Under the pieces are notes generated by a model. That model did not search any database. It had not been told where the DNA came from and was given only the letters and a program-made list of their open reading frames with translations. Below are positions 1 to 64,000 of a stretch of DNA of 64,000 bases, one piece after another (position 1 is the first letter of the stretch; each line of letters begins with the position of its first letter). A program made the translations under genes and the position numbers. Origin of the DNA: Candidatus Poseidoniaceae archaeon. Its GTDB lineage: Archaea > Thermoplasmatota > Poseidoniia > Poseidoniales > Poseidoniaceae. The stretch lies in contig CBFIJH010000003.1 of the NCBI GenBank assembly GCA_965662895.1, positions 29,150 to 93,149 on the forward strand. Reading direction: 5' to 3'.

Positions 1-794
1 TGTCCTGGGAAGATTTTGTCTGGAACGATCCAGATGGGGGAAGGATTGTCCTTCACGGAGTCTTCCCGACAACGGTTAACCCACAGGCATTACGTCCTCG
101 AATTGAATGGCACGCTCTCGCACTCCTGGAAGGACCCGAAATCGAAGATGTGTGGCAACTTGAAGAAGAGTCAGAAAAAGAATCTCCTGGAATAAATCTT
201 GCATCAGCTATACTGGGAGGTGGTCTTGACTCAGCCTTAATCGAAGATTTGACCCAACTCGATGAAATTCAGACTGGGCGATTCCCTGACCCTGAACCAC
301 GCCGCCTCCATCGAATCGCTCTTCGGCATGATCGACCAGTTTACTGCATCGAGCCAACTCTTGACGATGTTGATTGGGAAGATCAGCGAACTCGAGAAGC
401 AAAAGTATCAACCCACTGGAGAAAATTGCTTTCCATGGTCCGGATCGGCAAGAAGTGGAGGAAAGCGGTAAAAGCCAGGATTTTCGATGCCGTACCGCCG
501 CCAAAAAATATTCCAAAGGATATGGCGACTGCTTCGGTTCTCACTGCTGCATGGTGGGATTTGACAGAATCGAGGATCAACCCATCCCTTTCAAAATCGA
601 GGGATGAGCGCTTTGCAAAACGCCTGCGTGGTGCTCTTGTAAGAGAACGAGAGAAACATGGTGATGAGGCTACATTGCTCCTTCCAATGGTTCAGACTTG
701 GAGGACATCCATTCTTGAGATGCTCAATACGAAACCTGAACCAGAGGAGATTATTTCATCAACAGGGCCATCGGAACAACAGGAGGAGGAATGA
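1..794 (+). CDS. Hypothetical protein, 5' end at or just beyond the window edge
   Basis: The frame of ORF 150..794 is open back to position 3 (SWEDFVWNDPDGGRIVLHGVFP...). The window starts with 'TG', consistent with an ATG at position 0. The stop overlaps the next ATG (ATGA) behind a GGAGG SD. Confidence 0.7.
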   Translation, partial: SWEDFVWNDPDGGRIVLHGVFPTTVNPQALRPRIEWHALALLEGPEIEDVWQLEEESEKESPGINLASAILGGGLDSALIEDLTQLDEIQTGRFPDPEPRRLHRIALRHDRPVYCIEPTLDDVDWEDQRTREAKVSTHWRKLLSMVRIGKKWRKAVKARIFDAVPPPKNIPKDMATASVLTAAWWDLTESRINPSLSKSRDERFAKRLRGALVREREKHGDEATLLLPMVQTWRTSILEMLNTKPEPEEIISSTGPSEQQEEE

Positions 795-1327
795 TGAGCG
801 CGAACATTGATGTTACCGTGGAGAACCAACTTGTCCGCTTTGTTGCTCCCGAACCGATTGATGCAAACGCAGTTGTTGAACAACTCAGTGGCCAACGTGT
901 GGGAAAAATGGTCATCAAAGCGCTTCGTAGGCCGAGAGCCACGCTGGTCATCGATCCCGAGGGACGAATTACTGTTCACGGCACGCATCGTGTCGAAGCT
1001 GCTCGAGATGCGGCGAAAGAGCTTATGCTGCGTCTCGGGAAAGATGATTCAGGATTGAAAACGGAACTCGGACCGATTATTGCATCTTTCCACTTCAACA
1101 CACCCTTGAATGTCCAATCCATCGTTGGCCCACTTGGTGCAGGAGAAGGTCAATACGACGAACGACTCGATTGTGGTATCATAAAAGATGAACGACATGA
1201 TCTCATTCTCCACGTCTGGGCGAATGGTCGTTGTGTTGTTACGGAAGGTCGACACCCGAAAATGGTTGCAATGGCAGCAGTTTATTGGCAATCAAAGTTC
1301 AAAGAACTTGGAATCACGAGTTTTTGA
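791..1327 (+). CDS. Divergent TATA-binding-protein (TBP)-fold protein
   Basis: 178 aa with two direct repeats matching the TBP pattern: VENQLVRF...RRPRATLVIDPEGRITVHG...AARDAAKELMLRLG and GPIIASFHF...HDLILHVWANGRCVVTEG...KFKELG. The canonical EQFPG and LIFxSG phenylalanines are absent. Confidence 0.65.
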   Translation: MMSANIDVTVENQLVRFVAPEPIDANAVVEQLSGQRVGKMVIKALRRPRATLVIDPEGRITVHGTHRVEAARDAAKELMLRLGKDDSGLKTELGPIIASFHFNTPLNVQSIVGPLGAGEGQYDERLDCGIIKDERHDLILHVWANGRCVVTEGRHPKMVAMAAVYWQSKFKELGITSF

Positions 1328-1336
1328 GGGTTCGAA

Positions 1337-2230
1337 ATGGTCGATGCTCACAGACCTTGGAAAGGTCCTATTCTCGACAACCACTTTCATTTGAACAGAA
1401 ATGGGCGTTTTTTGGACGCAGCGAAGGATTTCAAGAATGTTGGAGGAACACACCTCGTTCTCGTCCACTGCCCAGATTTTTCCTCACCACCAACATCCTT
1501 GCATGAGCATCGAGAAACCTATGCGGATACGATTGCGATGGCGAACGAGGTTCGAAAAAAACACGACCTTCACGTACGTGTTGTCCTTGGACCGCATCCG
1601 GCAGCTTTCGCGCATCAGTTCATCAATTGGGTCGAAAAAGATGGTGAAAACGGAATTGAACGAGCTTGTGAAAACTATCGAAATAGCATTCAAGCAGCCC
1701 TTGAATTTGTCCAGGAAGGCCAAGCACACGCCATAGGTGAGGTTGGCCGGCCTCACTGGGAGGTCTCGGAAGAGGTTTGGAATCTCTCAAATCGATTGCT
1801 CGAAGAAACGATGGCGCTTGCAGCGAAAGAAGGAATTCCATTGCAACTTCATGTTGAAGGAGAGTTGGAATCAACGTATCGCGATTTGTCGGAAATGGCC
1901 TCAAGAGCAAATTTTCCCACAAATCGATTGATTCGCCATTACTCGCCTCCTCAAATCGATGAATCAATTACTCGAGGACTTACATCGAGCGTACTTGTTG
2001 GCAAAGGAGCGCTTGAACCTCTCCTTGCAAGTTATGAGCAAAATCAAACCGGGTTTATGCTTGAGACCGATTACATGGACGATCCACGTCGCCCTGGAGC
2101 GGTTCTCGGTCCAAAGACTGTGCCAAAACGAACGCAGCAACTCGTTCAAGCAGGTATGGAAGAAGAAGTGCTTTGGAAATGTCATGTTGATACGCCAAAC
2201 GCCTTGTACGGCGATGATGAAGAATGGTAA
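1337..2230 (+). CDS. TatD-related metal-dependent hydrolase (archaeal type)
   Basis: DNHFH, GEVGRPH, LHVE and ETDY motifs of the amidohydrolase/TatD fold. Confidence 0.85.
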   Translation: MVDAHRPWKGPILDNHFHLNRNGRFLDAAKDFKNVGGTHLVLVHCPDFSSPPTSLHEHRETYADTIAMANEVRKKHDLHVRVVLGPHPAAFAHQFINWVEKDGENGIERACENYRNSIQAALEFVQEGQAHAIGEVGRPHWEVSEEVWNLSNRLLEETMALAAKEGIPLQLHVEGELESTYRDLSEMASRANFPTNRLIRHYSPPQIDESITRGLTSSVLVGKGALEPLLASYEQNQTGFMLETDYMDDPRRPGAVLGPKTVPKRTQQLVQAGMEEEVLWKCHVDTPNALYGDDEEW

Positions 2231-2284
2231 TTTTTCTCAACCACTATCCATCACATTCATCATATCCTCCCTCTTCGTAGATTC

Positions 2285-3367
2285 ATGGCAGGTGCGAAAA
2301 GGACGCTGGCTACAGTTGTTGTCGTATTTCTTTCTCTCACGCTCCTCTCATTTTCGACGTCGGCTCAAGGAGGGGTTGGAAGCATCTCATTGGAATGCGG
2401 GGATGACCCTGAAATCAACGTTAAACCGGGCGAATATCAGGACGAAATCGTAGATTGTACCGTCACAAACGATGGAACGATTCTCGCTGAAAATATTGAA
2501 ATCACCGAAGAATGGGAAGGTGTTTACATCAACATGGTCATCTCTGATAACTCGTTTACACTTGAAGCAGGTGAATCTGCTGAATTTACAGTAACATTTT
2601 CTTGCGATGAGCGAACTGATGCTCAATATCAGTACGAATTTACGATTACGGCGACAGTTACTGCTTGGGGTCCACTTCCGGTCGAAAATACGCCACTCTC
2701 GCAAGTTGCAAATCATACCGGTGCTGCTACCATCCAAGAATACGGTCTTGTAACGCTGGATGTGCCCGATACCTCGTCACGAACGATGCAGACGAGCGAG
2801 GAGGTGTCCATCACCTTCCAAGTTGACAACGATGGTAATGCAGACGATACCATTGAAATTCGCATTACCAACGCAAACGAACTTGAGGAACTCGGATTTA
2901 TTCTGCAAAGCGGGGATTTCCTGCGAGCGAATGATGTCCAGTCTGGCGGTGTTTCAGATCAACTCGAGTTTATTGTTCGTGCTCCGAGTGAAGCGGAATC
3001 AGAGATTCGAAACCTCATTGTTCTTGAAGCGACCAGTTCACTTGACGGTTCCAAAGACGTTGTTGATTTCGACCTCATTGTAGAGGCAGAGCAACAAAAC
3101 GCTGGTCTTGGATCTGGACTTTCAGAAGTGAGCACGGATGACCTCGCACTCTATGGAGCCATTGGCGGTGGTGTTGTGTTAGTCTTTTTCCTTCTCATTA
3201 TCATTGGACGTGTTTCAAAACGTTCGTCAAAGAACAAGATTGCCGAGGAAAAACCTTCCGAACCACCGATTGAAATCGAGGATGAAGATGAATTGGATTT
3301 CGACCTTGATTTTGATGACGACGACTTCTTATCGAATGACCTTGATTCCATGTTGGATGATTTGTGA
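2285..3367 (+). CDS. Secreted, membrane-anchored acidic surface protein with Ig-like beta domains
   Basis: N-terminal signal peptide, two beta-rich repeats (VTNDG / VDNDGNADD), a C-terminal TM helix (IGGGVVLVFFLLIII) followed by basic residues, and an Asp-rich tail. Confidence 0.7.
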   Translation: MAGAKRTLATVVVVFLSLTLLSFSTSAQGGVGSISLECGDDPEINVKPGEYQDEIVDCTVTNDGTILAENIEITEEWEGVYINMVISDNSFTLEAGESAEFTVTFSCDERTDAQYQYEFTITATVTAWGPLPVENTPLSQVANHTGAATIQEYGLVTLDVPDTSSRTMQTSEEVSITFQVDNDGNADDTIEIRITNANELEELGFILQSGDFLRANDVQSGGVSDQLEFIVRAPSEAESEIRNLIVLEATSSLDGSKDVVDFDLIVEAEQQNAGLGSGLSEVSTDDLALYGAIGGGVVLVFFLLIIIGRVSKRSSKNKIAEEKPSEPPIEIEDEDELDFDLDFDDDDFLSNDLDSMLDDL

Positions 3368-3400
3368 CGCTGTCCGCTGATTTTGAAACATCTCAGAAGC

Positions 3401-3425
3401 CCCCTCTTTCCTGGAAAAGAAGGGG
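3401..3425. promoter_or_regulatory. Imperfect hairpin between the surface-protein gene and the fabI-PKS operon (possible terminator or regulatory element)
   Basis: CCCCTCTTTC-CTG-GAAAAGAAGGGG can pair with bulges; it lies in the intergenic region. Function is inferred. Confidence 0.3.
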
Positions 3426-3476
3426 AATACTCAAAGACGTGGTGTGCCCTGTAACACCTGCCAATCGGGGATGCGA

Positions 3477-4271
3477 ATGCTAGGTCTACGAGGAAAAACC
3501 GCTGTCGTGTTTGGTGTTGCAAGCGAAGATTCGATTGCATGGGCCATTTGTCAACAACTCGCAGAGGCGGGTGCAGACCTGTTTCTAGGCTATCAGAAAC
3601 GCTTCATGTCCCGAGTGTTTCAACTCAAGGATAAGTTGCCTGCAATCAAAGGATTTTATCCACTCGACGTTGCTGAAGATGAGACAACCCGAGAATTTTT
3701 TGAAGAATTCAAAAAGGACAATCCTGGTCGAGAAATCGATGTTCTTGTTCATGCCATTGGCTTTGCTCCACGAAGTTGCTTCGACCGACCAATTTTATTC
3801 GTTGAAGATGCGGACATCAACACCGCGATGACAATTTCAGCCAATTCTCTGCAGCGCTGTCTTAAATTTGCCCTGCCGTATTTGAGCGCAGGCTCTTCAA
3901 CAATCACCCTCACATATGCAGCTTCAACGCGTTACGTACCATCGTATGGAATTATGTCGATGGCAAAAGCAGCCTTGGAATGCTGGACTCGAGAACTCGC
4001 TTGCCACCTTGGACCACATGGACACCGAGTAAACAGCATTTCCTCAGGCCCGATTCGAACAATTGCTGCATCAGGCATCCCCGGTTTCGATCGTATTCTC
4101 GATCACGTTGAAGCCAATGCTCCTTTACGGCGAAATGTCAACCAATCTGATGTTGCAGGAACAACACTCTGGCTCGCTAGCCCCCTTTCAGCGGGCGTGA
4201 CAGGCCAATGCATCCATGTCGATGCAGGTTATTCAATCACCATGGTGCCACAGAGCATCATGGATGCATGA
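3477..4271 (+). CDS. fabI: Enoyl-[carrier protein] reductase, FabI family
   Basis: GVASEDSIAWAI Rossmann motif, VHAIGFAP, catalytic Y-x6-K (YGIMSMAK), SGPIRTIAASGI and GVTGQCIHVDAG. Start placed at ATG 3477 (3471 possible) rather than GTG 3444. Confidence 0.93.
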   Translation: MLGLRGKTAVVFGVASEDSIAWAICQQLAEAGADLFLGYQKRFMSRVFQLKDKLPAIKGFYPLDVAEDETTREFFEEFKKDNPGREIDVLVHAIGFAPRSCFDRPILFVEDADINTAMTISANSLQRCLKFALPYLSAGSSTITLTYAASTRYVPSYGIMSMAKAALECWTRELACHLGPHGHRVNSISSGPIRTIAASGIPGFDRILDHVEANAPLRRNVNQSDVAGTTLWLASPLSAGVTGQCIHVDAGYSITMVPQSIMDA

Positions 4272-4280
4272 GGTGTCGAC

Positions 4281-7200
4281 ATGTCGCTCACAACCGATGA
4301 CGGAAAACCATGCGATGGTCTCGAACAAGGTCCCTTTGAACCGATTGCGGTCATTGGCCTTGCAGCAATGATGCCCGATGCTGAAGATTTGCAATCGTTC
4401 TGGCAGAACATCATCGAATCGCATGTCAGCATCAAGGAAATTCGTGAGGGGCGTTGGCCTGGGCCTGTTGATCATTTCTGGATGGAAGGGCAACCAGGCG
4501 ATGTTGCACATGGTTACACATATTCCAAGATTGGTGCTTTTGTTGAAGGGTATGAGTTTGATTGGAGACGGTGGAGGCAACCTCCTGGAACGATTCCACA
4601 AATCGATCCTTGTCAGTTGTGGGCAGTGTCCGTCTCTGCTGCAGCTATCGAACAAGCAGGGTACGGCGAAGGGGAGAAAGAATTCCCTCGTGAACGAGCA
4701 GGCGTCGTTTTTGCAAACGCTCTCGGTGGCGAGAATCGAAACCTCTCAAACATCCGTGTTTGGTCAAACCACACCGCTGAGATAGCGAAGTCACATGGGA
4801 TGCCTCCATCGTCAAAAGATGAATTCATGGATTCCATTACTGAACATTCTCCCAAGGTTGATGAAGATACGATGCCCGGGGAACTGGCCAATGTTGTCGC
4901 TGGACGAGTTGCCAATTTGCTCGATCTACAAGGGCCGAATCATGCCATGGATGCAGCTTGTGCCTCATCGATGGCTGCAGTCTTGGATGCCTGCAGACTG
5001 CTTCAGACACGACAAGTGGATGTGATGCTTGCTGGAGCCACAGACCGAACAATGGATCCAGCCACATACGCGAAATTTAGTGCCATTGGAGCCCTCTCTC
5101 CAACCCATTCAACACCCTTTGACGCTCGTGCAAATGGCTTCGTTATGGGAGAAGGCGCTGGAGCCATGGTTCTCAAGCGTCTAAGCGATGCAATTGAGGA
5201 TGATGATACCATACACGCTGTAATTCGAGGTATCGGTGGGTCGAGTGACGGTCGTGGAAAAGGCATAACCGCTCCAAGTCAACGTGGCCAGATCCAGGCC
5301 ATTGCCCGTGCGTACAACCAAGCAGGTTATCCAGCATCCACCGTGGAGTTGGTCGAAGCACACGGAACATCGACAAAAGTTGGTGATGCTACAGAGCTTT
5401 CTACCCTTACGCGCCTATGGACCGATGCAGCATCTGGAGACAATGTTGCCGTTGGTTCCATCAAGTCCCAAATCGGTCATTTGAAGGCTGCAGCAGGCAT
5501 TGCCGGTATCATCAAATCGGTCATGGCTCTTCATCACAGAACCATCCCGCCTTCCGCAGGCTTTGAAACACCGAATCCAACAGTCGATTGGGAAAATATT
5601 CCTTTCTTTGTTCCCACCTCTCCTCTTGAATGGCCAAATCCTGAATCGCATCCACGGCGGGCCGGTGTCTCTGCCTTCGGATTTGGTGGAACGAATTTCC
5701 ATATCGCCTTAGAAGGATATGAGCCAGACTATCATCGAACAATGGCTGAAGAGTGGCAGCAACGCTGGAATGCTTATTCAAAATCATCACCGATTTCTGC
5801 TCCTTCAATCCTTGATGGTAAAGCCAAAGCGTCGCTAACGCACGATGAATTGAAAACCATCGAAGGCGGCGTTCTTCTTCTCTCAGGAGCATCCATCGGT
5901 GCACTCGTCACTCAACTTGAATCAACGTCATTTTCTGGAGCAAAGTTCGACGATGATCCTCGTGGTTTGCGTCTGTCAATGGCACTTCAATCAGCGAGTT
6001 CTTCCTTTGATCATCACCAATTGTGTCGTTTGGCCCTGATTGCAACCTCATGGGCTGAATTTGAAAAACGGAAAAAATTGGCACTCACGTCTTTGGCCGA
6101 CCCAGAAAAGTGGGGCTTCCTTCAGGCGCAAGGAATTCTCGTGAGCGATCAACCAGCATTACCCTCTGAAGCGAAAATTGCACACATGTATCCTGGTCAA
6201 GGCTCACAATATGTTGGTATGACACTTGATTTGTACCAACGATTTACTCCGGCCCAAGAAGTTTGGAAAGCCTCGGATTCAACCATGGTCGAGGTACTTG
6301 ATGGTGAAACACTTTCTTCATTCGTTTTGCGTGATGGGTTGAGCGATGATGAACGTAAAACTGCTGAACATAAACTCAAGCAAACTGAATACACACAACC
6401 TGCAATGCTGACAGCCGATTTAGCCATCGAGCATACGCTCAATGCATATGGGCATAACCCTGACATGGTTGCAGGGCATTCGCTCGGCGAATACGCTGCA
6501 CTGATGGTTTCAGGTATTCTCAACATGGATGGTGCACTGCGAGCGGCTGCGGCCCGTGGCACTGAAATGGGATCAGTTGAGATTGAAGACAAGGGACTGA
6601 TGGCGAGCGTTACAGCTCCGTACGAAGCCGTTGAGCGTATTCTTGAGGCAACGGATGGCTACGTCATTGCAGCCAACAAAAATTCTCCAAAAATGACGGT
6701 TATTGCCGGTGCAACAGAACCCGTACAAACTGCGATGAAAGCGTTTGAAAGTGAAGGATATAATTGCGTTCCACTCGCTACTAGCCACGCCTTCCATTCG
6801 AGTATCGTTGCTCCTGCAAATGAACCGCTCTACCGATTCCTTTCATCCCTGGAAATCAATTGGCCATCAATTCCAATCACTGCCAACGTTGATGGCACAT
6901 TCTATCCAAAGAATGGCTCCAATGCAACCGAGGGGATTCTGTCGAAATTAGCTCCCCAAATGGCATCTTCAGTCGAATGGACCTCCCAAATCAACACCAT
7001 GTATGATGCAGGTGCGAGAATTTTTGTTGAAGTTGGACCGAAGCGTGCGCTCACGATGTTTGCTTCGCAGATTCTTGAGGACAAGTCTCATCTTGCCATT
7101 ATGACCAATCATCCGAAACAAGGTGGAATCGCTTCTTTCCTCACTGCGATAGGAGCATTAGCACTTGCAGGGCGTCCACCGAAAATGATTCAAGGTACTT

Positions 7201-10200
7201 CGGAAGTGTTGAGCGAAGCGTTCAGGGCAGGGCCTATCGAAGCACATCAAGCATCCAGTTTACCGAAACGACCGAACCAAGAAGATCTGCGTGTTCGCGC
7301 TCGTCCATTACCAAACAAGGGCGGACAAAGCACTACATCTCCTGAGGCGCCAGTGGAAAATAACTCTGTTCAGAGCCACCCAACTGTTGCGGATTATGTC
7401 GGTGACCGAATTGCCCAGCATTGTGGATATCCTCCAATGTTCTGCCAAGGCATGGTCAACCTCCGGCTTGGTTTGGGATTGTCTGATAAATCCATCCAAA
7501 GCATTGTTTCTGGTATTGCTTCGGAAGCACAAACGGATGCAGAGGTTGACATTCATTCAGCAACGACAGCCGCTGACATTGAACGATGGGTTCGACAACC
7601 ACCTGCAGGTTGGATGCCACGGGTTCACCTTTCAAAATCATCAACTGCTCCAGCAGTTCAACAAGCGAATCACGACCCCATGGCGCAACGAAGAGCCGAT
7701 CCGTATGTCGTCACTGGAATCAGCCTCGGCCTTCCAGGAGGTGAGAGGGTTTTCGACAAGGATGTCTTTGAACGCCTGGTTCGAGGTGAGACTTGCATCG
7801 AGGAGGTTTCAGATGACTACAAGCAACGCCTCCTCGACAAGAACATCACTCGCCTCATCAAAGGACGAGACGGTTCTGTCAATATGGAACAAGCAACGGC
7901 ATTCGGAGATATTCCTCAACTTGCAGGAATAAAAGGAGCATTTGACCTTGCAGAAGAGTTTGGAATTGATCCGAAGATGGTTCTTGCCTGGGATATTACA
8001 ACCCAACTTGCCATGGCCTCTGGCCTTCTGGCACTTCGAGATGCAGGTATTCCGTTAACTCCAGAAGAACAAACAGGGAAAGGTGGTTTGCGAGTGATTC
8101 GAAACTGGCAAGTTCCGAGTGTTCATCGAGACCGCACAGGGATTGTTCTCGCATCGTGTTTCCCTGGATTGCAAATGGCCATGAAACATGCAAAATCAAA
8201 TGGCGATGATGGGGAAGATAAGTTCGATCGTCGCTATTTGTTCCAAGTTCTAACGATGGGACACTCACAGTTCGCACAATTTACGGGAATTCGGGGTCCA
8301 ACCACAACCATCAATCTCGCATGTGCATCTGCAACAGGTGCATTCCAAATCGCAGAGGATTGGCTTGCAGCCGACCGTGTGGATCGAGTTGTCATTCTTT
8401 CTGCTGATGATGTTACTGGTGACGATTTATGGGAATGGATTGGTAGTGGATTTGCTGCCACCGGTGCTGCATCAACCAACAACATTGTCGAAGAGGCAGC
8501 ACTACCATTCGACAAGCGACGCAATGGACTCGTACTCGGGATGGGTGCAGCGTCCTTTGTCGTTGAACGCAAGAGTTCAGCAGACGAGCGTGGCGTTCAA
8601 CCGATTGCAGAACTTTTGGGAGCAAAGACAGCAAATTCAGCATATCACGGAACTCGACTGGATGTTGAACACGTAGCCAGCACCGTTGATGAGTTTGTGG
8701 GAGAAATGGAACAACGGTGGGGACTCGACCGCCACAACATCGCCAAAGACCTGGTGTTTTATTCTCACGAAACATACACGCCTGCTCGTGGCGGAAGCGC
8801 ACAGAGCGAAGTGAAGGCATTACGGGAGACATTTGGCGATAGTACCGATTCAATGGTCATTGCCAATACGAAAGGATTCACCGGACATCCGATGGGTGTA
8901 GGAATCGAAGATGCAAGTATGTTCTATGGTCTCTTGACCAAACGCATACCTCCAATTGCAAATTATAAGGTACTCGATGAAGAACTCGGTGATCTCAATC
9001 TCTCGAAAGGGGGCGAGTATCCGAACCTTACCTACGGTTTGCGATTTGCCGCCGGTTTTGGTTCGCAAATTGGCCTCTCCTTTGTCCGAGCATGGCCGAT
9101 CGAAGGTGAACGAATCGATGGCAAGCGTCTCCTGGCATGGTGCCGAAATCTTGCTGGATCTCACGATATTCAACTCCGCCTCCTTGACAATAAATTGGTT
9201 GCGTATGTTGATGGTGATGACAATCTCCATGGAGGAATTCAAGGCGAGGCATATGCCATTACTGCACCGTTTGAGGGTCTCCAAACCGAGGTGACTGAGA
9301 AGAACCAGTCCGTGACTCAACCACCTGAAGTCGTACCAGAGGATGCAACACCGAAAGAAGTACCAGCAGCAACACCGTCAAGCGCTCCATTGAGCGGTGA
9401 TATGGTTGAAACCGTCATCGATGTGGTAGTCAAACATACCGGCTACCCTGCAGATTTCGTCGAATTGGATCAAGATTTGGAGGGTGAACTTGGAATTGAT
9501 ACGGTCAAGCAAGCAGAAATCATGGTTGATATTCGTCAACAATTCAATCTTCCATTGGATGAAAGTTTTGTTCTTTCTGAACACCCTACACTGAATCATA
9601 TGATCGGCTACATTCAGAGAATGCAAGGTGATGAAGCGGCTCCAGTTCCCTCACCATCTTCACCTTCCGTTGAACCTGAATCTTCTGCTGAAACATTTGA
9701 TGTTGAAGCATCGGAGGTTGAGACTCTTGACCACTCACTTCCAATATCTGATGAGAAAATGACCCAGCAGGTTATCGATGTCGTTGTCAAGCATACTGGC
9801 TATCCAGCCGATTTCATTGAACTCGATCAGGATTTGGAAGGTGAACTTGGTATTGATACTGTTAAACAAGCTGAAATTATGGTCGATATTCGGGAAAAGT
9901 TCAATCTACCCGTCGATGAGGACTTCTTGCTTTCAGAACACCCAACGCTCAATCATATGATTGGTTACATCGTTCGTATGAAAGGAGGTTTGTCCACAGT
10001 TTCTGTTCCGGACCCACAGCCGGTTTCAGAACCAACTCCGAAGCCAAAAGAAACCCCAGCTCAGCCCGTCGTGACCGATGTTGGTATCGAAGCATCATTG
10101 ATCGAAGTCGTTGTGAAACATACTGGCTACCCTGCAGATTTCATAGAAATGGATCAAGATTTGGAAGGTGAACTTGGAATTGACACAGTGAAACAAGCCG

Positions 10201-13022
10201 AGATCATGGTCGATGTTCGTGAGATATTCTCCTTGCCTGTGGATGAAGACTTCTTACTCTCAGAACATCCAACCTTGAATCATTTCGTTGCCTACATCGT
10301 GAAAATGAAGGGAGGAGCGGTTGATAGCGAATCTTCATCGGTAACTGAGGCAACTGCAGAACCTCCAGCAGCACCATCAAATGTTTCGATTGAACTGGAT
10401 GGGTGCCGAAGATGGCAGGTGGAAGTTGAGGAAGCAGAAACGATTGCGTCGACATTATCGCTTGATGGAACCGTTGTTGTCACGGATGATGGTTGGGGTA
10501 TTGCAGAACATCTTTGCGCACGTCTCGAAGCAAGAGGTCTTTCTACGGTCCGAGTAGGATTTGAAGCAGGAATACGAGATGTTTCAATACAATCCGAACA
10601 AGCTCGTACCGTTCATCGCGGTGATCCAGCAAATTCTGAGCACATTGAATCGATTACAACATCGCTCTCAACCATGAATGTGGTCGGTTTGCTGCATCTT
10701 GCACCCATGAAACTCGCATCGGCACGCTGGTCGGAGGATACTGTCCCATCTGCCCAAATCTCCCTAGCAGCGCATGGTTGGTTTGGTCTTCTCAAAGGAA
10801 TGGACTCCCGATTGGCTGAATTGGATGAAGGCATCATTGCAAGTGTCACTGCGATGGACGGGCGTCATGGAAACATTGGCGAGCGGTTCAATTCCATCCA
10901 ATGTGCAGCCTCAGGGGTTACCAAATCCTATTCCTTCGAACGTCCAAATTTGCGTTCACGCGCACTTGACCTTCATCCTGAACTTATCTTCGATGCCGAG
11001 TCGGTTGCTGAAGACATCGAAACGGAATTGTTTGAACGAGGTGGGGACGTCGAAGTCGGAATTGATCGCGATGGTCGCCGCTGGATTCTTGCTGCGTTTG
11101 CAGAGGAGGTTGTTGATGAACTTGAACCATTGAAGTCCGATGATGTGTGGTTGGTATCGGGTGGAGGCTCGGGCGTAACTGCGGCTTGCATCATAGGTGT
11201 AGCAGAGGCAAGTCAAAGTGCTGAAGCATCGTTCCATTTGCTCGGTCGGTCGGTCCTCATCGAGCAAACTGCTGATTGGTTGGATTGGAGCGAAGAAGAT
11301 CTCATGAAAGAAAAGATGGCTCTTCGAGAACGTATGATCGAAGCATCAAGTGCCGGTAAAGTCACAATGGTTGAATGGAACAATGCATGGCAGAGATTTA
11401 CCCGAAGCATGGATGTTTACAAGACACTCTCACAAATTGAGGCAACGGGTAACCGTGCCTTCTATCATTCCATTGATGTGACCGATGCTGAGGCACTATC
11501 GTCTCTTGGAGCATCACTTTCAAATCCAATTACAGGTGTTGTTCATGGGGCAGGGTTGGAGGATTCCAAACTTGTATCGGACAAAACGTGGGAAACATTC
11601 GACAAGGTTGTACGCGTAAAGATTGACGGATGGACTGCATTGATGAAAGCGGTGCAAAGTTCAGAGGGCGAATTGCGCTTTGCATCAGCATTCACATCGG
11701 TTGCAGGACGATTCGGAAACGGTGGACAAACCGATTATGCAGCTGCGAATTCGATTCTTGATGCTGAAATGGCACGCCTGACGGCAAAAGGAACATGCCG
11801 TGCAGTTGCCATTGGCTGGACAGGTTGGCGAGACGTCGGTATGGCAACGAGGGGCAGTATTGAATCGGTCTTTGAGGCTGCGGGCATTGAGACGTTGCCA
11901 GTAGAGGTTGGCGTCCAACTCTTTGTTGATGAAGCACTCCGAGGTGGAAAGCGCAGGGTGATTGCATGCGGATCGCTTGGATTGATGGATCGATTTGATG
12001 CGTTTCGAGAGGCACCGCTAATGCTACCTGCTGAAATGGCTGCTGTTATGGCAGATCCATCTCGATTTCCATTTATTGACAAAGTGCTCTCCTTCGATGA
12101 AGGCCAAATGGTCATGACACAAAGCACGCTCTCCGTTGCTGAGCATCCTTTCCTCAGCGATCACGCCATCGATGGTATCCCGTACCATCCAGGCGTCATG
12201 GCGATGGAAATGTTCGCAGAAAATGCACTGCTTCTTTGTCCAGACGCATGCCTGGCTGGTTTTGAAAACGTCACATTTGGTTTGCCAGTGAAAATCATGA
12301 AAGGTACAATGCGAGTACGAACGGAGGCGGTGGTTGATCGCACCGAAGGTGATGTAACTTGGGTAAAGTGCAGGCTTGTTTCCGACCTAACCAATTCGGA
12401 GGGCACCGTTTTCGGAGAACGCGAACATCATGAAGCTGTCATACGTTTGGTAAAGAAATCCGATGACCTGAGTACGTTCTTACAATCGGAAATCTCGCAA
12501 TTACCGACGATTGGAACGCCACCTTCAGGGCGTCTTGAACATCATGCCTCGTTCATTTACTTGCGCTATTTCCATGGCCCTCGTTTCCAATCGCACGGAG
12601 GTGTCCTGCGTGGTGTTGGAGATGCTTCACAGCCCGGAGTTGACGGTATCGCACTGATGCGTCACCAATTACCTGCTACCGATCAATTTGCTCTTGAACG
12701 AGATGGAGAGAATGTTTTGCTTGAAGCACTGCCAATGCTCATCGAGGCTGGGTTCCAAAACGCCGGTTTGGTTGCAATGGAATCAGAAGGATTCAGCAGT
12801 TTACCGGTTGGTATTGAATGGTCGACGCTACTTCGAGTTCCCGATGAAGACGAGCAATTGCGATTGCGTTCGATTCGTATCGCCTCAGAAGATGCAGGTG
12901 TAACGGTTCACGACGTTCTTGTTGTTGGACAGGATGATGCACCAGTGCTCGCATTGAAAGGACTTCGATTAAAGGCCATGGCACCCGTTCCTGATGACCA
13001 AAAATTCACGCTCGAGCGCTAA
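4281..13022 (+). CDS. Type I iterative PKS/FAS megasynthase, PfaA-related: KS-AT-(degenerate ACP)-KS-ACP-ACP-ACP-KR-DH
   Basis: KS1: DAACASS (C227), EAHGTST, KSQIGHL. AT: GQGSQ, GHSLG (S734), SHAFHS (malonyl-type). KS2: NLACAS (C1348), SHETYT (H1496), KGFTGH (H1536). Three ACPs: DLEGELGIDTVKQAE. KR: SGGGSGVT, VVHGAG, GQTDYAAAN. DH: HAIDGIPYHPG, FHGPRFQ. SD GAGGTG upstream. Confidence 0.95.
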   Translation: MSLTTDDGKPCDGLEQGPFEPIAVIGLAAMMPDAEDLQSFWQNIIESHVSIKEIREGRWPGPVDHFWMEGQPGDVAHGYTYSKIGAFVEGYEFDWRRWRQPPGTIPQIDPCQLWAVSVSAAAIEQAGYGEGEKEFPRERAGVVFANALGGENRNLSNIRVWSNHTAEIAKSHGMPPSSKDEFMDSITEHSPKVDEDTMPGELANVVAGRVANLLDLQGPNHAMDAACASSMAAVLDACRLLQTRQVDVMLAGATDRTMDPATYAKFSAIGALSPTHSTPFDARANGFVMGEGAGAMVLKRLSDAIEDDDTIHAVIRGIGGSSDGRGKGITAPSQRGQIQAIARAYNQAGYPASTVELVEAHGTSTKVGDATELSTLTRLWTDAASGDNVAVGSIKSQIGHLKAAAGIAGIIKSVMALHHRTIPPSAGFETPNPTVDWENIPFFVPTSPLEWPNPESHPRRAGVSAFGFGGTNFHIALEGYEPDYHRTMAEEWQQRWNAYSKSSPISAPSILDGKAKASLTHDELKTIEGGVLLLSGASIGALVTQLESTSFSGAKFDDDPRGLRLSMALQSASSSFDHHQLCRLALIATSWAEFEKRKKLALTSLADPEKWGFLQAQGILVSDQPALPSEAKIAHMYPGQGSQYVGMTLDLYQRFTPAQEVWKASDSTMVEVLDGETLSSFVLRDGLSDDERKTAEHKLKQTEYTQPAMLTADLAIEHTLNAYGHNPDMVAGHSLGEYAALMVSGILNMDGALRAAAARGTEMGSVEIEDKGLMASVTAPYEAVERILEATDGYVIAANKNSPKMTVIAGATEPVQTAMKAFESEGYNCVPLATSHAFHSSIVAPANEPLYRFLSSLEINWPSIPITANVDGTFYPKNGSNATEGILSKLAPQMASSVEWTSQINTMYDAGARIFVEVGPKRALTMFASQILEDKSHLAIMTNHPKQGGIASFLTAIGALALAGRPPKMIQGTSEVLSEAFRAGPIEAHQASSLPKRPNQEDLRVRARPLPNKGGQSTTSPEAPVENNSVQSHPTVADYVGDRIAQHCGYPPMFCQGMVNLRLGLGLSDKSIQSIVSGIASEAQTDAEVDIHSATTAADIERWVRQPPAGWMPRVHLSKSSTAPAVQQANHDPMAQRRADPYVVTGISLGLPGGERVFDKDVFERLVRGETCIEEVSDDYKQRLLDKNITRLIKGRDGSVNMEQATAFGDIPQLAGIKGAFDLAEEFGIDPKMVLAWDITTQLAMASGLLALRDAGIPLTPEEQTGKGGLRVIRNWQVPSVHRDRTGIVLASCFPGLQMAMKHAKSNGDDGEDKFDRRYLFQVLTMGHSQFAQFTGIRGPTTTINLACASATGAFQIAEDWLAADRVDRVVILSADDVTGDDLWEWIGSGFAATGAASTNNIVEEAALPFDKRRNGLVLGMGAASFVVERKSSADERGVQPIAELLGAKTANSAYHGTRLDVEHVASTVDEFVGEMEQRWGLDRHNIAKDLVFYSHETYTPARGGSAQSEVKALRETFGDSTDSMVIANTKGFTGHPMGVGIEDASMFYGLLTKRIPPIANYKVLDEELGDLNLSKGGEYPNLTYGLRFAAGFGSQIGLSFVRAWPIEGERIDGKRLLAWCRNLAGSHDIQLRLLDNKLVAYVDGDDNLHGGIQGEAYAITAPFEGLQTEVTEKNQSVTQPPEVVPEDATPKEVPAATPSSAPLSGDMVETVIDVVVKHTGYPADFVELDQDLEGELGIDTVKQAEIMVDIRQQFNLPLDESFVLSEHPTLNHMIGYIQRMQGDEAAPVPSPSSPSVEPESSAETFDVEASEVETLDHSLPISDEKMTQQVIDVVVKHTGYPADFIELDQDLEGELGIDTVKQAEIMVDIREKFNLPVDEDFLLSEHPTLNHMIGYIVRMKGGLSTVSVPDPQPVSEPTPKPKETPAQPVVTDVGIEASLIEVVVKHTGYPADFIEMDQDLEGELGIDTVKQAEIMVDVREIFSLPVDEDFLLSEHPTLNHFVAYIVKMKGGAVDSESSSVTEATAEPPAAPSNVSIELDGCRRWQVEVEEAETIASTLSLDGTVVVTDDGWGIAEHLCARLEARGLSTVRVGFEAGIRDVSIQSEQARTVHRGDPANSEHIESITTSLSTMNVVGLLHLAPMKLASARWSEDTVPSAQISLAAHGWFGLLKGMDSRLAELDEGIIASVTAMDGRHGNIGERFNSIQCAASGVTKSYSFERPNLRSRALDLHPELIFDAESVAEDIETELFERGGDVEVGIDRDGRRWILAAFAEEVVDELEPLKSDDVWLVSGGGSGVTAACIIGVAEASQSAEASFHLLGRSVLIEQTADWLDWSEEDLMKEKMALRERMIEASSAGKVTMVEWNNAWQRFTRSMDVYKTLSQIEATGNRAFYHSIDVTDAEALSSLGASLSNPITGVVHGAGLEDSKLVSDKTWETFDKVVRVKIDGWTALMKAVQSSEGELRFASAFTSVAGRFGNGGQTDYAAANSILDAEMARLTAKGTCRAVAIGWTGWRDVGMATRGSIESVFEAAGIETLPVEVGVQLFVDEALRGGKRRVIACGSLGLMDRFDAFREAPLMLPAEMAAVMADPSRFPFIDKVLSFDEGQMVMTQSTLSVAEHPFLSDHAIDGIPYHPGVMAMEMFAENALLLCPDACLAGFENVTFGLPVKIMKGTMRVRTEAVVDRTEGDVTWVKCRLVSDLTNSEGTVFGEREHHEAVIRLVKKSDDLSTFLQSEISQLPTIGTPPSGRLEHHASFIYLRYFHGPRFQSHGGVLRGVGDASQPGVDGIALMRHQLPATDQFALERDGENVLLEALPMLIEAGFQNAGLVAMESEGFSSLPVGIEWSTLLRVPDEDEQLRLRSIRIASEDAGVTVHDVLVVGQDDAPVLALKGLRLKAMAPVPDDQKFTLER
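9400..10310 (+). repeat. Three tandem ACP-domain repeats within the megasynthase, separated by Pro/Ser/Glu-rich linkers
   Basis: Near-identical ~75-aa units VVVKHTGYPADF.E.DQDLEGELGIDTVKQAEIMVD.R..F.LP.DE.F.LSEHPTLNH at ~9400, ~9755 and ~10085, with many synonymous DNA differences. Confidence 0.92.
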
Positions 13023-13031
13023 GGTGATGTT

Positions 13032-13793
13032 TTGACCGTCACCATTCGCTGGATACCTCTCGGGGATGAATTGCGGTGCCTTTTAGCAACGTGCCCAATC
13101 GTGGAGAAAAACCCCAACGAATTGAAACTCATTCATTGGGATGAGATCCGAACATTCAAAACGCAAAAAAGGAGCAATGAACATCTATCTGCTCGATGGC
13201 TGTTGGAACAAGCGCTCAATGAGTGGGGTGGTATTGATTGCTCGCAAATCAACGTTGCGCGAACAAACGAAAGGGCGCCCTACTTGGAAACTATCCAAGG
13301 GTTATGGGTTCAACCGACCTTACCCAACATCTCGATTTCACATAGCGAAAATCTCGCATGTGTCGCCCTTATCGACCGTGGGTGGACCGTCGGGATCGAT
13401 GCAGAACCTCTCCGACGTCCACCTCAACCTGCTGTCTACGATATGATGGCAAGAGGTGAAGAGTTGGCTCAACTCAAATCTGGGAAGCTCGATGCATTAT
13501 GGGCATGGACTTCGAAGGAAGCAATCCAAAAGGCCGCCCGATTGGGCATGCATCTCAACCCACGAAACATCGACCTTACTTCCCTTAGTGAAAAGAATAA
13601 AATTGCAATTGAAAATTTAGAATTTCAATTGGAAAATTTGTCGAATAATGATTACAAAATCATCCTTGCATGGGGGAGAGATGTTCATCCAATTCGCTCA
13701 AAGGAGGACGATCTTTTGGATGCAACTCGAGAAGCGATGCATGCAACCGATGATTGGTCGGTGGGTTGCTCCACCATAAGAAAAAGTGGATAA
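13032..13793 (+). CDS. 4'-phosphopantetheinyl transferase (Sfp/PfaE type)
   Basis: SISHS, VGIDAE and WTSKEAIQKA motifs. TTG start 4 nt after AAGGTGA; begins 9 nt after the PKS stop. Confidence 0.9.
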   Translation: MTVTIRWIPLGDELRCLLATCPIVEKNPNELKLIHWDEIRTFKTQKRSNEHLSARWLLEQALNEWGGIDCSQINVARTNERAPYLETIQGLWVQPTLPNISISHSENLACVALIDRGWTVGIDAEPLRRPPQPAVYDMMARGEELAQLKSGKLDALWAWTSKEAIQKAARLGMHLNPRNIDLTSLSEKNKIAIENLEFQLENLSNNDYKIILAWGRDVHPIRSKEDDLLDATREAMHATDDWSVGCSTIRKSG

Positions 13794-14213
13794 TCACTTG
13801 TTCCAAAAGCGACTTGACTCCCACTCAAGACCCAGGAGAATACCTATCTCCGTTAGAATTACGTAATTAAACAACAAGTATGACAAAAATGCTACGGTTA
13901 CGACTAAAATCGATGTGTTGAGTACCTTCCGTCGTTGACGCTTAACATCATCGAACGTACAAATGCCTCGATTCCGGAAGTAAATGGTGAGACCTGTAAC
14001 AATGGAAATCGATGCAACAGCGAGCATGGTTGGTCGGAACCATGCATATCCATCTTCTCCCCAATAGAGCGTGTTGGATAAGGCAGCAGCACTACTGACA
14101 CTAGCGAGCCCAAATAGAACGAGAACAACGCTTGGTAAACAACACATGGATGCTATAATGGTCGAGGTCGATACAAGTTTAACCAATGATTTGATGTTAT
14201 GTTCTTGTTGCAT
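13794..14213 (-). CDS. Small membrane protein, MerT-like heavy-metal transporter candidate
   Basis: Three hydrophobic segments, with ASMCCLPSVVLVLFG (MerT-type CC pair in TM1), WFRP and a later Cys (RGIC). Start moved to ATG 14213, which follows GGAG. Confidence 0.55.
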   Translation of the reverse strand: MQQEHNIKSLVKLVSTSTIIASMCCLPSVVLVLFGLASVSSAAALSNTLYWGEDGYAWFRPTMLAVASISIVTGLTIYFRNRGICTFDDVKRQRRKVLNTSILVVTVAFLSYLLFNYVILTEIGILLGLEWESSRFWNK

Positions 14214-14226
14214 GCTTTCAACTCCA

Positions 14227-15876
14227 TTAGAAACAATCAGCGAATTGGCTTGCTTCGCTAGGATTTGTATATGCTTGTATTGGAAGCACGTCAACACCAT
14301 CGGACCATTTCCCCATATCTGTCAGCATTCCAGTATTCACAAGATTTGCATAAGCAAAATCGGCGGTATTCACGTCTCCTCGGCTTTCAGCAACAATCCA
14401 ATCCGCTTGAGCATCCACACGTCGATAAAATGCCCAATCTGCCAGTGTATCATGCGCCTCGTTTGCTGGGATGTAGTGTGTGGCAACCAGCCGAGGAAAA
14501 CCGTAGCGATCACTTGGTATGTACAACAGCAGTGTTTGGTTCTTATCGACATTTTCAAACAAAGCATGCTGATGAACACTGTTGCATTGGCCTACTGTCA
14601 TGTCGTCTTCACTAACGACGAGATGAACAATTGTATTTTCTGGAAGATTTGAATAGTCAGGCGTCCATTCTTCTTGAACGGGTCGGGCTGCAGCCATTTC
14701 GGTGTTGACAAACAGAGTTTCACTTCCCCATCCCATTGATTGTGCCATCCCTAGAGCTTGGAGTGAATACGCTCCTCCAAGACTATGGCCTCCAATCCAG
14801 AGATGTTCAGGCATGATGGTAAGATTCCCTAGTATGTTGTCGATTTCGGTATCCCGAGCCGATGTGTTGATGATTTCATTCAAGCGCAGAAGTGCGGATT
14901 GAATCGAGAGCATTCTGGGAACATGGTGGGGCCAGTCCGACGTGCCATCAACAACGGTCGCATCAAAATCATCTGCACCTTCTGGACGGACATCTGTAGG
15001 ATACTGGATGTATGCGACGACCATTCCTTTCGCAGAGAGATGGTCGATCCAGTCAGTGTAGGAATCAATGGACGGATTGTTAAATGCATGAAACAAAACA
15101 GCGAGTGGAACGCCTTCGATTCCAGGCTCCTCTGGTAGATGAGGAAGTGTGAGATACACAGAGAATTCAATCTCATTTTCCGTTGGCCCTTGTATATCGA
15201 CAACTTCGTCTGGTAATTCATAGGCATAACGGATTGTGGTCCGATCAAACGGTCCAGCCTCAGCACCATAGCCCATTGTAGGGGCGAGTGGAGGGGTCGG
15301 TGCGATACCAATCAGTGCAGGAATCCCGGGCATGACCAACCAAGCTGCAAGAAATACAGTCATGACATGCAAGACTGCGGTTCCTTTTCCTTTCCAATCT
15401 TGATTTGAATCAGGAAGCCCAGGCGGGCCGCGAACAGCGATTAACGCTCCGAGTAAAAGAACACCATAAATCGTAGGAAGCAAGAGGAATGCACCGCGTA
15501 AGTAGCGATAATCCATGATGACGAAGATGATCCACGATGCTAGGACTGCACCAATGATACCGTAAAACAACCCTTGGATGGGTTTTGAGAGGTGGCGTCC
15601 TCGATGGTGCTGAATGGAAGAATAGATGCACAACGCAAGGAATGTTGCACAAAAGAGCGTGATGATGCCAACATTCTCTCGAAGAAGAAACGTCCATGAA
15701 AGCGTACGAACCGCTTGTGGCCAAACAGCATTTTCAACGGACTCGCCTTGAATGAGAATCAGAAGCGACTCTGCCAAGGCAACAAATGCGCCAAACGCTA
15801 TCATTGCTGTGGGAAAGGACGGTGATGAGGTGAACCGATGAAGAGGGGAAACTACCTGAGAATCCTCACCCTCCAT
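14227..15876 (-). CDS. Membrane-anchored alpha/beta hydrolase (lipase/esterase-like)
   Basis: About 5 N-terminal TM helices, then a GHSLGG nucleophile elbow with candidate Asp (SEDD) and His (ATH). Confidence 0.75.
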   Translation of the reverse strand: MEGEDSQVVSPLHRFTSSPSFPTAMIAFGAFVALAESLLILIQGESVENAVWPQAVRTLSWTFLLRENVGIITLFCATFLALCIYSSIQHHRGRHLSKPIQGLFYGIIGAVLASWIIFVIMDYRYLRGAFLLLPTIYGVLLLGALIAVRGPPGLPDSNQDWKGKGTAVLHVMTVFLAAWLVMPGIPALIGIAPTPPLAPTMGYGAEAGPFDRTTIRYAYELPDEVVDIQGPTENEIEFSVYLTLPHLPEEPGIEGVPLAVLFHAFNNPSIDSYTDWIDHLSAKGMVVAYIQYPTDVRPEGADDFDATVVDGTSDWPHHVPRMLSIQSALLRLNEIINTSARDTEIDNILGNLTIMPEHLWIGGHSLGGAYSLQALGMAQSMGWGSETLFVNTEMAAARPVQEEWTPDYSNLPENTIVHLVVSEDDMTVGQCNSVHQHALFENVDKNQTLLLYIPSDRYGFPRLVATHYIPANEAHDTLADWAFYRRVDAQADWIVAESRGDVNTADFAYANLVNTGMLTDMGKWSDGVDVLPIQAYTNPSEASQFADCF

Positions 15877-15920
15877 GAATCATAGATTCCCGTTGGGTTC
15901 AAAAAACGTCGTTTAAACTA

Positions 15921-17330
15921 TCAGGCGTTTATGTTTCGAATTTCAGGTGTCTGATCCGCTATCATGAACTCAAGCATGGCAGCCCACATAACAAATTCCA
16001 TGCTTTTTTCAAGTTCTTCAACACCACCAACCATTTCGATCATGTTGTCCAAGGTGTCGTCAGGAGAGTGATATGCACTGTAATCGGAGTCGTAGGCGCC
16101 AAGGTGGAAGATGGTTTGAGCGCCTAGGTCGCGGAAGGTGACGTGGTCCGATCGGCCGAATGTGTCTTCATGTACATCAAGGACAAGGTCTTCATGGTCT
16201 TCCCAGTGCTGGTCGCAGCCTGATCCATATGTGCCGTCAATTCGTAAATCCATAGGCGCTTCGAGGATGTTTCTGTGAACATGGTCAAGAACCGTTGTTA
16301 TTTCCACATCTTGGACTTCAGGATCGAAATCTGGACCAGACCAAGCATGGTAGGGGTAAGGCTCACCAGTCGGTTTGACAGCCGGATAGGAAATGCCCAT
16401 CATGTCCATGTTGATGTAGAATCGAAGTTCTTTATCGGTTGGTAGACAATAATCGCACTCGTTGTTTGCAAAAGCATTCGAACCTCGAAGTCCTTCTTCT
16501 TCCGAGGACCACAATGCGAGGAATGTATCGCATTCAACTTCAATGTCAACAAATGCCTTTGCAAATAGCATCATGCTTACAGTACCGCCAGTGTTGTCGT
16601 AAGCCCCTTCGTATGTACCACCGCCTGGTGGTCCACCTGGGAACATGATGTCCATGTGTCCTCCCATGCCCTGAACACATGAAGCGTCTCGTCCGCGCTT
16701 CCATGCGATAACGTTCAAACTCTCGGGTTCTGCAGGATTTCCGTGGTCAAAGACGCGAAGAATGTGGGTCTCATATCCCAAACCTTCGAAATGACCTTGG
16801 AAGAAGGAAGCTGCTCGTTCAAAGGCAGGGTTTGGTGATCCCATCCATCGATTGATGTACCCTCCGCATTGTGTTGTATCAGGGCACACATTGGTGATGT
16901 ATTCCATCTTATCCATCCATTCTTTGCCGTTAACGATCGGTGTGCCATTGGTGACTTGCATCTCGTACGTGTCACCAGAACCATCTTGATGGACAATTGT
17001 CAACTTGACTTCATCGACATATGGAGTCAACAAGAGCCTACCATTGATGGATTCTCCCTCAACGGCTGCATATCCATTTGGTACGATGTATCCATCAACA
17101 AACAGCATCACATCGGTTGGAACTGAAATAGCTCGGCCGTTACCTAGGAGTTGAAACTCATGCCATTCTCCGCTCTTCAGTACAGCGTTTTCTGGCATTT
17201 GATAATCGATTTGAAAAACAATAGGGACGCCTTCCTGGACGATTTCATCTTCTCCGAAACAACCTGAGAGTGATGCAAGCAGCATAAGCGAAACGAGGAA
17301 CACGCCTTTTGATGCTCTCTTGACCAGCAT
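15921..17330 (-). CDS. M28 family metallopeptidase, lipoprotein
   Basis: Lipobox LSGC; GHMD, GAYDN, SEEEGLRGS, NMDM, RSDH and YHSPDD motifs. Start set at ATG 17330 because the longer ORF overlaps the tRNA. Confidence 0.88.
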   Translation of the reverse strand: MLVKRASKGVFLVSLMLLASLSGCFGEDEIVQEGVPIVFQIDYQMPENAVLKSGEWHEFQLLGNGRAISVPTDVMLFVDGYIVPNGYAAVEGESINGRLLLTPYVDEVKLTIVHQDGSGDTYEMQVTNGTPIVNGKEWMDKMEYITNVCPDTTQCGGYINRWMGSPNPAFERAASFFQGHFEGLGYETHILRVFDHGNPAEPESLNVIAWKRGRDASCVQGMGGHMDIMFPGGPPGGGTYEGAYDNTGGTVSMMLFAKAFVDIEVECDTFLALWSSEEEGLRGSNAFANNECDYCLPTDKELRFYINMDMMGISYPAVKPTGEPYPYHAWSGPDFDPEVQDVEITTVLDHVHRNILEAPMDLRIDGTYGSGCDQHWEDHEDLVLDVHEDTFGRSDHVTFRDLGAQTIFHLGAYDSDYSAYHSPDDTLDNMIEMVGGVEELEKSMEFVMWAAMLEFMIADQTPEIRNINA

Positions 17331-17374
17331 GTCTTGGCCTGTTCGCACCCACTCAAAGGCTTTGTTGGTCGAGG

Positions 17375-17446
17375 TGCGGATAGCGGGAGTCGAACCCACG
17401 ACATAAGGTTGGAAACCTCAGATGATAACCACTTCACCATATCCGC
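17375..17446 (-). tRNA. tRNA-Gly (anticodon TCC), intronless
   Basis: Reverse complement GCGGATA-TG-GTGAAGTGGTTATCAT-C-TGAGG-TTTCCAA-CCTTA-TGTC-GTGGG-TTCGACT-CCCGC-TATCCGC-A: acceptor stem GCGGATA/TATCCGC, T-loop TTCGACT, anticodon TCC. Confidence 0.95.
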
Positions 17447-17502
17447 ACGGTGGTAGACTGTCCGAACAAGCACTCTTTTTTGAGCGCATCGGTCAAAAGA
17501 CG

Positions 17503-20500
17503 TCATTCCAGGCCTGGCGGCGGTGGGACCGCATCGTAGCCTAATTCGACTCTTCTTCGTTGAACGACATCTTGATCCGCCATCATACGATTGTAGAGGA
17601 CTTGAGCCGCCTGTGCTTTTCGCTCATCGTTGTCTTTGATACGTCGACTCTTGCCACGGATGATGAGCATACCAAAGAGGAAGGTCAGAAGAATTGTCGC
17701 TGCTCCTGCCTGGAAAATCGGCATTTCAAACACATTATCCCATTCAAAGGAATCATCATCTCCTGATGATTTCGAACTGTTGAAAACGTTGAGTCGGATC
17801 GAAACCGTATCCATGGCAATTTCTGCTCCAGGTTCAGTTACGGTAACAATAAGATTGTAATTTCCTTCAGCATTCGCATTTCCAATGAAAATCTTCGGCT
17901 GGGTCGTCCCGGTCTCTGAGGTAAAAATGAGTGTATGTGAATTTGTCTCAGCCTGTATACCGGTCGATGATTGAAGATCGATTCGTGCTGTAAATCCGTT
18001 ACTCATACTGGTTGTTACCGTACATGTGAACATGAAGTTCCCTCCGGTTACCGAATCCGTTGAATATTGTGTAGGTGAGCATTCCATCGATGCTTCACCC
18101 GCGTTTCTGTTCGGATCGTTTGGCCAGTGGTCAGGCTTGTGAGCACCTGAGGTTTCGTTATCGCCCCAACCATCACCATCCGTGTCGATGTGCTGCGAGG
18201 AGTGCATTGGAAATGCGTCTTCTGCATCAGCGTAGCCATCGCCGTCTGTATCGGGACAACCGATGAGCGTTCCTCTGAAGGCCGTACCATATTCATCCGG
18301 ACATTGGTCAGGATCGGTTCCAGATGACGCATCTCCGAATCCATCCAAATCGTCATCGTACCATTGCGAATTATCGTTCGGCCATAGATCGTTCAGGTCA
18401 GAATATCCATCCCCGTCTGTATCAACGCAACCGAAAACATCGTTCGTCGACGTTCCTGCGTCATTCGGACATGCATCGCCTTGAGTTCCGTTTTGTTCAT
18501 CTCCGTAACCGTCGCTATCCGTATCGTTCCATTGTGTTGATTCGCCAAGGAATGCATCGCTGGAATCCGACATACCATCCCCGTCTTCATCATCGCAACC
18601 GAAGACATCTCGGAATGAAGAGCCCGGAGTTGTCGGACAATCGTCTGCCTCGAAACCAGCAACATTGTCACCAAATCCATCGCCATCTTGGTCAGCATGT
18701 TGTGTCGGCTCATCAGGGAACGCATCGGAACCGTTAATCAGTGTCCATTGCGCATCACCATCGGAGTATCCATCTCCATCCGAATCCGTACAGCCGAGAC
18801 GGTCTTGCGTTGAGTTTCCTGCAACTAGCATGCACCCATCTTCGAGATCGTCGTATCCATCACCGTCTGTGTCGCTTGAGCGACCAGGGTCTGTTGGAAA
18901 CGCATCGTTTTCATCGGAAATACCGTCACCATCTCCATCAATACATCCGAATCGGTCAACTGTCGATGTGCCAGGCACTCCCGGACAGGCATCCGGTTGA
19001 GGTCCAGTCGCATTGTCTCCATATCCATCAGCATCTTGGTCGAGCCATTGATGCTTCAAGGCAGGTAATTCGTCAATGACATCATCCCATCCATCACCAT
19101 CCGAGTCAAGGCAGCCGTATCGATTGCCCTTTGTCGAGTTACCATCCGTGCCGGTACAGGCGTCCGGTGTCGTTCCACCGGGATTGTCGCCGTATCCATC
19201 ACCATCGGCATCGGACCACTGCGTTGCATCATTCGGATGAGAATCCAGCGAATCAGCCCATCCATCTTGGTCAACATCGGGACATCCATACACTGCATTT
19301 TGCCACGAATCGCCAACTTCGGTGGGACATGCATCTGGATAATTTCCGCTTGGATTGTCCCCATATCCATCCCCATCTTGGTCTTCTGATTGCGTTGCAT
19401 CGTTGCGGAAGGCATCTGCGCCTTGAGAAACGTTCCAGAGTCCATCTGCGTCCGAGATACCATCTCCATCTGTATCGGGGCAGCCAATACGATCAACGGT
19501 TGAAAAGCCATACTGTGTTGGACAATCATCAGGATTTGTCCCGCTTGCATTGTCTCCAAAACCATCACCATCCGTGTCAGCACTTTGTGTCGAGTCGGAT
19601 GGGAATGCGTCAGCTCCATCCAGAACCGTCCATTCAGCGTCAGCATCGCTTACACCGTCCCCATCGCCATCAGGGCATCCGTTTCGGTCGACGGTTGAAG
19701 TTCCGAGTTGTGTAGGACAGGCGTCACCGTTCGTTCCGGTAGGATTGTCTCCAAAACCATCGCCATCGAAGTCGGCTTGTTGCGAAGCATCGTTTGGTAA
19801 GATATCAGCACCATCTGCAATGCTCCAAACCGGTCCGTTCGTACCACTTAGATCTTCATCCGATGCCCCGTCAGAATCGCTATCAGGACATCCAAATCGG
19901 TCGATGCTTGAGGTTCCTGCTACGGTTGGGCAAGAATCAGGATTTGTCCCAGTGCTTTCGTCCCCGTACCCATCGCCATCACTGTCTGCCCATTGGGTGG
20001 AATCCGTTGGGAATGCATCGTCGCCGTCTGCATAGCCATCGTTATCGAGATCACTGCAACCAAGGTTGCCGAGTTCAGTCGAGGTTCCAAACGTCGTTGG
20101 ACAGTTATCGGCATTTGCCCCGCTTGCATTGTCGCCATAACCATCTCCATCCTGGTCGGACCATTGGCTTGGCTCATTGGGGAAAGCATCCGCGCCTTCC
20201 GTTGTCGTCCACAAAGCATCCCCATCAGAATAGCCATCTCCATCTGTATCATCGCAACCGTACCTGTCTTGGTGCGATGTTCCGATTGTGTTGATGCATG
20301 AATCGCCCTCGGTTGCCGGAAGGGGATTGTCACCGTATCCATCTCCATCCGTATCGGACCATTGTGTGTCGTCTCCGAGGAATGCATCTGCTCCGTTTGC
20401 AACGGTCCAGACCGATCCATTGATGCCAGTTGGATCAGGATCCGAGGCTCCATCTCCATCTTCATCAGGGCATCCATTGCGGTCGATGTTCGAATAAGCC

Positions 20501-23127
20501 TTGACGAGGTTGCATGCGTCTGCTCCGTTGCTAACTAGCCAAGTTCCATCGTTGTTCGAATAACCATCCCCATCATCATCAAGACAACCAAATCGATCTT
20601 CTGTCGAATTTCCGAGCGTGCCTGTGCAACCGTCCGGTTCGAATCCAGCGGGATTATCGCCATATCCATCAAAATCACTGTCGGCCCATTGCGTAGGAAT
20701 GGAAGGAAATGCATCTGCACCGTTGTTGACAGTCCATGAAGTATCAGGGTTGGAATATCCGTCCGAATCACTATCAGGACAACCGTTTCGGTCGTTGGTC
20801 GACGTACCATAAGTGCTGACACAATCGTCGTCATCATCCTCAAAACCATCGAGATCCTCGTCCTCAGTAAGATTGACCAAGGTTGTTACTTGATTGATTG
20901 CCAAGGCAAAATATTGCGGTCCTGTAGGAACACTTGTCCCGTTGACGTGAACTTCCCAGGTTCCCTGAGCAGGGTTTGCAAATTTCAATCCTCTGAGATT
21001 GTCTCGGTCGTTGGATAATTCAGTCCATGTTCCAGATGGATCTTTGATGGCCAAATCCAAATCATTGACAAGATTCACCGAAGCAACCGTCGTACTCTCA
21101 GGGTCAATCCACGACAAAGCAATGTTGAGGTCAGGAGCAGATGCTGGAATATTGAAACTCCATCCGCGGCTCTCTGATGTTGATACGCTCTCGTCTTCAA
21201 TGAAGGTAGCATTCAACGCATTTCGGAGATCTACTCTCCCCCATCCTTCGTGATTGTTTGGAGCAGTTTCACCTGCCCCGTTTGTTGCTGAACTGTATTG
21301 CCCAACCATGTCGGTAGCGCTCGCAGCGAAAATGGCTTTGACGAGTGCAGAACTTGGGTCGAGATGACCCCGGTTATCAATGAGGTGCTCTAGGAGTAGC
21401 GCAGTCGCTCCTGCCGTCAAGGGGGTTGCCATGCTTGTTCCACCCATGTAGGTATAGGAAGAGTTGTAGGCCAGCCAGCCAACGTCGGTGGTTGACCTTG
21501 ATTTGGTGGAAAGAATGAATGTACCTGGCGCAGAGATGTCTGGCTTGATTCGTCCGTCATCGACTGGTCCGCGACTTGAAAATGCAGCCATGCCACTTGC
21601 GTTATCGGCACGACGGTCGTTGTTGATGGGGGCTCCGTATGACGAACCCCATATGTAATTGAGGCTAGGCCGGTTATTCTCACTTGCTCCAACAGAGAAA
21701 ACGTTCTTTGCTGTTGCTGGACTTCCTAACGAATCATCATCAATTTCTCCGTTGTTTGGAGTTGAGTCGACCCCGGAATTTCCTGCTGCGAACAGAATTG
21801 TCATGTTTTGATGGTCTCGGGCTCCGAGATCAGCCTGAACCGAACGAAGTGTGTAAACTCCAAAACCTGAACTCGTCGAACCCCACGAGTTGGTGTGAAC
21901 TCGTGAACCGTTTTCAGCAGCAGGATCGAACAATTCAGCGATGTCGTCTGGAAGCCCGAGCAGTGAGTACCTTTCGTCGCCGGGAGTGGTTGGATTGTCA
22001 CCATTTGCGCACCAGGCTCCTACGGCTTGAAAGTAAAGCCGTGCTTCCGGTGCGATTCCTTTGATGTTTCCTGAGGAATCAGTACCGTCACCAAGCACCG
22101 AGCCAGCGACGTGCGTGCCATGACCGTCAATATCCGAGGCTCCGTCATCTGCGACAGAACCGCACCAAGTTGCTTCAGCATTTGTCATCGAAAAAGAGAT
22201 GATGTCCACGATATGGTCTCTGAAATCAGGGTGCATTGTCGAATCGTTTGTTCCACTATCTAGGCCAGAATCTGCAACTGCGACAATAATTCCAGTACCA
22301 TCAACTTGATTCCAGGATGAATCGATTCCGCTCATTGTTGATTGATCCCACAAATCTGTGGCTTTGATGACCGAATCAGCAGCATCGTTGTAGTGAGTGT
22401 ACCAATGTTCTTCTTCCAACCATTCGATTTCATCTTGGTTCGCCAACCATGCGATTGCTTTCGAATTCGGGTCGACATTAACCCCAGCAAAACGACCGGA
22501 GTGATACCGAACCTCCATGCCATCGACTGAAGAAATCTCCTCCGGGAGGGAATAACCACTCAGCAGAAGGTTGACAGGAACCATATCCTGATTGTAGAAC
22601 GTCGTCGCTGGACCAATGCTGATTCCATTCATGACTTTTGCAAGTCCTAGGCTGATTTTGTCCGTTGGGTCGAGTTTTACCAACCCCTCAACACCCAACG
22701 AGCGGAGTTTCTCAGTGGAATGTTGTTCCAGCTTACAACTGAATCCATTCGGAGGAATGAACGAAGAACAATCAATGCCAGCCCCCTTGAGTTCACCTTT
22801 CCACTCCGTCGGAACCGGATAGGTGTGTGTGAGGACATAATATCCACTGAGCGTACTTTCGAATGCGTGCTCGGACCATTCTGCAATCGGAGTAACCGTT
22901 GCATCTCGATAGAGCAAATTGATCGTTCCTGTGCCTTCACTGGAATCGTACCAGCCTCGAGCGTGGTCGTTCAATGGAAAGACGCCCATCGTGGCAAGTA
23001 AATCCAATTCAGCGTTCGTATCAACTTGGATTTCTGGAGCCGATTGACTCGAGGCAAACGGTGTTGCCAGATGGGTGATCATAAGAAACACGAGAAAGGT
23101 CGCAACTCTTGTCCGATTGGCCGCCAT
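17503..23127 (-). CDS. Large membrane-anchored S8 (subtilisin-like, KP-43-like) serine protease with TSP3-like Ca-binding repeats
   Basis: Signal peptide; VADSG, HGTHVAGS, AAGN and GTSMATP catalytic motifs; EGWGRVDL and VNDLDL C-terminal domain; long DxDGDG repeat stalk; C-terminal TM helix and PPPP tail. Confidence 0.93.
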   Translation of the reverse strand: MAANRTRVATFLVFLMITHLATPFASSQSAPEIQVDTNAELDLLATMGVFPLNDHARGWYDSSEGTGTINLLYRDATVTPIAEWSEHAFESTLSGYYVLTHTYPVPTEWKGELKGAGIDCSSFIPPNGFSCKLEQHSTEKLRSLGVEGLVKLDPTDKISLGLAKVMNGISIGPATTFYNQDMVPVNLLLSGYSLPEEISSVDGMEVRYHSGRFAGVNVDPNSKAIAWLANQDEIEWLEEEHWYTHYNDAADSVIKATDLWDQSTMSGIDSSWNQVDGTGIIVAVADSGLDSGTNDSTMHPDFRDHIVDIISFSMTNAEATWCGSVADDGASDIDGHGTHVAGSVLGDGTDSSGNIKGIAPEARLYFQAVGAWCANGDNPTTPGDERYSLLGLPDDIAELFDPAAENGSRVHTNSWGSTSSGFGVYTLRSVQADLGARDHQNMTILFAAGNSGVDSTPNNGEIDDDSLGSPATAKNVFSVGASENNRPSLNYIWGSSYGAPINNDRRADNASGMAAFSSRGPVDDGRIKPDISAPGTFILSTKSRSTTDVGWLAYNSSYTYMGGTSMATPLTAGATALLLEHLIDNRGHLDPSSALVKAIFAASATDMVGQYSSATNGAGETAPNNHEGWGRVDLRNALNATFIEDESVSTSESRGWSFNIPASAPDLNIALSWIDPESTTVASVNLVNDLDLAIKDPSGTWTELSNDRDNLRGLKFANPAQGTWEVHVNGTSVPTGPQYFALAINQVTTLVNLTEDEDLDGFEDDDDDCVSTYGTSTNDRNGCPDSDSDGYSNPDTSWTVNNGADAFPSIPTQWADSDFDGYGDNPAGFEPDGCTGTLGNSTEDRFGCLDDDGDGYSNNDGTWLVSNGADACNLVKAYSNIDRNGCPDEDGDGASDPDPTGINGSVWTVANGADAFLGDDTQWSDTDGDGYGDNPLPATEGDSCINTIGTSHQDRYGCDDTDGDGYSDGDALWTTTEGADAFPNEPSQWSDQDGDGYGDNASGANADNCPTTFGTSTELGNLGCSDLDNDGYADGDDAFPTDSTQWADSDGDGYGDESTGTNPDSCPTVAGTSSIDRFGCPDSDSDGASDEDLSGTNGPVWSIADGADILPNDASQQADFDGDGFGDNPTGTNGDACPTQLGTSTVDRNGCPDGDGDGVSDADAEWTVLDGADAFPSDSTQSADTDGDGFGDNASGTNPDDCPTQYGFSTVDRIGCPDTDGDGISDADGLWNVSQGADAFRNDATQSEDQDGDGYGDNPSGNYPDACPTEVGDSWQNAVYGCPDVDQDGWADSLDSHPNDATQWSDADGDGYGDNPGGTTPDACTGTDGNSTKGNRYGCLDSDGDGWDDVIDELPALKHQWLDQDADGYGDNATGPQPDACPGVPGTSTVDRFGCIDGDGDGISDENDAFPTDPGRSSDTDGDGYDDLEDGCMLVAGNSTQDRLGCTDSDGDGYSDGDAQWTLINGSDAFPDEPTQHADQDGDGFGDNVAGFEADDCPTTPGSSFRDVFGCDDEDGDGMSDSSDAFLGESTQWNDTDSDGYGDEQNGTQGDACPNDAGTSTNDVFGCVDTDGDGYSDLNDLWPNDNSQWYDDDLDGFGDASSGTDPDQCPDEYGTAFRGTLIGCPDTDGDGYADAEDAFPMHSSQHIDTDGDGWGDNETSGAHKPDHWPNDPNRNAGEASMECSPTQYSTDSVTGGNFMFTCTVTTSMSNGFTARIDLQSSTGIQAETNSHTLIFTSETGTTQPKIFIGNANAEGNYNLIVTVTEPGAEIAMDTVSIRLNVFNSSKSSGDDDSFEWDNVFEMPIFQAGAATILLTFLFGMLIIRGKSRRIKDNDERKAQAAQVLYNRMMADQDVVQRRRVELGYDAVPPPPGLE
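18100..20868 (-). repeat. About 15 Cys-paired thrombospondin type-3-like repeats (coding)
   Basis: Unit D-x-C-x4-G-x-S-x2-D-R-x-G-C-x-D-x-D-G-D-G...DAFP-x-D-x-TQW-x-D-x-DGDG-x-GD; 15 Cys-pair units counted in the translation. Confidence 0.85.
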
Positions 23128-23166
23128 GGGTGCATCTTAACACCGGTTACTCATCAATGATTTGCA

Positions 23167-25071
23167 TTGAGCAGTGTTCAACAAATAACGAGGATTGAAA
23201 ACGGGTTCATGTCAGCACACAACATGCGCGGTATGGGCTCAAGTAGCGGTGATGCGATGGAGCCTGCCGATATTAATGAAAAATCACAGATTGTTGGCCG
23301 CCAAATTTGGCGTGTTGTTCCTTACGCAAAGCGATATCCGGGAAGGGTTCTTTCGGGAATCCTTGGAAATGCCATGGCACGTTTCTTTGACTTGATGCCG
23401 TTTGTTGCAATTGGCTTGGCGGTCGATTACTTCACGGGAGGTGCTCTTTTGGGCCCTCAACTTGTTCAGGATTTTGTAACCTCTTTTGGTAGCGACCCAG
23501 CGATTGGGTACGGAATTCTCATCTTCCTTGGATTCTTTTTCTTGGCAATTTTCCAAGGAATTTCAGAGTATTCATGGCAAACGCTTGGTTACAAAATCCA
23601 ACACGACCTGCGGATGGATGCTACAAAGTCACTGATCGCCATGGAAGCGTCGTACTACGATATGCGGCAAACCGGTCAAATTATGGCAGTTCTCTCGAGC
23701 GATGTCAATCAGTTGGAAGACGTTGTTTCGGATTCATCAACATCCATTATCCGGATTATCGTCACGTTTTTCACCGCTTTTCTCATTCTCGTCTTGATGT
23801 CTTGGAAACTTGCAATCGTGTTGTTCGGTCCAATCATATTCATCGTACCAATCGTGTATTGGTTCTCGACCAGTGTGCAACGAAAGTATCGAAAACAACG
23901 TGAATCCACAGGAGATATTACCGCAGTTCTGGAGAATCTCATATCCGGTATCGCCGTCGTTCAAGCCTACAATGCTGAAGAGTGGGAAGCGAATCGAGTG
24001 GACCGAGAATCTGGAGCCTATCGTGACCAAGCCATGGGCGCAAGTCAAGACCGGAACCGTTTCATTCCAATGATCTACGTTGTCGCCGGCGTTGCTTTTG
24101 GCCTGTTGGTGACGGCTGGGGGATGGCTTGCAAAAGAAGGAGAAATCACAACCGGACAGTTGGTGACATTCCTGCTCATTAGCACTCGAATGACCATGCC
24201 GATGTTCATTTTCGGCATTCTCGTCAATCAACTTCAGCGTGGTGAAGCTGCGGCCCGTCGTGTTTTCGCAGCGATTGATTTGGAACCCACAATCGTTGAC
24301 GATGAAGGTGCAGTTGAACTTCTTGGTCCGATTGAATCCATTGAATTCAAAGACGTTCATTTCACATACCCAAATACCACAACCAAGGTGCTAAGCGGCA
24401 TTTCTTTCGAGGTCGCAGGAGGTCAGTTTCTTGGCGTTATGGGCCATACAGGTGCAGGTAAAACAACCATCCTGAAGTTGTTGATGCGCTATTATGTCCC
24501 AGATTCTGGAGAAGTTCTCATCAACGGAAACAACATCAACACCTACACACTCTCCAGCGTTCGTGAAGCGATTGGTTTCGTAAGTCAAGATCCGTTCCTG
24601 TTCTATGGTTCGATTCGTGATAACGTTCAATACAACCAAACTGCCAATGAAGATGATCTACGAAAAGCTCTGGAACTTGCCGGAGCCTTGGAATTCGTTG
24701 AGGAACTTGAAGACGGGATTGAAACAATGGTCGGTGATCGAGGTGCAATGCTGAGTGGAGGGCAACGTGCTCGTGTTTCGCTTGCTCGGGCCCTTCTCAA
24801 GAAACCATCTTTGTTAATTCTGGATGAAGCATCGAGTGCTTTGGATGCAGAGACGGAACGTCGAATTCAAGAGAACCTTCTCAGCACAGGTTCTGGGCGT
24901 GGGACGATTGCAGTCGCTCATCGACTGAGCACAATTCGAAATGCGAATGAGATTCTTGCAATGGTTGATGGTGCAGTTGTCGAACGTGGAAAGCACGATG
25001 AACTTCTCGAGCATCAAGGCGTATACTCGAGTCAGTGGACCATACAGACCGGTGATATGGCAGGGATGTAA
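23167..25071 (+). CDS. ABC exporter, fused permease/ATPase (MsbA/MdlB-like)
   Basis: Six-TM N-terminal domain, Walker A GHTGAGKT, signature LSGGQ, Walker B LILDEASSALD and AHRLSTI. The true start is probably a downstream ATG (~23209-23257). Confidence 0.92.
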   Translation: MSSVQQITRIENGFMSAHNMRGMGSSSGDAMEPADINEKSQIVGRQIWRVVPYAKRYPGRVLSGILGNAMARFFDLMPFVAIGLAVDYFTGGALLGPQLVQDFVTSFGSDPAIGYGILIFLGFFFLAIFQGISEYSWQTLGYKIQHDLRMDATKSLIAMEASYYDMRQTGQIMAVLSSDVNQLEDVVSDSSTSIIRIIVTFFTAFLILVLMSWKLAIVLFGPIIFIVPIVYWFSTSVQRKYRKQRESTGDITAVLENLISGIAVVQAYNAEEWEANRVDRESGAYRDQAMGASQDRNRFIPMIYVVAGVAFGLLVTAGGWLAKEGEITTGQLVTFLLISTRMTMPMFIFGILVNQLQRGEAAARRVFAAIDLEPTIVDDEGAVELLGPIESIEFKDVHFTYPNTTTKVLSGISFEVAGGQFLGVMGHTGAGKTTILKLLMRYYVPDSGEVLINGNNINTYTLSSVREAIGFVSQDPFLFYGSIRDNVQYNQTANEDDLRKALELAGALEFVEELEDGIETMVGDRGAMLSGGQRARVSLARALLKKPSLLILDEASSALDAETERRIQENLLSTGSGRGTIAVAHRLSTIRNANEILAMVDGAVVERGKHDELLEHQGVYSSQWTIQTGDMAGM

Positions 25072-25365
25072 TCAGGTACGCTCAAGGATTGGGCGAAGGA
25101 TGGTTGTCATCTGTTCTTGGGTACTCACTGGGATGAACGCTTTGTTCCCCCACAAAATGAGTACAGAAATGAAGAAAAACAGTGGGATACCTACAATGAG
25201 TGACCAAATTGCAACCGTAAGATCGAGGAAGTAATAGTCTTCGAACAATTCCGAGACAATGATGGTTCCGAACAATACGATAACACGTGAGAAGGTGAGT
25301 ACTGAACGTATGGTAAGCCAAATCTCTTCCTCGTCTGATTTCTCATGAACCAGCCGTTCAGCCAT
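25072..25365 (-). CDS. Small hypothetical membrane protein (2 TM)
   Basis: 97-aa ORF from ATG 25365 with two hydrophobic helices; fills the gap between convergent genes. Confidence 0.6.
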   Translation of the reverse strand: MAERLVHEKSDEEEIWLTIRSVLTFSRVIVLFGTIIVSELFEDYYFLDLTVAIWSLIVGIPLFFFISVLILWGNKAFIPVSTQEQMTTILRPILERT

Positions 25366-25414
25366 GAGGCATCTTGTTTTCATTCATTGAAAGGCGTTGC
25401 GTCGATTATGCGAC

Positions 25415-26578
25415 TCAAAGTGTACGTTCACGGTCATCAATCTGACGACCAACGCCTGCTGCACCGCCGGTCCGACGGATTTCTCGCCAGGCTTTGTTGA
25501 CACCCTGCCCATATGCCCAATGAGCAAGAAAAACGAACAGTGGCGCCAACGCAACGGTTCCGAAGGATCGGTGTGGGCTTGTGCCGATAGCTGCCCCAAG
25601 CCATGAGAGGCCGACATAAAGGCCCATGATGCCGAGCGTTCCGTGAACGGCAAGCCGAGACAACGTCCACTCGCCATCGAGGGAAAACCATGGATAATCG
25701 GTCGCCCCTCCAGTAGCAACACCACCGATCAATGCGAGAACAGACAAGGCAACCAGCCAAGGAAAGAATCCGATGGCAGTGTGCGACCATGTTGCAATTT
25801 CCGGCCACCGTTTGTTGGCGACCATTCGTGTGTAACCGTAATTGCGCATTTGCTTCATGTACGGTTTGAACGGGCGTCGTCGTCGGTGAGGCATAACATT
25901 TGAAGGGTCGATGAAGAGTTTGTGACCCTCCCGTTGAATTTTCGCATCGAGGACAACATCTTCAGCACCTATACATCCAGGCTCAAAGAAATTGACCTGT
26001 CGAAGGTTCTCCATTCTGTGTGCACAATTCACGCCAGGATTGTGTGTGATTGGTACCAATTCTCCACGTGGCTGGGCACCATATCGTGTTCCTGCAGTCA
26101 TGAATTTTGTACAAAATGCCACATCTGCACATTTTGCTCCGAATGGGTCCTCATCCGGGGCAAAATTCGGCCCTCCGACTGCACCAACTTCAGGGTCCTT
26201 GAACCATCGAATCAATTTCTCAGCCCAATCTAGGGGCGGGATTGTATCATCATCGGTAAACAAGACCAAGTCGTGATCCATTTGTCGAAGTGCGAAATTG
26301 CATGCATCAGCTCGGTTGGTCGAAGGATCTTCAATCCAAGTGACACCGTATTTGTCGCATACGTCCTTTGTGTGATCTCTCGACTTGGAATCCGATATAA
26401 CGATTTCAATATCAGGATAGGTCTGTTGCGTTAACCTATCGAGAACAATATCGAGTTCATCTGCATTGTTGATGGTTGGAATTAAAATGGCAACCTTGTA
26501 AGGTTCACCATCTTCTTTGAGGACGGGTTCCACCATGATGCCCCGTGTTGGAACTACCATATCAAAAAGATGCTTCAT
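25415..26578 (-). CDS. Glycosyltransferase family 2 with C-terminal TM helices
   Basis: ILIPT, DSKSRD, FTDDD (DxD), AEDV and QMRNY (QxxRW-like) motifs. The start may be a later ATG. Confidence 0.88.
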   Translation of the reverse strand: MKHLFDMVVPTRGIMVEPVLKEDGEPYKVAILIPTINNADELDIVLDRLTQQTYPDIEIVISDSKSRDHTKDVCDKYGVTWIEDPSTNRADACNFALRQMDHDLVLFTDDDTIPPLDWAEKLIRWFKDPEVGAVGGPNFAPDEDPFGAKCADVAFCTKFMTAGTRYGAQPRGELVPITHNPGVNCAHRMENLRQVNFFEPGCIGAEDVVLDAKIQREGHKLFIDPSNVMPHRRRRPFKPYMKQMRNYGYTRMVANKRWPEIATWSHTAIGFFPWLVALSVLALIGGVATGGATDYPWFSLDGEWTLSRLAVHGTLGIMGLYVGLSWLGAAIGTSPHRSFGTVALAPLFVFLAHWAYGQGVNKAWREIRRTGGAAGVGRQIDDRERTL

Positions 26579-27810
26579 TCATCATCATCATCTCGCTTGA
26601 GATGTTTGATGTCGCGAATGTTTGAACCGACTTCGGGTAGTTCAGCCATCGTTTTCTGCATTCCCTCCGTTACTTTGAGTGCCTCAAGTTTCCTTCCAGA
26701 AGGAATAATTCGAGAATCGTACGTCGCCACGGCATCGTTGTACGCACCAACGACAGTGTTGAGATTTCGACCAAGTTTCGCAAGGTCATGGCTAAATTTG
26801 GTCGCACGTTCGTAGAATTCTTTGGCTTGGCCGTGAATTTCACGAGCGTTTTCAGCCATCGATTGCTGATGCCAGTACAATCCAACCGTTCGCAAAAGAG
26901 CGAGAAGTGTTACTGGAGTGACAATTAGGACATGCTTGCTGAAAGCGTACTCTTGCAGACTTGGCTCGTATTCAAATGCCGTAGAAAGTATCGGTTCTGC
27001 AGGAATAAACATGACAGTGAAATCGGTACCTTCGAGCAAACGTGGATAATCACGAGATGCCAAGTCATTGATGTGTTTTTTGACGTCGTTTGCATGTTCT
27101 TTCATCTTCAATGCTCGAGCCTCACCGTCGTCAAGTTCCAATCCATCCCAATAAGCTGCAAGTGGAACCTTGGAATCAACAGGAACATGGCCCCCATTTG
27201 GAATCTTTGCGAGAAGATCAACGCGCGCCCCACCAGCTCCGGATTTCAGTGTGACTTCAACATCGAAATCACAGTGCTCAAGCATACCAGCGGCCTCTGC
27301 TATATTTTTCAGTGCGACCTGCCCCCAGTTCCCACGGGCCTTGATTGAACCACGGAGTGCAGTTGAAAGTTTGACATTGGTATCTCGCAGATTTGTTGTC
27401 TGTTCCTGAAGCCCTTCGACCATTCGCTTGATGCCTTGGTATGCACCCTCTCTGTTTTTCTCCATTTCATTCGTTGCCTTCTCCAATTTTTGCAGATGAT
27501 CCTTGATTGGAGAGACAAGAAGTTCAACTTCTTTCTTTCGGGCATCATAATCTTTGTTTGCTTCGGATTGAACTTTGCCCAATCGCTCCTCTGCAAGGCG
27601 GAGGAAGTCTTCAGAATTTTGTCGTGCGACAGCAGTGGCTACATTCTCCATTTCAGAAATAAGTGTTGCTTTGTTCCCTTGTGCGGCTTGGGCCTCAGCC
27701 TCCGCTCGGACCAGGGCGGTGGAAAATTTCATTTTTGCAAGAACCCATCCGAATCCTATTCCTAAGCAACTTGCCATAATGATGATGACGATATCAAGTG
27801 CTTCTGTCAT
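26575..27810 (-). CDS. rmuC: DNA recombination protein RmuC
   Basis: N-terminal TM helix and coiled coil; RGNWGQ, VDSKVPL, FTVMFIPAE and VTPVTLLALL motifs. Start ATG 27810. Confidence 0.88.
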   Translation of the reverse strand: MTEALDIVIIIMASCLGIGFGWVLAKMKFSTALVRAEAEAQAAQGNKATLISEMENVATAVARQNSEDFLRLAEERLGKVQSEANKDYDARKKEVELLVSPIKDHLQKLEKATNEMEKNREGAYQGIKRMVEGLQEQTTNLRDTNVKLSTALRGSIKARGNWGQVALKNIAEAAGMLEHCDFDVEVTLKSGAGGARVDLLAKIPNGGHVPVDSKVPLAAYWDGLELDDGEARALKMKEHANDVKKHINDLASRDYPRLLEGTDFTVMFIPAEPILSTAFEYEPSLQEYAFSKHVLIVTPVTLLALLRTVGLYWHQQSMAENAREIHGQAKEFYERATKFSHDLAKLGRNLNTVVGAYNDAVATYDSRIIPSGRKLEALKVTEGMQKTMAELPEVGSNIRDIKHLKRDDDDE

Positions 27811-27944
27811 ATCCTTCACTTGTGCCGAGGGTTCTTGAAGACGTCGGCGAAATAGGTAGGTCATCCAACGCGCGAAAAGCGCATTACCGGAATAGTAAGT
27901 TCATAAGCCGTCGAAGTGAGTCGTTATGCATAGGGGTGCCTCAG

Positions 27945-28685
27945 ATGTTGAACGTCACAGCTCGCCAAGAACTCATGAGCAAGATTTTGGATACACTAAT
28001 GATTGTCGTAGAAGACGCAAGATTTGACTTCGAAGAAGACGGACTAACGGTCCGCGTGGTTGATTCATCGCATGTTGCAATGATCAAATTAACCGTCGAT
28101 GCGGCTGCATTTGATGGATGGGAGTTGGATGAGAAGAAAATCGGCTTGGAAATGAAGAAAATCAGGGAATTGACCTCCCTTGGGGGCTCTGGCGATTTGA
28201 TTGAAATCTCTCATCAAGATGGAGGAGACTTTACGATGAATCTCGGAAAAATCGTCCGTAACCTTCGCCCCCTTGACAACGCAACCATGGCCTCTCCTCC
28301 ATCCTTGCCAAAACTCGAGTTGCCTTGCAAAATTGTCATGAATGGGGCCGAACTTGGACAGGCACTGAAAGCAGCAAAGCAAGTTGGTGATTTGGTTGAA
28401 TTTAGCATCGATGAAAAATCCTTCAAAGTCTACGTCAAGAACAACACGGACTCGGTTGACATCTCCTTCGATAAGGATGAAATGGAAGAATTGGTATGTG
28501 ATGGAGCAGCACGTAGTCAGTACAGCCTCACCTACCTCGAACCGCTCGCACGTCGATTTGGTCCGTCCGATAGCGTTACCATTCAATTTGGTGAAAATTT
28601 CCCACTGGCGATGAACTTCACGTTTGAGGACGGTGCTGGCGAAGTTGACTATTTCCTTGCACCGAGAGTTGAAAGCGATTACTGA
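27945..28685 (+). CDS. pcn: DNA polymerase sliding clamp PCNA
   Basis: VDSSHVAMIKL, SQYSLTYL and YFLAPRVE; 246 aa from ATG 27945 after a GGGGTG SD. Confidence 0.95.
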   Translation: MLNVTARQELMSKILDTLMIVVEDARFDFEEDGLTVRVVDSSHVAMIKLTVDAAAFDGWELDEKKIGLEMKKIRELTSLGGSGDLIEISHQDGGDFTMNLGKIVRNLRPLDNATMASPPSLPKLELPCKIVMNGAELGQALKAAKQVGDLVEFSIDEKSFKVYVKNNTDSVDISFDKDEMEELVCDGAARSQYSLTYLEPLARRFGPSDSVTIQFGENFPLAMNFTFEDGAGEVDYFLAPRVESDY

Positions 28686-29036
28686 TCAGTATTCACGCCA
28701 ACCGTGGCCGCAATCTTTGCATGTCAACATACGAGTTTCAGGTTCGTCAGATGAGCGTGTTTGTTCGAGATAAAAGTACACTTCAGTGCAATCGCACTTT
28801 GGACACATGTAGGATTCGGTTGATAGGACTCCTTTCCTCTGGTCTGAATCTTTGATGATTTCATATTCTCGCTTTTCAGCCTTGGTGGTTGTTTTCGCCT
28901 TTGAGAGATCAATCTCTTTTCCTTCCACTTTCATCTTGACGTTTGCAGGTCCAGTATAACCACACTTGTAGTTCGTACATGTGATGTCACCACTCGGACT
29001 TGGGAAAGACAACGTCCCACATTCAGGGCAAAACAT
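28686..29036 (-). CDS. tfs: Transcription factor S (TFS/RpoM family)
   Basis: N-terminal MFCPECG Zn ribbon and C-terminal CPKC...QTRSSDEPET...CKDCGHGWRE with the acidic DE hairpin. Confidence 0.95.
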   Translation of the reverse strand: MFCPECGTLSFPSPSGDITCTNYKCGYTGPANVKMKVEGKEIDLSKAKTTTKAEKREYEIIKDSDQRKGVLSTESYMCPKCDCTEVYFYLEQTRSSDEPETRMLTCKDCGHGWREY

Positions 29037-29089
29037 GTCAGAGCCATTGGTATTCTACATTTAATCATGATGGTACTGCCCACAGCATA

Positions 29090-29115
29090 GTTTTATTTTT
29101 TGAGGGTAATAAAAC
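29090..29115. promoter_or_regulatory. 8-bp inverted repeat in the divergent tfs / nop5 intergenic region
   Basis: GTTTTATT-N10-AATAAAAC. Confidence 0.4.
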
Positions 29116-29169
29116 GACAGTCAACAAAGGTGTGACAACATTCAATTCCAAGTGAGAAGTGGACGATGT

Positions 29170-30177
29170 ATGTGGCTCTGGTATTCGTGGCAATCAGCAG
29201 CCGTTGTGAACGAAGACGGCAACGTGCTCGATCTTGAAATCAACAATGCTCGATTTTCGGTTCATGGGGCGAAAGACCGCCTTCAGTTGATTGCAAACGG
29301 CCGAATGATTCCAGAAGCGCTCCGTCTTGCAGAACGATTCCCAGAAGCAAAACCAACCCCACATGGTTCTGAAGAGATTCCTGAATTCGACGTCCCATTA
29401 CCGACAGATGATCAACAAGAAGTGGCAGACCAGGCAGCGCTCCTTCTCGCAAAGGAGGGTGTTGCTGTATCAGCGGCTGATCCAGACCGCCGATTGGAAC
29501 ATCTTCTCAAAGCGAGTGAAGAGCTAAGGACACTGCACCTCACAATGGAAGCTCGTCTCATCGAATGGGTTGCACTTTTCCTCCCTACTGCACGATTCGA
29601 AACAAATCGTTCCCAAGTTGCTGGGAAATTACGAGATGTGGAATCACTTTCGGATTTTGCATCGCTATTGGATGTCGAAGATGCATACGAACAACCCGAT
29701 GAAGTGGAGTGGAAAGCACTTCACAACTGGGCAGCGATGGTATCGGAGCAAGGTCGCCAATTGGACCGATTGGAACATGCAATCCGCTTATCCGCCCAAG
29801 CCCATCTTCCGTCGACTTCGATGCTCGTCGGGCCTCTTCTCGCTGCCCGATTGTGCGTTGAAGCTCACGGTCGTTCCCGACTCGCACGCCTCCCCGCGGG
29901 TACTGTCCAAGTCCTTGGGGCAGAGAAGGCGTTCTTCAGTCATCTCCGCAGCGGAACCGCACCGCCAAAGCACGGCCATATTTTCATGCATCCTTGGATC
30001 TCTCGGTCACCTCGTTGGGTGCGAGGAAAGATCGCGCGAATGCTTGCTTCAAAAATTAGTATTGCAGCACGAATCGACGCGTTTCAAGGAACGCCGATGA
30101 CTCAAGACGATGTCAATCGTATTGAAGCAAAGGTGGATGCCATCCGCCAAGAATTCCCGAAGCCTCCGAGGCGCTGA
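29170..30177 (+). CDS. nop5: Box C/D sRNP protein Nop5 (Nop56/58 homolog)
   Basis: GPLLAARL, LARLPAGTVQVLGAEKAFF, PKHGHIF and RGKIARMLASKISIAARIDAF (Nop domain); lies upstream of fibrillarin. Confidence 0.93.
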   Translation: MWLWYSWQSAAVVNEDGNVLDLEINNARFSVHGAKDRLQLIANGRMIPEALRLAERFPEAKPTPHGSEEIPEFDVPLPTDDQQEVADQAALLLAKEGVAVSAADPDRRLEHLLKASEELRTLHLTMEARLIEWVALFLPTARFETNRSQVAGKLRDVESLSDFASLLDVEDAYEQPDEVEWKALHNWAAMVSEQGRQLDRLEHAIRLSAQAHLPSTSMLVGPLLAARLCVEAHGRSRLARLPAGTVQVLGAEKAFFSHLRSGTAPPKHGHIFMHPWISRSPRWVRGKIARMLASKISIAARIDAFQGTPMTQDDVNRIEAKVDAIRQEFPKPPRR

Positions 30178-30186
30178 GGTGATCAA

Positions 30187-30891
30187 ATCGCCAAGAATCG
30201 ACGTATTCGTCCTCTCTCAGACTCCGTTTTACTGGAGGGTCGAAACCTTTGGACCGTGAACGCAAATCCTGGTGTGTCGGTTCGTGGTGAGTCCTTACGC
30301 AAATTTCGTGGAGTTGAGCATCGTCGATGGGACCCAAACCGTTCGAAGTTGAGTGCTGGAATTTTGCGAACCAGAAACAATCCGTCGAGTTTGTTACCCC
30401 ATCCTGGTTCAACCGTCCTCTATTTGGGGGCTGGTCATGGTACGACCATCTCGCATTTGCATGATCATCTCTGTGGGTCAGATAATCAACACAACGGTCG
30501 TCTTGTCGCTGTTGATTTAGCGCCTCGATGTTTACGAGATTTGACACATTTGGCGGAGTCGAGACCAGGTTTGGTACCTGTTCTGGGCGATGCAAGAACA
30601 TTTGATGCGTGGGGGGTACTGATACCTTCTCGTGTTGACTGGTTGTTTCAAGATGTGGCTCAAGCAGGGCAAGTTGAGATTTTTCTATCAGCAGTGCGAC
30701 GTTTTTTGAGTAAGGATGGCATTGGTCTCTTGTCTCTCAAAGCGGCAAGTGAACGTCATCAGGAAGGTGGAGATGCTGACATTTTCGCAAATGCAATTGA
30801 AAAATTGTCCAATGAAGTTGAACTTCTCGAGCACGTCAATCTGACTGGATTTGAAGACCAACATGCCCTCTTTGTAATCCGAAGGAGGTGA
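30187..30891 (+). CDS. flpA: Fibrillarin-like rRNA/tRNA 2'-O-methyltransferase (probable non-canonical ATC start; first GTG at 30256)
   Basis: RWDPNRSKL, VLYLGAGHGTTISHL, DAR and FQDVAQ motifs. The frame is open from the nop5 stop, and GAGGTGA lies 4 nt before ATC 30187. Confidence 0.88.
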   Translation: MAKNRRIRPLSDSVLLEGRNLWTVNANPGVSVRGESLRKFRGVEHRRWDPNRSKLSAGILRTRNNPSSLLPHPGSTVLYLGAGHGTTISHLHDHLCGSDNQHNGRLVAVDLAPRCLRDLTHLAESRPGLVPVLGDARTFDAWGVLIPSRVDWLFQDVAQAGQVEIFLSAVRRFLSKDGIGLLSLKAASERHQEGGDADIFANAIEKLSNEVELLEHVNLTGFEDQHALFVIRRR

Positions 30892-30895
30892 TATT

Positions 30896-31801
30896 CTGCC
30901 AGAATTGCCAGAGGTTGAAACCGTTCGTCGAGGATTGGAACAAGCCATGGTTGGCAAATCAATGACAGAGGTTATCCTTCGACGCGAAAATCTGAGGTTT
31001 CCATTTCCAGACAACTTTGCAGATCGCATTAAGGGGAACAAGGTCGATTCAATCCGTCGCCGAGCAAAGTATCTTCTCATTGACCTCGAGGATGGCCAGA
31101 TTATCCTTTCTCATCTCGGAATGTCCGGTCGTTACACTCTTTTTGATTCGGCCAAAGTCAATCAATTCCAAACCGATGCGGATTCAGAGCGAACATCACG
31201 GTTTGGTTCAGCAACTGGCTTTGAAGGACGACATGACCACGTCGAGTTTCGTTTTGACGATGGAAGTGTCGCTGTGTACACCGATCCAAGGCGATTTGGC
31301 ATCATGGATTTAATCGATGTTGGTGAAGAACCCATCCATCCTTTACTCGAGTCGTTAGGTCCTGAACCGTTCGATGATTGGAACTCAAAACAACTCGCAC
31401 GGAAATTGCACAAAAAGACATCGAGCATCAAGGTCGCTTTGCTGGATCAGCGTGTCGTGGTTGGTGTTGGGAACATATATGCATGCGAAGCGCTTTATCG
31501 GAGTGGAATTCATCCTCAACGACAGAGCAAAACGCTGGTTCGTAAGGATGGAAAACCAACAAAGAAACTGGATGTGCTTGTTCAAAATGTTGTTGAAGTG
31601 CTTGAGCAGGCGGTCCAAGTCGGAGGCAGCTCCTTGAACGACTTTGCCGATGTGAATGGAACATTGGGTTATTTTGGTCACCATTTTCAAGCCTACGATC
31701 GAGAGGACGAACCTTGTTTGAAACCCAAATGTGGTGGAACAATTGAGCGCATAACCCAATCCGGGCGTTCGACATTCCTTTGCCCGCGTTGCCAACGTTA
31801 A
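30896..31801 (+). CDS. mutM: Formamidopyrimidine-DNA glycosylase (Fpg/MutM), CTG start
   Basis: CTG CCA GAA TTG CCA GAG GTT GAA reads (M)PELPEVE; RRAKYL, HLGMSG, DPRRFG, LLDQ..V.GVGNIYACE and a C-terminal Zn finger CLKPKC...CPRCQ. Confidence 0.95.
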   Translation: MPELPEVETVRRGLEQAMVGKSMTEVILRRENLRFPFPDNFADRIKGNKVDSIRRRAKYLLIDLEDGQIILSHLGMSGRYTLFDSAKVNQFQTDADSERTSRFGSATGFEGRHDHVEFRFDDGSVAVYTDPRRFGIMDLIDVGEEPIHPLLESLGPEPFDDWNSKQLARKLHKKTSSIKVALLDQRVVVGVGNIYACEALYRSGIHPQRQSKTLVRKDGKPTKKLDVLVQNVVEVLEQAVQVGGSSLNDFADVNGTLGYFGHHFQAYDREDEPCLKPKCGGTIERITQSGRSTFLCPRCQR

Positions 31802-32415
31802 GCGGAAACGATTCCGAGCAACACAGTCGTTGCAAATCCCCAGAGAACCAGAGCTGTTATTCGATTGACGAACGCTCCGTTTGCTCGCAACCAATCAAGA
31901 AGGGCAGTTCCGGTTAAGAAAACTGCAACCAATACATACCATACCATGTCGATCGCCATACCGACAAAACCAATGACGAGTTTTGTCTCAAGACTCATCC
32001 CTGATTCGAGAACTTGTGCGAGTACGGCGACAAGAAAGAGAGCAATTTTTGGATTAAAAAAAGCAATCGAAAATCCTTCGAGAAATCCTTTTGCTTCTCC
32101 ATGAATCGTTTGACTTTCTCCTTTGGCGTTATGATTCCACATTAACCACCCATACCAAGCCAGCAATCCAATGCCAATCCATTGCAGGATCAGAAAGATG
32201 CCGGGTGCTTCTTCGAGAAGGACGATCAAACCGAATATTGCAATTCCAGCGTAGAGTCCAAAACCAATACCATGGCCGACCGCGCATAAAACTCCTCGAC
32301 GCCGGCCCCCTACAATCGTATTGCGAATCACCATCAAGAGGCTCGGACCCGGCGAGATTGCTCCGAGGAAAAAGACCGTACTTGCAGCAAGAATGGCTTC
32401 CCAAGCAAGGTCCAT
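31798..32415 (-). CDS. LysE/RhtB family amino-acid exporter
   Basis: SPGPS motif, FLEGFSIAFFNPK and about 6 TM helices. Confidence 0.9.
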   Translation of the reverse strand: MDLAWEAILAASTVFFLGAISPGPSLLMVIRNTIVGGRRRGVLCAVGHGIGFGLYAGIAIFGLIVLLEEAPGIFLILQWIGIGLLAWYGWLMWNHNAKGESQTIHGEAKGFLEGFSIAFFNPKIALFLVAVLAQVLESGMSLETKLVIGFVGMAIDMVWYVLVAVFLTGTALLDWLRANGAFVNRITALVLWGFATTVLLGIVSA

Positions 32416-32449
32416 GTTTCCTCGGCGGAATCAAACTTCTTGATTGCTT

Positions 32450-32614
32450 TCATAGCAAGAAGAAGGTATAGCCGCCTTTCCATGGATCCAGTTCTGCATT
32501 TGTCTTTGCAGTGGCCTCAGCATAAATCGATGTGTATTTTCTACTCTGCATAGTTTTGAGCACGGCACGCAAAAAAGCCTCGTTCGACTGGGTTTGTTCT
32601 TCACTGTTCGCCAT
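32450..32614 (-). CDS. Putative 54-aa small protein (not in the ORF track)
   Basis: MANSEEQTQSNEAFLRAVLKTMQSRKYTSIYAEATAKTNAELDPWKGGYTFFLL*. TTGATAA box at -29 matches other gene starts in the window. Confidence 0.45.
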   Translation of the reverse strand: MANSEEQTQSNEAFLRAVLKTMQSRKYTSIYAEATAKTNAELDPWKGGYTFFLL

Positions 32615-32692
32615 GTACTGAAATCCGCATCAATGGTTATCAATGTTTCTTTATTTCGTTCATACAACAAAATATTTTGCCACTTTCCGGAA

Positions 32693-33904
32693 CTATCCTC
32701 GAATACGCTTTAATTTCTGAGATGCGAGTTTCTTCATTGAGGTTGTGCTTGTTGATTTACGATATATCCTGAATCCCGTTGGCCCAGGGAGACGAAGATG
32801 TTGTTCGGAAGGGTCTGTTCCTGGGCCGAGCAATATCGTCTTGTCAATATTTTTCGTATCCTTGGAAGAAAACACGACGTGACGTGGCATCGATTCGAAA
32901 TCGAAGTCATCCAAATCCTCCTGAAGAACGACCCCAGCCATCTTGAGTTTGCGCTTCGCTCGAAGTGCAGAGACCGCTTCTTTTCGGTGCGAAGAACGGA
33001 GGATGTCAAGTCCAAAGTGTGTCCCAATCTTCGCTTCACGACAATCTGGGACATCGAACCACCGATCCGAACGAAGCGTCGTTTGTTTGACGATTTGTAG
33101 CGTTTTGATGTCGATGGCAGCAAGGCCTGGTGAAACGTGGTTGTAAGCTCCCACATCCATTGCAATCCAAGCAGGACGTCCATCATGGAGTCGTATGTCA
33201 CTTTGAGCGACTGAACCAGGATTTGGGCCGACTTTGGTCGTCGTCGAATGGCCGAAGATTACGGTACGATTTGGATCGACTGCATATTCGTGCGCGTAAA
33301 ATCGTTTTCGAATCCAAAGCAGTTCCTTATCTCCTTGAAGATCCAGAGGCATTCGAGGGTCATAACCTGCGTGAACAAGTCGTATGTCATCAAGGACAAT
33401 ATGGTTCGGAAGGTTGTCCATCCACATCAAGTCCTTCGCAAACTGTCTCTTCGCTTCGTACAAATCGCCACTCGCTCGAACAATATACGACCCCCATGTT
33501 GAGCGCCCACCGCGTTCAAGCCAAGGTTGCCACAACTCGACCTGCCCATCTTCTTGAAGTGATGTTATTGCCATCAGCTCATGGTTCCCTTTCAGACAGA
33601 TGATTTGAGGATGAGAGCGAATGTAGTCAACCAATCCTGCAGAATCTGGACCCCGGTCGATCATGTCTCCAAGGCAAACGACACGATCTTCAGGGTCGAG
33701 TTTCAAACGATGGATAAGTGCACGAAACGTACCGAGATGACCATGCACGTCGCCGATGGCCCACACTTTCCGGCCCTGATCCAAGCGTCCTTGAAGGTCC
33801 GCTTCAATGTGAGCATCTCTAAACGACGGGCCCAATGGAAGGTCCAATTTGCATCCCACGGTTTTCACCAGAGAAGAGTTTCCTCTTCGATACGCACTTA
33901 ACAA
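32693..33904 (-). CDS. Metallophosphoesterase (PrpA/ApaH-like Ser/Thr phosphatase family) with C-terminal extension
   Basis: GDVHG, GDMIDRG, GNHE, HAG and FGHS motifs. Start uncertain. Confidence 0.85.
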   Translation of the reverse strand: MLSAYRRGNSSLVKTVGCKLDLPLGPSFRDAHIEADLQGRLDQGRKVWAIGDVHGHLGTFRALIHRLKLDPEDRVVCLGDMIDRGPDSAGLVDYIRSHPQIICLKGNHELMAITSLQEDGQVELWQPWLERGGRSTWGSYIVRASGDLYEAKRQFAKDLMWMDNLPNHIVLDDIRLVHAGYDPRMPLDLQGDKELLWIRKRFYAHEYAVDPNRTVIFGHSTTTKVGPNPGSVAQSDIRLHDGRPAWIAMDVGAYNHVSPGLAAIDIKTLQIVKQTTLRSDRWFDVPDCREAKIGTHFGLDILRSSHRKEAVSALRAKRKLKMAGVVLQEDLDDFDFESMPRHVVFSSKDTKNIDKTILLGPGTDPSEQHLRLPGPTGFRIYRKSTSTTSMKKLASQKLKRIRG

Positions 33905-34046
33905 TGAGGATATATTGTCTTCGCTTCATTTGAGGGTAAAAAGTGTCGATTTTCTGACCTTTTTCGATTTTTCAGTGATTAAAAACTCCATTCTCTGGAA
34001 GATGATGTAATAAAAAAATATCAATATTCTATGTTTTTGAAAAGCA

Positions 34047-37000
34047 TCACATGTTTCGACGGTATTGTCCACCAACTCGGAACAATGCTTCTGTAATCTG
34101 TCCAAGGCTTGCAACCTTGACAGTTTCCATCAACTCTTCGAAGACGTTTCCACCTGTCCGTGCAACTTCCTGCAGTTGAGCGAGAGCGGCCGTTGTAGCA
34201 TCACCTTCCTTTGTTTGACGATCTTCAGTTCGTTCAAGACAGGCTTGCTTTTCTTCAGGAGTAGCTCGAGCCAATTCCATTTCGAAATCATCCGCACTTG
34301 ATTCATCGAAGACTTGTGCGTTGGGATTCTGGAAGGTGTTGACACCAATAATTGGAAGCGTTCCATCGTGCTTGAGGTGCTCGTAATACATCGATTCATC
34401 CTGAATCTTTCCACGTTGGTACATGGTCTCCATTGCGCCGAGAACGCCCCCACGTCGAGAGATGGCTTCGAATTCTTCGAGAACAGCTGCTTCAACGAGG
34501 TCTGTGAGTTCATCAACGATGAATGCGCCCTGCAATGGATTCTCGGTCTTGGTCCAACCGGATTCCTTGTTGACAATGAGTTGGATAGCCAATGCACGTC
34601 GTACGGATTCCTCGGTTGGTGTCGTAATCGCTTCATCGTATGCGTTGGTGTGCAAGGAGTTGGCATTGTCCTGGATGGCGAGAAGCGCTTGCAGAGTTGT
34701 ACGAATATCGTTGAAGTCGATTTCCTGAGCGTGGAGTGAACGACCTGATGTTTGGATGTGGTACTTCAGTTTCTGAGAGCGTTCGTTGGCTCCGTACAAG
34801 TCACGCATGGCAACTGCCCAGATGCGTCGGGCAACTCGACCAATGACGGTGTATTCTGGATCCAATCCATTGCTGAAGAAGAACGAAAGGTTTGGAGCAA
34901 ACTTGTCAATGTCCATGCCTCGGCTCCGATAGTATTCGACGTAGGTAAAGCCGTTTGCAAGCGTAAGGGCAAGTTGCGTGATTGGGTTTGCACCTGCTTC
35001 TGCGATGTGATAGCCACTGATGGATACGGAGTAGTGGTTGCGCACGTTATGGTCGATGTAGTATTGCTGAACATCGCCCATGAGTTTGAGGGCAAACGGT
35101 GTCGAGAAGATGCACGTGTTCTGTGCTTGATCTTCCTTGAGGATGTCTGCCTGAACGGTTCCACGAACGGTTGAGAGCGTTCGTGCTTTGATTTCAGCAT
35201 AGGTTTCAGCATCAACCAATTCATCGCCACGACGTCCGACAGTTCCTAGACCGAATCCATTGTGTCCTTCTGGAAGTTTTCCACGATAGGCAACATCGAG
35301 TGGTTCGATGGATTTGCCTTGTTCTTCGAGATGTTTCTCGACTTGTTGATCAATGGCTGCATTGAGGAAGAATGCGAGTAGGATAGGAGCAGGTCCGTTG
35401 ATGGTCATCGAGACCGATGTGTTCGGGTCGCATAGATCGAATCCTGAATAGAGACGTTTTGCATCATCGCATGTTGCAATACTGACCCCTGAGTTTCCGA
35501 CCTTGCCCCAAATGTCTGGGCGGAGGGCAGGGTCACGACCGTAGAGCGTAACGGAGTCGAATGCAGTTGACAATCGAACGTAGTCTTGTCCCTGACTGAG
35601 GTAGTGGAATCGTCGGTTCGTTCGCTCAGGTTCACCTTCTCCGGCAAACATGCGAGCGCTCAGTTCATCGGTTCGCTTGAACGGGAAGACCCCAGCGGTG
35701 TATGGGAAATGACCAGGAGCATTCTCTTTGCTCAACCATTCGAACAGTTCACCATCATCCGCAAACGTTGGTAATGCAACGCGTGAAATGTTGGAATGAG
35801 CCAGCGATTCGGTCGTCGTTTGAACCGAGAATGGCTTGCCTCGAACGTGGTACGTGTATTCCCCACTTCGATATTCATCAGCAAGTTTTCGATAGTTGGC
35901 AAGATCTTCACGAGCCGTTTCAATCTCTTCGAGAAGTTCTGTAATTTGGTCGTCAACATCCTTCGCAATCGATGGAATGTGTTCCTTTGCAGATTCAAGG
36001 TGCTGGCAAAGGCGGAGTTTCTGCGCAATGGCCGTGTTCTCCTCGTGATAGGTTCGAATGGTCGCTGCAATATCGGATAGGTAATGTACTCGTTCTGGTG
36101 GAATAACACCCTTACGCTCACCAACAATTTCCATCGGCTTGCGTGCCTCAAATCCGACCATGGTTGAGAGTTTTTGCCACAATGCATCGACACCAGGGTC
36201 TGCAAACTGGCTTGCAATGGTTGCAACAACGGGGAGTTCCTCATCAGAAACATCGAAAAGATTTCGGTTGCGACGAACTTGTTTTCGAATGGCTCGAAGT
36301 GCATCTTCACTTCCACGCTTCTCGTATTTGTTGAGAACAACCAAATCGGCAACATCGAGCATCTCGATTTTTTCGAGTTGTGTATGAGCGCCGAATTCTG
36401 CCGTCATCACATACAGTGAGCGGTCCGCAACGGATGTGATGGCATCGCTTCCTTGACCGATTCCACTTGTCTCACAGAAGATGAGATCGAATCCAACAGC
36501 CTTTGCAACGTCGATGGCTCGATCGAGATTGGCACTGATTTCTGAACCACTTCCGCGACTAGCAAGGCTTCGCATGTAGAGGTCGTTGTTGGAGAGGGAA
36601 TTCATTCGAATGCGGTCGCCAAGAAGTGCGCCTCCAGTCCGCTTCCGAGTCGGATCAACACAGAGCAAGCAGACTTTCTTGCCAGGATTGTCTCGCTGTA
36701 TGCGGAGCATCAATTCATCGAGCAGGCTTGACTTTCCTGCACCGCCTGTTCCTGTGAATCCAATGACAGGGACATCGTTGGATGAGGAACGACAGGCATC
36801 GAGCGTCTGCGTGAAGGTCGCTTCATCGGCGGATTCGGAGAGTGTGAGAAGAAGTCCAACCTTGGCCATATCTTCGGGCGTAACTGGGCCATCGAGGCTC
36901 TTCATTCGAGCATCGGATGTCAGATCAACTTCCTGTGCGATGCCCATCAGATGGTGAATCATGCCGAAGAGACCCATGGCTCGTCCATCATCAGGTGAGT

Positions 37001-37379
37001 AAATCTTGGAGATGCCTGCTTGGTGCAGTTCTCGAATTTCTGGAGGCGTTATGGTTCCACCTCCACCACCAAAGATACGAACGTGCTCGCATCCTGCTTC
37101 ATCTAGAAGTTGTCGAATGTATGTGAAATACTCTACGTGGCCACCCTGATAGGAGGTTAGAGCAACAGCATGTGCATCTTCCTGAATGGCACAATCAACC
37201 ACATCTTTTGCTGACCGATCATGACCTAAGTGGATGACTTCAGCACCCGAAGATTGAATCAATCTTCGCATGACGTTGATGGCGGCATCATGACCATCAA
37301 ACAGGGATGCTGCAGTGATGACACGTACCGGTCCTGTGCTTGTTTCAAACACCGGTTGCTCTTCAGCATCTTCGGCCAT
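34047..37379 (-). CDS. icmF: Fused isobutyryl-CoA mutase / MeaB-type GTPase chaperone (IcmF)
   Basis: N-terminal B12-binding DGHD domain, GTPase GTGGAGKSS, ETSGIGQ and NKYE, then mutase domain RMFAGEG (Phe specificity residue), GTVQADILKE and SISGYHIAEAG. Confidence 0.92.
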   Translation of the reverse strand: MAEDAEEQPVFETSTGPVRVITAASLFDGHDAAINVMRRLIQSSGAEVIHLGHDRSAKDVVDCAIQEDAHAVALTSYQGGHVEYFTYIRQLLDEAGCEHVRIFGGGGGTITPPEIRELHQAGISKIYSPDDGRAMGLFGMIHHLMGIAQEVDLTSDARMKSLDGPVTPEDMAKVGLLLTLSESADEATFTQTLDACRSSSNDVPVIGFTGTGGAGKSSLLDELMLRIQRDNPGKKVCLLCVDPTRKRTGGALLGDRIRMNSLSNNDLYMRSLASRGSGSEISANLDRAIDVAKAVGFDLIFCETSGIGQGSDAITSVADRSLYVMTAEFGAHTQLEKIEMLDVADLVVLNKYEKRGSEDALRAIRKQVRRNRNLFDVSDEELPVVATIASQFADPGVDALWQKLSTMVGFEARKPMEIVGERKGVIPPERVHYLSDIAATIRTYHEENTAIAQKLRLCQHLESAKEHIPSIAKDVDDQITELLEEIETAREDLANYRKLADEYRSGEYTYHVRGKPFSVQTTTESLAHSNISRVALPTFADDGELFEWLSKENAPGHFPYTAGVFPFKRTDELSARMFAGEGEPERTNRRFHYLSQGQDYVRLSTAFDSVTLYGRDPALRPDIWGKVGNSGVSIATCDDAKRLYSGFDLCDPNTSVSMTINGPAPILLAFFLNAAIDQQVEKHLEEQGKSIEPLDVAYRGKLPEGHNGFGLGTVGRRGDELVDAETYAEIKARTLSTVRGTVQADILKEDQAQNTCIFSTPFALKLMGDVQQYYIDHNVRNHYSVSISGYHIAEAGANPITQLALTLANGFTYVEYYRSRGMDIDKFAPNLSFFFSNGLDPEYTVIGRVARRIWAVAMRDLYGANERSQKLKYHIQTSGRSLHAQEIDFNDIRTTLQALLAIQDNANSLHTNAYDEAITTPTEESVRRALAIQLIVNKESGWTKTENPLQGAFIVDELTDLVEAAVLEEFEAISRRGGVLGAMETMYQRGKIQDESMYYEHLKHDGTLPIIGVNTFQNPNAQVFDESSADDFEMELARATPEEKQACLERTEDRQTKEGDATTAALAQLQEVARTGGNVFEELMETVKVASLGQITEALFRVGGQYRRNM

Positions 37380-37421
37380 GAACATCCGAAGCAAATGGAG
37401 TTCATGAAATCAAGGGTGCGT

Positions 37422-39098
37422 CTAGACTTCAGAGATTTCATCATCTGCCAAAGGAGGTAGGCCTTGTTTTGCTCGAACATAATCTGTATAATTCCCAAAG
37501 TAGACTTTGATTTTCCCATTCTCAAGTTCCCAAATCCGATTGACGACTTGGTCGAGGAACCATCGGTCGTGTGAGACAGTGATGAGCGAACCTTCGTAGC
37601 CAATGAGGGCTTCTTCGAGGGTTTCTTTTGATTCCATATCCAGGTGGTTGGTCGGTTCGTCCATCAACAGCAAGTTGTTGTCTTCGAGCAAGAGTTTGAG
37701 CAAGGCAACACGAGCACGCTCTCCACCGGAGAGTTGCTTGAGTTTGGTTCCAACCTGATCGCTTGAGAATTGGAACCGTCCCAGAGCAGCACGAATGTCT
37801 CCGTATTGGTAATCTGGGCGCAGCTTCTGAATTTGTTCAACAGGGTTCAGCTCAAAGTCGAGTGTGGCGTGATCCTGATGGAAGTAACCAATCACTGTAC
37901 CAGGCGAAACATCGATTTTTCCGGAATCGAGTTTCAGCTCCTCGTTGATGATTTTGAGCAAGGTCGTCTTCCCTTGACCGTTTCCACCGACAATTCCAAT
38001 GCGATCTCCTTTCCGGACTTCGAGGGTTTGGTTGTCGAGAATCGGTCGTTCAAGTCCTTCAAACGTCTTGGTTGCATCAACGAGTTCCAACACGTCCATG
38101 CTTGCCTTATCGATGGCATCGAGTTTGAGAATCAATGGCTTTCGCTTTTTTGGCACTCGTGCTTTCAATGCCTTGAGTTCTTGTTGCATTCGTGTGATCA
38201 TCTTGTGTTTTGCAGAAATCGACTTGTCGTATTTGTTGGCTCGCTTCATCTGTTGAATAGCACCGGTCGTGGATTGGATTTTCTTTTCCAAATTACCAAT
38301 TCGCTCATTGAGCGCTTGTTCGCTGGCAACTTTCTGGACGATGAATTGACTGTAGTTGCCTTTCCATGGCCATGCTCGCAAGTTGTCGATTTCGACGATT
38401 CTGTTGCAGACTTGGTCGAGGAAATATCGATCGTGTGAGACAATAAGTTGGGCTCCTTTGAAATCCTTCAGGAAGGCTTCCAACCATTCTGTCGTTTGAA
38501 TGTCGAGGTGGTTGGTCGGCTCGTCGAGGAAGATGACATCAATGCCTGATAGACCGACAAGCTGTCGAGCAAGAGCAAGTTTTGCCTTTTCTCCGCCAGA
38601 GAGTTGAGATACGTGCATGTCCATTGGGTGTTTGTCAAGGCCGAGGCGTTCGAGAATACCTTTTGCAATACCAGCAACGTTTCCACCTCCTGAAGAAGCG
38701 AGTGTCTGTTGAAGTTCGGAATACCGTTCCATCACAGGTTCCCAATCACCTTCGTAGAAGGCCGGGTCAACCATTTGTGCTTCAATTGCCGCAATCTCAT
38801 CTTCCAATTCTTGGAACTGTCGGCCTTTGCGACCAAGTTCTTCTTCGATGGTTGAATCGGATTCAATGTCGCGAATTTGGGTAAGGTAAGCGATGCGAAT
38901 TCCTGGTGCAAAATCAATCTCACCAACATCTTGTTGTTGTTCACTAATCGTGTTAAGCAGTGTTGTCTTCCCCGCCCCGTTGTGTCCGACAATACCGATT
39001 CGTTCACCATCGTTGACGATGAGATTGATGTCTTGCAAAACATCGGTTGGTCCGAAACTTCTGTCAACGCCTTCAACTGTTATGAGTTCACGAACCAT
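37422..39098 (-). CDS. ABC-F family ATPase (ribosome-associated)
   Basis: Two ABC domains (GHNGAGKT and GGNGQGKT; LSGGE twice; DEPTNHLD twice) and no TM helices. Confidence 0.93.
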   Translation of the reverse strand: MVRELITVEGVDRSFGPTDVLQDINLIVNDGERIGIVGHNGAGKTTLLNTISEQQQDVGEIDFAPGIRIAYLTQIRDIESDSTIEEELGRKGRQFQELEDEIAAIEAQMVDPAFYEGDWEPVMERYSELQQTLASSGGGNVAGIAKGILERLGLDKHPMDMHVSQLSGGEKAKLALARQLVGLSGIDVIFLDEPTNHLDIQTTEWLEAFLKDFKGAQLIVSHDRYFLDQVCNRIVEIDNLRAWPWKGNYSQFIVQKVASEQALNERIGNLEKKIQSTTGAIQQMKRANKYDKSISAKHKMITRMQQELKALKARVPKKRKPLILKLDAIDKASMDVLELVDATKTFEGLERPILDNQTLEVRKGDRIGIVGGNGQGKTTLLKIINEELKLDSGKIDVSPGTVIGYFHQDHATLDFELNPVEQIQKLRPDYQYGDIRAALGRFQFSSDQVGTKLKQLSGGERARVALLKLLLEDNNLLLMDEPTNHLDMESKETLEEALIGYEGSLITVSHDRWFLDQVVNRIWELENGKIKVYFGNYTDYVRAKQGLPPLADDEISEV

Positions 39099-39158
39099 GG
39101 TGGGTCACCAAACTGAGCCCAACGATGGGGCTTCAAAACCCAATCGGTCAAAAAACCC

Positions 39159-41069
39159 TCAGTTGATGGTTGCAATCGCTTCTTCGTGACGTTTCAAGAG
39201 GTTTCGCAACTTGACCTTCATTGATGGTGTTAACAGGTCATTGTCCGTGGTCCATTCTTCATGATCGAGGATGATGGTTGCTGGAATCTCGTACCCCTTC
39301 CATGTTGGAGCCTGCATTGAATTGGCCTTCAGCTCGGAGAGCATCCAGTCACGGGTTGATTGTCGAGCACAAATCTCCTCATCGCTTCCTGATGCGTCAA
39401 CGCCACCTGCCTTCATTGCAGCTTTCATTGCCTCAAGGTTCGGGTGAACGATGAGGTACGTCTTGAGCATGTTTCGTCCATCGAGCGCAGCTTGCTCAAC
39501 CAATGGTGAAAGTTTGACGTTCTCTTCGAGTGAAGCAGGTGAAACGTACTTCCCATTTTCGAGTTTGAATTGACTCTTGACACGGCCAGTGATGGAGAGA
39601 TAGCCATCAGGTGAGAGTTTCCCGAGATCTCCAGTACGGAAGGTTCCAGGTTCAATGATGACTTCCTTGGTTGCCTCTTCGTTGTTCCAGTAGCCGAGCA
39701 TAACGTTCGGTCCAGTAACGATGATTTCACCTTCATCAGGTCGGTCAGGGTCGTCCCATGCATCGGTGTCGATGGTGACTTCAACCCCGTTCGCAACTTG
39801 GCCAACGCATCGAAGCTTCGACTTGCCTGGACCAGACCAGCCGTTTGCGGCCACCAAGGGCGCAGTCTCGGTCAACCCGTAGCCTTCGTAACAACTGAAT
39901 CCGACCATTTGAATGAATTCAGCAACGTCGGGTGACAATGCAGCAGCACCGGACATACAGAAACGGATGTTTCCACCGAACCGTGCTCGGACCTTGCTCC
40001 AAACGAGTTTGTCGTAGAGTTTGTCAAAGAAACCGCTTGGAGGGACAGCATCACATTCGACTCCAGCCTTAGCAATTCGCTTTGCAGCGGATTTCTTGGC
40101 CTTACCGATGAGAATCTTCTTGAGGCCAGTCGCCGCCTCGAATTGTGCGTTTACGCGGTCGTAGAACTTGTTCCAAACACGGGGAACAGCAAGAAGAACT
40201 GCAGGCTTAATTTCGATACACTCGTCAGCAATCTTGGTCAAGTCTGAGATGAGGTTGATGTGAACACCGCAACGAATCATCCAGTGAAGATCGAATGTAC
40301 TTCCAAACGAATGCGCCCACGGAAGGAATGCCGCGTTCTTGTCACCGACATAGATCTTGAAGGCGGATTGAACACAGAGGACGTTCGAGAGGGTGTTCCA
40401 GTTGGTGAGCATAACGCCCTTTGGGTTTCCAGTCGTTCCAGATGTATAGATGAGCGTGTTGAGTGCGAATGGATCATCGGCAACATCGATGGCCTCTTCA
40501 CTTGCTCGACCAGCGGCAACGAATTCTGCCCACTGATGGACGGTGACGCCTTCAGGAGGAAGTTCGTTTGCTGGCTCGTCACCGAGCAAGAGAACACCAC
40601 AACGTGGCCACTTTGCTGCATCATCGGGCAAGTTTGCAATCAACTTGTCGAGGACTGTTGTATCGGCAACAGCGATGAGTGATGGTTCGGAATCATCCAA
40701 AATGTAGGCCCATTCGGCACCGTGCTGGTGTGTGTACATGGCGGTGTATGCTGCACCGAGTGCGTTTGCTCCATAGGAAAGAGCAGCCCACTCGACGGAA
40801 TTGTTGAGAATCATTGCAACTCGATCGCCAGCGTTGACTCCAACATCGCGAAGTTGCTTACCAACGGCAGCCGCAAGGTCACCGAATTCACGGTACGTTA
40901 GGTGAACACGTGGCATGCCAGGACTCGGAATGTATCCAAAACATGGATGTTCACTGAATCGCTCTGCGCTCGTCATAAGCATCTGGTAGAGTGTTCGAGG
41001 GTCGTCTCCCTCTGGCTTCTTCCATTGGCGGTCGTCAGGCTGTCGTTCCCACGCAAGTTGTTGTTGCAT
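39159..41069 (-). CDS. Long-chain acyl-CoA synthetase (AMP-binding, FadD15/ACSL-like)
   Basis: YTSGTTGNPKG, EGYGLTET, TGDLG, GRVKSQFKLENGKYV and LTPSMKV motifs. Confidence 0.92.
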   Translation of the reverse strand: MQQQLAWERQPDDRQWKKPEGDDPRTLYQMLMTSAERFSEHPCFGYIPSPGMPRVHLTYREFGDLAAAVGKQLRDVGVNAGDRVAMILNNSVEWAALSYGANALGAAYTAMYTHQHGAEWAYILDDSEPSLIAVADTTVLDKLIANLPDDAAKWPRCGVLLLGDEPANELPPEGVTVHQWAEFVAAGRASEEAIDVADDPFALNTLIYTSGTTGNPKGVMLTNWNTLSNVLCVQSAFKIYVGDKNAAFLPWAHSFGSTFDLHWMIRCGVHINLISDLTKIADECIEIKPAVLLAVPRVWNKFYDRVNAQFEAATGLKKILIGKAKKSAAKRIAKAGVECDAVPPSGFFDKLYDKLVWSKVRARFGGNIRFCMSGAAALSPDVAEFIQMVGFSCYEGYGLTETAPLVAANGWSGPGKSKLRCVGQVANGVEVTIDTDAWDDPDRPDEGEIIVTGPNVMLGYWNNEEATKEVIIEPGTFRTGDLGKLSPDGYLSITGRVKSQFKLENGKYVSPASLEENVKLSPLVEQAALDGRNMLKTYLIVHPNLEAMKAAMKAGGVDASGSDEEICARQSTRDWMLSELKANSMQAPTWKGYEIPATIILDHEEWTTDNDLLTPSMKVKLRNLLKRHEEAIATIN

Positions 41070-41113
41070 AGACTATGGTGTGCATTGCTACACTTAATTT
41101 CATCCCCTACTCT

Positions 41114-41851
41114 TCATGGTTGGGGGATTTTTGAAATGGCATTGGCTCTCCAATCCGCACCACCGTTTCGATTTGCGAGTGGCGAAGCAGGGCTTGGGTG
41201 CCACATCGAATCGATATGGACATCGGTCAGTACCGATTGAGCACGCTTTTTTGCGTAGTTGCCAACACCAACGACCGACTCGATGGCCATGATGTCAACG
41301 ACCGCCTTGAGGTGTTTGTCACATGCTTTCAAAACGGGTTCAATGGTTGATTTTGGAAGATCGACAGGCGTTACATTGCGACCCGTTTCTCCAAGAATGA
41401 GAAGTGGACAGTGATTGACGACGAAGATGTTTGAAAAAATCGATTCAGTTGAACCATAATGTTCGGATAACATCGACCAGAATCTCGTTCCTGAAACTTC
41501 CTGTCGTTCCATCGATAAACCTTCAATCGGTCGTTTTGGATGTGCCCCTGGAGGTGTTCTTACGTCCCGTTCTTTGATTTGTAGAATGTCTCGAGCCATC
41601 GCAGTCGCTCCGAAAGGAACACCTGTCTGCGCCATTCCATAGGGTCCTGGATTCATGCCAAGAAGGAGCGTTGTAGCACCAAATCCGCTCCATTTGTCGA
41701 TGAATTGTTCATGATAGGCCCATGCATAATCAAGAGGATTTGTGACGTGTGCGACCGATTTGTGTTTCATGATACGACCGATACCTCGATTGCAATCTTC
41801 TGAAAGGCGCAATGCTGCATCCTTCAATTGTTCCGAGATGGATTCTACCAT
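41114..41851 (-). CDS. SMUG1-family (UDG family 3) uracil-DNA glycosylase
   Basis: GMNPGPYGMAQTGVPFG, EVSGTRFW, NHCPL and HPSP motifs. Confidence 0.9.
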   Translation of the reverse strand: MVESISEQLKDAALRLSEDCNRGIGRIMKHKSVAHVTNPLDYAWAYHEQFIDKWSGFGATTLLLGMNPGPYGMAQTGVPFGATAMARDILQIKERDVRTPPGAHPKRPIEGLSMERQEVSGTRFWSMLSEHYGSTESIFSNIFVVNHCPLLILGETGRNVTPVDLPKSTIEPVLKACDKHLKAVVDIMAIESVVGVGNYAKKRAQSVLTDVHIDSMWHPSPASPLANRNGGADWRANAISKIPQP

Positions 41852-42525
41852 GGAAGTTCGTCCCCTGTATACTCGAAGAATCGTCCGCTTCGCTCCTCTG
41901 TTTGTTGATTGATCAATCCAATAAGGCCTTCAACAGATACAGAAGCAGGAACGGGAGCACGTTCGCCACCCATGTCGGTCTTTGCCCAACCGGGGTGATA
42001 GGATGTCACCGTAATGTTGTCATTTTGTCCTTCCACAGCAAGGATTTTACTGATCATGTTCAATCCAGTCTTGCTGGTCCGGTACGCATATGATCGACCG
42101 CTCATACAATCATCAATCGAACCCATCAGGCTTGAAATGTTGGCAATCTTGGTTGGCATTGAACCTTGAAGCAGTGGCCAGAGTGCTTGTGAAACTCGTA
42201 ATGGGCCAATGGTGTTCACGTTCAAAACATCGAGTGAGATTTCTGGATCAACCTCCTCAATGGATTGCCATCGTCCATCCATGCGACCTGCATTGTTGAC
42301 GAGAACATCGATTGAATCCGTAACTGATTTGATATGATTCGCGAATTCTTTGACAGATGCTGTCGAGGCAACATCGAGTTGAAACACAGTCAATTGCGCA
42401 TGTTCAAATTCCATTGCTTTAGGATCACGAACACCTGCAAGAACCGTGTGTCCATCTGCAAGGAGTTGCTTCGCAAATTCAAGCCCTAGTCCTCTGTTTG
42501 CACCAGTAATGACCCATGTCGCCAT
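41845..42525 (-). CDS. Short-chain dehydrogenase (C-factor/CsgA-like SDR)
   Basis: TGANRGLG, NNAG, YRTSK and HPGWAKTDMGG motifs. Confidence 0.9.
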   Translation of the reverse strand: MATWVITGANRGLGLEFAKQLLADGHTVLAGVRDPKAMEFEHAQLTVFQLDVASTASVKEFANHIKSVTDSIDVLVNNAGRMDGRWQSIEEVDPEISLDVLNVNTIGPLRVSQALWPLLQGSMPTKIANISSLMGSIDDCMSGRSYAYRTSKTGLNMISKILAVEGQNDNITVTSYHPGWAKTDMGGERAPVPASVSVEGLIGLINQQTEERSGRFFEYTGDELPW

Positions 42526-42556
42526 AGGGATACGTGGTCAAGGGGATTCATTGAGG

Positions 42557-44314
42557 TTACTTGTCGCTCAATACGGACAACATGATGGAATCGAGATTGA
42601 CCTTTGCCGCATCAAAAATTGCTTCAAGCGATGGATTCTCCTGCTTACGTTTTAATTTCGCACGAGATGAAATGAGATTCCACGCTGCCTTTTTTCCAAT
42701 ACCCGGTATGGCTTCAAGCTGCTTTTCTGTAACTGTATTAATGTTCAAATCTGTCTCAACACCCGTGATTGAACGTGCGCCATGTCCTGTAATCATAATG
42801 TCCGATGTCGTTTCAAGCGGAATGTGATATGTAACGCCAATGAGGATTGGATATGCACCAATTTGACGACCGAAGGTAAGTCCTGCACGTCCATGGATAC
42901 GCTTCCCAACGTGTTCTTCTGTAAGGTGGACAGGTAAACGCGTTCGCCCATCGTGGGTTTCCCAATGCACATCTTTGAGAACATGACCTAGAGGAAACAA
43001 TTCTTGCAGTAGTGGTGAATCGATGGTCTCACGTACAGCCGATTTGAACCGCTTGAACTCAACTTCTGGAATGTCTTGGAAACCGTCTCCCTCAACTTGC
43101 CGAATGTTGATTCTTCGCAACAAAAGTCCTTCATTCCTCAAGGATTGAAGCAGGTTTAGATTCATTTCATAGGTTTCAGGACGTTCTCCATTGAGGCCCG
43201 CAATAAAATTCAGTCCTGGTAGGAGTTTGGGAAGTCCCCGTTCACCTCGTTCACGACCGTATTGATTGATGAGTCGAAGTGCTGTCTTCAATTGATTGGA
43301 ATCACAATTCAACCAATTTTCAGCATGGACATTTGGATCGGCTGACTCAAGACCGAACGATAAGACCGCACCATCTGAGAGTGTTTCAACCAACGTTTTC
43401 GTAATTTCAGTCGAAGGTTCGATGTTCTCTGCGATAATGGATGGATTCCCGTTATCGGTATGGAGAATCTTCAACCGCTCATCTTCTCGTAATCCATGAA
43501 GCAGTTTGGCAATAGGTTCAGGATTTGGAATTGGATATTCAAGTTCCTTCACGCCGTCAGCCATGTAGGTGTAGGTGTCTGTCATTCCACCGAGTCGAAC
43601 ATGCTGAACTCCGGCATCATGAGCGAGTTTAACCTCTCGGATGATGTCTTCGGGCGTTCGCCAAATCGGAACACCTTTTTTTGGTTCGATGCAAAATTTG
43701 CATCCACGCTTGAATCGCACGCAGCCTTGGTAGACCTCTACCTCATAGGTCAGGGGGCCTTTCTTTTGCTCCATACCCAAATCAGGATGCTGCACGACGG
43801 CTTTGCTCTGTGCGCCAAGGTGTGCCCATGTTGTCCATTCCTCGCTTGTTCTCCGCTCATGTTTCCATGTCCCTGTATTGAGGAATTGATGCAAGGTTGC
43901 ATCGGTATCTTGAACAGACAAGAAGAGATTACTCCGAAGCGGTAACCATCCTTGTTGCTTCCAACCGCGAACGGCCCACCCGCCAAACAATGCAGGAATG
44001 TCGCGGGGCAGAGATCGAATCAGCTCAGTCGACTCTCTGCGAGATATCGGCGTTCCTCGAATGTAACGGCCAGGAACAACAGCACCAGCGATGCAAACGA
44101 ATCCTTCCAATTCTCTGAGAATCCGGTCTTGTTCTTGCTCGGAGCATAATCGCCACTGATCGATGGTCATGTATGTGTAATCGATGTTGTGCTGTTCGAG
44201 AACTCCACAAACATAGCGAATATGAAAACCGACGTATGGAGGAACACCAAAAGCGGCTGGTTCGTCCTCGTACCCATCGAGAACGAGCCAAGAAGGAGAA
44301 TCGTTCTCTACCAT
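42557..44314 (-). CDS. Radical SAM protein with C-terminal helix-hairpin-helix (COG1031-like)
   Basis: DGYEDEPAAFGVPPY, extended Cys motif GCVRFKRGCKFC, GLESAD, RRINIRQV and HhH IPGIGKK. Confidence 0.85.
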   Translation of the reverse strand: MVENDSPSWLVLDGYEDEPAAFGVPPYVGFHIRYVCGVLEQHNIDYTYMTIDQWRLCSEQEQDRILRELEGFVCIAGAVVPGRYIRGTPISRRESTELIRSLPRDIPALFGGWAVRGWKQQGWLPLRSNLFLSVQDTDATLHQFLNTGTWKHERRTSEEWTTWAHLGAQSKAVVQHPDLGMEQKKGPLTYEVEVYQGCVRFKRGCKFCIEPKKGVPIWRTPEDIIREVKLAHDAGVQHVRLGGMTDTYTYMADGVKELEYPIPNPEPIAKLLHGLREDERLKILHTDNGNPSIIAENIEPSTEITKTLVETLSDGAVLSFGLESADPNVHAENWLNCDSNQLKTALRLINQYGRERGERGLPKLLPGLNFIAGLNGERPETYEMNLNLLQSLRNEGLLLRRINIRQVEGDGFQDIPEVEFKRFKSAVRETIDSPLLQELFPLGHVLKDVHWETHDGRTRLPVHLTEEHVGKRIHGRAGLTFGRQIGAYPILIGVTYHIPLETTSDIMITGHGARSITGVETDLNINTVTEKQLEAIPGIGKKAAWNLISSRAKLKRKQENPSLEAIFDAAKVNLDSIMLSVLSDK

Positions 44315-44393
44315 GCTGCTCGTCTTGGCTACCGATTGATAGCATTATGTCCACAAACGTCGATGACAATTGATATTTTGAGGGAAAGAATCT

Positions 44394-45743
44394 TCATCGA
44401 TTCTTCTTTTTCTTTTCTTCGGCAATGGCTTTCATTTCTCGAGAGGATTTCCCACCGCGAGGCTCTTTCTTTCCACCGGATTGCGAAATGTCAACTTTTA
44501 ATCGTCGACCGTTGAGTTCTTTCCCGTTGAGGGCTTTAACGACGTCATCACCCTTGTCTTTCTCATTGATAAAGACGAAAGCGAATCCTTTCGGTTTGCC
44601 GCCTTTGTCCGTTGCGATGGCAATTTCATTGATCGTCGCTGCATCACCAAAGAATGCAGTAATCGCCTTTTCATCCGCATCGAATGGCAGGTTACCGACG
44701 TAGAGTTTCAATCCCTTTGCCGGTCCTTTCGAACGCTTTTCTTTGTTGTCAGCATCTCGAACACCAATGCGACGTCCATGCAAGCGATGTCCATCAAGTT
44801 CCTTGATTGCAGCCTCAGCGTGTGATTTTTCCGTGTACGTTACAAATCCAAATCCTCTTGATGCTCCTGAATCATCGGTCATGACAATGCAATCCGTCAT
44901 GTCACCATGCTTGCCAAAGAGTTCGCGAAGTTTTTCTGTGTCGACCTCTCGAGGAAGCCCTCCAACGAACAAGCGGCACCCTGGCGCTGCTCTCTGTCGA
45001 CGACCTCCACTCTGACCTTGGCCTACAAACCGGAAATACGTTCGCTCTCGCCCATCTTCACGGACGTCAGCAGCAATGTATGTTGCGCGACCAGAGGAAC
45101 CATGAGCAAACAGTTGTTCAGCCTCCTTGCCCCAACGCTTTCCCGAGAGGTTCAATGTGGAGGCACCTTGCTCCAATTCGGCCCAACCAGCACCGAAGTT
45201 ATCAGCAAGTGCACGATAACCTTCGTATTCGCACGTTGGACAAGCAACGTTCCAATCACCGTTGACATGCGCCTCGAGGGTATCTCCACAGGGGGGACAA
45301 ATTGCATGCAAAACGCCACAATCATCTCGTTCTCGGAAATCGAGTCGAACAACGGGTTCAATTTCGGTGACAATCGCACGCGCAACATCTCTTCGTCGTA
45401 CTGCATCCGCAACGGTGTGAAGGAAGCGATCGACGATTCTCGTGACGTGGAAGTGTCCGTGGAGCTGATGCGGAAGAACGTCCCCGCTCTTTCCTTCGAC
45501 GGCGAGGATGCGTGCTTCACCACCCTTTTCTTGCAGTTTTTCGAATTGGCACAGGACTGTGTCACCAATCTGAATGTTAACAATGGATTTTGTAGCGTCA
45601 ACGATGATGTGTTCGTCTTCAATGCGCATGTAGCCCGTTGTTGTTGCCACGATGTGGTCATCAACAGTGGTTGTTCCTTCGCCAGCTCGATGTTTGCCGA
45701 CGGTTCCAATTCTTGTTCCTGGGGTGACGAGGCTCGTCGTCAT
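44394..45743 (-). CDS. csl4: Exosome Csl4-like protein (S1 + Zn ribbon) fused to two RRM domains
   Basis: LVTPGTRIG...AGEGT N-terminal domain, S1 region (IGDTV...DVARAIV), GVLHAICPPC...CPTC Zn ribbon, then two RRMs: LFVGGL/RGFGFVTY and LYVGNL/KGFAFVFI. Confidence 0.8.
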   Translation of the reverse strand: MTTSLVTPGTRIGTVGKHRAGEGTTTVDDHIVATTTGYMRIEDEHIIVDATKSIVNIQIGDTVLCQFEKLQEKGGEARILAVEGKSGDVLPHQLHGHFHVTRIVDRFLHTVADAVRRRDVARAIVTEIEPVVRLDFRERDDCGVLHAICPPCGDTLEAHVNGDWNVACPTCEYEGYRALADNFGAGWAELEQGASTLNLSGKRWGKEAEQLFAHGSSGRATYIAADVREDGRERTYFRFVGQGQSGGRRQRAAPGCRLFVGGLPREVDTEKLRELFGKHGDMTDCIVMTDDSGASRGFGFVTYTEKSHAEAAIKELDGHRLHGRRIGVRDADNKEKRSKGPAKGLKLYVGNLPFDADEKAITAFFGDAATINEIAIATDKGGKPKGFAFVFINEKDKGDDVVKALNGKELNGRRLKVDISQSGGKKEPRGGKSSREMKAIAEEKKKKNR

Positions 45744-45839
45744 ATTTTCAACTCGCTGCACAAGCTGCCGATGTATCGACGCGTTGTGCTATTTTGATGC
45801 GAGCGATGCTCCCTTTTCAACCCCTCACATAGGTTTGCA

Positions 45840-46460
45840 TCATTTTTTCTTCTCGAGACGATAGCATCGTATGCGGGTCGAAGCCTTGTTTTTTGAGTGA
45901 TGAGCATAGGCAGCAGGTAGGCGAAAATCGTCCTGATAAATTGAATGCAACGCATAGCCATTGTTGTGAGCAAGGGGTAAAAGATGCTCAGCACCAATGC
46001 TGTGAAGAAAATGAATAATCGGTATTTGCATTGCAAAAACCGTCTCAAAAAACACACGATCTGCGCGTTGGGTTTGAACACCCCACGGAGGGTTCATGAT
46101 GGCAATGTCAACGGATTTTTGCAAGTCGATTGGACTTCCGATAACGGTCTGTTCGAGTACCGTGCACATTGAATCACCCTCGACATCCTGGACATTTTTT
46201 CTCAAGACATCGACGGTTGTTGCGTCACACTCGATCAGCGTAACGTGGGCTGCGCCAAGAAAGGCTGCACCTATTCCCAGAACTCCATTTCCAGCACCGA
46301 GGTCGAGAACGTGTTTCCCTTCGAATCCATCACCAAGATTGATTTTGGTTAACCATGCAGCGGCTAGGTTCCCTTCAGTTGGATACTGTTCAAGTTCAAC
46401 GGAGTTGCATGGGTGTGGAGAAAGTGACGAAAGGCGCATCGCAAGATGCCGTTGACGCAT
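45840..46460 (-). CDS. METTL5-like N6-adenine RNA methyltransferase
   Basis: LEQYPT, VLDLGAGNG, NPPWG and AYAHH motifs. Confidence 0.88.
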   Translation of the reverse strand: MRQRHLAMRLSSLSPHPCNSVELEQYPTEGNLAAAWLTKINLGDGFEGKHVLDLGAGNGVLGIGAAFLGAAHVTLIECDATTVDVLRKNVQDVEGDSMCTVLEQTVIGSPIDLQKSVDIAIMNPPWGVQTQRADRVFFETVFAMQIPIIHFLHSIGAEHLLPLAHNNGYALHSIYQDDFRLPAAYAHHSKNKASTRIRCYRLEKKK

Positions 46461-46464
46461 GCAT

Positions 46465-46707
46465 TCACCAACGTCGCTGTTGACCGAATTGTTGGTTGTT
46501 GAATTGTTGTTGCTGTTGCATCTGAGCGGCGTACTGAGCCTGTTGCATGGCTTGTTGATTGCTCATCATCAAAGCGATTTGACGAATCTGCTCTGCTTCC
46601 ATTCGAAGACGTTGGATGAGTTGCTCACCAGGTTGTTGGTTGCCACAGAACCTACAAAATCGCATTCCATCGTGCAGGGATTGTCCACAAGCCACACAGA
46701 ACGCCAT
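46465..46707 (-). CDS. Small double Zn-ribbon protein with Gln-rich C-terminus
   Basis: FCVACG...FCRFCG and a QQQQQ-rich tail; AGGTGA SD upstream. Confidence 0.75.
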   Translation of the reverse strand: MAFCVACGQSLHDGMRFCRFCGNQQPGEQLIQRLRMEAEQIRQIALMMSNQQAMQQAQYAAQMQQQQQFNNQQFGQQRRW

Positions 46708-46750
46708 CGTCTCACCTAATATTTGCTACCCGTCTTCCAATTTGAACCTT

Positions 46751-47806
46751 TCATTGAACTGCTGTTAGTTCCATGAACACTGGCCATGTTTCAAACCCAA
46801 CCGCAGCGGCTCGTTCATTGATAGATTCCCAGCGAGGATCATCAACCATATCACTCGGTTCAACACCATTTCCAAGCAGTTCAGTGACCAGAGCACGGAA
46901 TTCAATTTCGATTTCAGTTTGTGGCTGTTCAGCATCGGCTTGAGGAGCAAGTTCAGCTTCTTCCTCTGCGATTGCTGGAGGCGGTGAAGTCTGCAATTCC
47001 TTCAATTCGTCTCCTGCTGCTTGCATTTCTTCAAATCCATCGGTCGTCGCTTTGGTAATAGCCTCGCTCACAGACTGTGGTCCCTCATCTCCATCCGATT
47101 CGATTGTTGGGAGCGGTACTGATGTCTGTGCAGGTATTGTTACCTCGCTGGCTTCGACGTGTGAAGGTGCAGGCGCAACTTCGACCTCTTCTGGAATTTG
47201 TTCCTCGACAACAACGGGCTCGGGCGTCGCAGGTTCGCTTGCTCTCCCCACGCCGAGGACTTCGGCTTGTTGTCGAGCCAACTCAGCAGCCTGTCGACGA
47301 GGAAGACTAACGAAGCACTTGTTGGGAATGGATGAAGGTGGAAATGGAAGGTAGTACCGTTCGATTGCTGGGAGACTTGGGTGTCTGAAACAAATCATCG
47401 TGATGTTCTCAAATGCTCGTTGTGCAGGGACATCAACCGAAAACGGGACGGGATGGACCGATATCGAACCGCGAACCCACTTTTCGCTCGTGACCATGTG
47501 CTGCATCCATGGGCCCAAATCGGATGTTGCAAGATCGAGGAACTGGAAAGAAGCATCTCTTGGATTCAATCCTTGCTCTTCCAACAAGCGGGCTTCTGCT
47601 CGTGGTCGATGAAAAACCCCAATGACGGGTTGTCCATGCTCGACCATATCGCCATGCATTTCGATAATTTTTCGCTCTTTTCGTGGACAGATGATCATCA
47701 CTTGCATTCGCAATGCATCAGAGTCGAAGATGTCGCCCCAGCGATCCTCTGCTTCGGAGAGAAGGCCACCGATGGTTGTGCCCGGAATCATTGCTGTTAT
47801 TCCCAT
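46751..47806 (-). CDS. Hypothetical protein (globular N-terminal domain, acidic Pro/Glu/Ala linker, small C-terminal domain)
   Basis: 351-aa ORF tightly packed in the minus-strand gene run. Confidence 0.7.
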   Translation of the reverse strand: MGITAMIPGTTIGGLLSEAEDRWGDIFDSDALRMQVMIICPRKERKIIEMHGDMVEHGQPVIGVFHRPRAEARLLEEQGLNPRDASFQFLDLATSDLGPWMQHMVTSEKWVRGSISVHPVPFSVDVPAQRAFENITMICFRHPSLPAIERYYLPFPPSSIPNKCFVSLPRRQAAELARQQAEVLGVGRASEPATPEPVVVEEQIPEEVEVAPAPSHVEASEVTIPAQTSVPLPTIESDGDEGPQSVSEAITKATTDGFEEMQAAGDELKELQTSPPPAIAEEEAELAPQADAEQPQTEIEIEFRALVTELLGNGVEPSDMVDDPRWESINERAAAVGFETWPVFMELTAVQ

Positions 47807-47810
47807 GTGC

Positions 47811-48908
47811 TCACGATTCCGATGAAGAAGAGGAGGGATTTAGGTCTACTGATGGAATCAGATTGTTGAAGTGTGCCAACTCTGCAAGAAGGAGTACGCC
47901 TCCTGCGGCGCCGCGAATCGTATTGTGGGAGAGTGCTTGGAAAGAAACAATACCTTGTTCCACCGAAACAAGATGAACAGTCGTTGTCATGCCTGCTTTG
48001 AGGTCAATCGATGGACGAATACCATCAAGCGTTTTTCCGTTCCACAGATCACGGTCTCGTCGTGGCTTTGTGTCAATTATGACCATCGGAGCCTTGGGCT
48101 GACTTGGAAGAGGAACGATGCGATCTTGAAGGGTCGAATTGAGTTGCGTTTGTACGGAGTTAAATGATGGGCTATTGGCGACATGGACTTGGACGTTGAC
48201 GATGTGGCCATCCACTTCATCCACCCGCTTGCATTGAACATCCCATTCGATGCCCTTCAAGTCGAGAATCCGCTCTGCCTCTTCCACGATTTTTTCGGCT
48301 TCGCCTGGAATTTCTTTCCCGACAGCATTCCTTCGTTGTTCATCGTCAATGAGGAGTTTCCACCCTGCTCCAGAAAGCGCCTGCTTACTCCGAACTACAA
48401 CCTTGGTAATGGTGTGGTGTTCCGAAAGAATCGAGAGTGGGTGGAGGAGCGGAATAAGCGTGCAGTTTGTCGCACATGCATGCAGGGCTCGATGTGCAGA
48501 AGAGCGAACCAGTGCCTCTGGATTGACATCAGCTACGACGAGTGGTACATCTTGATGCATGCGATAAGCACTTGCATTGGAAAAGACGTCGATGCCGGCG
48601 TCAACAAGTCTCTTTTCAATTTGCAGAGCAGGCGCACTTGGCAAAGCACTGAAGGCGATCTGGACTTCTGCATCCAACAATTTTTCCTCGAGTTGGGGAT
48701 GATGAATATCGAGAATTTTGATGCTACTCTCAGCAAGAAATGCGGTTTGATCCTGCTCAAGATGCCAGTCAATTTTTGAGAGTTTCATGCCACTCTTTCG
48801 GCCTGCTACTGCGACAAGTTCAAACCACGGGTGGTTTGAGAGCCGCTGTTGCATACGTTGTGAAACGAGGCCTGAAGCACCGAGTATCGCAACTCGAAGC
48901 CTTCGCAT
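47811..48908 (-). CDS. asd: Aspartate-semialdehyde dehydrogenase (archaeal/fungal type)
   Basis: ILGASGLV, SNASAYRM, catalytic NCT, QALSGAG and SHNTIRGAAG motifs. Confidence 0.88.
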   Translation of the reverse strand: MRRLRVAILGASGLVSQRMQQRLSNHPWFELVAVAGRKSGMKLSKIDWHLEQDQTAFLAESSIKILDIHHPQLEEKLLDAEVQIAFSALPSAPALQIEKRLVDAGIDVFSNASAYRMHQDVPLVVADVNPEALVRSSAHRALHACATNCTLIPLLHPLSILSEHHTITKVVVRSKQALSGAGWKLLIDDEQRRNAVGKEIPGEAEKIVEEAERILDLKGIEWDVQCKRVDEVDGHIVNVQVHVANSPSFNSVQTQLNSTLQDRIVPLPSQPKAPMVIIDTKPRRDRDLWNGKTLDGIRPSIDLKAGMTTTVHLVSVEQGIVSFQALSHNTIRGAAGGVLLLAELAHFNNLIPSVDLNPSSSSSES

Positions 48909-48999
48909 GACAAACAACTAGGCTCCGTTGATTTAGTCCCTTGCTTTCGGAATTTGCCTCAAAGCATATGTTCAAGTGCTAAACGGCTAAGGCGTAGTC

Positions 49000-49440
49000 A
49001 TGGAGAGCACATCTACCATCGAAGCCTTTGCCCATTGTGACGGCCCATGTGGCGTCTACGACCCTGCTAGCGCACGTGTTGCTGCTGAAGCAGTTCAATC
49101 CATGACCAAGAAAATGGTTGCCTTGAGCAGCAGTGATGCAGACAAGTCATCTGCATCCTACATCAACACCATGAGCCGCTATGCCGCAATCAAGGAAGAG
49201 GAAGCACAAACATGCAAGGATGAACTTCTCGTCCTCTGGACAGATTTTTTCAAACCTCAACACCTTGAATCCAACCCTGATCTTCACACAACATTCTGGA
49301 TGGCCGCAAAACTTTGCTCAGCGTGCAAGGTCGAAGTCTCCGAACAACACGCCCAAGAATTGATGGACGCCGTTGAAGCAATTCACACGATGTTTTGGGC
49401 GACCAAGGGACGTGAAGTTTCTTGGGTTCGTGCAAGTTGA
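49000..49440 (+). CDS. sodN: Nickel superoxide dismutase precursor
   Basis: Ni-hook HCDGPCGVYDP after an 11-aa prosequence; LWTDFFK and CSACK motifs. Confidence 0.95.
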   Translation: MESTSTIEAFAHCDGPCGVYDPASARVAAEAVQSMTKKMVALSSSDADKSSASYINTMSRYAAIKEEEAQTCKDELLVLWTDFFKPQHLESNPDLHTTFWMAAKLCSACKVEVSEQHAQELMDAVEAIHTMFWATKGREVSWVRAS

Positions 49441-49449
49441 GGCGATTCC

Positions 49450-49734
49450 TTGGAATCAATTGCTGTAGTCATAAACGGCGACAGCATGTGGCCTTCTCTG
49501 AAAGACGGAGATGCAATTGAAGTCACACCTTATCGAGGACAGGGGCTTTATGTGAACGACATTGTTGTTTTCAAAGACCCTCGAGTTGAATCCCGAATCT
49601 GCGTGAAACGCGTCAAACGAATTGAATCGGATGGATTGTTCGTGGAAGGTGATAACCCTGACCCTACGGCTTCCACAGATTCCCATAACTACGGGTTGAT
49701 ACGACTGCAATTACTCATTGGTTTCAAACGATAA
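49450..49734 (+). CDS. sodX: NiSOD maturation peptidase (S26-like)
   Basis: GDSMWPSL, VKRV and GDN...STDSHNYG motifs; immediately downstream of sodN. Confidence 0.9.
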   Translation: MESIAVVINGDSMWPSLKDGDAIEVTPYRGQGLYVNDIVVFKDPRVESRICVKRVKRIESDGLFVEGDNPDPTASTDSHNYGLIRLQLLIGFKR

Positions 49735-50502
49735 TTTTCCTTTCCCAAGTTCTTCCTCGACCGGAGTTGGAAACAACTTTCGAACCAAAAGTTTCCTTAA
49801 AATGGATGAACCATCGCGTAGGGAACCCAACTTCGCTTCACCCACTCGTGCACTGTATGAGACTGGAATATTGGTCAATGGTATCTTCGATATTGCACAT
49901 TGAGCATACATCTCGGCTTCAATTTCAAAATCCATGCTGTTCAAATTCATCTGCAACAACGCATCACGATCGAACAGCCAGTAACCACTACAGACATCAT
50001 GAATCTCTGTGCTGTGAAGAACGACTGCCGACCAAGTAAGAAGATGATTTCCAATCCAATTAACAGGCGACATTGCATCAACATTCAGAGAATGACTCAA
50101 TCGATTTCCAACGATGACACATCCTGCTTTCAGTTGCTTAAGCATCGGAAGCATATCCATTGGGTCATAAGTAAGGTCAGCATCAAACATGACCAAGGCA
50201 TCAAATCCATTCTTGATGGCGAAATCAAATCCAACTCGAACGGCTTCCCCTTTTCCTTCGCTTGGCTGAACAAGGACTGTACAACCTGCATCGATTCCAA
50301 TCCTTTGCGATTCATCAATGCTGTTTCCATCAACGATGACGACGTCTGCATGCCAGCCTTGTTCGAGAAGAGGTTCGTATGGAATCGTCCTCAGAACAAC
50401 ATCCAGTCCCTCTGCTTCATTGAGCACGGGAAGGAGAATCATCAGTCGTTTCACGAATGTCGCTTGAACTGGTCGTTTTTCATGGCTTCGCACCAATTGC
50501 AC
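49711..50502 (-). CDS. Glycosyltransferase family 2 (dolichol-phosphate mannose synthase-like)
   Basis: LPVLNEA, VDGNSID, GKGEAV, DADLTY, DVCSGY and YSARVGEAKL motifs. True start probably ~50454. Confidence 0.88.
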   Translation of the reverse strand: MQLVRSHEKRPVQATFVKRLMILLPVLNEAEGLDVVLRTIPYEPLLEQGWHADVVIVDGNSIDESQRIGIDAGCTVLVQPSEGKGEAVRVGFDFAIKNGFDALVMFDADLTYDPMDMLPMLKQLKAGCVIVGNRLSHSLNVDAMSPVNWIGNHLLTWSAVVLHSTEIHDVCSGYWLFDRDALLQMNLNSMDFEIEAEMYAQCAISKIPLTNIPVSYSARVGEAKLGSLRDGSSILRKLLVRKLFPTPVEEELGKGKLSFETNE

Positions 50503-52816
50503 TTTTCAATTCGATATGATGGATTCTGAGACCCGTCGAATCTAGAATCTGTGCATTTCTTCCTGAGAATCCCAATGGATTGATCCATGTGGTTCCACTT
50601 TCAATCAATTCGACACCAATGTCCATGGTGGAATTGAGTTCGACGTTCATGCAATCATGATGCCATCCCGGGTATTCTTCCACGTTCATCGATTGTCCAT
50701 TGATGTTGAATTCGTACGAATTAAAATCACCAATTTGTTCGTAAAGAATGCACACGTTTTGCATACCTTGTACAGACGTCTGATTCACAACATTCTCCCA
50801 AAAATAGGTGCCTTTTTGATCAAGAACAATTCGTTCGTCTCCACGGTTGAGAGGGTCATGAAACCGATGGTTACGCCACGGGTCTTGTTCCAGTGCGCAT
50901 CCTTTCAACTGTTCACAAATCGAAGTATTGAGCACTGTCGTGATGATGACACGGGAAGGCGATGGTTCATCCCACAACTTCCAGAACCTTGCCCCATGAA
51001 ACGATTGTTCAACGCTCCAGTACGGTGAAGGTCCGAGTGTGAGCGCAAGGGTCCCTATTGGGCTGGAAACTGCGTGGCCTATCTTCAGTGAACGTAATGT
51101 TTGGACGTCATCCACTCGGATGGCAGTGGTTGCTGCTGATTGTACAGTTTCATCAAGTGTAAGTAAGCCCAACGATGGAACGCTTGTGGTCTTCAATGAT
51201 GGGTCAAATCCGTAACTGTGTCCCCAATGGACGTTTTCTGAGTACACAAATCCATCCGGAGGATAAGCTGAGAGATACTCCCTAAGTTCGGCATCACCAT
51301 AAGCGGTTGCATGGAGTTCATCATGTGTCGATAGGTTCACGAGCAAACCAACGCTCAAAACAGATCCGAGCATGAGACCTACGAGAACGATCGAACTGAA
51401 CAACGGTCGAATGTATGGGTCCATCTCCAAGCCAAACCATGAGCTCGTGTCACCAATGGTCGTAAGGGACGTCGATCGGCTTGCCATAAGCCCGACAACC
51501 ACTGCGAGAGGTATGTGATAAGCATGCAATGCCATGGAATAAAGGGTGTACGATAAGAGGCTGAGAACCTGAATGTTTGCTAACCCTTCAATGAGGTGGA
51601 CGAATGAGAGCATCCAAATTGCAAGAAACCAGATTGAAAGCAAGCGAATCTCGAAACTTTTTCGACCAAGGAATACCGAAACGCCGGCGAAGAGCATCAG
51701 TGGACCGTTGAACATCAGCATAGGTTTTCCACCTTGCCAACCATATTCTGCGAAAACGGGTTCATTCAGCATCCGTGGTGCAAAGAAAATGAGTGCAATG
51801 ACGAACATCGAAGTCACAATGATGATCGATGTCAGGAAAATTGGTTTTCGTTGAACCTTTTCATCTTCCGACAGACGGTTTTGAACGACCAAACTTGCAA
51901 ACAGCAAGGCTGCAAGATAGATAGCTCCCGTTGGATGGATAAGCACAGTACAAAACGCAAGGAAGATGAACACGAGAATGTGATACTGCATTGATTGTTG
52001 AAGAGGTCGAAGCACGATAAGCAAACCAACAATCAAGCCCAATTGGCTCGTTACAGTTGGGTATCCTGAATCAAACACTTTTGCAAACAAAGCAAACGAA
52101 GCACCCATGGCAAGAACACTTGATGCTCCTGCTCCTAGACGATCCATACTTCCCCAAATTCCGAGCAACAATGCGAACAGAGAAAGATGACCAAGAAGAA
52201 GAATTGCTTGTTCAATTTCGGCGGAAGTAATGTGCTCCACCCATGCTAAAACTGTCGGAAATGCGGGTGGATAGGTCCAAAGGCCAGAATTCGGTGGTTG
52301 AACTTCAAATGTTCCAGTGTGCCCAACATTGGTTGCAAGGGTGCTGAACCCAATCCAATCAACACCAAAGGGTCGCTCAAAGATAAAAATCGGGACAAGT
52401 GTTAGCAAACAAAAACAACCAGCAAGAATTTGTAAGACTGGATTGCGATTGTTTTGAAACCATTGTTGTGCAGCAACTTCTTGCTCAATTTCAGGCTCAG
52501 TTTCGCTCAAGACAACGCCATGAATCGCAGCCTCCATTTTCTGCCATTGGGTGTACGTTGTCCGTTCTGAATGGACCTTGCGGGACAAAAATCCTATGGA
52601 GGCGAGATTCAGTAGAAGGATGGTTATGGTAAGATTTGAAGGACTCCATAACTGTACAACGTAGAGGAATCCCGAGGTGCCGAACAGTGCAAGTAAACCA
52701 AGCGGGAAGCATAACAATGCTCTACGGAAGAGATCTGCAGAAGCATCGAGAATTCGCGTCAATGCTAGACCTGGTGCGAGTGTGGGGAGAAGAATTACCA
52801 ACGCCACGTCCCACAT
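50480..52816 (-). CDS. Multi-pass membrane protein, putative GT-C-fold glycosyltransferase
   Basis: More than 10 TM helices, GVDW and YPPAFP loop motifs, a soluble C-terminal domain; upstream of a DPM-synthase-like GT2. Confidence 0.55.
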   Translation of the reverse strand: MWDVALVILLPTLAPGLALTRILDASADLFRRALLCFPLGLLALFGTSGFLYVVQLWSPSNLTITILLLNLASIGFLSRKVHSERTTYTQWQKMEAAIHGVVLSETEPEIEQEVAAQQWFQNNRNPVLQILAGCFCLLTLVPIFIFERPFGVDWIGFSTLATNVGHTGTFEVQPPNSGLWTYPPAFPTVLAWVEHITSAEIEQAILLLGHLSLFALLLGIWGSMDRLGAGASSVLAMGASFALFAKVFDSGYPTVTSQLGLIVGLLIVLRPLQQSMQYHILVFIFLAFCTVLIHPTGAIYLAALLFASLVVQNRLSEDEKVQRKPIFLTSIIIVTSMFVIALIFFAPRMLNEPVFAEYGWQGGKPMLMFNGPLMLFAGVSVFLGRKSFEIRLLSIWFLAIWMLSFVHLIEGLANIQVLSLLSYTLYSMALHAYHIPLAVVVGLMASRSTSLTTIGDTSSWFGLEMDPYIRPLFSSIVLVGLMLGSVLSVGLLVNLSTHDELHATAYGDAELREYLSAYPPDGFVYSENVHWGHSYGFDPSLKTTSVPSLGLLTLDETVQSAATTAIRVDDVQTLRSLKIGHAVSSPIGTLALTLGPSPYWSVEQSFHGARFWKLWDEPSPSRVIITTVLNTSICEQLKGCALEQDPWRNHRFHDPLNRGDERIVLDQKGTYFWENVVNQTSVQGMQNVCILYEQIGDFNSYEFNINGQSMNVEEYPGWHHDCMNVELNSTMDIGVELIESGTTWINPLGFSGRNAQILDSTGLRIHHIELKSAIGAKP

Positions 52817-52825
52817 GATTCGATG

Positions 52826-52861
52826 CTTGATGATGCATCACATCAAGTTCATGCATGAACT
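52826..52861. promoter_or_regulatory. Two ATGCAT-centred palindromes in a divergent promoter region
   Basis: CTTGATG-ATGCATCA-CATCAAG (52826-52847, containing TGATGCATCA) and the perfect 16-bp AGTTCATGCATGAACT (52846-52861). Confidence 0.5.
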
Positions 52862-52888
52862 CATAGGGGTGAATCCCTTCTTAGGGCT

Positions 52889-53503
52889 ATGTGGGGTTCA
52901 CCAGATTTGGCAGGAACCGGCGAAAATCAATTTCATCCGATTGTTCAACTTCCTGATGAGTACTGGGTGCTCAACCTCCAAAGGCCACAAGGCGATTGGG
53001 ACCAACAGTTTGAGGTGACGATTGGACGTTACGATGAGGACAGAAAAGGCATGTACACACAAGCATTGTTTGGAGGCGAACGCACGCTTCATGTTGGTCT
53101 TGATATCGGCGCTCCCGCATCGACTCCGGTTTTTGCTTTCGAGGATGGAACAATTCACAGTTTTGCCGACAACGATGCGGATGGTTCCTATGGTCCATCG
53201 ATAATTACAGAACACCGTATTTCAATCGATGGGGTTGAACAACAGTTGTGGGTTCTGCTGGGTCATCTATCGCGTTCTTCGTTGCACGACCTTGAAATCG
53301 GAACAGCATTTCGAAAAGGTGACCAACTCGCAATCATGGGTCATGAGCATGAGAATGGTGGTTGGCCTCCACACGTCCATATCCAACTCTCATTGTTTGA
53401 ACCAACCAAACCTGATCTTGAAGGGGTCGTTCGTCCAGAAGATCGAGAACAAGCTTTGCTTCGATATCCTGATCCAAGAAACATCCTAGGTCGACTGTAT
53501 TGA
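52889..53503 (+). CDS. M23-family metallopeptidase domain protein
   Basis: HVGLD (HxxxD), GHLS and NGGWPPHVH (HxH); no signal peptide. Confidence 0.82.
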   Translation: MWGSPDLAGTGENQFHPIVQLPDEYWVLNLQRPQGDWDQQFEVTIGRYDEDRKGMYTQALFGGERTLHVGLDIGAPASTPVFAFEDGTIHSFADNDADGSYGPSIITEHRISIDGVEQQLWVLLGHLSRSSLHDLEIGTAFRKGDQLAIMGHEHENGGWPPHVHIQLSLFEPTKPDLEGVVRPEDREQALLRYPDPRNILGRLY

Positions 53504-54592
53504 AGCCTTATCGTCGAGGAATGCTTTGAGCGATCGAATTGGTCGTATTGCTGCAGGGTCTTTTCCGTGCAAGAATCCGAGTGCAATGGTTAACCAATCC
53601 ATGACGATACAATGGTGCAAAAGGGCCTCCAAGAGAGACGACCCTTCCCCATGAATTTTCCAAGCATAATCGGTTGGTGTATGCTCAATCATCCAATCGA
53701 TGCGACTGCGGACGCGTTGATGTAGTCCATCCCATGTTAAGAACAACGTTGCTTGATTGCTTCGAGCGGGGTCGGCATCTTCGGACACTCCGCCCCATGC
53801 GACGAGTTCATTGTGATTCATTTCAGGAATGACGCCGATCCGCGCAAATCTACCAGCATTCTCATTTAATTGATTCTTAAACCGAATCAAAACAGGATGC
53901 AGTTCTGTCGGTCCGAGCAATGAAATCGGATGCTCTCTCATGGCCATTGCAAGGTCGAGGAGAGGAGCTCCTGATGGTTTTCGAAAATCGTTGCTCTGAC
54001 AGGCGTATTCCAGTCGGACAAACATTGCCTCGCGCTCCTCAGGAGATTGTTGGGGAAGGAATCCAAGATACTCAATCACTGCGAGTTGACGTGAAAAGAG
54101 GTGCCCGAAAGCGGTACGAGGTGGTTGCCCACCAATGGAGGAAATCAGATGGCAATCGTCGTACAATTCACACAGGCCTGCAAGCATCCCTCCGGTCGTG
54201 ATAACCACTGCTGTCGCTCCTTGTTTCAATGCAGATTCAGTCGCTGCAAAGGTTTCCTCGGTGTTGCCACTGTGTGAGGTTGAGAGAACCAACCACTCTT
54301 CAGTCCACCACGACGGCAACCCATATTCTCTGTGAACAACAAACGGTATCGACCCATTTGCATCAGAGAGTCGGGCGAGAAAATCTCCTCCTGCAGCCGA
54401 TCCGCCCATTCCTAAGCAGAGAATACCGCTCCATTTTTTCTGTTTCAGGTTCACCAGCCAGGGAAGGTGTTGTTCGTTCACAACTGTGAATCCTTTTTCG
54501 AGATCGCTCACAAAGGATTCTGTGCAACCAATCATATTCTCTGAATCCAATTTCTTGATCAAATCATCGATACTGGAGGCATCGTCGTCCAT
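53486..54592 (-). CDS. Bifunctional phosphoglucose/phosphomannose isomerase (SIS family)
   Basis: GMGGSAAGG, SHSGNTEET, QPPRTA, KNQLNENA and PEMNHNE motifs; start ATG 54592. Confidence 0.9.
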   Translation of the reverse strand: MDDDASSIDDLIKKLDSENMIGCTESFVSDLEKGFTVVNEQHLPWLVNLKQKKWSGILCLGMGGSAAGGDFLARLSDANGSIPFVVHREYGLPSWWTEEWLVLSTSHSGNTEETFAATESALKQGATAVVITTGGMLAGLCELYDDCHLISSIGGQPPRTAFGHLFSRQLAVIEYLGFLPQQSPEEREAMFVRLEYACQSNDFRKPSGAPLLDLAMAMREHPISLLGPTELHPVLIRFKNQLNENAGRFARIGVIPEMNHNELVAWGGVSEDADPARSNQATLFLTWDGLHQRVRSRIDWMIEHTPTDYAWKIHGEGSSLLEALLHHCIVMDWLTIALGFLHGKDPAAIRPIRSLKAFLDDKASIQST

Positions 54593-54635
54593 GGTTCTGA
54601 GAAAGGCCTGACCTTCATATGGGCTCCTATGCGAA

Positions 54636-55703
54636 TCAGTCGTCAAGGCCCATCTCATGCAACGCAATGAACTCCCCATCGATTCGAGCTAGTCGAAGTT
54701 GGGGGGCACCATCGTAATCCCATGGTAGTCGAACAGAGGTCATGTTCCAGGTGTTTGGGTCGAGAAATTCTGCCGCTGAGTCGTCCCGATTTAGGATATC
54801 AACAATCAGATGGTCTTTCATTTGTGCGAGAACATTTGCTCCCTCGAGGTCTCTCCATGATGCACCGGTTCGTTCTTGCCGAGAAATGCGTTCCATGATG
54901 GCTCCATCCTTGCTCCAAGAACTAGGTCGCCAAAGATCACCTCTCCATCGAACAACATCGCCAAGATCGTAGCCTGGTTTTCGATAGAGTAGTGTGAGTC
55001 GTGTAACATCAACACCGTCTTTTCGTCCGACCGTTGAATTGGTTTCGGTGACTTGACCGCCCCACGTTTCCGTCAAGTGTCGCCCCCATGCACGGGCTAA
55101 GCCTTTCGAGCCCATGACAACGTCGTAACCTCCTGTTACCGGTCCTTCATTGGTGATGAAGAACATTGGATCATCACTCAGATTTTCGATAACATCATCA
55201 AGGCTCGCTCGTAGATTGTTCAATTCATCATCAGCGAGTTTGCGGCCTGTTGAACGAAGTTGAACGGTTGCTTCGAAGTAATTCCCAGCTCGTCGTGTGC
55301 AGGTGAGACAAACACCATTTGACCGGCGCGCACGCATCGTCTGTTCTTGCGTGTACAGTAAATCGTCAATGACCCCTTCAATTTGCATGTGGAGCAACGT
55401 GTGTCGGTCAGAAACGACCTGCGGCTCGAAACCGAGGCCGATCTCTTCTGCACGTGCATGAAATTCGACGTTGCGTTGAATCAATTCATCCCACAATGTG
55501 TCGTCTGGAATGTTGACCCACCGTCCTTGAATATCGATGAGGCCGCAGCGTGCACACTGCGTGAAGTTGGTGTTTTCAGGTACGATGGCAAGTTTGGTCC
55601 GCTTCCGAGTGCACGCTTCGCACATTCGGTCGGTAAAGAGTGGTGGTCCACTTCCGCAAACGAGACAAAAGTCGCCCCCCAGTCCTTGATTCATTGGACT
55701 CAC
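54636..55703 (-). CDS. nmd3: NMD3-family ribosome biogenesis protein
   Basis: CLVCG...CEAC, CARCG, CLTC and YFEATVQLR motifs, with a C-terminal extension. Confidence 0.88.
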   Translation of the reverse strand: MSPMNQGLGGDFCLVCGSGPPLFTDRMCEACTRKRTKLAIVPENTNFTQCARCGLIDIQGRWVNIPDDTLWDELIQRNVEFHARAEEIGLGFEPQVVSDRHTLLHMQIEGVIDDLLYTQEQTMRARRSNGVCLTCTRRAGNYFEATVQLRSTGRKLADDELNNLRASLDDVIENLSDDPMFFITNEGPVTGGYDVVMGSKGLARAWGRHLTETWGGQVTETNSTVGRKDGVDVTRLTLLYRKPGYDLGDVVRWRGDLWRPSSWSKDGAIMERISRQERTGASWRDLEGANVLAQMKDHLIVDILNRDDSAAEFLDPNTWNMTSVRLPWDYDGAPQLRLARIDGEFIALHEMGLDD

Positions 55704-55858
55704 TCCTTTTCGTTTCGACGTATCAACATGTATTGTTCAACGGCTTCAATCCGGTTCTCAAGATCGTTGCTCCTCGAGAAAACCGTCCATGTCCATAGGC
55801 CAATCGCAATGAGCATGCCGAGGTAAGCTACGGCAAGATACGTCATACCTTCCGCCAT
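55700..55858 (-). CDS. CcmD-like small membrane protein (52 aa, not in the ORF track)
   Basis: MAEGMTYLAVAYLGMLIAIGLWTWTVFSRSNDLENRIEAVEQYMLIRRNEKE*: YxxxAY TM helix plus a charged coiled tail. It starts 2 nt after the ccmC stop with a GAGGTG SD and overlaps the nmd3 start. Confidence 0.75.
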   Translation of the reverse strand: MAEGMTYLAVAYLGMLIAIGLWTWTVFSRSNDLENRIEAVEQYMLIRRNEKE

Positions 55859-55860
55859 GA

Positions 55861-56559
55861 TTACACCTCATCCATCGCTTCTTGAATCCTTTCCAATTTT
55901 TGTTCAAACGACGTAATTCTCATGCTCATCAAGATGTGGCCTACAATGAAGGTCGTAAATGACACTGCTCCAAACAGCAGAATCAGGGCCATTTCACTGT
56001 TCAAACTTCCACTTTCTCCCCCTCCAATCACCGGGCCTGGATGTCGGATTTGCCATAGACGAGTTGCGACGTATGTCACAGGAACGAGAACAAAACCAAA
56101 CAATCCAAAAGTTGCGAACGTGTCTCTTGTTTCAACACCATCAGGTTGAGATTGCCGTCCGAGGACAAGGAACAACGCCAAAAATGTCAGCAATCCGAAG
56201 GTGTTCAATCGCACATCGGTCCAATCCCATGGAACTCCCCATTCTGCTGCGCCCCAAACCATTCCACTCCATACGGTCATTAGTCCGGTTGCTAATCCTG
56301 CCTCAGCCCCTGCAACGTGCATTCTCCAGCCGAGATTGGAACGTTTGAAAAACCAAAGTGCGGATCCAACAAAAAGAAATCCAAATGCAATGAATGCTGA
56401 CCATGCTGCAGGGACATGCCAATAAAAAATGCGTTGCGCATCTGGAGATTCGAAAGCGTTGATGGATACGCTCGGTGCTTTCAGAAATGCTAGGCCAAGC
56501 GTGACCCCGATTCCTACGAATCCGAGCAAAAGAATCACCTCTGCGAGTCGCTTGGTCAT
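55861..56559 (-). CDS. ccmC: Heme chaperone/exporter CcmC (cytochrome c biogenesis)
   Basis: RIFYWHVPAAW, WWD-type motif GMVWGAAEWGVPWDWTDVRL, and a C-terminal HP. Confidence 0.88.
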   Translation of the reverse strand: MTKRLAEVILLLGFVGIGVTLGLAFLKAPSVSINAFESPDAQRIFYWHVPAAWSAFIAFGFLFVGSALWFFKRSNLGWRMHVAGAEAGLATGLMTVWSGMVWGAAEWGVPWDWTDVRLNTFGLLTFLALFLVLGRQSQPDGVETRDTFATFGLFGFVLVPVTYVATRLWQIRHPGPVIGGGESGSLNSEMALILLFGAVSFTTFIVGHILMSMRITSFEQKLERIQEAMDEV

Positions 56560-56597
56560 AACGCATCCACTGAATCACTTGTTTTGAAGAATTGCAT

Positions 56598-57830
56598 TTA
56601 CAACAAGTTTGAATCTGTAATCCATTGGACCAGTAATGCAAATGGTAGAATTAAAATTGGAGTAAGAATTCTTGTAAATGCAGCTCTCGGGCGTGCCAAT
56701 CGAGACGTTGCCAGATCAACCCATCGAAGAATTCCCATGGTGATTGCCGTTAACATGCCGCCAAGAACGGTCAAAACCCAGGATATCTCATCGTCAAATC
56801 CCAACTGCGTTAGTGCGGTCAAACCCGAGCCAAGAAGGAGTGCGTGTATGTACGAATGGGGAATACCTTGGCGATGAGATTTCCACCAGTCCAATGCGCG
56901 ATGTTCGTGCAACATTGCAACCATGTTATCGCCGACGAGTCCTGCTGCAAATGCCGCACTCAGGTAGAGTCCAGATGTCTGGATGAGATTTGAATCAACT
57001 GCGGATGGTTCGACAAGAGCCAACAGAATGCCGAGCGTTAGGAATCCTGCGATTCCATTGCTTGCAAGCGTTGCGAGCGTCCTTTGATTGAGAGCGAGTC
57101 CTGTGCGTAGCGCTGTGTTGTTTTTCGCGGTGGTTGTTTTGAAAATTCGCTCATCACGTTGTCCGAGATCGAACTCAGTGTTTTCAACCAATTCATCCGA
57201 TGCAAAGATGTGCGTTGCACATTTCATGAACACAGCATGATGACTCGCCAAGAGAATACAATTGCCACGTTCTCTGAGTTCTTCCAAATCTTCAACGAGT
57301 AAGAGACGCGAATCTTCATCCAAACCTGCTGCAGGCTCGTCCAGAAACAACAACCGAGGCTCGGTTCCAACAAAACCAGGTAAAATTCCTGCGAGCATTG
57401 CTACCTTTCTGCGCTGTCCTCCCGACAAATGAGCAATGAGGTCGTGTCTGCGATGAGCGAGATTGTAACGACGCAGCCAATCGTCAATTTCAATCCGTCC
57501 TCCAGCGAGATCAAGGGCATTCAAAATATGCTCTTCAACCCGTTGACTTCCAATGCATGAGTCCGATTGCAATGTAAGCCCAAAGGCTCTTTTGGCACGT
57601 TTTGTTCGACCACTCGAATCAATGATTGGTTCACCGTAATGACGTATTTCACCGGTTTCGAGTGGGAGAATGCCTGCTGATGCCTCAAGAATTGTTGATT
57701 TTCCAGCTCCGTTCTTTTCGTTCAAAAGAATGAGCTGACCTGTTGTGCATATCATGTTGAGATTCTTCAACACAGTTGAGGAACCTCGACGCACGGAGAC
57801 GTCCTTGAGTGACAAGAGCACCTCGCCCAT
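56598..57830 (-). CDS. ABC ATPase fused to a C-terminal membrane domain (CcmA/CcmB-like candidate)
   Basis: EKNGAGKST, LSGGQRRK, FLDEPAAGLD and ASHH motifs, followed by about 5-6 hydrophobic helices; directly upstream of ccmC. Confidence 0.7.
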   Translation of the reverse strand: MGEVLLSLKDVSVRRGSSTVLKNLNMICTTGQLILLNEKNGAGKSTILEASAGILPLETGEIRHYGEPIIDSSGRTKRAKRAFGLTLQSDSCIGSQRVEEHILNALDLAGGRIEIDDWLRRYNLAHRRHDLIAHLSGGQRRKVAMLAGILPGFVGTEPRLLFLDEPAAGLDEDSRLLLVEDLEELRERGNCILLASHHAVFMKCATHIFASDELVENTEFDLGQRDERIFKTTTAKNNTALRTGLALNQRTLATLASNGIAGFLTLGILLALVEPSAVDSNLIQTSGLYLSAAFAAGLVGDNMVAMLHEHRALDWWKSHRQGIPHSYIHALLLGSGLTALTQLGFDDEISWVLTVLGGMLTAITMGILRWVDLATSRLARPRAAFTRILTPILILPFALLVQWITDSNLL

Positions 57831-57906
57831 ACCCAATCCACAACCCTCCCATGAATGAATGCTGCGTCAGGACAAGACCCTTAGTTTGGTAAACGTTGGG
57901 AGGGCC

Positions 57907-58953
57907 ATGGGCCAACTGTATCTTTCGACATTTGGCTCCAGTGAGTGGGTTTTTCTCATTCTTTGGTTCGGTGCAGTCGCAGCCCCTATCGCTTACTCTT
58001 TTCGAAACAAGACCCCAATTGCATTAGGAATCTCAGTTGGGCTTTTGTTGGGTTACATTGTTCAGTACGCATTTGTTGTGTTTGTTTCATACGGTTTTGA
58101 ATTCAAATTCGTATGGTTTGATTTCTGGTTAATCCCTTCTCGATTGGATTCGCCAAGTCATCTTCATACAATTTTCACTGCTGGTTTCCTTCACAGTATG
58201 AACGACGTAACCCACGTATTGGGCAATGTTTTGGTCATTGCACTGGTAGGAATTCCGCTTGAGCAACGATTGGGTACAAAGCGATTCACGTTCATCTATG
58301 TTGCAGGATTGCTCGGTGGTTCTGTAGCATGGGTGCTTTTCAACGGTGGATCAAATACCCCGTCGTGGGGTGCTTCCGGGGCGGCATACGGTTTGCTGGG
58401 GGCGTATCTTGCAGGCTGGCCAAGGGATGAAATCCCATTCCCATTGATTCTGATACGACCGTGGCCGGTAACGATAATCGCGTTGTTTTACTTCGGGTTT
58501 GAGTTGATTCGAGCATTCAACACTGTTGGGCTGGGAGGTTATTCCACAGTGGCACACATGGCTCACATCGGGGGTTTTGTTCTCGCCTATGCTCTCTTGC
58601 CGCTCGCTGCAAAAGGTGGACCTTATCCGCTTGGCGTGATTGATGGTGGACCGAAAGGTTTCGGAAACGGAAGAGCCGGATTTGAACAAATGAAATCATC
58701 GATGGTTGATTTATCGTCGATGGAGGACCCGTGGACTGAACTCGGCCTTGAAGTACCGAAAAATTTGCGCGAGCCACTGCAGAAATTGAAGGAAGCTGGC
58801 GATGAAGCAGAAACACGTATTGCTTGGATGGAACACATTGCAGAAGCAGGGGATTGCCCCGTATGTCTTGCCCCCCTTGGAATGGTTGAACGACGGACAG
58901 GTCCTCAACTCCAATGCTCCAAAGAACCGAAACATTTGGCTTGGCCAAAATAG
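57907..58953 (+). CDS. Rhomboid intramembrane serine protease with C-terminal Cys/His Zn-ribbon-like domain
   Basis: HVLGN, GASG (catalytic Ser), AHMAHIGG (catalytic His) and CPVC...C...H tail. Confidence 0.9.
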   Translation: MGQLYLSTFGSSEWVFLILWFGAVAAPIAYSFRNKTPIALGISVGLLLGYIVQYAFVVFVSYGFEFKFVWFDFWLIPSRLDSPSHLHTIFTAGFLHSMNDVTHVLGNVLVIALVGIPLEQRLGTKRFTFIYVAGLLGGSVAWVLFNGGSNTPSWGASGAAYGLLGAYLAGWPRDEIPFPLILIRPWPVTIIALFYFGFELIRAFNTVGLGGYSTVAHMAHIGGFVLAYALLPLAAKGGPYPLGVIDGGPKGFGNGRAGFEQMKSSMVDLSSMEDPWTELGLEVPKNLREPLQKLKEAGDEAETRIAWMEHIAEAGDCPVCLAPLGMVERRTGPQLQCSKEPKHLAWPK

Positions 58954-59020
58954 GTTCAATTCGCTGAGTTCAACAAACACTCAAGCGATAGCATCAAAAT
59001 ATATCGATTTGTGGTCAGGA

Positions 59021-62000
59021 ATGGCGATTATGAGCGAAAGGTCGAGATTTTCAAATTCAAGACACGCCTTGTTCTTGGTTTTGCTTATGTTGACATTGCC
59101 AATCGCATCACAATCTCAGGCTCTGAACATTCCCACTGAATTGGACCAGCCGACCCATGCAGACCCTATTCTCGTCGATGGATTGCCCCCTCTTGTTTGC
59201 GGAGATGATTTGTGTGATCGACCGCTTCGAATGTTCGAACGCGGTGGACGAACAGCCAACATGGAATACGGCTGGTGGCAGGCTTATGGCCCTGATCTTG
59301 ACTGGAACGGAATGGATGACCGTTTGCAACGAATCATGGGAGGGCTTGAGTCGATGTCTCCGACTGCGATTCTTGGACCGGACGGTCGAAAAACAGTGGC
59401 GATTGTCGTTGATTATGCTTGGCTTCCGACGGATGAAGAATCGAAAGCCCTTCATTCCACACTGGAGAAACATGGATGGATCGGTCCCGAAGAAGGTGCC
59501 TTTTTCGAAGTGATTCGAAGCATTGATGCGATTGCAGTCGACAAAGTTCCTGTTTCAGCGCTCATGGATATTTATCATCTCAACGGCGTCGTTGTCGTAG
59601 AAATGCAAAACGTCATGGCACCGAGCAACAATGTAGCCTCGAAAGCAGCACTCGCACGCCCGTCTGAAGTTTACTCAAACACCGCCCACGAACTTGGCTA
59701 TACCGGTACCGGGGTCACCATCGCAGTCCTTGACACAGGCGTTGATAATGAGCACCGATCACTCAACGATTTCGATGACCAGAACGATGAACCTGATGCT
59801 GATGCTACGTCGTATTCTGACAGAAAGTGGATTGCAGGGTACGATGCTACAAGTCAAACTCCTGACGAGTCTGGTAATACGGACCCGGATGATGGGAACG
59901 GTCACGGCACTCACGTTGCAGGGTCTGCACTCGGAACTGGAGACGCTTCGAAAGTGCACATGGGTACTGCCCCGGGTGCAGGACTGATTGACATCAAGGT
60001 TCTAACCGATGGAGGAGGGACAAACTCACAATTTAGTCTTCGAGGACTGCAATGGATGATCAACAATGCTGATACGGATTGGGGCGTGAATTCGACCTAC
60101 ACAGGCATTCAAATCGCGTCGATGTCCTATGGCTCTCTCGGTGGTGGCCCGTTGTTACCCGGTGACTCTGGTGACAATGGTACAAGCGCCGAAGCAAATC
60201 TTGTCAATCAAGCAACATCCGCAGGAATCGTTTGTGTTGTTGCGATTGGTAACGACGGCTCCAACCGCGTACCTTCGCCTGGAAGCGCGGATACAGCCAT
60301 AACGATTGGTTCTGTTGATGACAACCAGACCGTCATCCGAACCGATGATATAGGATCAGATTTCTCCAACTATGGCCCGAGGGATTCTGATAATGATGAT
60401 GATGATGTGGATGAACAGAAACCCGATGTTACTGCGTTTGGTTCAAACATTACGTCAGCAACCTACGCAGCTTCTTTTGTCCCAATTCCTGGATCAGAGG
60501 TAGCATTAGCGGATGACCAATACGATTCGAAATCAGGAACGAGTATGGCGACACCAATCGCTTCAGGTGTTGTTGCGCTTGTCCTGGAGGCTGACCCTTC
60601 TCTCACCCCAGAAGAAGTGAAAGAGATCATACGACTTTCATCAGAACCTCGAGGTGAACCTGCAGACTCAGACATCTCTCGGTGGAATGAGACTTTTGGT
60701 ATGGGAATCATCGATGCAGCCTGTGCGATTGCGATCGCCACCGGTTTGATTTGTGACAACGGCTTGAGGGCAAAGACGAGTGACGTCAACATCACCTTCC
60801 CTGTCAACGGTACCTGGGTTATGGCGAACACAACAACCCGTATTTCAGGAGAAGTCAATCTAACCGAGGTCGATTATGAAAAAGTTGAGATTAAGATTGA
60901 ACAACGGTTCATCTTTAGAGACAAGAACAACGATGGCAAGAACGACAAGCCACCACGAACGCTCCTTGATTGGACGGAAGTCAATGGTTCGCTCGATTAT
61001 TGGTTCTACGACCTTGAACTGCAGGACTCGTGGGTTGCTTCAGATGATGAATTTATTGTCGTTTACGGGCTTGCCTCAGATGCTGAGGAGAATGAGTCCG
61101 AAATAGCGATACGAACCTTCCAACTTTCACGAACAGGTATCACTCTTGAAACGCCAATCTCAAGAAATGTGTTGAGTGGGACGATTGAAGTAACCGGTCA
61201 AGTTGAAGGTGTCGAACACGATCGTATCGAATACAAAGTCGATGATGGTGATTGGAAAACGGGTACTGAATTGACTGTACACGATGGTCCGGGACAAGAC
61301 GGCTACGATGAATGGATGTTTAATTGGGATACCACCGAAGTCGCTGATGGATACAGAGAACTCTTTGTTCGAATGGTCAACAAATCAGGCTTCTCGAGCG
61401 AGATTGAATCACGCAGTTACACCGTTGACAACGTTGCCCCTGCACCATCATTGAGGTTCCAAGGTGAGGTCGAGATTTTTGACCAAAAGTTACCTGCAGA
61501 TACAGTGTACGCAGGTAGTTTGTTGGAAGTTCAATTTGAAGTCTACAATGCAGGAGACAAAGCCGCATCCGATGTTTTTGTCCGACTTACTGCGCCGGGG
61601 GAAGAATCGGAAGTTTATCCCTCACAAGGACTCATCCCTTCACTTGAGAAAGGCGAATCTGTTGGTGTGACCTTGTTTTGGCAGGCCAGCGTAGCCGGTC
61701 TTCATGAGGTGAAAATTGAACTTGATCCAAACGATGTTCAGGGAGATTTAGAACCAGAGGACAACGTCTTGACATTCCCATTTGAAATCTTTGAACGTCC
61801 ATCTCAACCTGTACTCCGTTATCTTCCAGGAGCAGTAACGACGCTACCGAACGTTCCTTTGGCTGATGAAGAGTATACGATTTCCATTCGAATTGATAAC
61901 CTTGGCCAATCAAACGCTGTAACGCTTGACATGCTCCTTGAGTACTTGGATCCTGTTGACGGGTGGCTGCTTGTTGATGAGGAACGAATTGGATTTGTTC

Positions 62001-63910
62001 CGGGAGCAACAACGGAATCGGGCTCTGCAACGGCGCAATTCCGCCACAACAGCAAAGACATCGGAGCAGTTGTCTACCGTGCCACATTGACAGGCGATGG
62101 TGTCGAGAGCGAATTTAGTCAGTACACCTTCACCGTTGTTACCAGCGATGTATCCACAGGTCAAGGCTCTTCAACGCTCTCACTATCGGAATCTGAGATC
62201 CCAGTCGCTTTCGCAGGAATAGAGACCTCCACGCTGTTGTTTACAACGGTCGATGGAGAATTGCATGTCCGCTCGATTAACGACAATCTCATGCTGTTGA
62301 CGGATACCCTCATCGATCAAAACTGGGGCGGAGAGATTGACGTGATTGTACGTGAAGATGGTCTTGTCCATGCAGCATGGACAAGTCGAAAACAATCGGA
62401 ACAAGGATACTTCCTTAACGATGTAGCCATGACTTCCTTTTCCGCAACCGGCCAGATGCTTCCAATCCATCACCACCTTACACCTTTGAAAATCTCAGAG
62501 GGTCAGTACTGGGGTCTTGACCTTGCTGAAGAAGACGATACAGTTGTCCTTTCAGGATATTTCCGTAATATTTCTACAGGAGGTTCTTGGTCCGACTTGA
62601 CATCAATCTTCAGTATTCATTCCAGTACACCAGATGACGGTGAAAATTGGACAAACATGATCACGCACTTACCCGTTGTTGACCTTCACCCAGACGATGG
62701 TGACAAACTTGCAACTCTCCTTCATGACGGTATCCTGCACATTCTTTACCAAGAATTACGGGACGATGTAACCGGAAACGAACGAACAGGACTCATGTAT
62801 TCACGCGGTGAATTAACCTCGAACCTCTGGTCGTATCAATCTTCGATTGGAGATGAGGCACGTTCTGCACAACTTGGTATGCTTGCCGATGGCGAAAACA
62901 AGTTTTTCTTCGCTGGATGGATTGAAGGCTCTGGTCGAGATTCGAGCATCGTCGTACTTGCAACGAAAGGGGAATGGGGTGAAGATGTTCAACGAATACC
63001 TGCACCAGGAGCAACAAAAGTACTTTTCAATCAACGCGATGATGTGATTGAAGTTGTTCATGATGAAATTACAATTCGCGGAGTCGTTTCCCGATATGGG
63101 TTGTTGACAACTCAGAAACTAAATTCTGAAGAAGTTCCCGTCATTGGTTTGTCGAACATTGTTTCCGAAAAGAAATCATTGCTTGGGTACAGCATGAATA
63201 CAAAGGATGGTCTTCTGTTCACGGTATCTCCTACAGGTCGCTTCTCCATGCAAAAATTCCTCATGGATACGCCCCAGGAACCTGAAGAGCAAAAATCGTT
63301 GCTTGAACAGCTCTTGGAACCACTGCCTGGTTCTTACGAAACAAAACTCGGTATCTTTTTTGCTATTCTATCGGTCTTGGTATTGATTTTCGTGATGGTG
63401 GGCATTACTTTGCGCTCCGGCAATAAGGAAGACGAAGCATTGGATGGCTTGGCTGTAGAAGAAGATGAAATCGCCATCTTGGTGCAGGTTGAAGAAGACG
63501 AACCCGAGGAAGAACTCGTTGCATCCGTTCCTGTCGCTGCTCCGATGGTTGTTGAGATGGAGGAACCTACGCTCTCTGAAGAGTTGGAGGCGAAGAGCAT
63601 CGCAGGTGAGGGGAATGCGAGATTGAATCGTCGAATGAAGCGGAAACAAGATCGTGAAATCGCGGAAATCGTTTCAAAAGGACTCCCTCCTCTACCTACC
63701 CCGATGCCGTTACCAGTTGATTCTCCTACAGAGATTGCTCCTTCGATTCCAGTCCCAGAAATCGCGCCTGGAGCATTGCCTCCATTGGCAGATTTGCCAC
63801 CACTTCGACGACAGGCCGTTTGCCCGGCATGCAACGCAAACTTCCCAGTGACGGACTTGATGCGTGCGAGAGTCGTTTGTCCCATCTGTTCGGAACAATT
63901 CAGTCTGTGA
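59021..63910 (+). CDS. Large membrane-anchored S8 serine protease with Ig/CARDB-like domains and cytoplasmic Pro-rich and Zn-ribbon tail
   Basis: Signal peptide from ATG 59021/59030; VLDTG, HGTHVAGS, AIGN and SGTSMATP motifs; VYNAG...DPND...EDN CARDB-like domain; TM helix; CPAC...CPIC. Confidence 0.92.
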   Translation: MAIMSERSRFSNSRHALFLVLLMLTLPIASQSQALNIPTELDQPTHADPILVDGLPPLVCGDDLCDRPLRMFERGGRTANMEYGWWQAYGPDLDWNGMDDRLQRIMGGLESMSPTAILGPDGRKTVAIVVDYAWLPTDEESKALHSTLEKHGWIGPEEGAFFEVIRSIDAIAVDKVPVSALMDIYHLNGVVVVEMQNVMAPSNNVASKAALARPSEVYSNTAHELGYTGTGVTIAVLDTGVDNEHRSLNDFDDQNDEPDADATSYSDRKWIAGYDATSQTPDESGNTDPDDGNGHGTHVAGSALGTGDASKVHMGTAPGAGLIDIKVLTDGGGTNSQFSLRGLQWMINNADTDWGVNSTYTGIQIASMSYGSLGGGPLLPGDSGDNGTSAEANLVNQATSAGIVCVVAIGNDGSNRVPSPGSADTAITIGSVDDNQTVIRTDDIGSDFSNYGPRDSDNDDDDVDEQKPDVTAFGSNITSATYAASFVPIPGSEVALADDQYDSKSGTSMATPIASGVVALVLEADPSLTPEEVKEIIRLSSEPRGEPADSDISRWNETFGMGIIDAACAIAIATGLICDNGLRAKTSDVNITFPVNGTWVMANTTTRISGEVNLTEVDYEKVEIKIEQRFIFRDKNNDGKNDKPPRTLLDWTEVNGSLDYWFYDLELQDSWVASDDEFIVVYGLASDAEENESEIAIRTFQLSRTGITLETPISRNVLSGTIEVTGQVEGVEHDRIEYKVDDGDWKTGTELTVHDGPGQDGYDEWMFNWDTTEVADGYRELFVRMVNKSGFSSEIESRSYTVDNVAPAPSLRFQGEVEIFDQKLPADTVYAGSLLEVQFEVYNAGDKAASDVFVRLTAPGEESEVYPSQGLIPSLEKGESVGVTLFWQASVAGLHEVKIELDPNDVQGDLEPEDNVLTFPFEIFERPSQPVLRYLPGAVTTLPNVPLADEEYTISIRIDNLGQSNAVTLDMLLEYLDPVDGWLLVDEERIGFVPGATTESGSATAQFRHNSKDIGAVVYRATLTGDGVESEFSQYTFTVVTSDVSTGQGSSTLSLSESEIPVAFAGIETSTLLFTTVDGELHVRSINDNLMLLTDTLIDQNWGGEIDVIVREDGLVHAAWTSRKQSEQGYFLNDVAMTSFSATGQMLPIHHHLTPLKISEGQYWGLDLAEEDDTVVLSGYFRNISTGGSWSDLTSIFSIHSSTPDDGENWTNMITHLPVVDLHPDDGDKLATLLHDGILHILYQELRDDVTGNERTGLMYSRGELTSNLWSYQSSIGDEARSAQLGMLADGENKFFFAGWIEGSGRDSSIVVLATKGEWGEDVQRIPAPGATKVLFNQRDDVIEVVHDEITIRGVVSRYGLLTTQKLNSEEVPVIGLSNIVSEKKSLLGYSMNTKDGLLFTVSPTGRFSMQKFLMDTPQEPEEQKSLLEQLLEPLPGSYETKLGIFFAILSVLVLIFVMVGITLRSGNKEDEALDGLAVEEDEIAILVQVEEDEPEEELVASVPVAAPMVVEMEEPTLSEELEAKSIAGEGNARLNRRMKRKQDREIAEIVSKGLPPLPTPMPLPVDSPTEIAPSIPVPEIAPGALPPLADLPPLRRQAVCPACNANFPVTDLMRARVVCPICSEQFSL

Positions 63911-63919
63911 GGTTTGAAG

Positions 63920-64000
63920 ATGTGTGGTATCTTTGGTTATATTGGAAAGAAGAACGCATCTGAATTGCTCATCAATGGTTTGCTTCGGCTCGAATATCGT
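63920..64000 (+). CDS. glmS: Glutamine-fructose-6-phosphate aminotransferase, N-terminal fragment (runs off the window)
   Basis: MCGIFGYIGKKNASELLINGLLRLEYR matches the GlmS N-terminus (Cys nucleophile, LEYRG motif). Confidence 0.88.
   Translation, partial: MCGIFGYIGKKNASELLINGLLRLEYR

What the first reader, a model, noticed from the sequence alone, without database searches (positions are those of the whole stretch)
3477..13793. Self-contained FabI + type I megasynthase + PPTase operon in an archaeon: candidate carrier-protein-dependent fatty acid/polyketide pathway
Seen: three co-oriented genes spaced 9 nt apart, with SD-like sites, encode an enoyl reductase, a KS-AT-KS-ACP3-KR-DH megasynthase and an Sfp-type PPTase. 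They sit among archaeal core genes (PCNA, TFS, Nop5/fibrillarin, NMD3) with no mobile-element hallmarks. Established: archaea build isoprenoid ether lipids and generally lack ACP/PPTase-based fatty acid synthesis; KS+AT+KR+DH+ER is the full reductive cycle. Inference: the FabI acts as a trans ER replacing PfaD, so the operon could make saturated or partly reduced long acyl chains de novo. This would be a bacterial-like acyl-lipid route in a probable Marine Group II archaeon. No thioesterase or reductase release domain is present, so offloading and product are unknown.
Basis: partly seen in the sequence, partly recalled or inferred. Interest (0 to 1): 0.95.

Follow-up and report, generated by a model that had tools for sequence, protein, structure and literature searches.

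The report
Archaeal carrier-protein fatty-acid-type synthase operon
A marine archaeon of the Poseidoniales carries an inherited three-gene operon for a bacterial-style, carrier-protein-based machine that builds fatty-type carbon chains, something archaea are generally thought to lack, and its carrier domains bear threonine where all textbook carriers bear serine.

Summary
Three co-oriented genes, 9 nt apart, encode a FabI-type enoyl reductase (3477-4271), a 2913-aa KS-AT-KS-ACP3-KR-DH megasynthase (4281-13022) and an Sfp-type PPTase (13032-13793). They lie on a contig with PCNA, Nop5 and fibrillarin.

It is not a chimera. Composition matches the genome, and the cassette sits in the same order in 18 of 24 genera of the order, one closed genome included. 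The three genes are present or missing together.

In this genome they supply the only ACP domains, the only PPTase and the only true KS domains. No FabA/FabZ, PlsY or PfaD-type reductase was found.

The megasynthase is not a PUFA synthase. It matches the bacterial 'Type R secondary lipid synthase' of Shulse & Allen 2011, whose product is unknown. Relatives occur in other Thermoplasmatota, in MAGs labelled Asgard, and in many bacteria, often beside acetyl-CoA carboxylase genes.

New here:
- FabI was found only in megasynthase-bearing genomes (73 of 103, against 0 of 198).
- The second KS keeps its Cys-His-His triad.
- The phosphopantetheine-attachment serine is threonine in about 93% of the family's ACPs.

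The most likely function is malonyl-CoA-dependent synthesis of reduced acyl chains. Product and release step are unknown.

The parts
3477..4271 (+). FabI-type enoyl reductase (SDR). Alternative starts are ATG 3471 and GTG 3444. Tyr-x6-Lys lies at residues 168-175 of the 275-aa reading.
   Evidence: Pfam adh_short_C2 234.5 bits. The best NCBIfam FabI model scores 222.5 bits, below its cut-off of 391. Thermus thermophilus FabI 1ulu scores 195 bits over the full length, with the catalytic Tyr and Lys aligned. Start inferred.
4272..4280 (+). 9-nt spacer with an SD-like AGGTG overlapping the FabI stop codon
   Evidence: Sequence read.
4281..13022 (+). 2913-aa iterative type I megasynthase, KS-AT-(degenerate ACP-like)-KS2-ACP3-KR-DH; a 'Type R' PfaA homologue
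   Evidence: It is a single open frame. TIGR02813 PfaA scores 907.7 bits, below its cut-off of 1010.1.
4338..5564 (+). KS1 (residues 20-428), with Cys226, His361 and His400 motifs
   Evidence: Pfam. The motifs DAACASS and EAHGTST are exact in 107 of 107 full-length close homologues, and KSxxGH is present in 107 of 107.
6186..7172 (+). Acyltransferase (residues 636-964) with GHSLGE and HAFH motifs. Reading these as malonyl-specific is from recall.
   Evidence: Pfam Acyl_transf_1 126.6 bits. TIGR00128 FabD 190 bits, below its cut-off. Both motifs are exact in 107 of 107.
7707..9086 (+). KS2 (residues about 1143-1602). It sits where Shulse & Allen wrote 'CLF', but keeps the Cys-His-His triad.
   Evidence: PF00109 57.9 bits. 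In the FabF alignments the Cys, His and His align. Cys, His and Glu are invariant in 11 diverse sequences. Motifs are present in 107 of 107.
9402..10316 (+). Three tandem ACP domains (1708-1783, 1825-1905, 1939-2012). Each reads LGIDTV, with Thr1741, Thr1860 and Thr1969 at the canonical phosphopantetheinyl-Ser position.
   Evidence: Pfam PP-binding, 3 stretches. PDB ACP alignments place T on the DS(L/I) serine.
11133..11840 (+). Ketoreductase catalytic subdomain (about 2285-2520), with GGGSGVT and YAAAN motifs. The structural subdomain at about 2080-2284 is inferred.
   Evidence: Pfam KR 89-91 bits. Motifs are present in 107 of 107.
12072..12983 (+). PKS-type dehydratase (2598-2901) with HxxxGxxxxP at residue 2628 and ExxxQ at residue 2822
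   Evidence: PKS_DH_N 33-36 bits; PS-DH 18-21 bits, below its cut-off. HxxxGxxxxP is present in 105 of 107.
13023..13031 (+). 9-nt spacer with an SD-like AGGTGAT overlapping the stop codon; the PPTase starts at TTG
   Evidence: Sequence read.
13032..13793 (+). Divergent Sfp-type (group II) 4'-phosphopantetheinyl transferase; the only PPTase found in the genome
   Evidence: Pfam ACPS 35 bits and AASDHPPT_N 28.5 bits. It is the only PF01648 hit in the genome. There is no PDB hit by sequence. The AlphaFold2 model (pLDDT 86.9) matches AASDHPPT, Sfp, PptAb, PcpS and PptT at E 1e-9 to 1e-6. G121, D123, E125, W159, K162, E163 and K167 are invariant.

Best explanation
The three genes form one vertically inherited operon that encodes a working, ACP-dependent, iterative type I synthase of acyl chains.

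Proposed mechanism:
1. The PPTase primes the three tandem ACPs. By inference it does so on Thr1741, Thr1860 and Thr1969, which occupy the usual serine position.
2. The AT loads malonyl units made by the cell's biotin carboxylase system.
3. Two catalytically intact KS domains condense. The KR and the PKS-type DH then produce trans-2-enoyl-ACP.
4. The separately encoded FabI reduces it in trans, closing a full fatty-acid-type cycle.

The product is most likely a reduced, largely saturated, long acyl chain. It leaves without a thioesterase, probably by direct transfer through a PlsC/AGPAT-type acyltransferase onto a glycerol-3-phosphate-based lipid.

The system is an archaeal, FabI-coupled variant of the bacterial 'Type R' PfaA-like secondary lipid synthase. 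It is accessory: streamlined genera of the order lack it.

Shown: genes, domains, catalytic motifs, inheritance and co-distribution. Inferred: activity, priming on Thr, product and off-loading.
For: Domains and motifs are intact and conserved in 105-107 of 107 full-length close homologues.

Distribution across the order, in the same 201 genomes:
- Megasynthase 134, FabI 132, PPTase 127.
- All three are present in 18 genera. None of the three was found in five genera. A sixth (g19) gave only one weak megasynthase hit (5e-30) in 14 genomes.
- The order FabI-megasynthase-PPTase is kept, for example in the closed genome G003.

The KS2 tree recovers the order as one group (SH-aLRT 90), split by family, which fits vertical descent.

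In the own genome (92% complete):
- The only PP-binding domains over the cut-off are these three.
- This is the only PPTase.
- Both strong ketoacyl-synthase (PF00109) hits lie in the megasynthase. The other two barely pass the cut-off and cover only 45-54 of the profile's 252 positions, in 403-aa frames that I took to be thiolase-like but did not check.
- No FabA/FabZ, no PlsY and no NMO/PfaD-type ER were found.

FabI coupling across the phylum: 73 of 301 genomes have FabI at E<=1e-30. All 73 are among the 103 genomes with the KS2 megasynthase, and none among the 198 without it. This includes families where the two genes lie on different contigs.

Malonyl-CoA link: ACC genes flank the megasynthase in other Thermoplasmatota and in 28 of 50 bacterial loci with enough downstream sequence. 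The own genome has three carboxyltransferases and a BCCP.

Thr as acceptor: the site is T in 363 of 364 ACPs of close homologues. In the 50%-identity representatives it is T in 330 and S in 19 of 354. S and T mix within single proteins and between Poseidoniales genera.

Lipid context: a GpsA-like G3P dehydrogenase is present and the G1P-dehydrogenase family was not found, as reported for the order in PMC6461757 (passages). Three AGPAT-family acyltransferases are present.
Against: - There are no expression, protein or product data.
- The cassette was not found in six genera of the order, yet these keep the 261-aa PlsC (195 of 201 genomes, 24 of 24 genera) and the carboxyltransferase (201 of 201). 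Neither gene therefore depends on the cassette, and bulk membrane supply cannot be its universal role.
- In bacteria the family is classed as a 'secondary' lipid synthase with unknown product. No FabI was found beside it in 50 of 50 bacterial loci.
- 30 of the 103 megasynthase-bearing Thermoplasmatota gave no FabI.
- No release enzyme has been identified. The only acyltransferase whose full-length orthologues are confined to cassette-bearing genera (533 aa) is missing from four of those genera.
- From recall, Ser-to-Thr carrier mutants are generally poor PPTase substrates, so priming on Thr is unproven.
- FabI scores below every NCBIfam equivalog cut-off.
Confidence: 0.6

Rival explanations
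1. The cassette makes a specialised secondary lipid or polyketide-like product, for example a hydroxy, partly unsaturated or very-long-chain lipid for a surface, storage or signalling role. It does not make general fatty acids for membrane phospholipids. FabI would act only in some cycles.
For: - The family was defined as a 'secondary lipid synthase' in bacteria that have their own fatty acid synthesis.
- Tandem ACPs and two KS domains are hallmarks of PUFA-like specialised synthases.
- The cassette is dispensable in six genera.
- PlsC and ACC do not track it.
- 30 of 103 archaeal carriers gave no FabI.
Against: - FabI is the most conserved of the three genes: 83% identity within the family and 72% across families, against 70% and 57% for the megasynthase. 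It is strictly nested within megasynthase carriers.
- No FabA-type isomerising DH is available to introduce cis double bonds.
- The recurrent ACC linkage suggests high malonyl-CoA flux.
- These archaea have no other ACP-dependent route.
Confidence: 0.27
2. The ACPs are not phosphopantetheinylated, because Thr cannot accept the arm. The megasynthase would then be inactive, or would work by a non-canonical carrier chemistry.
For: The canonical Ser is absent from all three ACPs. From recall, S-to-T carrier mutants are usually unmodified by AcpS or Sfp.
Against: - Thr, or rarely Ser, holds this position in 349 of 354 ACPs of diverse family members and in 235 of 237 ACPs of the bacterial loci. Only 3 other residues and 2 gaps were seen.
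- A PPTase gene is adjacent or fused in Poseidoniales and in at least 22 of 50 bacterial loci.
- All catalytic motifs are under clear conservation.
Confidence: 0.06
3. FabI is only a neighbour. It would serve a CoA-based, ACP-independent archaeal fatty acid or other reductive pathway, while the megasynthase alone makes an unsaturated polyene-type chain.
For: - The archaeal ACP-independent synthesis proposed in PMC3533463 and in 10.1101/2024.07.05.601840 uses SDR-type reductases.
- Bacterial loci work without an adjacent FabI.
Against: - FabI is absent from all 198 sampled Thermoplasmatota that lack the megasynthase.
- It is lost together with the megasynthase inside the order.
- It shares an operon with 9-nt spacing.
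- Its best matches are enoyl-ACP reductases.
Confidence: 0.05
4. The region is an assembly chimera or a recent bacterial insert.
For: Its nearest non-archaeal relatives are bacterial, and the KS2 tree places Poseidoniales apart from the other archaeal clade. An old inter-domain transfer is therefore likely.
Against: - GC is 0.489 against 0.481 for the genome. The tetranucleotide distance is ordinary: 27% of 169 genome windows lie further from the genome mean.
- The same three genes sit in the same order in 18 genera, including a one-contig genome.
- Contigs from 4 runs of one study cover positions 1-18000 evenly and bridge the gene junctions. These runs may be the source samples, so this is not independent evidence.
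Confidence: 0.02

Closest known systems
'Type R' secondary lipid synthase gene cluster (Shulse & Allen 2011, PLoS One, PMC3098273; passages read)
   Same: - One pfaA homologue with a KS-MAT-'CLF'-ACP(3-6)-KR order, followed by a PPTase gene.
- Recurrent association with acetyl-CoA carboxylase genes.
- Relatives found here lie in the same bacterial lineages: Korobacteraceae, Roseiflexaceae, other Chloroflexota and Acidobacteriota.
   Different: - The host is an archaeon; the word 'archaea' does not occur in that paper.
- A FabI gene is part of the operon here, against 0 of 50 bacterial loci.
- The 'CLF' position holds a KS with an intact Cys-His-His triad.
- A PKS-type DH follows the KR.
- The product is unknown in both.
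- The Thr carrier site is shared with the bacterial relatives but is not mentioned in the paper ('threonine' occurs 0 times).
PfaA / bacterial PUFA synthase pfaABCDE (NCBIfam TIGR02813)
   Same: It is the best-scoring curated family (907.7 bits). It shares the KS-MAT, tandem ACPs and KR-DH, and has an Sfp-type PPTase partner.
   Different: - The score is below the curated cut-off of 1010.1.
- An extra KS sits between AT and the ACPs.
- There is no PfaB, no PfaC (no FabA-type DH; no further true KS) and no PfaD.
- The ER is a FabI-type SDR.
Bacterial type II FAS enoyl-ACP reductase FabI (e.g. Thermus thermophilus 1ulu)
   Same: Full-length alignment at 195 bits, with the Tyr-x6-Lys catalytic pair and the glycine-rich dinucleotide fold conserved.
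   Different: It is below all NCBIfam equivalog cut-offs. Here it would serve a type I megasynthase in an organism where no other FAS II part was found.
Sfp / AASDHPPT-type (group II) phosphopantetheinyl transferases
   Same: Matching fold (Foldseek E 9e-10 to 1e-6, TM about 0.55-0.65). The GxDxE and WxxKExxxK motifs are invariant (the motif definitions are recalled).
   Different: Only 16-18% identity, with no PDB hit by sequence. It evolves fast: 45% identity within the family. Its presumed acceptor residue is Thr, not Ser.
Archaeal ACP-independent fatty acid synthase complex (ketothiolase/DUF35-based; bioRxiv 10.1101/2024.07.05.601840, passages read)
   Same: Both address de novo fatty acid synthesis in archaea.
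   Different: That system is CoA-based, without ACP, PPTase or malonyl-ACP. [quoted passage not shown]

Membership tests
PUFA synthase subunit PfaA (TIGR02813) | Whole-protein score at or above the curated cut-off (1010.1 bits) | tested here: not met
   907.7 bits.
PUFA synthase subunit PfaA (TIGR02813) | Partner genes pfaB, pfaC (KS-CLF with FabA-type DH domains) and pfaD (NMO-type ER) | tested here: not met
   In the own genome (92% complete) there is no FabA family hit and no NMO family hit. Outside the megasynthase there are only two marginal, partial PF00109 hits.
PUFA synthase subunit PfaA (TIGR02813) | KS-MAT-ACPn-KR-DH domain order with tandem ACPs | tested here: inconclusive
   Tandem ACPs and KR-DH are present, but a second KS is inserted between AT and the ACPs.
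Type R secondary lipid synthase cluster (Shulse & Allen 2011) | Single pfaA homologue with KS-MAT-CLF-ACP(3-6)-KR | tested here: met
   KS-AT-KS2-ACP3-KR(-DH). KS2 occupies the 'CLF' position but keeps its active-site Cys.
Type R secondary lipid synthase cluster (Shulse & Allen 2011) | PPTase gene directly downstream | tested here: met
   13032-13793, 9 nt after the stop codon. The arrangement is conserved across the order.
Type R secondary lipid synthase cluster (Shulse & Allen 2011) | KS phylogeny groups with the named Type R genomes (Koribacter, Solibacter, Elusimicrobium, Roseiflexus) | tested here: inconclusive
   The five named genomes were not fetched. Relatives from Korobacteraceae, Roseiflexaceae (Kouleothrix) and Oscillochloris share the architecture and fall in the same KS2 tree.
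FabI enoyl-ACP reductase | SDR fold with the catalytic Tyr-x6-Lys aligned to solved FabI structures | tested here: met
   Alignment to 1ulu at 195 bits. The motif starts at residue 168.
FabI enoyl-ACP reductase | Score over an NCBIfam FabI equivalog cut-off | tested here: not met
   The best score is 222.5 bits against a cut-off of 391.
FabI enoyl-ACP reductase | Reduces trans-2-enoyl-ACP | not testable with these tools
   Supported only by co-distribution with the ACP-bearing megasynthase.
Sfp-type (group II) PPTase | Two-subdomain fold of about 230 aa matching Sfp/AASDHPPT | tested here: met
   Model pLDDT 86.9. Foldseek top hits are 2cg5, 4mrt, 6qxr, 7bcz and 1qr0.
Sfp-type (group II) PPTase | Acceptor is the Ser of the carrier's (D/G)xDS(L/I) motif | tested here: not met
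   All three ACPs read GIDTV. PDB ACP alignments put Thr at the Ser position.
Integrated type I FAS (animal or fungal) | ER, and TE or MPT release, within the megasynthase chain | tested here: not met
   No ER or TE domain was detected in the 2913-aa protein. The ER is a separate gene.

The most novel reading that the evidence does not exclude
This cassette is the missing ACP-dependent fatty acid synthase of planktonic archaea. It would supply ester-linked acyl chains for glycerol-3-phosphate-based, bacterial-type or mixed membranes in Poseidoniales. Sister versions in other Thermoplasmatota and in Asgard-labelled genomes would do the same.

Its carrier domains would be phosphopantetheinylated on threonine by a co-evolving divergent PPTase. 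To my recollection, O-phosphopantetheinyl-threonine is not on record as a carrier-protein modification.
Probability: 0.25. Interest if true: 0.95.

Novelty: new variant of a known kind. Interest (0 to 1): 0.8.

Why it matters
Poseidoniales are among the most abundant archaea of the surface ocean. Their membrane lipids are unresolved: none of 270 MAGs encodes G1P dehydrogenase, while G3P dehydrogenase and PlsC homologues are present (PMC6461757 and PMC6962369, passages).

Current literature holds that archaea lack FAS I, lack a complete FAS II and almost always lack ACP and PPTase (10.1101/2024.07.05.601840; PMC3533463).

A conserved three-gene, carrier-protein-based synthase with its own enoyl reductase gives that 'lipid divide' question a concrete target that can be expressed. 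Relatives in MAGs labelled Heimdallarchaeota or Asgard bear on how the eukaryotic lineage could have come to use acyl lipids.

Separately, the near-universal Thr at the carrier attachment site of a family spanning at least 599 genomic loci is a testable biochemical anomaly. It may also explain why generic PPTases could fail in heterologous expression.

Tried and rejected
Chimera or contamination: rejected.

PUFA synthase membership: rejected.

KS2 as an inactive chain-length factor: rejected, since the Cys-His-His triad is conserved.

ACC as a cassette-specific partner in the order: rejected. The carboxyltransferase next to the 533-aa acyltransferase is in 201 of 201 genomes, and the adjacency is genus-specific.

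The 261-aa PlsC as a cassette-specific off-loader: rejected, at 195 of 201 genomes and 24 of 24 genera. The 533-aa acyltransferase remains only a weak candidate. Its full-length orthologues occur in 14 of the 18 cassette-bearing genera and in none of the cassette-less ones, by my reading of the E-value tiers. NCBIfam and PDB gave no assignment.

Expression: no RNA holder was listed for 4281-13022. This says nothing either way.

Complex prediction was not run. An enzyme with its carrier is a poor use of that tool.

Literature: ten searches found no paper describing this megasynthase in Marine Group II or Poseidoniales, and none describing a Thr carrier site.
- Searches were loosely set (2 of 3 terms) and uninformative.
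- Rinke 2019 (PMC6461757) and Tully 2019 (PMC6336850) were searched by term: 'polyketide' and 'acyl carrier' do not occur in either main text.
- BGC surveys only say generically that Thermoplasmatota and Asgardarchaeota encode PKSs (PMC11051675).
- Villanueva et al. 2017 is not held.
The supplementary figures and tables of Rinke 2019, Tully 2019 or Villanueva 2017 may list these genes.

Caveats on method:
- The KS2 tree is a 'quick' tree, midpoint-drawn, with three long branches. No donor or direction of transfer is claimed.
- Asgard and Heimdallarchaeota labels are NCBI names of MAG proteins and were not checked for binning.
- PPTase detection in bacterial loci used one divergent query, so 22 of 50 is a lower bound.

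Full report
WHAT IS THERE. The window holds three co-oriented open frames: 3444/3477-4271, 4281-13022 and 13032-13793. Both gaps are exactly 9 nt and carry SD-like AGGTG and AGGTGAT.

The first gene most likely starts at ATG 3471 or 3477. Orthologue alignments begin at residues 8-12, and alignments pushed further upstream cross stop codons.

Pfam and NCBIfam give the following:
- A FabI-type SDR (adh_short_C2, 234 bits).
- A 2913-aa megasynthase: KS (20-428), AT (636-964), a second KS (about 1143-1602), three PP-binding domains, KR and a PKS-type DH.
- A PPTase (ACPS 35 bits, AASDHPPT_N 28.5 bits).

No thioesterase or reductase release domain was seen.

IS IT ARCHAEAL AND NATIVE. The same contig carries a TBP-like gene, PCNA, Nop5 and fibrillarin. 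Homologues 86-89% identical over the second-KS region are named Candidatus Poseidoniaceae or Thermoplasmatota by NCBI.

The window is C3:29150-93149 of a 1.86-Mb genome in 26 contigs, 92% complete and 0.04% contaminated.

Composition is unremarkable. GC of the cassette is 0.489 against 0.481 for the genome. Its tetranucleotide distance from the genome mean is ordinary: 27% of 169 equal-sized genome windows lie further away.

Contigs from four runs of one study cover positions 1-18000 in all 30 bins and bridge the gene junctions. For example, 3591-7255 spans FabI into the megasynthase, 10148-14799 spans the megasynthase, the PPTase and the downstream flank, and 2756-3520 spans the upstream flank into FabI. 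These runs may be the source samples, so I do not count them as independent.

The decisive evidence is comparative, from 201 genomes of the order:
- The megasynthase is found in 134: family f1 98 of 99, f2 2 of 2, f3 33 of 99.
- FabI is found in 132 at E<=1e-30.
- The PPTase is found in 127.
- All three are present in 18 genera. None of the three was found in five small-genome genera of f3. A sixth (g19) gave only one weak megasynthase hit (5e-30) in 14 genomes.
- FabI is always directly upstream and the PPTase directly downstream. This holds in a one-contig genome (G003) and in the f2 and f3 loci I fetched.

The misses are explained as follows. G092 lacks FabI at a contig end. G143 has only the weak 5e-30 hit. 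G168 (83% complete) lacks all three. The PPTase was missed in seven genomes where it is very divergent or cut off.

A KS2 tree recovers the order as one group (SH-aLRT 90), split by family. The chimera reading is rejected.

WHAT THE GENOME OFFERS AROUND IT. In this genome:
- The three ACPs are the only PP-binding domains above the cut-off.
- The neighbouring gene is the only PPTase.
- Both strong ketoacyl-synthase (PF00109) hits lie in the megasynthase. The other two barely pass the cut-off, cover only 45-54 of the profile's 252 positions, and lie in 403-aa frames that I took to be thiolase-like but did not check.
- FabA/FabZ, PlsY and the NMO (PfaD/FabK-type) reductase family were not found. 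All three statements are subject to 92% completeness.
- There are three carboxyltransferases and a BCCP, three AGPAT-family acyltransferases, a GpsA-like G3P dehydrogenase and GGGPS. No member of the G1P-dehydrogenase family was found. This reproduces what Rinke et al. report for the order (PMC6461757, passages).

WHAT FAMILY IT IS. The best curated model is PfaA, at 907.7 bits against a cut-off of 1010.1. PfaB, PfaC and PfaD are missing and an extra KS is present, so it is not a PUFA synthase.

An exhaustive search with the second KS domain found 544 clusters (50% identity) at E<=1e-30. Most full-length members share KS-AT-KS2-ACPn-KR-DH.

Named members include Euryarchaeota and Thermoplasmatota MAGs, an 'Asgard group archaeon', two 'Candidatus Heimdallarchaeota' MAGs, Polyangiaceae and Bradymonadaceae/Lujinxingiaceae. 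A scan of species-representative genomes hit at least 599 stretches. The best 80 were all bacterial: Chloroflexota, Myxococcota, Acidobacteriota including Korobacteraceae, Actinomycetota, Gemmatimonadota, Calditrichota and Verrucomicrobiota.

Shulse & Allen 2011 described exactly this arrangement as their 'Type R' secondary lipid synthase. It is one pfaA homologue, KS-MAT-CLF-ACP(3-6)-KR, with a PPTase gene downstream, found in Koribacter, Solibacter, Elusimicrobium and Roseiflexus. In Koribacter an ACC gene lies inside the cluster, and the product is unknown. The paper does not mention archaea (PMC3098273, passages).

My loci extend this picture. Of 50 bacterial loci with a complete 3' end and at least 3 kb downstream:
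- 22 show a recognisable PPTase, sometimes fused to the C-terminus.
- 28 show ACC genes, and 11 show both.
- 0 show FabI.

In other Thermoplasmatota families the megasynthase is flanked by a carboxyltransferase, BioY and biotin carboxylase. In one case it is flanked by a 2142-aa fused ACC with a eukaryote-type central domain.

Across 301 genomes of the phylum, 103 carry the KS2 megasynthase: f1 41 of 41, f10 9 of 9, f19 21 of 24, f28 5 of 6, f29 10 of 10. The same-class family f4 has 0 of 8.

In the KS2 tree the Poseidoniales clade is separate from a clade of other Thermoplasmatota plus the Asgard-labelled sequences (support 93). That second clade is sister to a 62-row bacterial clade (97*). 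The root is unknown. At least one old inter-domain transfer is likely, but I claim no direction.

HOW IT MOST LIKELY WORKS. Catalytic motifs are intact and conserved in 105-107 of 107 full-length close homologues. They are KS1 Cys/His/His, AT GHSLGE and HAFH, KS2 Cys/His/His, KR GGGSGVT and YAAAN, and DH HxxxGxxxxP. Alignment to FabF structures puts the KS2 Cys, His and His on the catalytic triad, and they are invariant in eleven diverse sequences. The 'CLF' of Type R is therefore a competent KS here.

FabI aligns over its full length with Thermus FabI, with Tyr-x6-Lys in place.

The PPTase has no sequence match in the PDB. Its AlphaFold2 model (13-sequence alignment, pLDDT 86.9) matches AASDHPPT, Sfp, PptAb, PcpS and PptT (E 9e-10 to 1e-6). 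The GxDxE and WxxKExxxK residues are invariant.

KS, AT, KR, DH and ER together make a complete reductive cycle.

The strongest new support for FabI as the trans-ER comes from the phylum sample. All 73 genomes with FabI at E<=1e-30 are among the 103 with the megasynthase, and none of the 198 without it has FabI. In family f29 the two genes lie on different contigs, so the link does not rest on adjacency alone.

Against generality, 30 carriers (f19 21, f28 5, f36 4) showed no FabI, and bacterial loci have none nearby. These bacteria presumably use their own FAS II reductase or make a less reduced product. That last point is inference.

THE THREONINE. All three ACPs read LGIDTV. Alignments to solved ACPs place Thr1741, Thr1860 and Thr1969 on the serine that normally carries phosphopantetheine.

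In a profile alignment of 721 ACP domains, the site reads as follows:
- Close homologues: T in 363 of 364 (one gap).
- Representatives at 50% identity: T in 330, S in 19, another residue in 3 and a gap in 2, of 354.

In the fetched loci:
- Bacterial loci: T in 235, S in 1.
- Other Thermoplasmatota: T in 26, S in 2.
- Five Poseidoniales loci: T in 8, S in 4. Two f3 genera read S in both ACPs.

S and T also mix within single proteins. A position that tolerates only the two hydroxyl residues across such divergence, beside a conserved PPTase gene, is best read as the attachment site. Attachment to Thr is inference, and I could find no paper on it (recall).

WHAT IT IS FOR. The product and its release are unknown. 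The cassette is dispensable in six genera, which nevertheless keep the 261-aa PlsC (195 of 201 genomes) and the carboxyltransferase (201 of 201). It therefore cannot be the only source of acyl chains for the order, if acyl lipids are made at all.

Only the 533-aa AGPAT-like protein has full-length orthologues confined to cassette-bearing genera: 14 of 18, and none of the six cassette-less genera, by my reading. In this genus it lies next to a carboxyltransferase and a BCCP. That is a lead, not a finding.

I put 0.6 on a working ACP-dependent synthase of reduced acyl chains with FabI as its ER. Within that, membrane fatty acids and a specialised lipid are roughly evenly matched.

KNOWN OR NEW. 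The megasynthase-plus-PPTase unit is a known bacterial kind (Type R).

I found the following described nowhere in ten searches (two searches were too loose to be informative) or in the main texts I searched:
- Its presence as a conserved, vertically inherited operon in Poseidoniales.
- Its spread in other Thermoplasmatota and in Asgard-labelled MAGs.
- The recruitment of FabI.
- The active second KS.
- The Thr carrier site.

Recent literature states that archaea seem to lack FAS I and a complete FAS II, and that ACP and its synthase are absent from nearly all of them (10.1101/2024.07.05.601840; PMC3533463). BGC surveys mention PKSs in these phyla only generically (PMC11051675). [quoted passage not shown] 2017 (PMC6962369). 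I could not read that paper, and supplements are closed, so an earlier listing cannot be excluded.

VERDICT. This is a new variant of a known kind, with interest 0.8.

Noticed in passing
window 7404-7592 (megasynthase residues about 1042-1104): Between AT and KS2 lies a weak, degenerate ACP-like stretch (8 bits against the family's own ACP profile). It has Asp where the Thr or Ser attachment residue would be. Several relatives have a full ACP at this position.
   Followed up: partly
L039:10833-17261 (G253, another Thermoplasmatota family, f19): A 2142-aa single-chain acetyl-CoA carboxylase (BC-BCCP-ACC_central-CT, the eukaryote-type layout) lies directly downstream of the megasynthase in an archaeal genome. 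Large BC-containing ORFs of about 1700-1900 aa follow the megasynthase in several bacterial loci as well.
   Followed up: partly
G000 C12:31150-34988 (outside the window; loci L026 and L018): A 533-aa AGPAT-family acyltransferase sits directly upstream of a carboxyltransferase and a BCCP. Its full-length orthologues were seen only in cassette-bearing genera (14 of 18). A weaker paralogue is universal.
   Followed up: partly
window 13662-13793 (PPTase C-terminus) and alignment A2: PPTases of family f1 carry a conserved C-terminal extension of about 45 aa (LLDATRxAM...W.VGC.T.R) that is absent from family f3 PPTases. The last 10 residues are modelled with low confidence.
   Followed up: no
L058, L092, L100, L105, L120 (bacterial loci): In some Myxococcota or Pseudomonadota-labelled MAGs the PPTase is fused to the C-terminus of the megasynthase (…KR-DH-PPT), and an extra ACP sits between AT and KS2. 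From recall, the domain order resembles enediyne PKSE.
   Followed up: no
L047 (G015, genus g18) and L049 (G009, genus g15): These two Poseidoniales genera have Ser, not Thr, at the ACP attachment site in both of their ACPs. In L049 the ORF downstream of the megasynthase (203 aa) gives no Pfam PPTase hit.
   Followed up: partly
window 15921-23127, minus strand: An M28 peptidase (492 aa) and a very large S8 subtilase (1874 aa) lie just downstream. This fits the proteolytic lifestyle described for the group.
   Followed up: no
window 13794-15876 (minus strand) and 58802-63910 (plus strand): Two ORFs directly after the cassette (168 and 549 aa) gave no Pfam family. A 1702-aa ORF near the window's end was not annotated.
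   Followed up: no
G000 whole genome: A GpsA-type G3P dehydrogenase and GGGPS are present, while the G1P-dehydrogenase family (Fe-ADH_2) was not found, although the control search rang in all four archaeal control genomes. This repeats the published pattern for the order.
   Followed up: yes

What the first reader, a model, noticed from the sequence alone, without database searches (positions are those of the whole stretch)
9501..10187. All three ACP domains carry Thr instead of the invariant phosphopantetheine Ser, via three different codons
Seen: each ACP reads ELGID-T-VKQAE (T1741, T1860, T1969), with codons ACG at 9501, ACT at 9858 and ACA at 10185. Established: carrier proteins are modified on the Ser of G(I/L)DS (PfaA: LGIDSIKRVE). 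Inference: synonymous divergence with Thr retained in every copy argues for selection rather than decay or sequencing error. There is no canonical Ser-ACP in the operon, yet a dedicated PPTase is adjacent. This suggests Thr-linked phosphopantetheinylation by a specialised PPTase, or a different tethering chemistry.
Basis: partly seen in the sequence, partly recalled or inferred. Interest (0 to 1): 0.92.

Follow-up and report, generated by a model that had tools for sequence, protein, structure and literature searches.

The report
Threonine-type acyl carrier domains
A marine archaeon's only fatty-acid/polyketide synthase carries threonine where carrier proteins normally have the serine that holds their cofactor arm, and this is a conserved trait of a very large, undescribed family of such synthases, each linked to its own activating enzyme.

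Summary
ORF 4281-13022 encodes a PfaA-like synthase with three Pfam-recognised carrier (ACP) domains. Each reads ELGIDTVKQAE, with Thr (ACG 9501, ACT 9858, ACA 10185) at the start of helix II, where solved ACPs have the phosphopantetheine Ser.

The genome is a Marine Group II (Poseidoniales) archaeon. It holds no other carrier domain and only one PPTase, the gene directly downstream.

Thr is a family trait:
- 217 of 218 homologous synthases fetched are Thr-only.
- 235 of 239 true ACP copies in 79 genome loci carry Thr. These loci come from archaea and at least seven bacterial phyla.
- 109 of the 150 best hits in a word-free HMMER search carry Thr; the other 41 are canonical Ser types.

In 61 Poseidoniales genomes found through the Pfam model, 38 are Thr-only, 3 Ser-only and none mixed. 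Ser lineages are nested among Thr lineages, so only hydroxyl residues ever occupy the site.

A Sfp-type PPTase lies beside the synthase in 70 of 79 loci, and is fused to it in 4. The other 9 loci end before that point.

Best reading: Thr is O-phosphopantetheinylated by the linked PPTase. This is untested, and I found no paper describing it.

The parts
3444..4271 (+). FabI-like enoyl reductase, the first gene of the operon. It ends 10 nt before the synthase start.
   Evidence: Pfam adh_short_C2 at 234.5 bits. The best NCBIfam hits are FabI models, all below their equivalog cut-offs (222.5 against 391).
4281..13022 (+). PfaA-like iterative synthase of 2913 aa. Domain order: KS1, AT, degenerate ACP-like domain, KS2, three Thr-type ACPs, KR, PKS-type DH.
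   Evidence: Pfam domains. TIGR02813 PfaA scores 907.7 bits, below its cut-off of 1010.1. Catalytic motifs were read by eye in the translation: DAACASS, EAHGTST, GHSLGE, HAFH, LACASATG, YAAAN, HxxxGxxxxP.
7413..7634 (+). Degenerate ACP-like domain (residues ~1045-1118) between AT and KS2. It has no conserved hydroxyl residue at the attachment position.
   Evidence: Alignment with the true ACPs and 15 homologs. The site reads S/T/D followed by D/E/P.
9411..9614 (+). ACP 1. Thr1741 is codon ACG at 9501-9503.
   Evidence: PF00550 match at G000:C3:38560-38763; sequence.
9765..9971 (+). ACP 2. Thr1860 is codon ACT at 9858-9860.
   Evidence: PF00550 match at G000:C3:38914-39120. AF2 model with helix II starting at the Thr. 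Foldseek matches to ACPs.
10098..10298 (+). ACP 3. Thr1969 is codon ACA at 10185-10187.
   Evidence: PF00550 match at G000:C3:39247-39447; sequence.
11412..12983 (+). KR (residues 2378-2518) and PKS-type dehydratase (residues 2598-2901).
   Evidence: Pfam KR, PKS_DH_N and PS-DH.
13032..13793 (+). Sfp-type 4'-phosphopantetheinyl transferase of 253 aa with a TTG start, 10 nt after the synthase stop. It is the only PPTase in the genome.
   Evidence: Pfam ACPS at 35.0 bits (cut-off 25) and AASDHPPT_N at 28.5 (cut-off 27). R47, R55, G121, D123, E163, K167 and G172 are invariant in 46 homologs. A profile of these hits Sfp 1qr0/4mrt at E 7e-18. It is the sole PF01648 match in G000.

Best explanation
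The three domains are working acyl carrier domains of an iterative, PfaA-like fatty-acid/polyketide synthase in a Marine Group II archaeon. I propose the following mechanism.

1. The hydroxyl of the conserved Thr at the N-terminus of helix II replaces the usual Ser as the acceptor of 4'-phosphopantetheine from CoA.
2. The transfer is made by the Sfp-type PPTase encoded 10 nt downstream. That enzyme has no other possible substrate in this genome.
3. The holo-ACPs carry malonyl and growing acyl thioesters between KS1/KS2, AT, KR and DH of the same polypeptide and the FabI-like reductase encoded upstream.
4. The product is a fatty acyl chain, the likely input to the 'putative fatty-acid pathway' already noted for these archaea.

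Shown here:
- the ACP fold and the position of the Thr;
- family-wide conservation of Thr under purifying selection;
- replacement by Ser only;
- obligatory genetic linkage to a PPTase, including fusions;
- absence of any other carrier domain or PPTase in the genome;
- intact catalytic motifs.

Inferred, not shown:
- that Thr is actually modified;
- that the PPTase is adapted to Thr;
- the identity of the product.
For: Position and fold:
- The Thr aligns to the Ser of solved ACPs.
- It begins helix II in the AF2 model (pLDDT 86).
- The model's fold matches ACPs at TM 0.73-0.91.

Conservation:
- 217 of 218 synthases from two protein searches are Thr-only, giving 777 Thr against 2 Ser domains. 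These searches are word-biased.
- In 79 genome loci there were 245 ACP-profile hits: 235 Thr, 4 Ser, 4 degenerate-domain residues (D, D, E, G) and 2 truncated. So 235 of the 239 true ACP copies carry Thr.
- A word-free HMMER search found 7288 cluster representatives at E<=1e-3. Of the best 150, 109 carry Thr-type ACPs and 41 are Ser-only canonical types.
- All four Thr codons are used.

Only hydroxyl residues occupy the site:
- In a motif-independent sample of 61 Poseidoniales genomes, 41 have the synthase: 38 Thr-only, 3 Ser-only, 0 mixed.
- The Ser lineages need 3 changes on the tree, at least 2 of them forced by well-supported branches, and they are nested among Thr lineages.
- One bacterial fragment, P0335, carries one DSIKQAE copy and two DTVKQAE copies in tandem.

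PPTase linkage:
- A homolog is present in 70 of 79 loci. The 9 without one all end within 1.5 kb after the last ACP.
- PPTase and ACPs share one open frame in L044, L064, L077 and L079.
- All 8 further archaeal loci fetched have one downstream.

This genome:
- 3 PP-binding domains and 1 PPTase, no others.
- All PF00550 matches in the 61 genomes lie in frames of 1071-3058 aa, so no stand-alone ACP was seen.
- KS domains occur only in this protein.
- Carboxyltransferases and PlsC-type acyltransferases are present.

PPTase catalytic core: the Sfp-type residues are invariant.

Complex model (PPTase + CoA + Mg + ACP): score 0.87 against a best control of 0.39. That mark was reached by 58 of 80 solved complexes and 2 of 110 mismatched pairs. 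The runs agree in at least 94% of contacts and partner pLDDT is at least 87. ACP residues 37-39 (D-T-V) and PPTase E125, W159 and E163 lie in the interface. Sfp-PCP and AcpS-ACP complexes are solved, so this pass may only reflect likeness to them.
Against: - There is no direct evidence of modification.
- In E. coli the ACP S36T mutant 'cannot be post-translationally modified by 4'-PP' and does not complement (PMC3340395, passages read). Thr is therefore not a generic PPTase substrate.
- I found no PPTase residue that distinguishes Thr-linked from Ser-linked enzymes. H104 is replaced by T only in L022 and L037. E143 is absent from all 4 Ser-lineage PPTases, but it is also non-acidic in 10 of 70 Thr-linked ones.
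- The PPTases match no named NCBIfam equivalog. The best is HetI at E 2.4e-15, far below its cut-off, so they cannot be placed in a clade of known specificity.
- Most hosts are uncultured, and the product is unknown.
- Two of the three large counts come from searches biased towards the DTVKQ word.
Confidence: 0.65

Rival explanations
1. Thr is phosphopantetheinylated, but there is nothing special about it. Ordinary Sfp-type PPTases of this lineage accept Ser or Thr alike. Thr then persists through drift, or through gene conversion among the tandem repeats, not through a Thr-adapted enzyme or any benefit of a Thr linkage.
For: - The same PPTase lineage sits beside both Ser-type and Thr-type archaeal synthases.
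- Ser and Thr interchanged 2-3 times.
- One protein, P0335, mixes Ser and Thr copies.
- The catalytic motifs are identical to Sfp.
Against: - Thr holds in more than 97% of copies across archaea and at least seven bacterial phyla, with heavy synonymous turnover. That is hard to reconcile with neutrality, since Ser is one base change away.
- No archaeal protein mixes Ser and Thr: 0 of 41 genomes.
- The window's repeats are diverged at 23-32 of 80 codons, which argues against recent homogenisation.
Confidence: 0.2
2. The Thr domains are unmodified pseudo-carriers with a scaffolding or docking role. The synthase then works on CoA-bound intermediates, as proposed for ACP-independent fatty-acid synthesis in archaea (recalled from the literature, not read here), or is not a working synthase.
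For: - E. coli ACP S36T is not modified (PMC3340395).
- Most archaea lack ACP (recalled).
- One clearly degenerate ACP-like domain exists in the same protein.
Against: - It does not explain why a catalytically intact PPTase is kept beside or fused to the synthase in 70 of 70 loci with enough sequence, nor why it is the only PPTase in a genome with no other carrier.
- A pseudo-domain should tolerate Ala, Gly or Asp at the site, as the degenerate domain does. Instead only Thr or Ser is seen in the repeats. The single exception is a seventh copy with Ala in P0237.
- Tandem multiplication to 3-9 copies is the hallmark of working PUFA-synthase ACPs.
Confidence: 0.1
3. A different prosthetic group or tether is used. 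Examples are direct O-acylation of Thr, or a dephospho-CoA-type group as in citrate lyase and malonate decarboxylase ACPs.
For: None from the tools.
Against: - The enzyme genetically coupled to the ACPs belongs to the PPTase superfamily, with the CoA/Mg-binding residues of Sfp.
- The KS, AT, KR and DH motifs are those of thioester chemistry.
- Reversion to Ser in five archaeal genomes leaves the rest of the motif intact.
Confidence: 0.04

Closest known systems
PUFA synthase subunit PfaA with tandem ACPs (LGIDSIKRVE) and its PPTase PfaE
   Same: - The order KS-AT-(ACP)n-KR-DH and the tandem carrier domains.
- A dedicated Sfp-type PPTase.
- TIGR02813 is the best NCBIfam hit.
- In the word-free search the nearest Ser-type relatives are exactly the DLGIDSIKRVEIL proteins.
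   Different: - Thr replaces Ser at the attachment site.
- The helix-II motif is DTVKQAE.
- A degenerate ACP-like domain and a second KS are inserted before the ACPs.
- The TIGR02813 score is below its cut-off (907.7 against 1010.1).
- No PfaD is found in the genome.
- The enoyl reductase is FabI-like.
- The host is an archaeon.
E. coli AcpP / AcpS, with the S36T mutant used as a non-modifiable control
   Same: The same four-helix fold, and the same position at the N-terminus of helix II.
   Different: In E. coli, Thr at this site abolishes modification and function (PMC3340395). Here Thr is the conserved natural state of thousands of domains.
Enediyne polyketide synthases (PKSE: KS-AT-ACP-KR-DH-PPTase). 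The architecture is recalled, not retrieved by any search.
   Same: An iterative, PUFA-synthase-like enzyme with its own PPTase. In 4 relatives (L044, L064, L077, L079) the PPTase is fused to the C-terminus, as in PKSE.
   Different: - In the window the PPTase is a separate gene.
- There are several tandem ACPs.
- The ACPs carry Thr rather than Ser.
- No PKSE model appeared among the best 25 NCBIfam hits.
PigH tandem ACPs of prodigiosin biosynthesis (PDB 5y08)
   Same: It is the best sequence match among solved structures (E 3.7e-14). It is also a tandem pair, and it shares the (T/S)GY element of helix I and LG(I/V)D.
   Different: PigH has Ser (DSI, DSV) and belongs to a different pathway.

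Membership tests
Carrier protein, Pfam PP-binding (PF00550) | Profile score above the gathering threshold | tested here: met
   88.9 bits against a cut-off of 20.8, in 3 stretches. Each domain scores 32-40 bits on its own.
Carrier protein, Pfam PP-binding (PF00550) | Four-helix ACP fold | tested here: met
   AF2 model with pLDDT 86.2 and helices at 2-17, 38-52 and 68-78. The Foldseek top hits are all ACPs, TM 0.73-0.91.
Carrier protein, Pfam PP-binding (PF00550) | Conserved Ser of the (D/H)S(L/I) motif at the start of helix II | tested here: not met
   Thr in all three copies, aligned to the Ser of solved ACPs.
Carrier protein, Pfam PP-binding (PF00550) | Covalent 4'-phosphopantetheine on that residue | not testable with these tools
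   This needs mass spectrometry of the protein.
PUFA synthase PfaA (NCBIfam TIGR02813) | Score above the curated cut-off | tested here: not met
   907.7 bits against 1010.1.
PUFA synthase PfaA (NCBIfam TIGR02813) | Tandem ACPs between AT and KR | tested here: met
   Three copies here, and 2-9 in relatives.
PUFA synthase PfaA (NCBIfam TIGR02813) | Partner subunits of the pfa cluster, tested with PfaD (TIGR02814) | tested here: not met
   The best match in G000 is 19 bits against a cut-off of 449. KS domains occur in this protein only. The genome is 92% complete.
Sfp-type 4'-phosphopantetheinyl transferase (the downstream gene) | Two-domain PPTase profiles above threshold | tested here: met
   PF01648 at 35.0 (cut-off 25) and PF22624 at 28.5 (cut-off 27).
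Sfp-type 4'-phosphopantetheinyl transferase (the downstream gene) | Mg/CoA-binding and catalytic residues (G-x-D-x-E; W-x-x-K-E-A-x-x-K) | tested here: met
   D123, E163 and K167 are invariant; E125, W159 and K162 are at least 90% conserved in 46 sequences. They align to Sfp GIDIE and KES.
Sfp-type 4'-phosphopantetheinyl transferase (the downstream gene) | Membership of a named PPTase equivalog (HetI, AcpT, EntD, PptT, Npt, AusB) | tested here: not met
   The best hit is HetI: 20.7 bits for the window's protein and E 2.4e-15 among the 46, against a cut-off of 370 bits.
Enoyl-ACP reductase FabI (the upstream gene) | NCBIfam FabI equivalog cut-off | tested here: not met
   The best score is 222.5 bits against 391. 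The Pfam adh_short_C2 domain itself is clear at 234.5 bits.

The most novel reading that the evidence does not exclude
O-(4'-phosphopantetheinyl)-threonine is a real, widespread post-translational modification that has been overlooked. A whole clade of PfaA-like synthases uses Thr-type carrier domains charged by co-inherited PPTases. The clade comprises thousands of protein clusters in Poseidoniales archaea and in Myxococcota, Chloroflexota, Acidobacteriota, Actinomycetota, Elusimicrobiota and Spirochaetota. This forms a carrier-activation system insulated from the host's Ser-specific AcpS and Sfp enzymes. In Marine Group II archaea it is the only carrier-protein system, and it supplies the fatty acids for their proposed mixed archaeal/bacterial membranes.
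Probability: 0.4. Interest if true: 0.9.

Novelty: new variant of a known kind. Interest (0 to 1): 0.78.

Why it matters
The Ser that carries phosphopantetheine is treated as invariant in fatty-acid, polyketide and non-ribosomal peptide synthases. Ser-to-Thr is used as a null mutation (PMC3340395).

A large natural family with Thr at that site would have four consequences:
1. It adds a new modified residue to the list of protein modifications.
2. It shows that annotation and genome-mining rules which demand the Ser wrongly call such domains inactive.
3. It may offer a carrier/PPTase pair orthogonal to Sfp and AcpS for engineering.
4. It gives a concrete, testable entry point into whether the most abundant surface-ocean archaea make fatty acids. 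That question bears on the 'lipid divide'. A putative fatty-acid pathway in these archaea is mentioned in PMC6962369 (passages read), without any mention of carrier proteins.

Tried and rejected
Alternative attachment sites
- The ACP-like domain after the AT ('LGLSDKSIQ') is rejected. Its Ser is not conserved; homologs read LGMDD, LGLTD or LGLSP.
- The Ser of 'LLSEHPTL' lies where PKS ACPs have the FDYPT loop (my reading of the alignment). It is R, K or S in the bacterial homologs.

PPTase residues that track Ser versus Thr
- Only H104 (replaced by T in L022 and L037 alone) and E143 stood out. With 2-3 independent events and exceptions among Thr-linked enzymes, I do not count this as evidence.

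Expression
- The look-up of sequencing runs listed no RNA holder. It returned 4 rows, all from one study and of unknown kind.

Literature
- No paper held any of six phrasings of threonine phosphopantetheinylation.
- The string DTVKQ occurs in 3 unrelated papers.
- Broader searches returned nothing on Thr-type ACPs.
- Shulse & Allen 2011 (PMC3098273) has 0 occurrences of 'threonine' or 'serine'.
- The Marine Group II genome papers PMC6461757 and PMC6336850 have 0 occurrences of 'acyl carrier' or 'polyketide'.
- Villanueva et al. 2017 is not held.
- Subscription journals and supplementary files were not visible and could hold a prior description.

Artefact or odd genetic code
- Rejected. Three different ACN codons are used here, and hundreds of independent assemblies agree.

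Full report
WHAT IS THERE

The window lies in a 1.86-Mb, 92%-complete genome. Its closest protein relatives are labelled Candidatus Poseidoniales / Poseidoniaceae, the Marine Group II archaea.

Three tightly packed genes on the + strand form the unit:
- a FabI-like enoyl reductase (3444-4271);
- a 2913-aa PfaA-like synthase (4281-13022);
- a Sfp-type phosphopantetheinyl transferase (13032-13793).

The genes are separated by 10-nt gaps.

Pfam finds KS, AT, three PP-binding domains, KR and a PKS-type DH in the synthase. A second KS follows a degenerate ACP-like domain. NCBIfam's PfaA model is the best hit but stays below its cut-off, at 907.7 against 1010.1 bits. The catalytic motifs of KS1, AT, KS2, KR and DH are all present in the translation (read by eye).

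THE OBSERVATION

It is correct to the base. The codons are ACG 9501, ACT 9858 and ACA 10185, which encode T1741, T1860 and T1969, each in ELGIDTVKQAE.

The Thr column aligns with the Ser of DS(L/I) in solved ACPs. It opens helix II in an AlphaFold2 model with pLDDT 86. That model's fold matches ACPs at TM 0.73-0.91.

The three copies differ at 23-32 synonymous codons out of 80 while keeping the core identical. They are therefore old copies under purifying selection.

THR IS A FAMILY TRAIT, NOT A LOCAL ODDITY

- Homologs of the ACP region number 4092 protein clusters at E<=1e-3.
- All 120 listed clusters, from archaea and bacteria, have Thr in every copy.
- A second search seeded with a Ser-type relative returned Thr types again. 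Over both searches, 217 of 218 synthases are Thr-only, with 777 Thr against 2 Ser domains. These two searches depend on shared 5-residue words and are biased.
It returned 79 loci from Poseidoniales, Myxococcota (including Bradymonadia), Chloroflexota, Acidobacteriota, Actinomycetota (including the cultured Amycolatopsis sp. NPDC021455), Elusimicrobiota and Spirochaetota.
- In these loci, 235 of 245 ACP-profile hits carry Thr and 4 carry Ser. The other 6 hits are the degenerate domain or truncated copies.
- The word-free HMMER search of 1.84 billion cluster representatives found 7288 proteins at E<=1e-3 and 1569 at E<=1e-30.
- Of its best 150, 109 carry Thr-type ACPs. The other 41 are Ser-only, of the canonical DLGIDSIKRVEIL type or a DLGIDSIKKAQLF type.

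So the nearest Ser relatives of this family are the classical PUFA-synthase ACPs.

SER AND THR INTERCHANGE, AND NOTHING ELSE DOES

I drew a motif-independent sample with Pfam PF00550 in 61 Poseidoniales species genomes. The synthase was found in 41 of them:
- family f1: 30 of 30, counting the window's genome;
- family f2: 2 of 2;
- family f3: 9 of 29.

Every match lies in a frame of 1071-3058 aa, so no stand-alone ACP was seen. Reading the site in all 41 gave 38 Thr-only, 3 Ser-only (G009, G059, G015: ELGIDSIKQAE) and none mixed. Two further archaeal loci, L022 and L037, read ELGVDSVKQAE.

On a tree of the KR-DH region the Ser state needs three changes. At least two are forced by starred branches. 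The Ser rows are nested among Thr rows, and all six bacterial outgroup rows carry Thr (the earlier FastTree run agrees for L022 and L037). L125 and several other rows sit on long branches, so the exact number of switches is uncertain.

The Ser codons are TCA, TCA, TCT and TCG, one base away from ACN. One bacterial fragment, P0335, carries one Ser copy and two Thr copies in tandem.

I read it as the strongest sequence-level argument that the hydroxyl group is what the position is for.

THE PPTASE

An iterative profile search found a homolog in 70 of 79 loci. The nine without one all end at most 1.5 kb after the last ACP, which is inside the synthase gene.

In all archaeal loci and most bacterial ones the PPTase follows the synthase directly. 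In some Actinomycetota and Acidobacteriota loci it lies about 5 kb further on. In L047 it sits after a single-chain acetyl-CoA carboxylase. In L044, L064, L077 and L079 the ACPs and the PPTase share one open frame. All eight additional archaeal loci have the PPTase downstream.

Across 46 sequences R47, R55, G121, D123, E163, K167 and G172 are invariant. The profile hits Sfp (1qr0, 4mrt) at E 7e-18, with the Mg/CoA motifs aligned. No member reaches any named NCBIfam equivalog.

In the window's genome this is the only PPTase, and the three Thr-ACPs are the only carrier domains. The enzyme therefore has nothing else to act on.

A complex model of PPTase, CoA, Mg and ACP scored 0.87 against a best control of 0.39. 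That mark was reached by 58 of 80 solved complexes and 2 of 110 mismatched pairs. Contacts agreed in at least 94% across runs, and partner pLDDT was at least 87. ACP residues D37-T38-V39 lie against PPTase E125, W159 and E163. PPTase-carrier complexes are already solved, so this shows likeness to them, not proof.

WHAT SPEAKS AGAINST

- Nothing here measures the modification.
- In E. coli, ACP S36T is the standard non-modifiable control (PMC3340395, passages).
- I found no convincing PPTase residue that co-varies with Ser or Thr.
- The same PPTase lineage serves both states. 'Specialised' therefore remains open.

CONTEXT

The genome has no PfaD, and no KS outside this protein apart from two weak matches (31.1 and 22.9 bits) in 403-aa frames that I did not examine further. 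It has three acyl-CoA carboxyltransferases and three PlsC-type acyltransferases, and no PlsX was found.

[quoted passage not shown] They are also proposed to have mixed membranes (PMC6461757, passages). Neither paper, nor PMC6336850, mentions carrier proteins.

NOVELTY

I found no description of Thr-linked phosphopantetheine or of this motif. The limits are that subscription journals and supplements were not searchable.

I rate it a new variant of a known kind: a carrier-protein/PPTase system with a different acceptor residue. My confidence that Thr is the modified residue is 0.65. The rivals are 0.2 for 'modified, but with no adaptation', 0.1 for 'unmodified pseudo-carrier' and 0.04 for 'other chemistry'.

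Noticed in passing
window 7413-7634 (P0001 residues ~1045-1118): A fourth, degenerate ACP-like domain lies between AT and KS2. It keeps the helix-I 'GYP' element, but the attachment site reads S/T/D followed by D/E/P across homologs. It is probably a structural or docking remnant.
   Followed up: partly
L044, L064, L077, L079 (also L042, L046, L052 not resolved): In Bradymonadia, one Thermoplasmatota and one unclassified bacterium, the PPTase is fused to the C-terminus of the Thr-ACP synthase in one open frame. This is reminiscent of enediyne PKSE enzymes (recalled).
   Followed up: partly
L047 (Amycolatopsis sp. NPDC021455), 3093-20212: The bacterial version of the cluster has, in order, an acyl-CoA dehydrogenase-like gene, the Thr-ACP synthase, a single-chain eukaryote-like acetyl-CoA carboxylase (BC-BCCP-ACC_central-CT in one frame) and the PPTase on the opposite strand.
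   Followed up: partly
The genome search sample of the order: The synthase is present in all 30 sampled genomes of the window's family and both genomes of a second family, but in only 9 of 29 genomes of the third family. The genomes lacking it are the small ones, 1.3-1.6 Mb.
   Followed up: no
PPTases of L022 and L037; alignment: The His of the SISHS motif (P0122 H104; H in 66 of 70 Thr-linked PPTases) is Thr in the two GVDSVKQAE-type archaea, but not in the other two Ser lineages. E143 is missing from all four Ser-lineage PPTases. There are too few independent events to interpret this.
   Followed up: partly
P0335, P0237, P0243, P0303: Rare mixed proteins exist. P0335 has one DSIKQAE copy and two DTVKQAE copies. 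P0237 has six Thr copies and a seventh with Ala. P0243 and P0303 have four Thr copies plus one unrelated Ser-type carrier domain.
   Followed up: no
P0259, P0284, P0304 and about 20 others: A second large Ser-type class of tandem ACPs has the motif DLGIDSIKKAQLF, distinct from the classical PfaA DSIKRVE type. I did not identify its hosts.
   Followed up: no
window 791-1327 (+): A 178-aa ORF has a partial match to the TATA-binding protein domain (PF00352, 32 bits, positions 39-81 only). This is consistent with an archaeal host.
   Followed up: no
window 14227-23127 (-): Downstream on the other strand are a 549-aa ORF with no Pfam match, an M28 peptidase and an 1874-aa subtilase (S8). These fit the protein-degrading lifestyle described for these archaea. 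They are not part of the synthase unit.
   Followed up: no

What the first reader, a model, noticed from the sequence alone, without database searches (positions are those of the whole stretch)
7700..9095. Second, divergent but apparently catalytic KS domain between AT and the ACPs
Seen: KS2 retains Cys (NLACAS, C1348), His (SHETYTP instead of HGTST, H1496) and Lys/His (KGFTGH, H1536), and has long insertions (e.g. LLDKNITRLIKGRDGSVNMEQ). Established: PfaA has a single KS, and PfaC pairs KS with a Cys-less chain-length factor. Inference: KS-AT-KS-ACPn-KR-DH with two intact triads is an atypical architecture. KS2 may prime chains, elongate a different length range, condense two chains, or release product in place of the missing thioesterase.
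Basis: partly seen in the sequence, partly recalled or inferred. Interest (0 to 1): 0.78.

Follow-up and report, generated by a model that had tools for sequence, protein, structure and literature searches.

The report
Second active ketosynthase in archaeal synthase
A giant fatty-acid/polyketide-type enzyme of an abundant marine archaeon really does carry a second, fully equipped chain-building domain, but this layout is the hallmark of a widespread, already catalogued and still uncharacterised enzyme family rather than a one-off oddity.

Summary
Residues 1140-1605 of the 2913-aa ORF (window 4281-13022) are a second ketosynthase (KS2). They align with FabF C163/H303/K335/H340.

These residues are kept in 121/121 Marine Group II orthologs. 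They are kept in 131-132 of 132 distant relatives. KS1 keeps its own catalytic set too. KS2's model is closest to FabF, not to PfaC KS-CLF.

The architecture is not unprecedented. It is the 'Type R' pfaA homolog of Shulse & Allen 2011: KS-MAT-CLF-ACP(3-6)-KR followed by a PPTase gene, product unknown. KS2 is their 'CLF', but it keeps the cysteine.

The host is archaeal (Poseidoniales). The operon is fabI-synthase-PPTase. The genome has no other KS.

Best reading: a self-contained, ACP-dependent iterative fatty-acyl synthase in which two active KS domains split the work, probably by chain length. A KS1:KS2 heterodimer is predicted but cannot be told from homodimers.

In passing: all ACPs carry Thr at the phosphopantetheine site.

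Verdict: new member of a known kind.

The parts
3444..4271 (+). fabI-like enoyl-ACP reductase gene (275 aa), directly upstream of the synthase. It would be the trans-acting ER.
   Evidence: Pfam adh_short_C2 E 1.7e-69. The best 12 NCBIfam models are all FabI (best 222.5 bits, below the equivalog cut-off of 391). A FabI-like ORF lies directly upstream on the same strand in 63 of 64 MGII loci with room for it.
4281..13022 (+). Megasynthase ORF of 2913 aa: KS1-AT-KS2-ACPx3-KR-DH.
   Evidence: TIGR02813 PfaA scores 907.7 bits, below its cut-off of 1010.1.
4338..5564 (+). KS1 (residues 20-428), PfaA/PKS-type, with C227, H361, K395 and H400.
   Evidence: PF00109 and PF02801; motifs. In 85 KS1 domains from 82 relatives: Cys 85/85, His 84/85, Lys 84/85, His 85/85.
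6186..7172 (+). Acyltransferase domain (residues 636-964), with a GHSLGE motif at 732.
   Evidence: PF00698 E 1.9e-36. FabD TIGR00128 scores 190.3 bits. Motif position.
7698..9095 (+). KS2 (residues 1140-1605), the finding: a FabF-like second ketosynthase.
   Evidence: Model pLDDT 91.3, pTM 0.93. Foldseek top hit is FabF 6olt_A, E 1.9e-32, TM(target) 0.89. VIA-align: FabF 9lpl_A Z 45.3, rmsd 2.4, 401 aligned.
8322..8324 (+). Codon of C1348, the KS2 active-site Cys (FabF C163).
   Evidence: Kept in 121/121 and 131/132.
8766..8786 (+). H1496-E-T-Y-T-P-A. The first catalytic His (FabF H303) is followed by the family-specific invariant Glu1497 in place of Gly304.
   Evidence: H 132/132, E 132/132, T1498 128/132, T1500 126/132.
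8871..8888 (+). K1531-G-F-T-G-H1536 (FabF K335 and H340).
   Evidence: K 132/132, H 132/132.
8160..8162 (+). Codon of F1294, aligned with FabF I108 in the acyl pocket.
   Evidence: F 122, W 6, Y 4 of 132. The placement rests on a MAFFT alignment, not on coordinates.
7794..7871 (+). KS2 insertion 1 relative to E. coli FabF (residues 1172-1197).
   Evidence: The model gives a helix plus a beta-hairpin there. Residues 49, 52-58 and 68 of the domain touch KS1 in the predicted complex.
8067..8132 (+). KS2 insertion 2 relative to FabF (residues 1263-1284), a predicted beta-hairpin.
9414..10310 (+). Three tandem ACP domains. Each has G-I-D-T (T1741, T1860, T1969) where carrier proteins have the phosphopantetheinyl-Ser.
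   Evidence: PF00550 with 3 stretches. Motifs and codons ACG/ACT/ACA. The Thr aligns with the Ser of GVDS/GIDS in PigH ACPs, 5y08.
11412..11834 (+). Ketoreductase domain (residues 2378-2518, the part matched by Pfam).
   Evidence: PF08659 E 3.7e-25.
12072..12983 (+). PKS-type dehydratase (residues 2598-2901).
   Evidence: PF21089 E 6.2e-8. PF14765 E 0.0016, which is below its cut-off.
13032..13793 (+). Sfp-type 4'-phosphopantetheinyl transferase gene (253 aa), directly downstream.
   Evidence: PF01648 E 1.6e-8 and PF22624 E 1.9e-6. Found directly downstream on the same strand in 55 of 55 MGII loci with room for it.

Best explanation
KS2 is a catalytically competent, FabF-type decarboxylative condensing domain. 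It is the defining extra domain of the 'Type R' family of PfaA-like megasynthases.

In this Marine Group II archaeon, the synthase (KS1-AT-KS2-ACP3-KR-DH), the upstream FabI and the downstream PPTase form a self-contained, ACP-dependent, malonyl-CoA-fed iterative fatty-acyl synthase. The AT loads malonyl onto the ACPs. KS1 and KS2 each carry out Claisen condensations. KR, DH and FabI reduce the beta-carbon.

The two KS domains are not redundant. They divide the elongation cycles, most likely by chain length. KS2, with an aromatic residue in the pocket position of FabF I108, would take the initiating and short-chain rounds. The PfaA-type KS1 would take the longer chains.

Shown: the domain, its residues, their conservation, its fold, the operon and the family.

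Inferred: catalytic activity, the division of labour and which KS does which part, the saturated fatty-acyl product, and off-loading by acyltransferases rather than a thioesterase.
For: Catalytic residues. All residues needed for decarboxylative condensation align with FabF and are kept in the family: C163, H303, K335, H340, F400, T305, T307 and E314, each in at least 126 of 132. They are kept in 121/121 MGII orthologs.

Both KS domains are maintained. KS1 keeps its set too (84-85 of 85). The two domains diverge at the same rate: mean identity to the query is 45.5% for KS1 and 44.0% for KS2 over 80 proteins. Each forms one clade (SH-aLRT 100) with largely matching sub-trees, so both have been kept since the family arose.

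Fold. The model has pLDDT 91.3. FabF ranks first by Foldseek and by VIA-align (Z 45.3). PfaC KS-CLF 6riw_A comes at rank 33 with Z 33.7. The KS2 profile hits FabF at E 1e-38.

Pocket. The FabF I108 position is aromatic in 132/132.

A complete cycle is encoded. FabI is upstream in 63/64 loci and the PPTase downstream in 55/55. Some relatives fuse an NMO-type ER and/or a PPTase to the same core.

Link to malonyl-CoA supply. Acetyl-CoA carboxylase genes flank the synthase in Nonomuraea and in two other Thermoplasmatota genomes. The same is reported for Koribacter.

Genome context. The own genome (92% complete) has no other KS ORF, only two 403-aa ORFs with weak partial PF00109 hits. It has 3 PlsC-type acyltransferase matches and 3 carboxyltransferases.

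Distribution. KS2 was found in 41/41 genomes of the same family.

Analogy. In PUFA synthases the PfaA KS is said to act early and KS-CLF late (PMC13291983, passage seen).
Against: No biochemical data exist for any member. Shulse & Allen list Type R as 'uncharacterized product'.

KS2 departs from FabF in invariant ways whose meaning is unknown. Gly304 is Glu (132/132). D311 is Ala/Ser, with an inserted, invariant R-G-G-S loop that is the one low-confidence stretch of the model (residues 365-370, pLDDT under 50). It might therefore do a variant reaction.

Assigning KS2 to the short-chain range rests on one aligned position. It also rests on my recollection that FabF I108F narrows the pocket. The B. 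subtilis I108F enzyme, as I recall, still supports growth.

KS2 could equally be the long-chain enzyme.

The ACPs carry Thr, not Ser, at the attachment site. Ordinary ACP chemistry is therefore not assured.

PF02801 is not detected in KS2.
Confidence: 0.55

Rival explanations
1. KS2 works mainly as the partner of KS1 in an intramolecular KS1:KS2 heterodimer, in the manner of KS/CLF pairs. It would shape the acyl tunnel and set chain length, and perhaps prime by decarboxylating malonyl-ACP. It would not run its own elongation cycles. The megasynthase could then act as a monomer with a pseudo-dimeric KS core.
For: Shulse & Allen annotated the domain as CLF.

The predicted KS1+KS2 complex scores 0.84 against a best control of 0.14 (3 controls). 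That mark was reached by 116 of 157 solved complexes and by 2 of 215 mismatched pairs. The runs agree in at least 87% of contacts, and the partner's pLDDT is at least 84.

The interface is the canonical KS dimer face next to both active-site Cys strands. It includes KS2's family-specific insertion, domain residues 49 and 52-58.

A FabF-type KS/CLF-like heterodimer that initiates fatty-acid synthesis has been described in anammox bacteria (bioRxiv 10.64898/2026.05.19.726425, passages seen).
Against: CLFs are defined by loss of the Cys-His-His triad (passage). KS2 keeps it in 131-132 of 132, together with Lys, the gating Phe and both Thr. That would be unexplained in a purely structural partner.

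The complex pass may come from likeness to the many solved KS dimers. The homodimers KS1:KS1 and KS2:KS2 were not modelled, so heterodimer and homodimer cannot be told apart.

KS2 is structurally nearer to FabF (Z 45.3) than to PfaC KS-CLF (Z 33.7).
Confidence: 0.27
2. KS2 carries out a non-elongating reaction. Candidates are head-to-head condensation of two acyl chains, chain release or transfer in place of a thioesterase, or condensation with an unusual extender unit.
For: No thioesterase domain is found in the ORF or next to it.

The active-site surroundings differ from FabF in invariant, family-specific ways: Glu1497 next to the catalytic His, the R-G-G-S loop, and loss of D311.
Against: The residues used to bind and decarboxylate malonyl-ACP are all kept: both His, Lys, T305/T307 and E314.

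Thiolase-fold enzymes that do non-decarboxylative or head-to-head chemistry rank far lower in structure. OleA 4kti scores Z 24.2 against FabF at Z 45.3.

FAS II systems also lack a thioesterase and hand acyl-ACP to acyltransferases (established knowledge). The genome has 3 PlsC-type matches.
Confidence: 0.1
3. KS2 is an inactive relic whose motifs persist by chance or for folding only.
For: Pfam recognises only the N-terminal half, and weakly (58.5 bits). NCBIfam FabF scores far below its cut-off.
Against: The catalytic residues are invariant across 132 domains that are only 33-77% identical. KS2 evolves no faster than KS1. The domain is present in every one of the 151 relatives typed.
Confidence: 0.03

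Closest known systems
'Type R' secondary lipid synthase cluster (Shulse & Allen 2011, PLoS One, PMC3098273; sections 7 and 9 read, other passages by search)
   Same: A single pfaA homolog with a KS-like domain between MAT and 3-6 tandem ACPs, then KR, followed by a PPTase gene.

Named relatives of KS2 come from the same groups: Roseiflexaceae and Acidobacteriia, plus other Chloroflexota, Myxococcales and Actinomycetes.

ACC genes are linked to the synthase in some members.
   Different: The paper calls the domain 'CLF' and says nothing about its residues. Here it keeps Cys-His-His.

The paper lists bacteria only; its main text holds no 'archaea'. This member is archaeal.

This member has a fabI gene upstream. 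It also has a PKS-type DH after the KR that the 2011 domain string does not list.

The five genomes named in the paper could not be compared directly.
PfaA/PfaC of PUFA synthases
   Same: KS1, AT, tandem ACPs, KR and PKS-type DH follow the PfaA order. Two condensing units work on one set of ACPs. The PfaA KS is said to act early and KS-CLF late (passage).
   Different: PfaA has one KS. The second condensing unit is on PfaC, paired with a Cys-less CLF.

Here both KS are in one chain, separated by the AT, and both keep Cys.

TIGR02813 scores below its cut-off. No further KS-bearing ORF exists in the genome, so there is no PfaC. No FabA-type DH was seen in the ORF.
FabF (KAS II) of type II fatty-acid synthesis
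   Same: It is the best match in sequence profile and in structure. The catalytic Cys, His, His, Lys, gating Phe, two Thr and Glu are shared.
   Different: KS2 is a domain inside a megasynthase with about 70 extra residues: two insertions and a C-terminal extension.

Gly304 is Glu. D311 is lost, with an RGG insertion. I108 is aromatic.

It scores 127.9 bits against a cut-off of 493.75. It lies on a long branch of its own (stem 1.57 changes per column).
KS/CLF heterodimers (type II PKS; PfaC; anammox amxFabF2/amxFabFmut, bioRxiv 10.64898/2026.05.19.726425, passages seen)
   Same: Two KS-fold units are encoded together. A KS1:KS2 heterodimer on the canonical interface is predicted.
   Different: In those pairs one partner has lost the triad. 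Here neither has.

Membership tests
Type R secondary lipid synthase (Shulse & Allen 2011) | One pfaA homolog with the domain order KS-MAT-(KS-like 'CLF')-ACP(3-6)-KR | tested here: met
   Pfam gives KS 20-428, AT 636-964, KS-like 1143-1435, 3 PP-binding stretches and KR 2378-2518.
Type R secondary lipid synthase (Shulse & Allen 2011) | PPTase gene downstream of the synthase | tested here: met
   Window 13032-13793 carries PF01648 and PF22624. Present in 55/55 MGII loci.
Type R secondary lipid synthase (Shulse & Allen 2011) | Common descent with the synthases of Koribacter, Solibacter, Elusimicrobium and Roseiflexus | tested here: inconclusive
   KS2 relatives of 340-600 bits share the core. 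Named relatives of representative P0141 include Roseiflexaceae and Acidobacteriia. The five genomes of the paper themselves could not be fetched or compared.
Type R secondary lipid synthase (Shulse & Allen 2011) | PPTase of the P1b' motif class (hShxH) | not tested
   The feature is described in the passage. I did not examine the PPTase motifs.
Chain length factor (CLF) | KS fold that lacks the active-site Cys / the Cys-His-His triad | tested here: not met
   C1348, H1496 and H1536 are present and conserved in 131-132 of 132. The criterion is as stated.
Chain length factor (CLF) | Obligate heterodimer with an active KS | tested here: inconclusive
   The predicted KS1+KS2 complex scores 0.84 against a best control of 0.14. 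Homodimers were not modelled, and the pass may reflect likeness to solved KS dimers.
FabF / KAS II (NCBIfam TIGR03150) | Score above the curated cut-off | tested here: not met
   127.9 bits against 493.75.
FabF / KAS II (NCBIfam TIGR03150) | Cys163-His303-His340 triad with Lys335, Phe400 and Thr305/Thr307 | tested here: met
   by alignment with E. coli FabF taken from locus L096.
FabF / KAS II (NCBIfam TIGR03150) | H-G-T-S/G-T-P motif with Gly after the His, and Asp311 | tested here: not met
   H-E-T-Y-T-P, with Glu in 132/132. The D311 position is Ala/Ser, with an RGG insertion.
FabF / KAS II (NCBIfam TIGR03150) | Free-standing protein of a dissociated FAS II | tested here: not met
   KS2 is residues 1140-1605 of a 2913-aa ORF.
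PfaA (NCBIfam TIGR02813) | Score above the curated cut-off | tested here: not met
   907.7 bits against 1010.1. The KS2 fragment alone gives no TIGR02813 hit among its 16 families.
PfaA (NCBIfam TIGR02813) | Works with PfaC (KS-CLF-DH2) encoded in the same genome | tested here: not met
   PF00109 in the own genome (92% complete) finds only KS1, KS2 and two 403-aa ORFs with weak partial hits. PfaB and PfaD were not searched.

The most novel reading that the evidence does not exclude
The KS1-AT-KS2 core defines a third architectural class of de novo fatty-acid synthase, beside FAS I and FAS II. It would have two active, non-redundant ketosynthases in one chain, possibly paired as an intramolecular heterodimer with two different active sites. 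Its carrier domains would bear phosphopantetheine on threonine, installed by a dedicated PPTase.

This class would be the main fatty-acid source of Marine Group II and several other Thermoplasmatota lineages. These archaea would then make fatty acids in an ACP-dependent way, contrary to the general statement that archaea lack such machinery.
Probability: 0.3. Interest if true: 0.85.

Novelty: new member of a known kind. Interest (0 to 1): 0.58.

Why it matters
For PKS/FAS enzymology, the domain catalogued in 2011 as a 'chain length factor' in Type R synthases is, by every sequence and fold criterion tested, a complete FabF-like ketosynthase. It is kept alongside a complete PfaA-like one across hundreds of divergent clusters. 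That makes the family a natural system for asking how two condensing domains share one set of carrier domains. Single Cys-to-Ala mutants would give a direct answer.

For archaeal biology, a 2024 preprint states that archaea seem to have neither FAS I nor FAS II, and that ACP and ACP synthase are absent from nearly all of them (passage seen). Here, every one of 41 sampled genomes of the window's family encodes the KS2 domain. Among the fetched MGII loci with room for them, a fabI gene lies directly upstream in 63 of 64 and a PPTase gene directly downstream in 55 of 55. So did 103 of 301 sampled Thermoplasmatota. The family's members are Marine Group II, among the most abundant planktonic archaea.

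Rinke et al. 2019 report that these archaea lack the G1P-backbone enzyme and have G3P dehydrogenase (passage seen). The operon therefore bears on the 'lipid divide' question.

The threonine at the carrier attachment site, if modified, would be new post-translational chemistry.

Tried and rejected
1. I could obtain only E. coli FabF and FabB as named references. No PfaA/PfaC, fungal or CMN FAS-I sequences were within reach. A structural ranking stood in for them.

The Nonomuraea record was too large for the genome search. So I could not test whether bacterial holders also have FAS II.

3. Protein Atlas returned nearest clusters partly from diatoms and Zoopagomycota. These are leads only and were not followed. 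No claim about eukaryotes is made.

4. RNA evidence is thin. One RNA-library run (X1) held a single 164-nt contig at 8473-8633 with 1 differing letter. The rest of the operon had no cover in it. The tool notes that DNA can be present in such libraries, so transcription is not shown.

5. BLASTP of ACP1 against E. coli AcpP gave no alignment. The Thr placement rests on the phmmer alignment to PigH instead.

6. Acyl-pocket size could not be computed, because model coordinates are not exposed to scripts.

7. Homodimer models of KS1 or KS2 could not be run, since only one complex job is allowed. Heterodimer versus homodimer therefore stays open.

8. Literature. They found no paper in the held library that describes a PKS/FAS megasynthase in Marine Group II or Poseidoniales, any follow-up on Type R, or Thr-linked phosphopantetheine. 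Villanueva et al. 2017 (10.1111/1462-2920.13361) is not held. Iverson et al. 2012 was not looked for. Either may mention these genes. I recall, unverified, that Villanueva et al. reported bacterial-like fatty-acid genes in MGII. Supplements of Rinke et al. 2019 were not opened.

9. One of the 80 related loci is titled as a Salipiger bermudensis MAG (L004, 92% identity). I take this as a binning error and did not check it.

10. A Pfam scan of linker regions failed because of a frame slip of mine. I did not repeat it.
Full report
WHAT IS THERE

The finding lies inside one long ORF, window 4281-13022 (+), of 2913 aa. Pfam reads it as follows:
- KS (20-428, with the KS C-terminal extension to 525)
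- AT (636-964)
- a second, weaker ketoacyl-synt match
- three PP-binding domains
- KR (2378-2518)
- a PKS-type DH (2598-2901)

Window 7700-9095 is residues 1140-1605.

Scanned alone, this stretch matches PF00109 (E 9.9e-16). Among NCBIfam models it matches FabF best (TIGR03150, E 3.9e-37, 127.9 bits, far under the cut-off of 493.75). It gives no PfaA hit. The whole protein scores 907.7 bits on the PfaA model TIGR02813, under its cut-off of 1010.1.

IS KS2 CATALYTIC ON PAPER

I aligned E. coli FabF (taken from locus L096) to 132 KS2 domains. In FabF numbering:
- C163 = C1348 (131/132, one Trp)
- H303 = H1496 (132/132)
- K335 = K1531 (132/132)
- H340 = H1536 (132/132)
- gating F400 = F1593 (131/132)
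- T305 = T1498 (128/132) and T307 = T1500 (126/132)
- E314 = E1510 (132/132)

The 132 domains come from representatives of 50%-identity clusters and are 33-77% identical to the query. Among 121 proteins of 74.5-100% identity, all from Marine Group II, every one keeps these residues.

KS2 also has invariant features that FabF lacks:
- Glu1497 in place of Gly304 (132/132).
- Loss of D311, with an inserted Arg-Gly-Gly-Ser loop that is invariant in alignment A1.
- An aromatic residue at the position of FabF I108 (F 122, W 6, Y 4 of 132).

Insertions relative to FabF lie at 1172-1197 and 1263-1284.

FOLD

An AlphaFold2 model built on a 21-row alignment has mean pLDDT 91.3 and pTM 0.93. The only stretch under pLDDT 50 is domain residues 365-370, the inserted loop.

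Foldseek against the PDB puts FabF structures first (6olt_A, E 1.9e-32, TM to target 0.89).

VIA-align against 48,161 representative chains gives:
- FabF 9lpl_A: Z 45.3 (rmsd 2.4, 401 aligned)
- actinorhodin KS 1tqy_A: Z 44.0
- FabB 3oyt_B: Z 42.8
- type I PKS and FAS KS domains: roughly Z 34-41
- PfaC KS-CLF 6riw_A: Z 33.7, rank 33

A profile of KS2 hits FabF at E 1e-38. So KS2 is of the FabF kind, not of the PfaC KS/CLF kind.

KS1 COMPARED

KS1 keeps C227, H361, K395 and H400. In 85 KS1 domains from 82 relatives the counts are 85, 84, 84 and 85.

Over 80 proteins carrying both domains, mean identity to the query is 45.5% for KS1 and 44.0% for KS2.

I built a tree of 31 KS1, 31 KS2, E. coli FabF and FabB. 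I used 30 of the proteins with both domains plus the Nonomuraea protein; the others were left out to keep the run short. KS1 and KS2 are each one side of a branch (SH-aLRT 100). The same groupings recur in both halves, for example P0001+P0102+P0125, the P0222/P0239/P0250/P0266 group, and P0169+P0237. The tool warns that the two long stems meet, so I draw no conclusion on which is nearer to FabF. The pattern fits one old origin of the two-KS core, followed by co-inheritance.

THE FAMILY AND WHAT IS ALREADY IN PRINT

The exhaustive representative search found 7133 clusters at E<=1e-3 and 542 at E<=1e-30. In the best 150, the KS2-type domain scores about 340-600 bits. The same proteins' KS1 scores about 20-30 bits against the KS2 query.

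KS2 always sits after AT and within a core (ER)-KS1-AT-KS2-ACPn-KR-DH-(PPT). Many rows are fragments. In a few, ACPs also or only precede KS2. Pfam on 12 of them confirms N-terminal NMO-type ER and C-terminal PPTase fusions.

Shulse & Allen 2011 (PMC3098273; sections 7 and 9 read in full; other passages by search) describe a 'Type R' cluster. It consists of one pfaA homolog, KS-MAT-CLF-ACP(3-6)-KR, followed by a PPTase gene. It occurs in Koribacter, Solibacter, Elusimicrobium and Roseiflexus, has an uncharacterised product, and in Koribacter includes an acetyl-CoA carboxylase gene.

Named relatives of representative P0141's KS2 come from these groups: Kouleothrix, Roseiflexaceae, Oscillochloridaceae, Chloroploca, Promineofilum, Anaerolineae, Caldilineaceae, Acidobacteriia/Terriglobales, Thermoanaerobaculia, Myxococcales and Actinomycetes. 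This is the same family. The paper's main text says nothing on the residues of that domain. The one 'active site' passage concerns PfaB.

By the usual criterion a CLF lacks the Cys-His-His triad (stated in bioRxiv 10.64898/2026.05.19.726425, passage seen). KS2 does not meet that criterion.

HOST AND OPERON

The window encodes TBP, PCNA and Nop56/58, so the host is an archaeon.

The closest proteins and loci are titled Candidatus Poseidoniaceae, Poseidonia sp., Poseidoniales, Thermoplasmatota, Methanobacteriota or Euryarchaeota. That holds for 79 of the 80 loci kept. One is titled as a Salipiger MAG. This is Marine Group II.

Directly upstream lies a FabI-like enoyl-ACP reductase gene. Its best 12 NCBIfam models are all FabI, each below the equivalog cut-off. 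Directly downstream lies an Sfp-type PPTase gene. The fabI gene is in place in 63 of 64 MGII loci with room for it, and the PPTase in 55 of 55. Both are also present on the MG-II chromosome record CM001443.1 (L056).

The window's genome (92% complete) shows:
- no other KS-bearing ORF, only two 403-aa ORFs with weak partial PF00109 hits, which I take for thiolases without testing
- three PlsC-type acyltransferase matches
- three carboxyltransferases
- no PlsY found

In a sample of 301 genomes of the phylum, KS2 was found at E<=1e-40 in 103. That includes 41 of 41 in the window's family, 9 of 22 in the sister family of the same order and 0 of 8 in the next family. It also includes most genomes of four further families (9/9, 21/24, 5/6, 10/10).

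Two such genomes have acetyl-CoA carboxylase genes flanking a PPTase-fused synthase. A same-order genome has fabI-synthase-PPTase. In Nonomuraea gerenzanensis the gene order is an acyl-CoA-dehydrogenase-like gene, the synthase, a 1821-aa single-chain ACC, then a 247-aa ORF.

HOW IT MOST LIKELY WORKS

Shown: a complete set of domains for the fatty-acid cycle is encoded in one operon (KS, AT, ACP, KR, DH, plus FabI in trans and a PPTase). Across the family it is linked to malonyl-CoA supply.

Inferred: it is an iterative, ACP-dependent fatty-acyl synthase. Both KS domains are active and non-redundant, because both have been kept intact at equal rates over deep divergence.

Systems with two condensing enzymes generally split the work by chain length or stage: FabH/FabF, KasA/KasB (my knowledge), and PfaA KS early versus KS-CLF late (passage in PMC13291983). 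I commit to that reading (0.55).

I tentatively give KS2 the initiating and short-chain rounds because of the aromatic residue at the I108 position. From memory, I108F narrows the FabF pocket. The PDB lists a B. subtilis FabF I108F structure, 4ls6. This assignment is the weakest step.

Off-loading is probably by acyltransferases acting on acyl-ACP, as in FAS II. No thioesterase was seen.

THE HETERODIMER RIVAL

KS1 (residues 15-485) plus KS2 scored 0.84, with runs of 0.86, 0.84 and 0.84. The best of 3 controls scored 0.14. That mark was reached by 116 of 157 solved complexes and 2 of 215 mismatched pairs. The runs agree in at least 87% of contacts, and the partner's pLDDT is at least 84.

The interface is the canonical KS dimer face and includes KS2's first insertion.

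KS dimers and KS/CLF pairs are richly represented among solved structures, and homodimers could not be modelled for comparison. So this shows only that a KS1:KS2 pair is sterically plausible. I hold the KS/CLF-like reading at 0.27. It conflicts with the full retention of KS2's catalytic set. The quaternary question (heterodimer or homodimer) is separate and stays open.

NOTICED ON THE WAY

All three ACPs have G-I-D-T where carrier proteins have the phosphopantetheinyl-Ser: T1741, T1860 and T1969, with codons ACG, ACT and ACA. A phmmer alignment to the PigH ACPs (5y08) puts the Thr on the Ser of GVDS/GIDS.

By a motif count:
- 355 Thr and 0 Ser in 118 of 120 MGII orthologs (2 had no motif hit)
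- 323 Thr, 19 Ser and 5 Ala in the representatives
- 322 Thr, 5 Ala and 2 Ser in the P0141-like bacterial set

Nonomuraea and the other archaeal loci show the same motif. One locus has one DS ACP and three DT ACPs.

The count uses a regular expression, not a domain model. One search and the Shulse & Allen text gave nothing on this.

LIMITS

No biochemical evidence exists for any member. Taxon names for the coded families are my inference. The reference set for the tree is minimal. Transcription is not shown. Key subscription papers could not be read.

VERDICT

This is a new (archaeal) member of a known but uncharacterised kind. Its 'CLF' is better described as a second active FabF-like KS.

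Noticed in passing
window 9501-9503, 9858-9860, 10185-10187 (T1741, T1860, T1969 in the three ACPs): The carrier domains have G-I-D-T where the phosphopantetheinyl-Ser should be. This holds across the whole KS1-AT-KS2 family: 355 Thr and 0 Ser among motif hits in MGII orthologs, 323 Thr, 19 Ser and 5 Ala in representatives, and 322 Thr, 5 Ala and 2 Ser in the bacterial set. The Thr aligns on the Ser of PigH ACPs. A dedicated PPTase is always fused or adjacent. This may be Thr-linked phosphopantetheine.
   Followed up: partly
window 791-1327, 27798-28685, 29152-30177: TBP, PCNA and Nop56/58 genes show the host is an archaeon. Related loci are titled Poseidoniales / Marine Group II.
   Followed up: yes
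L089 16667-22132; L099 10833-15998; L098 4254-5978 and 15228-16826: Acetyl-CoA carboxylase genes flank the synthase in Nonomuraea and in two other Thermoplasmatota genomes. Two of them are eukaryote-like single-chain ACCs: 1821 aa in L089, and at least 1722 aa in L099, where the ORF is cut by the locus end.
   Followed up: partly
L089 7187-9001: In Nonomuraea an acyl-CoA dehydrogenase-like gene (604 aa) sits directly upstream of the synthase, where MGII has fabI and other relatives have a fused NMO-type ER. It may be a third solution for the enoyl reduction step.
   Followed up: no
proteins P0137, P0144, P0160, P0168, P0176, P0240, P0241 and others: The placement of ACPs varies in relatives. 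Some have an ACP between KS1 and AT or between AT and KS2. P0137 has its detected ACPs only before KS2. So the order KS2 then ACP is not fixed.
   Followed up: no
window 8784-8798 (R1503-G-G-S1506 after H-E-T-Y-T-P-A): An invariant Arg-Gly-Gly-Ser loop is inserted where FabF has A-G-D311. It is the only part of the KS2 model with pLDDT under 50.
   Followed up: partly
window 15921-17399 (-), 17503-23127 (-), 2285-3367 (+): An M28 peptidase, a 1874-aa S8 subtilase and a 'choice-of-anchor T' / S-layer-like protein lie near the operon. This fits a protein-degrading surface-ocean archaeon.
   Followed up: no
G000 contig C12, 31264-34370 (loci L086, L087): A PlsC-type acyltransferase ORF (537 aa) lies just upstream of a carboxyltransferase gene in the window's own genome. 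This may be a second lipid-related gene pair.
   Followed up: no
L004 (CAXQWT010000010.1): A contig with a 92%-identical KS2 is filed under a Salipiger bermudensis MAG. This is probably a binning error.
   Followed up: no
window 8473-8633: A single 164-nt contig from one metatranscriptome library matches inside KS2 with 1 differing letter. This is too little to claim expression.
   Followed up: partly
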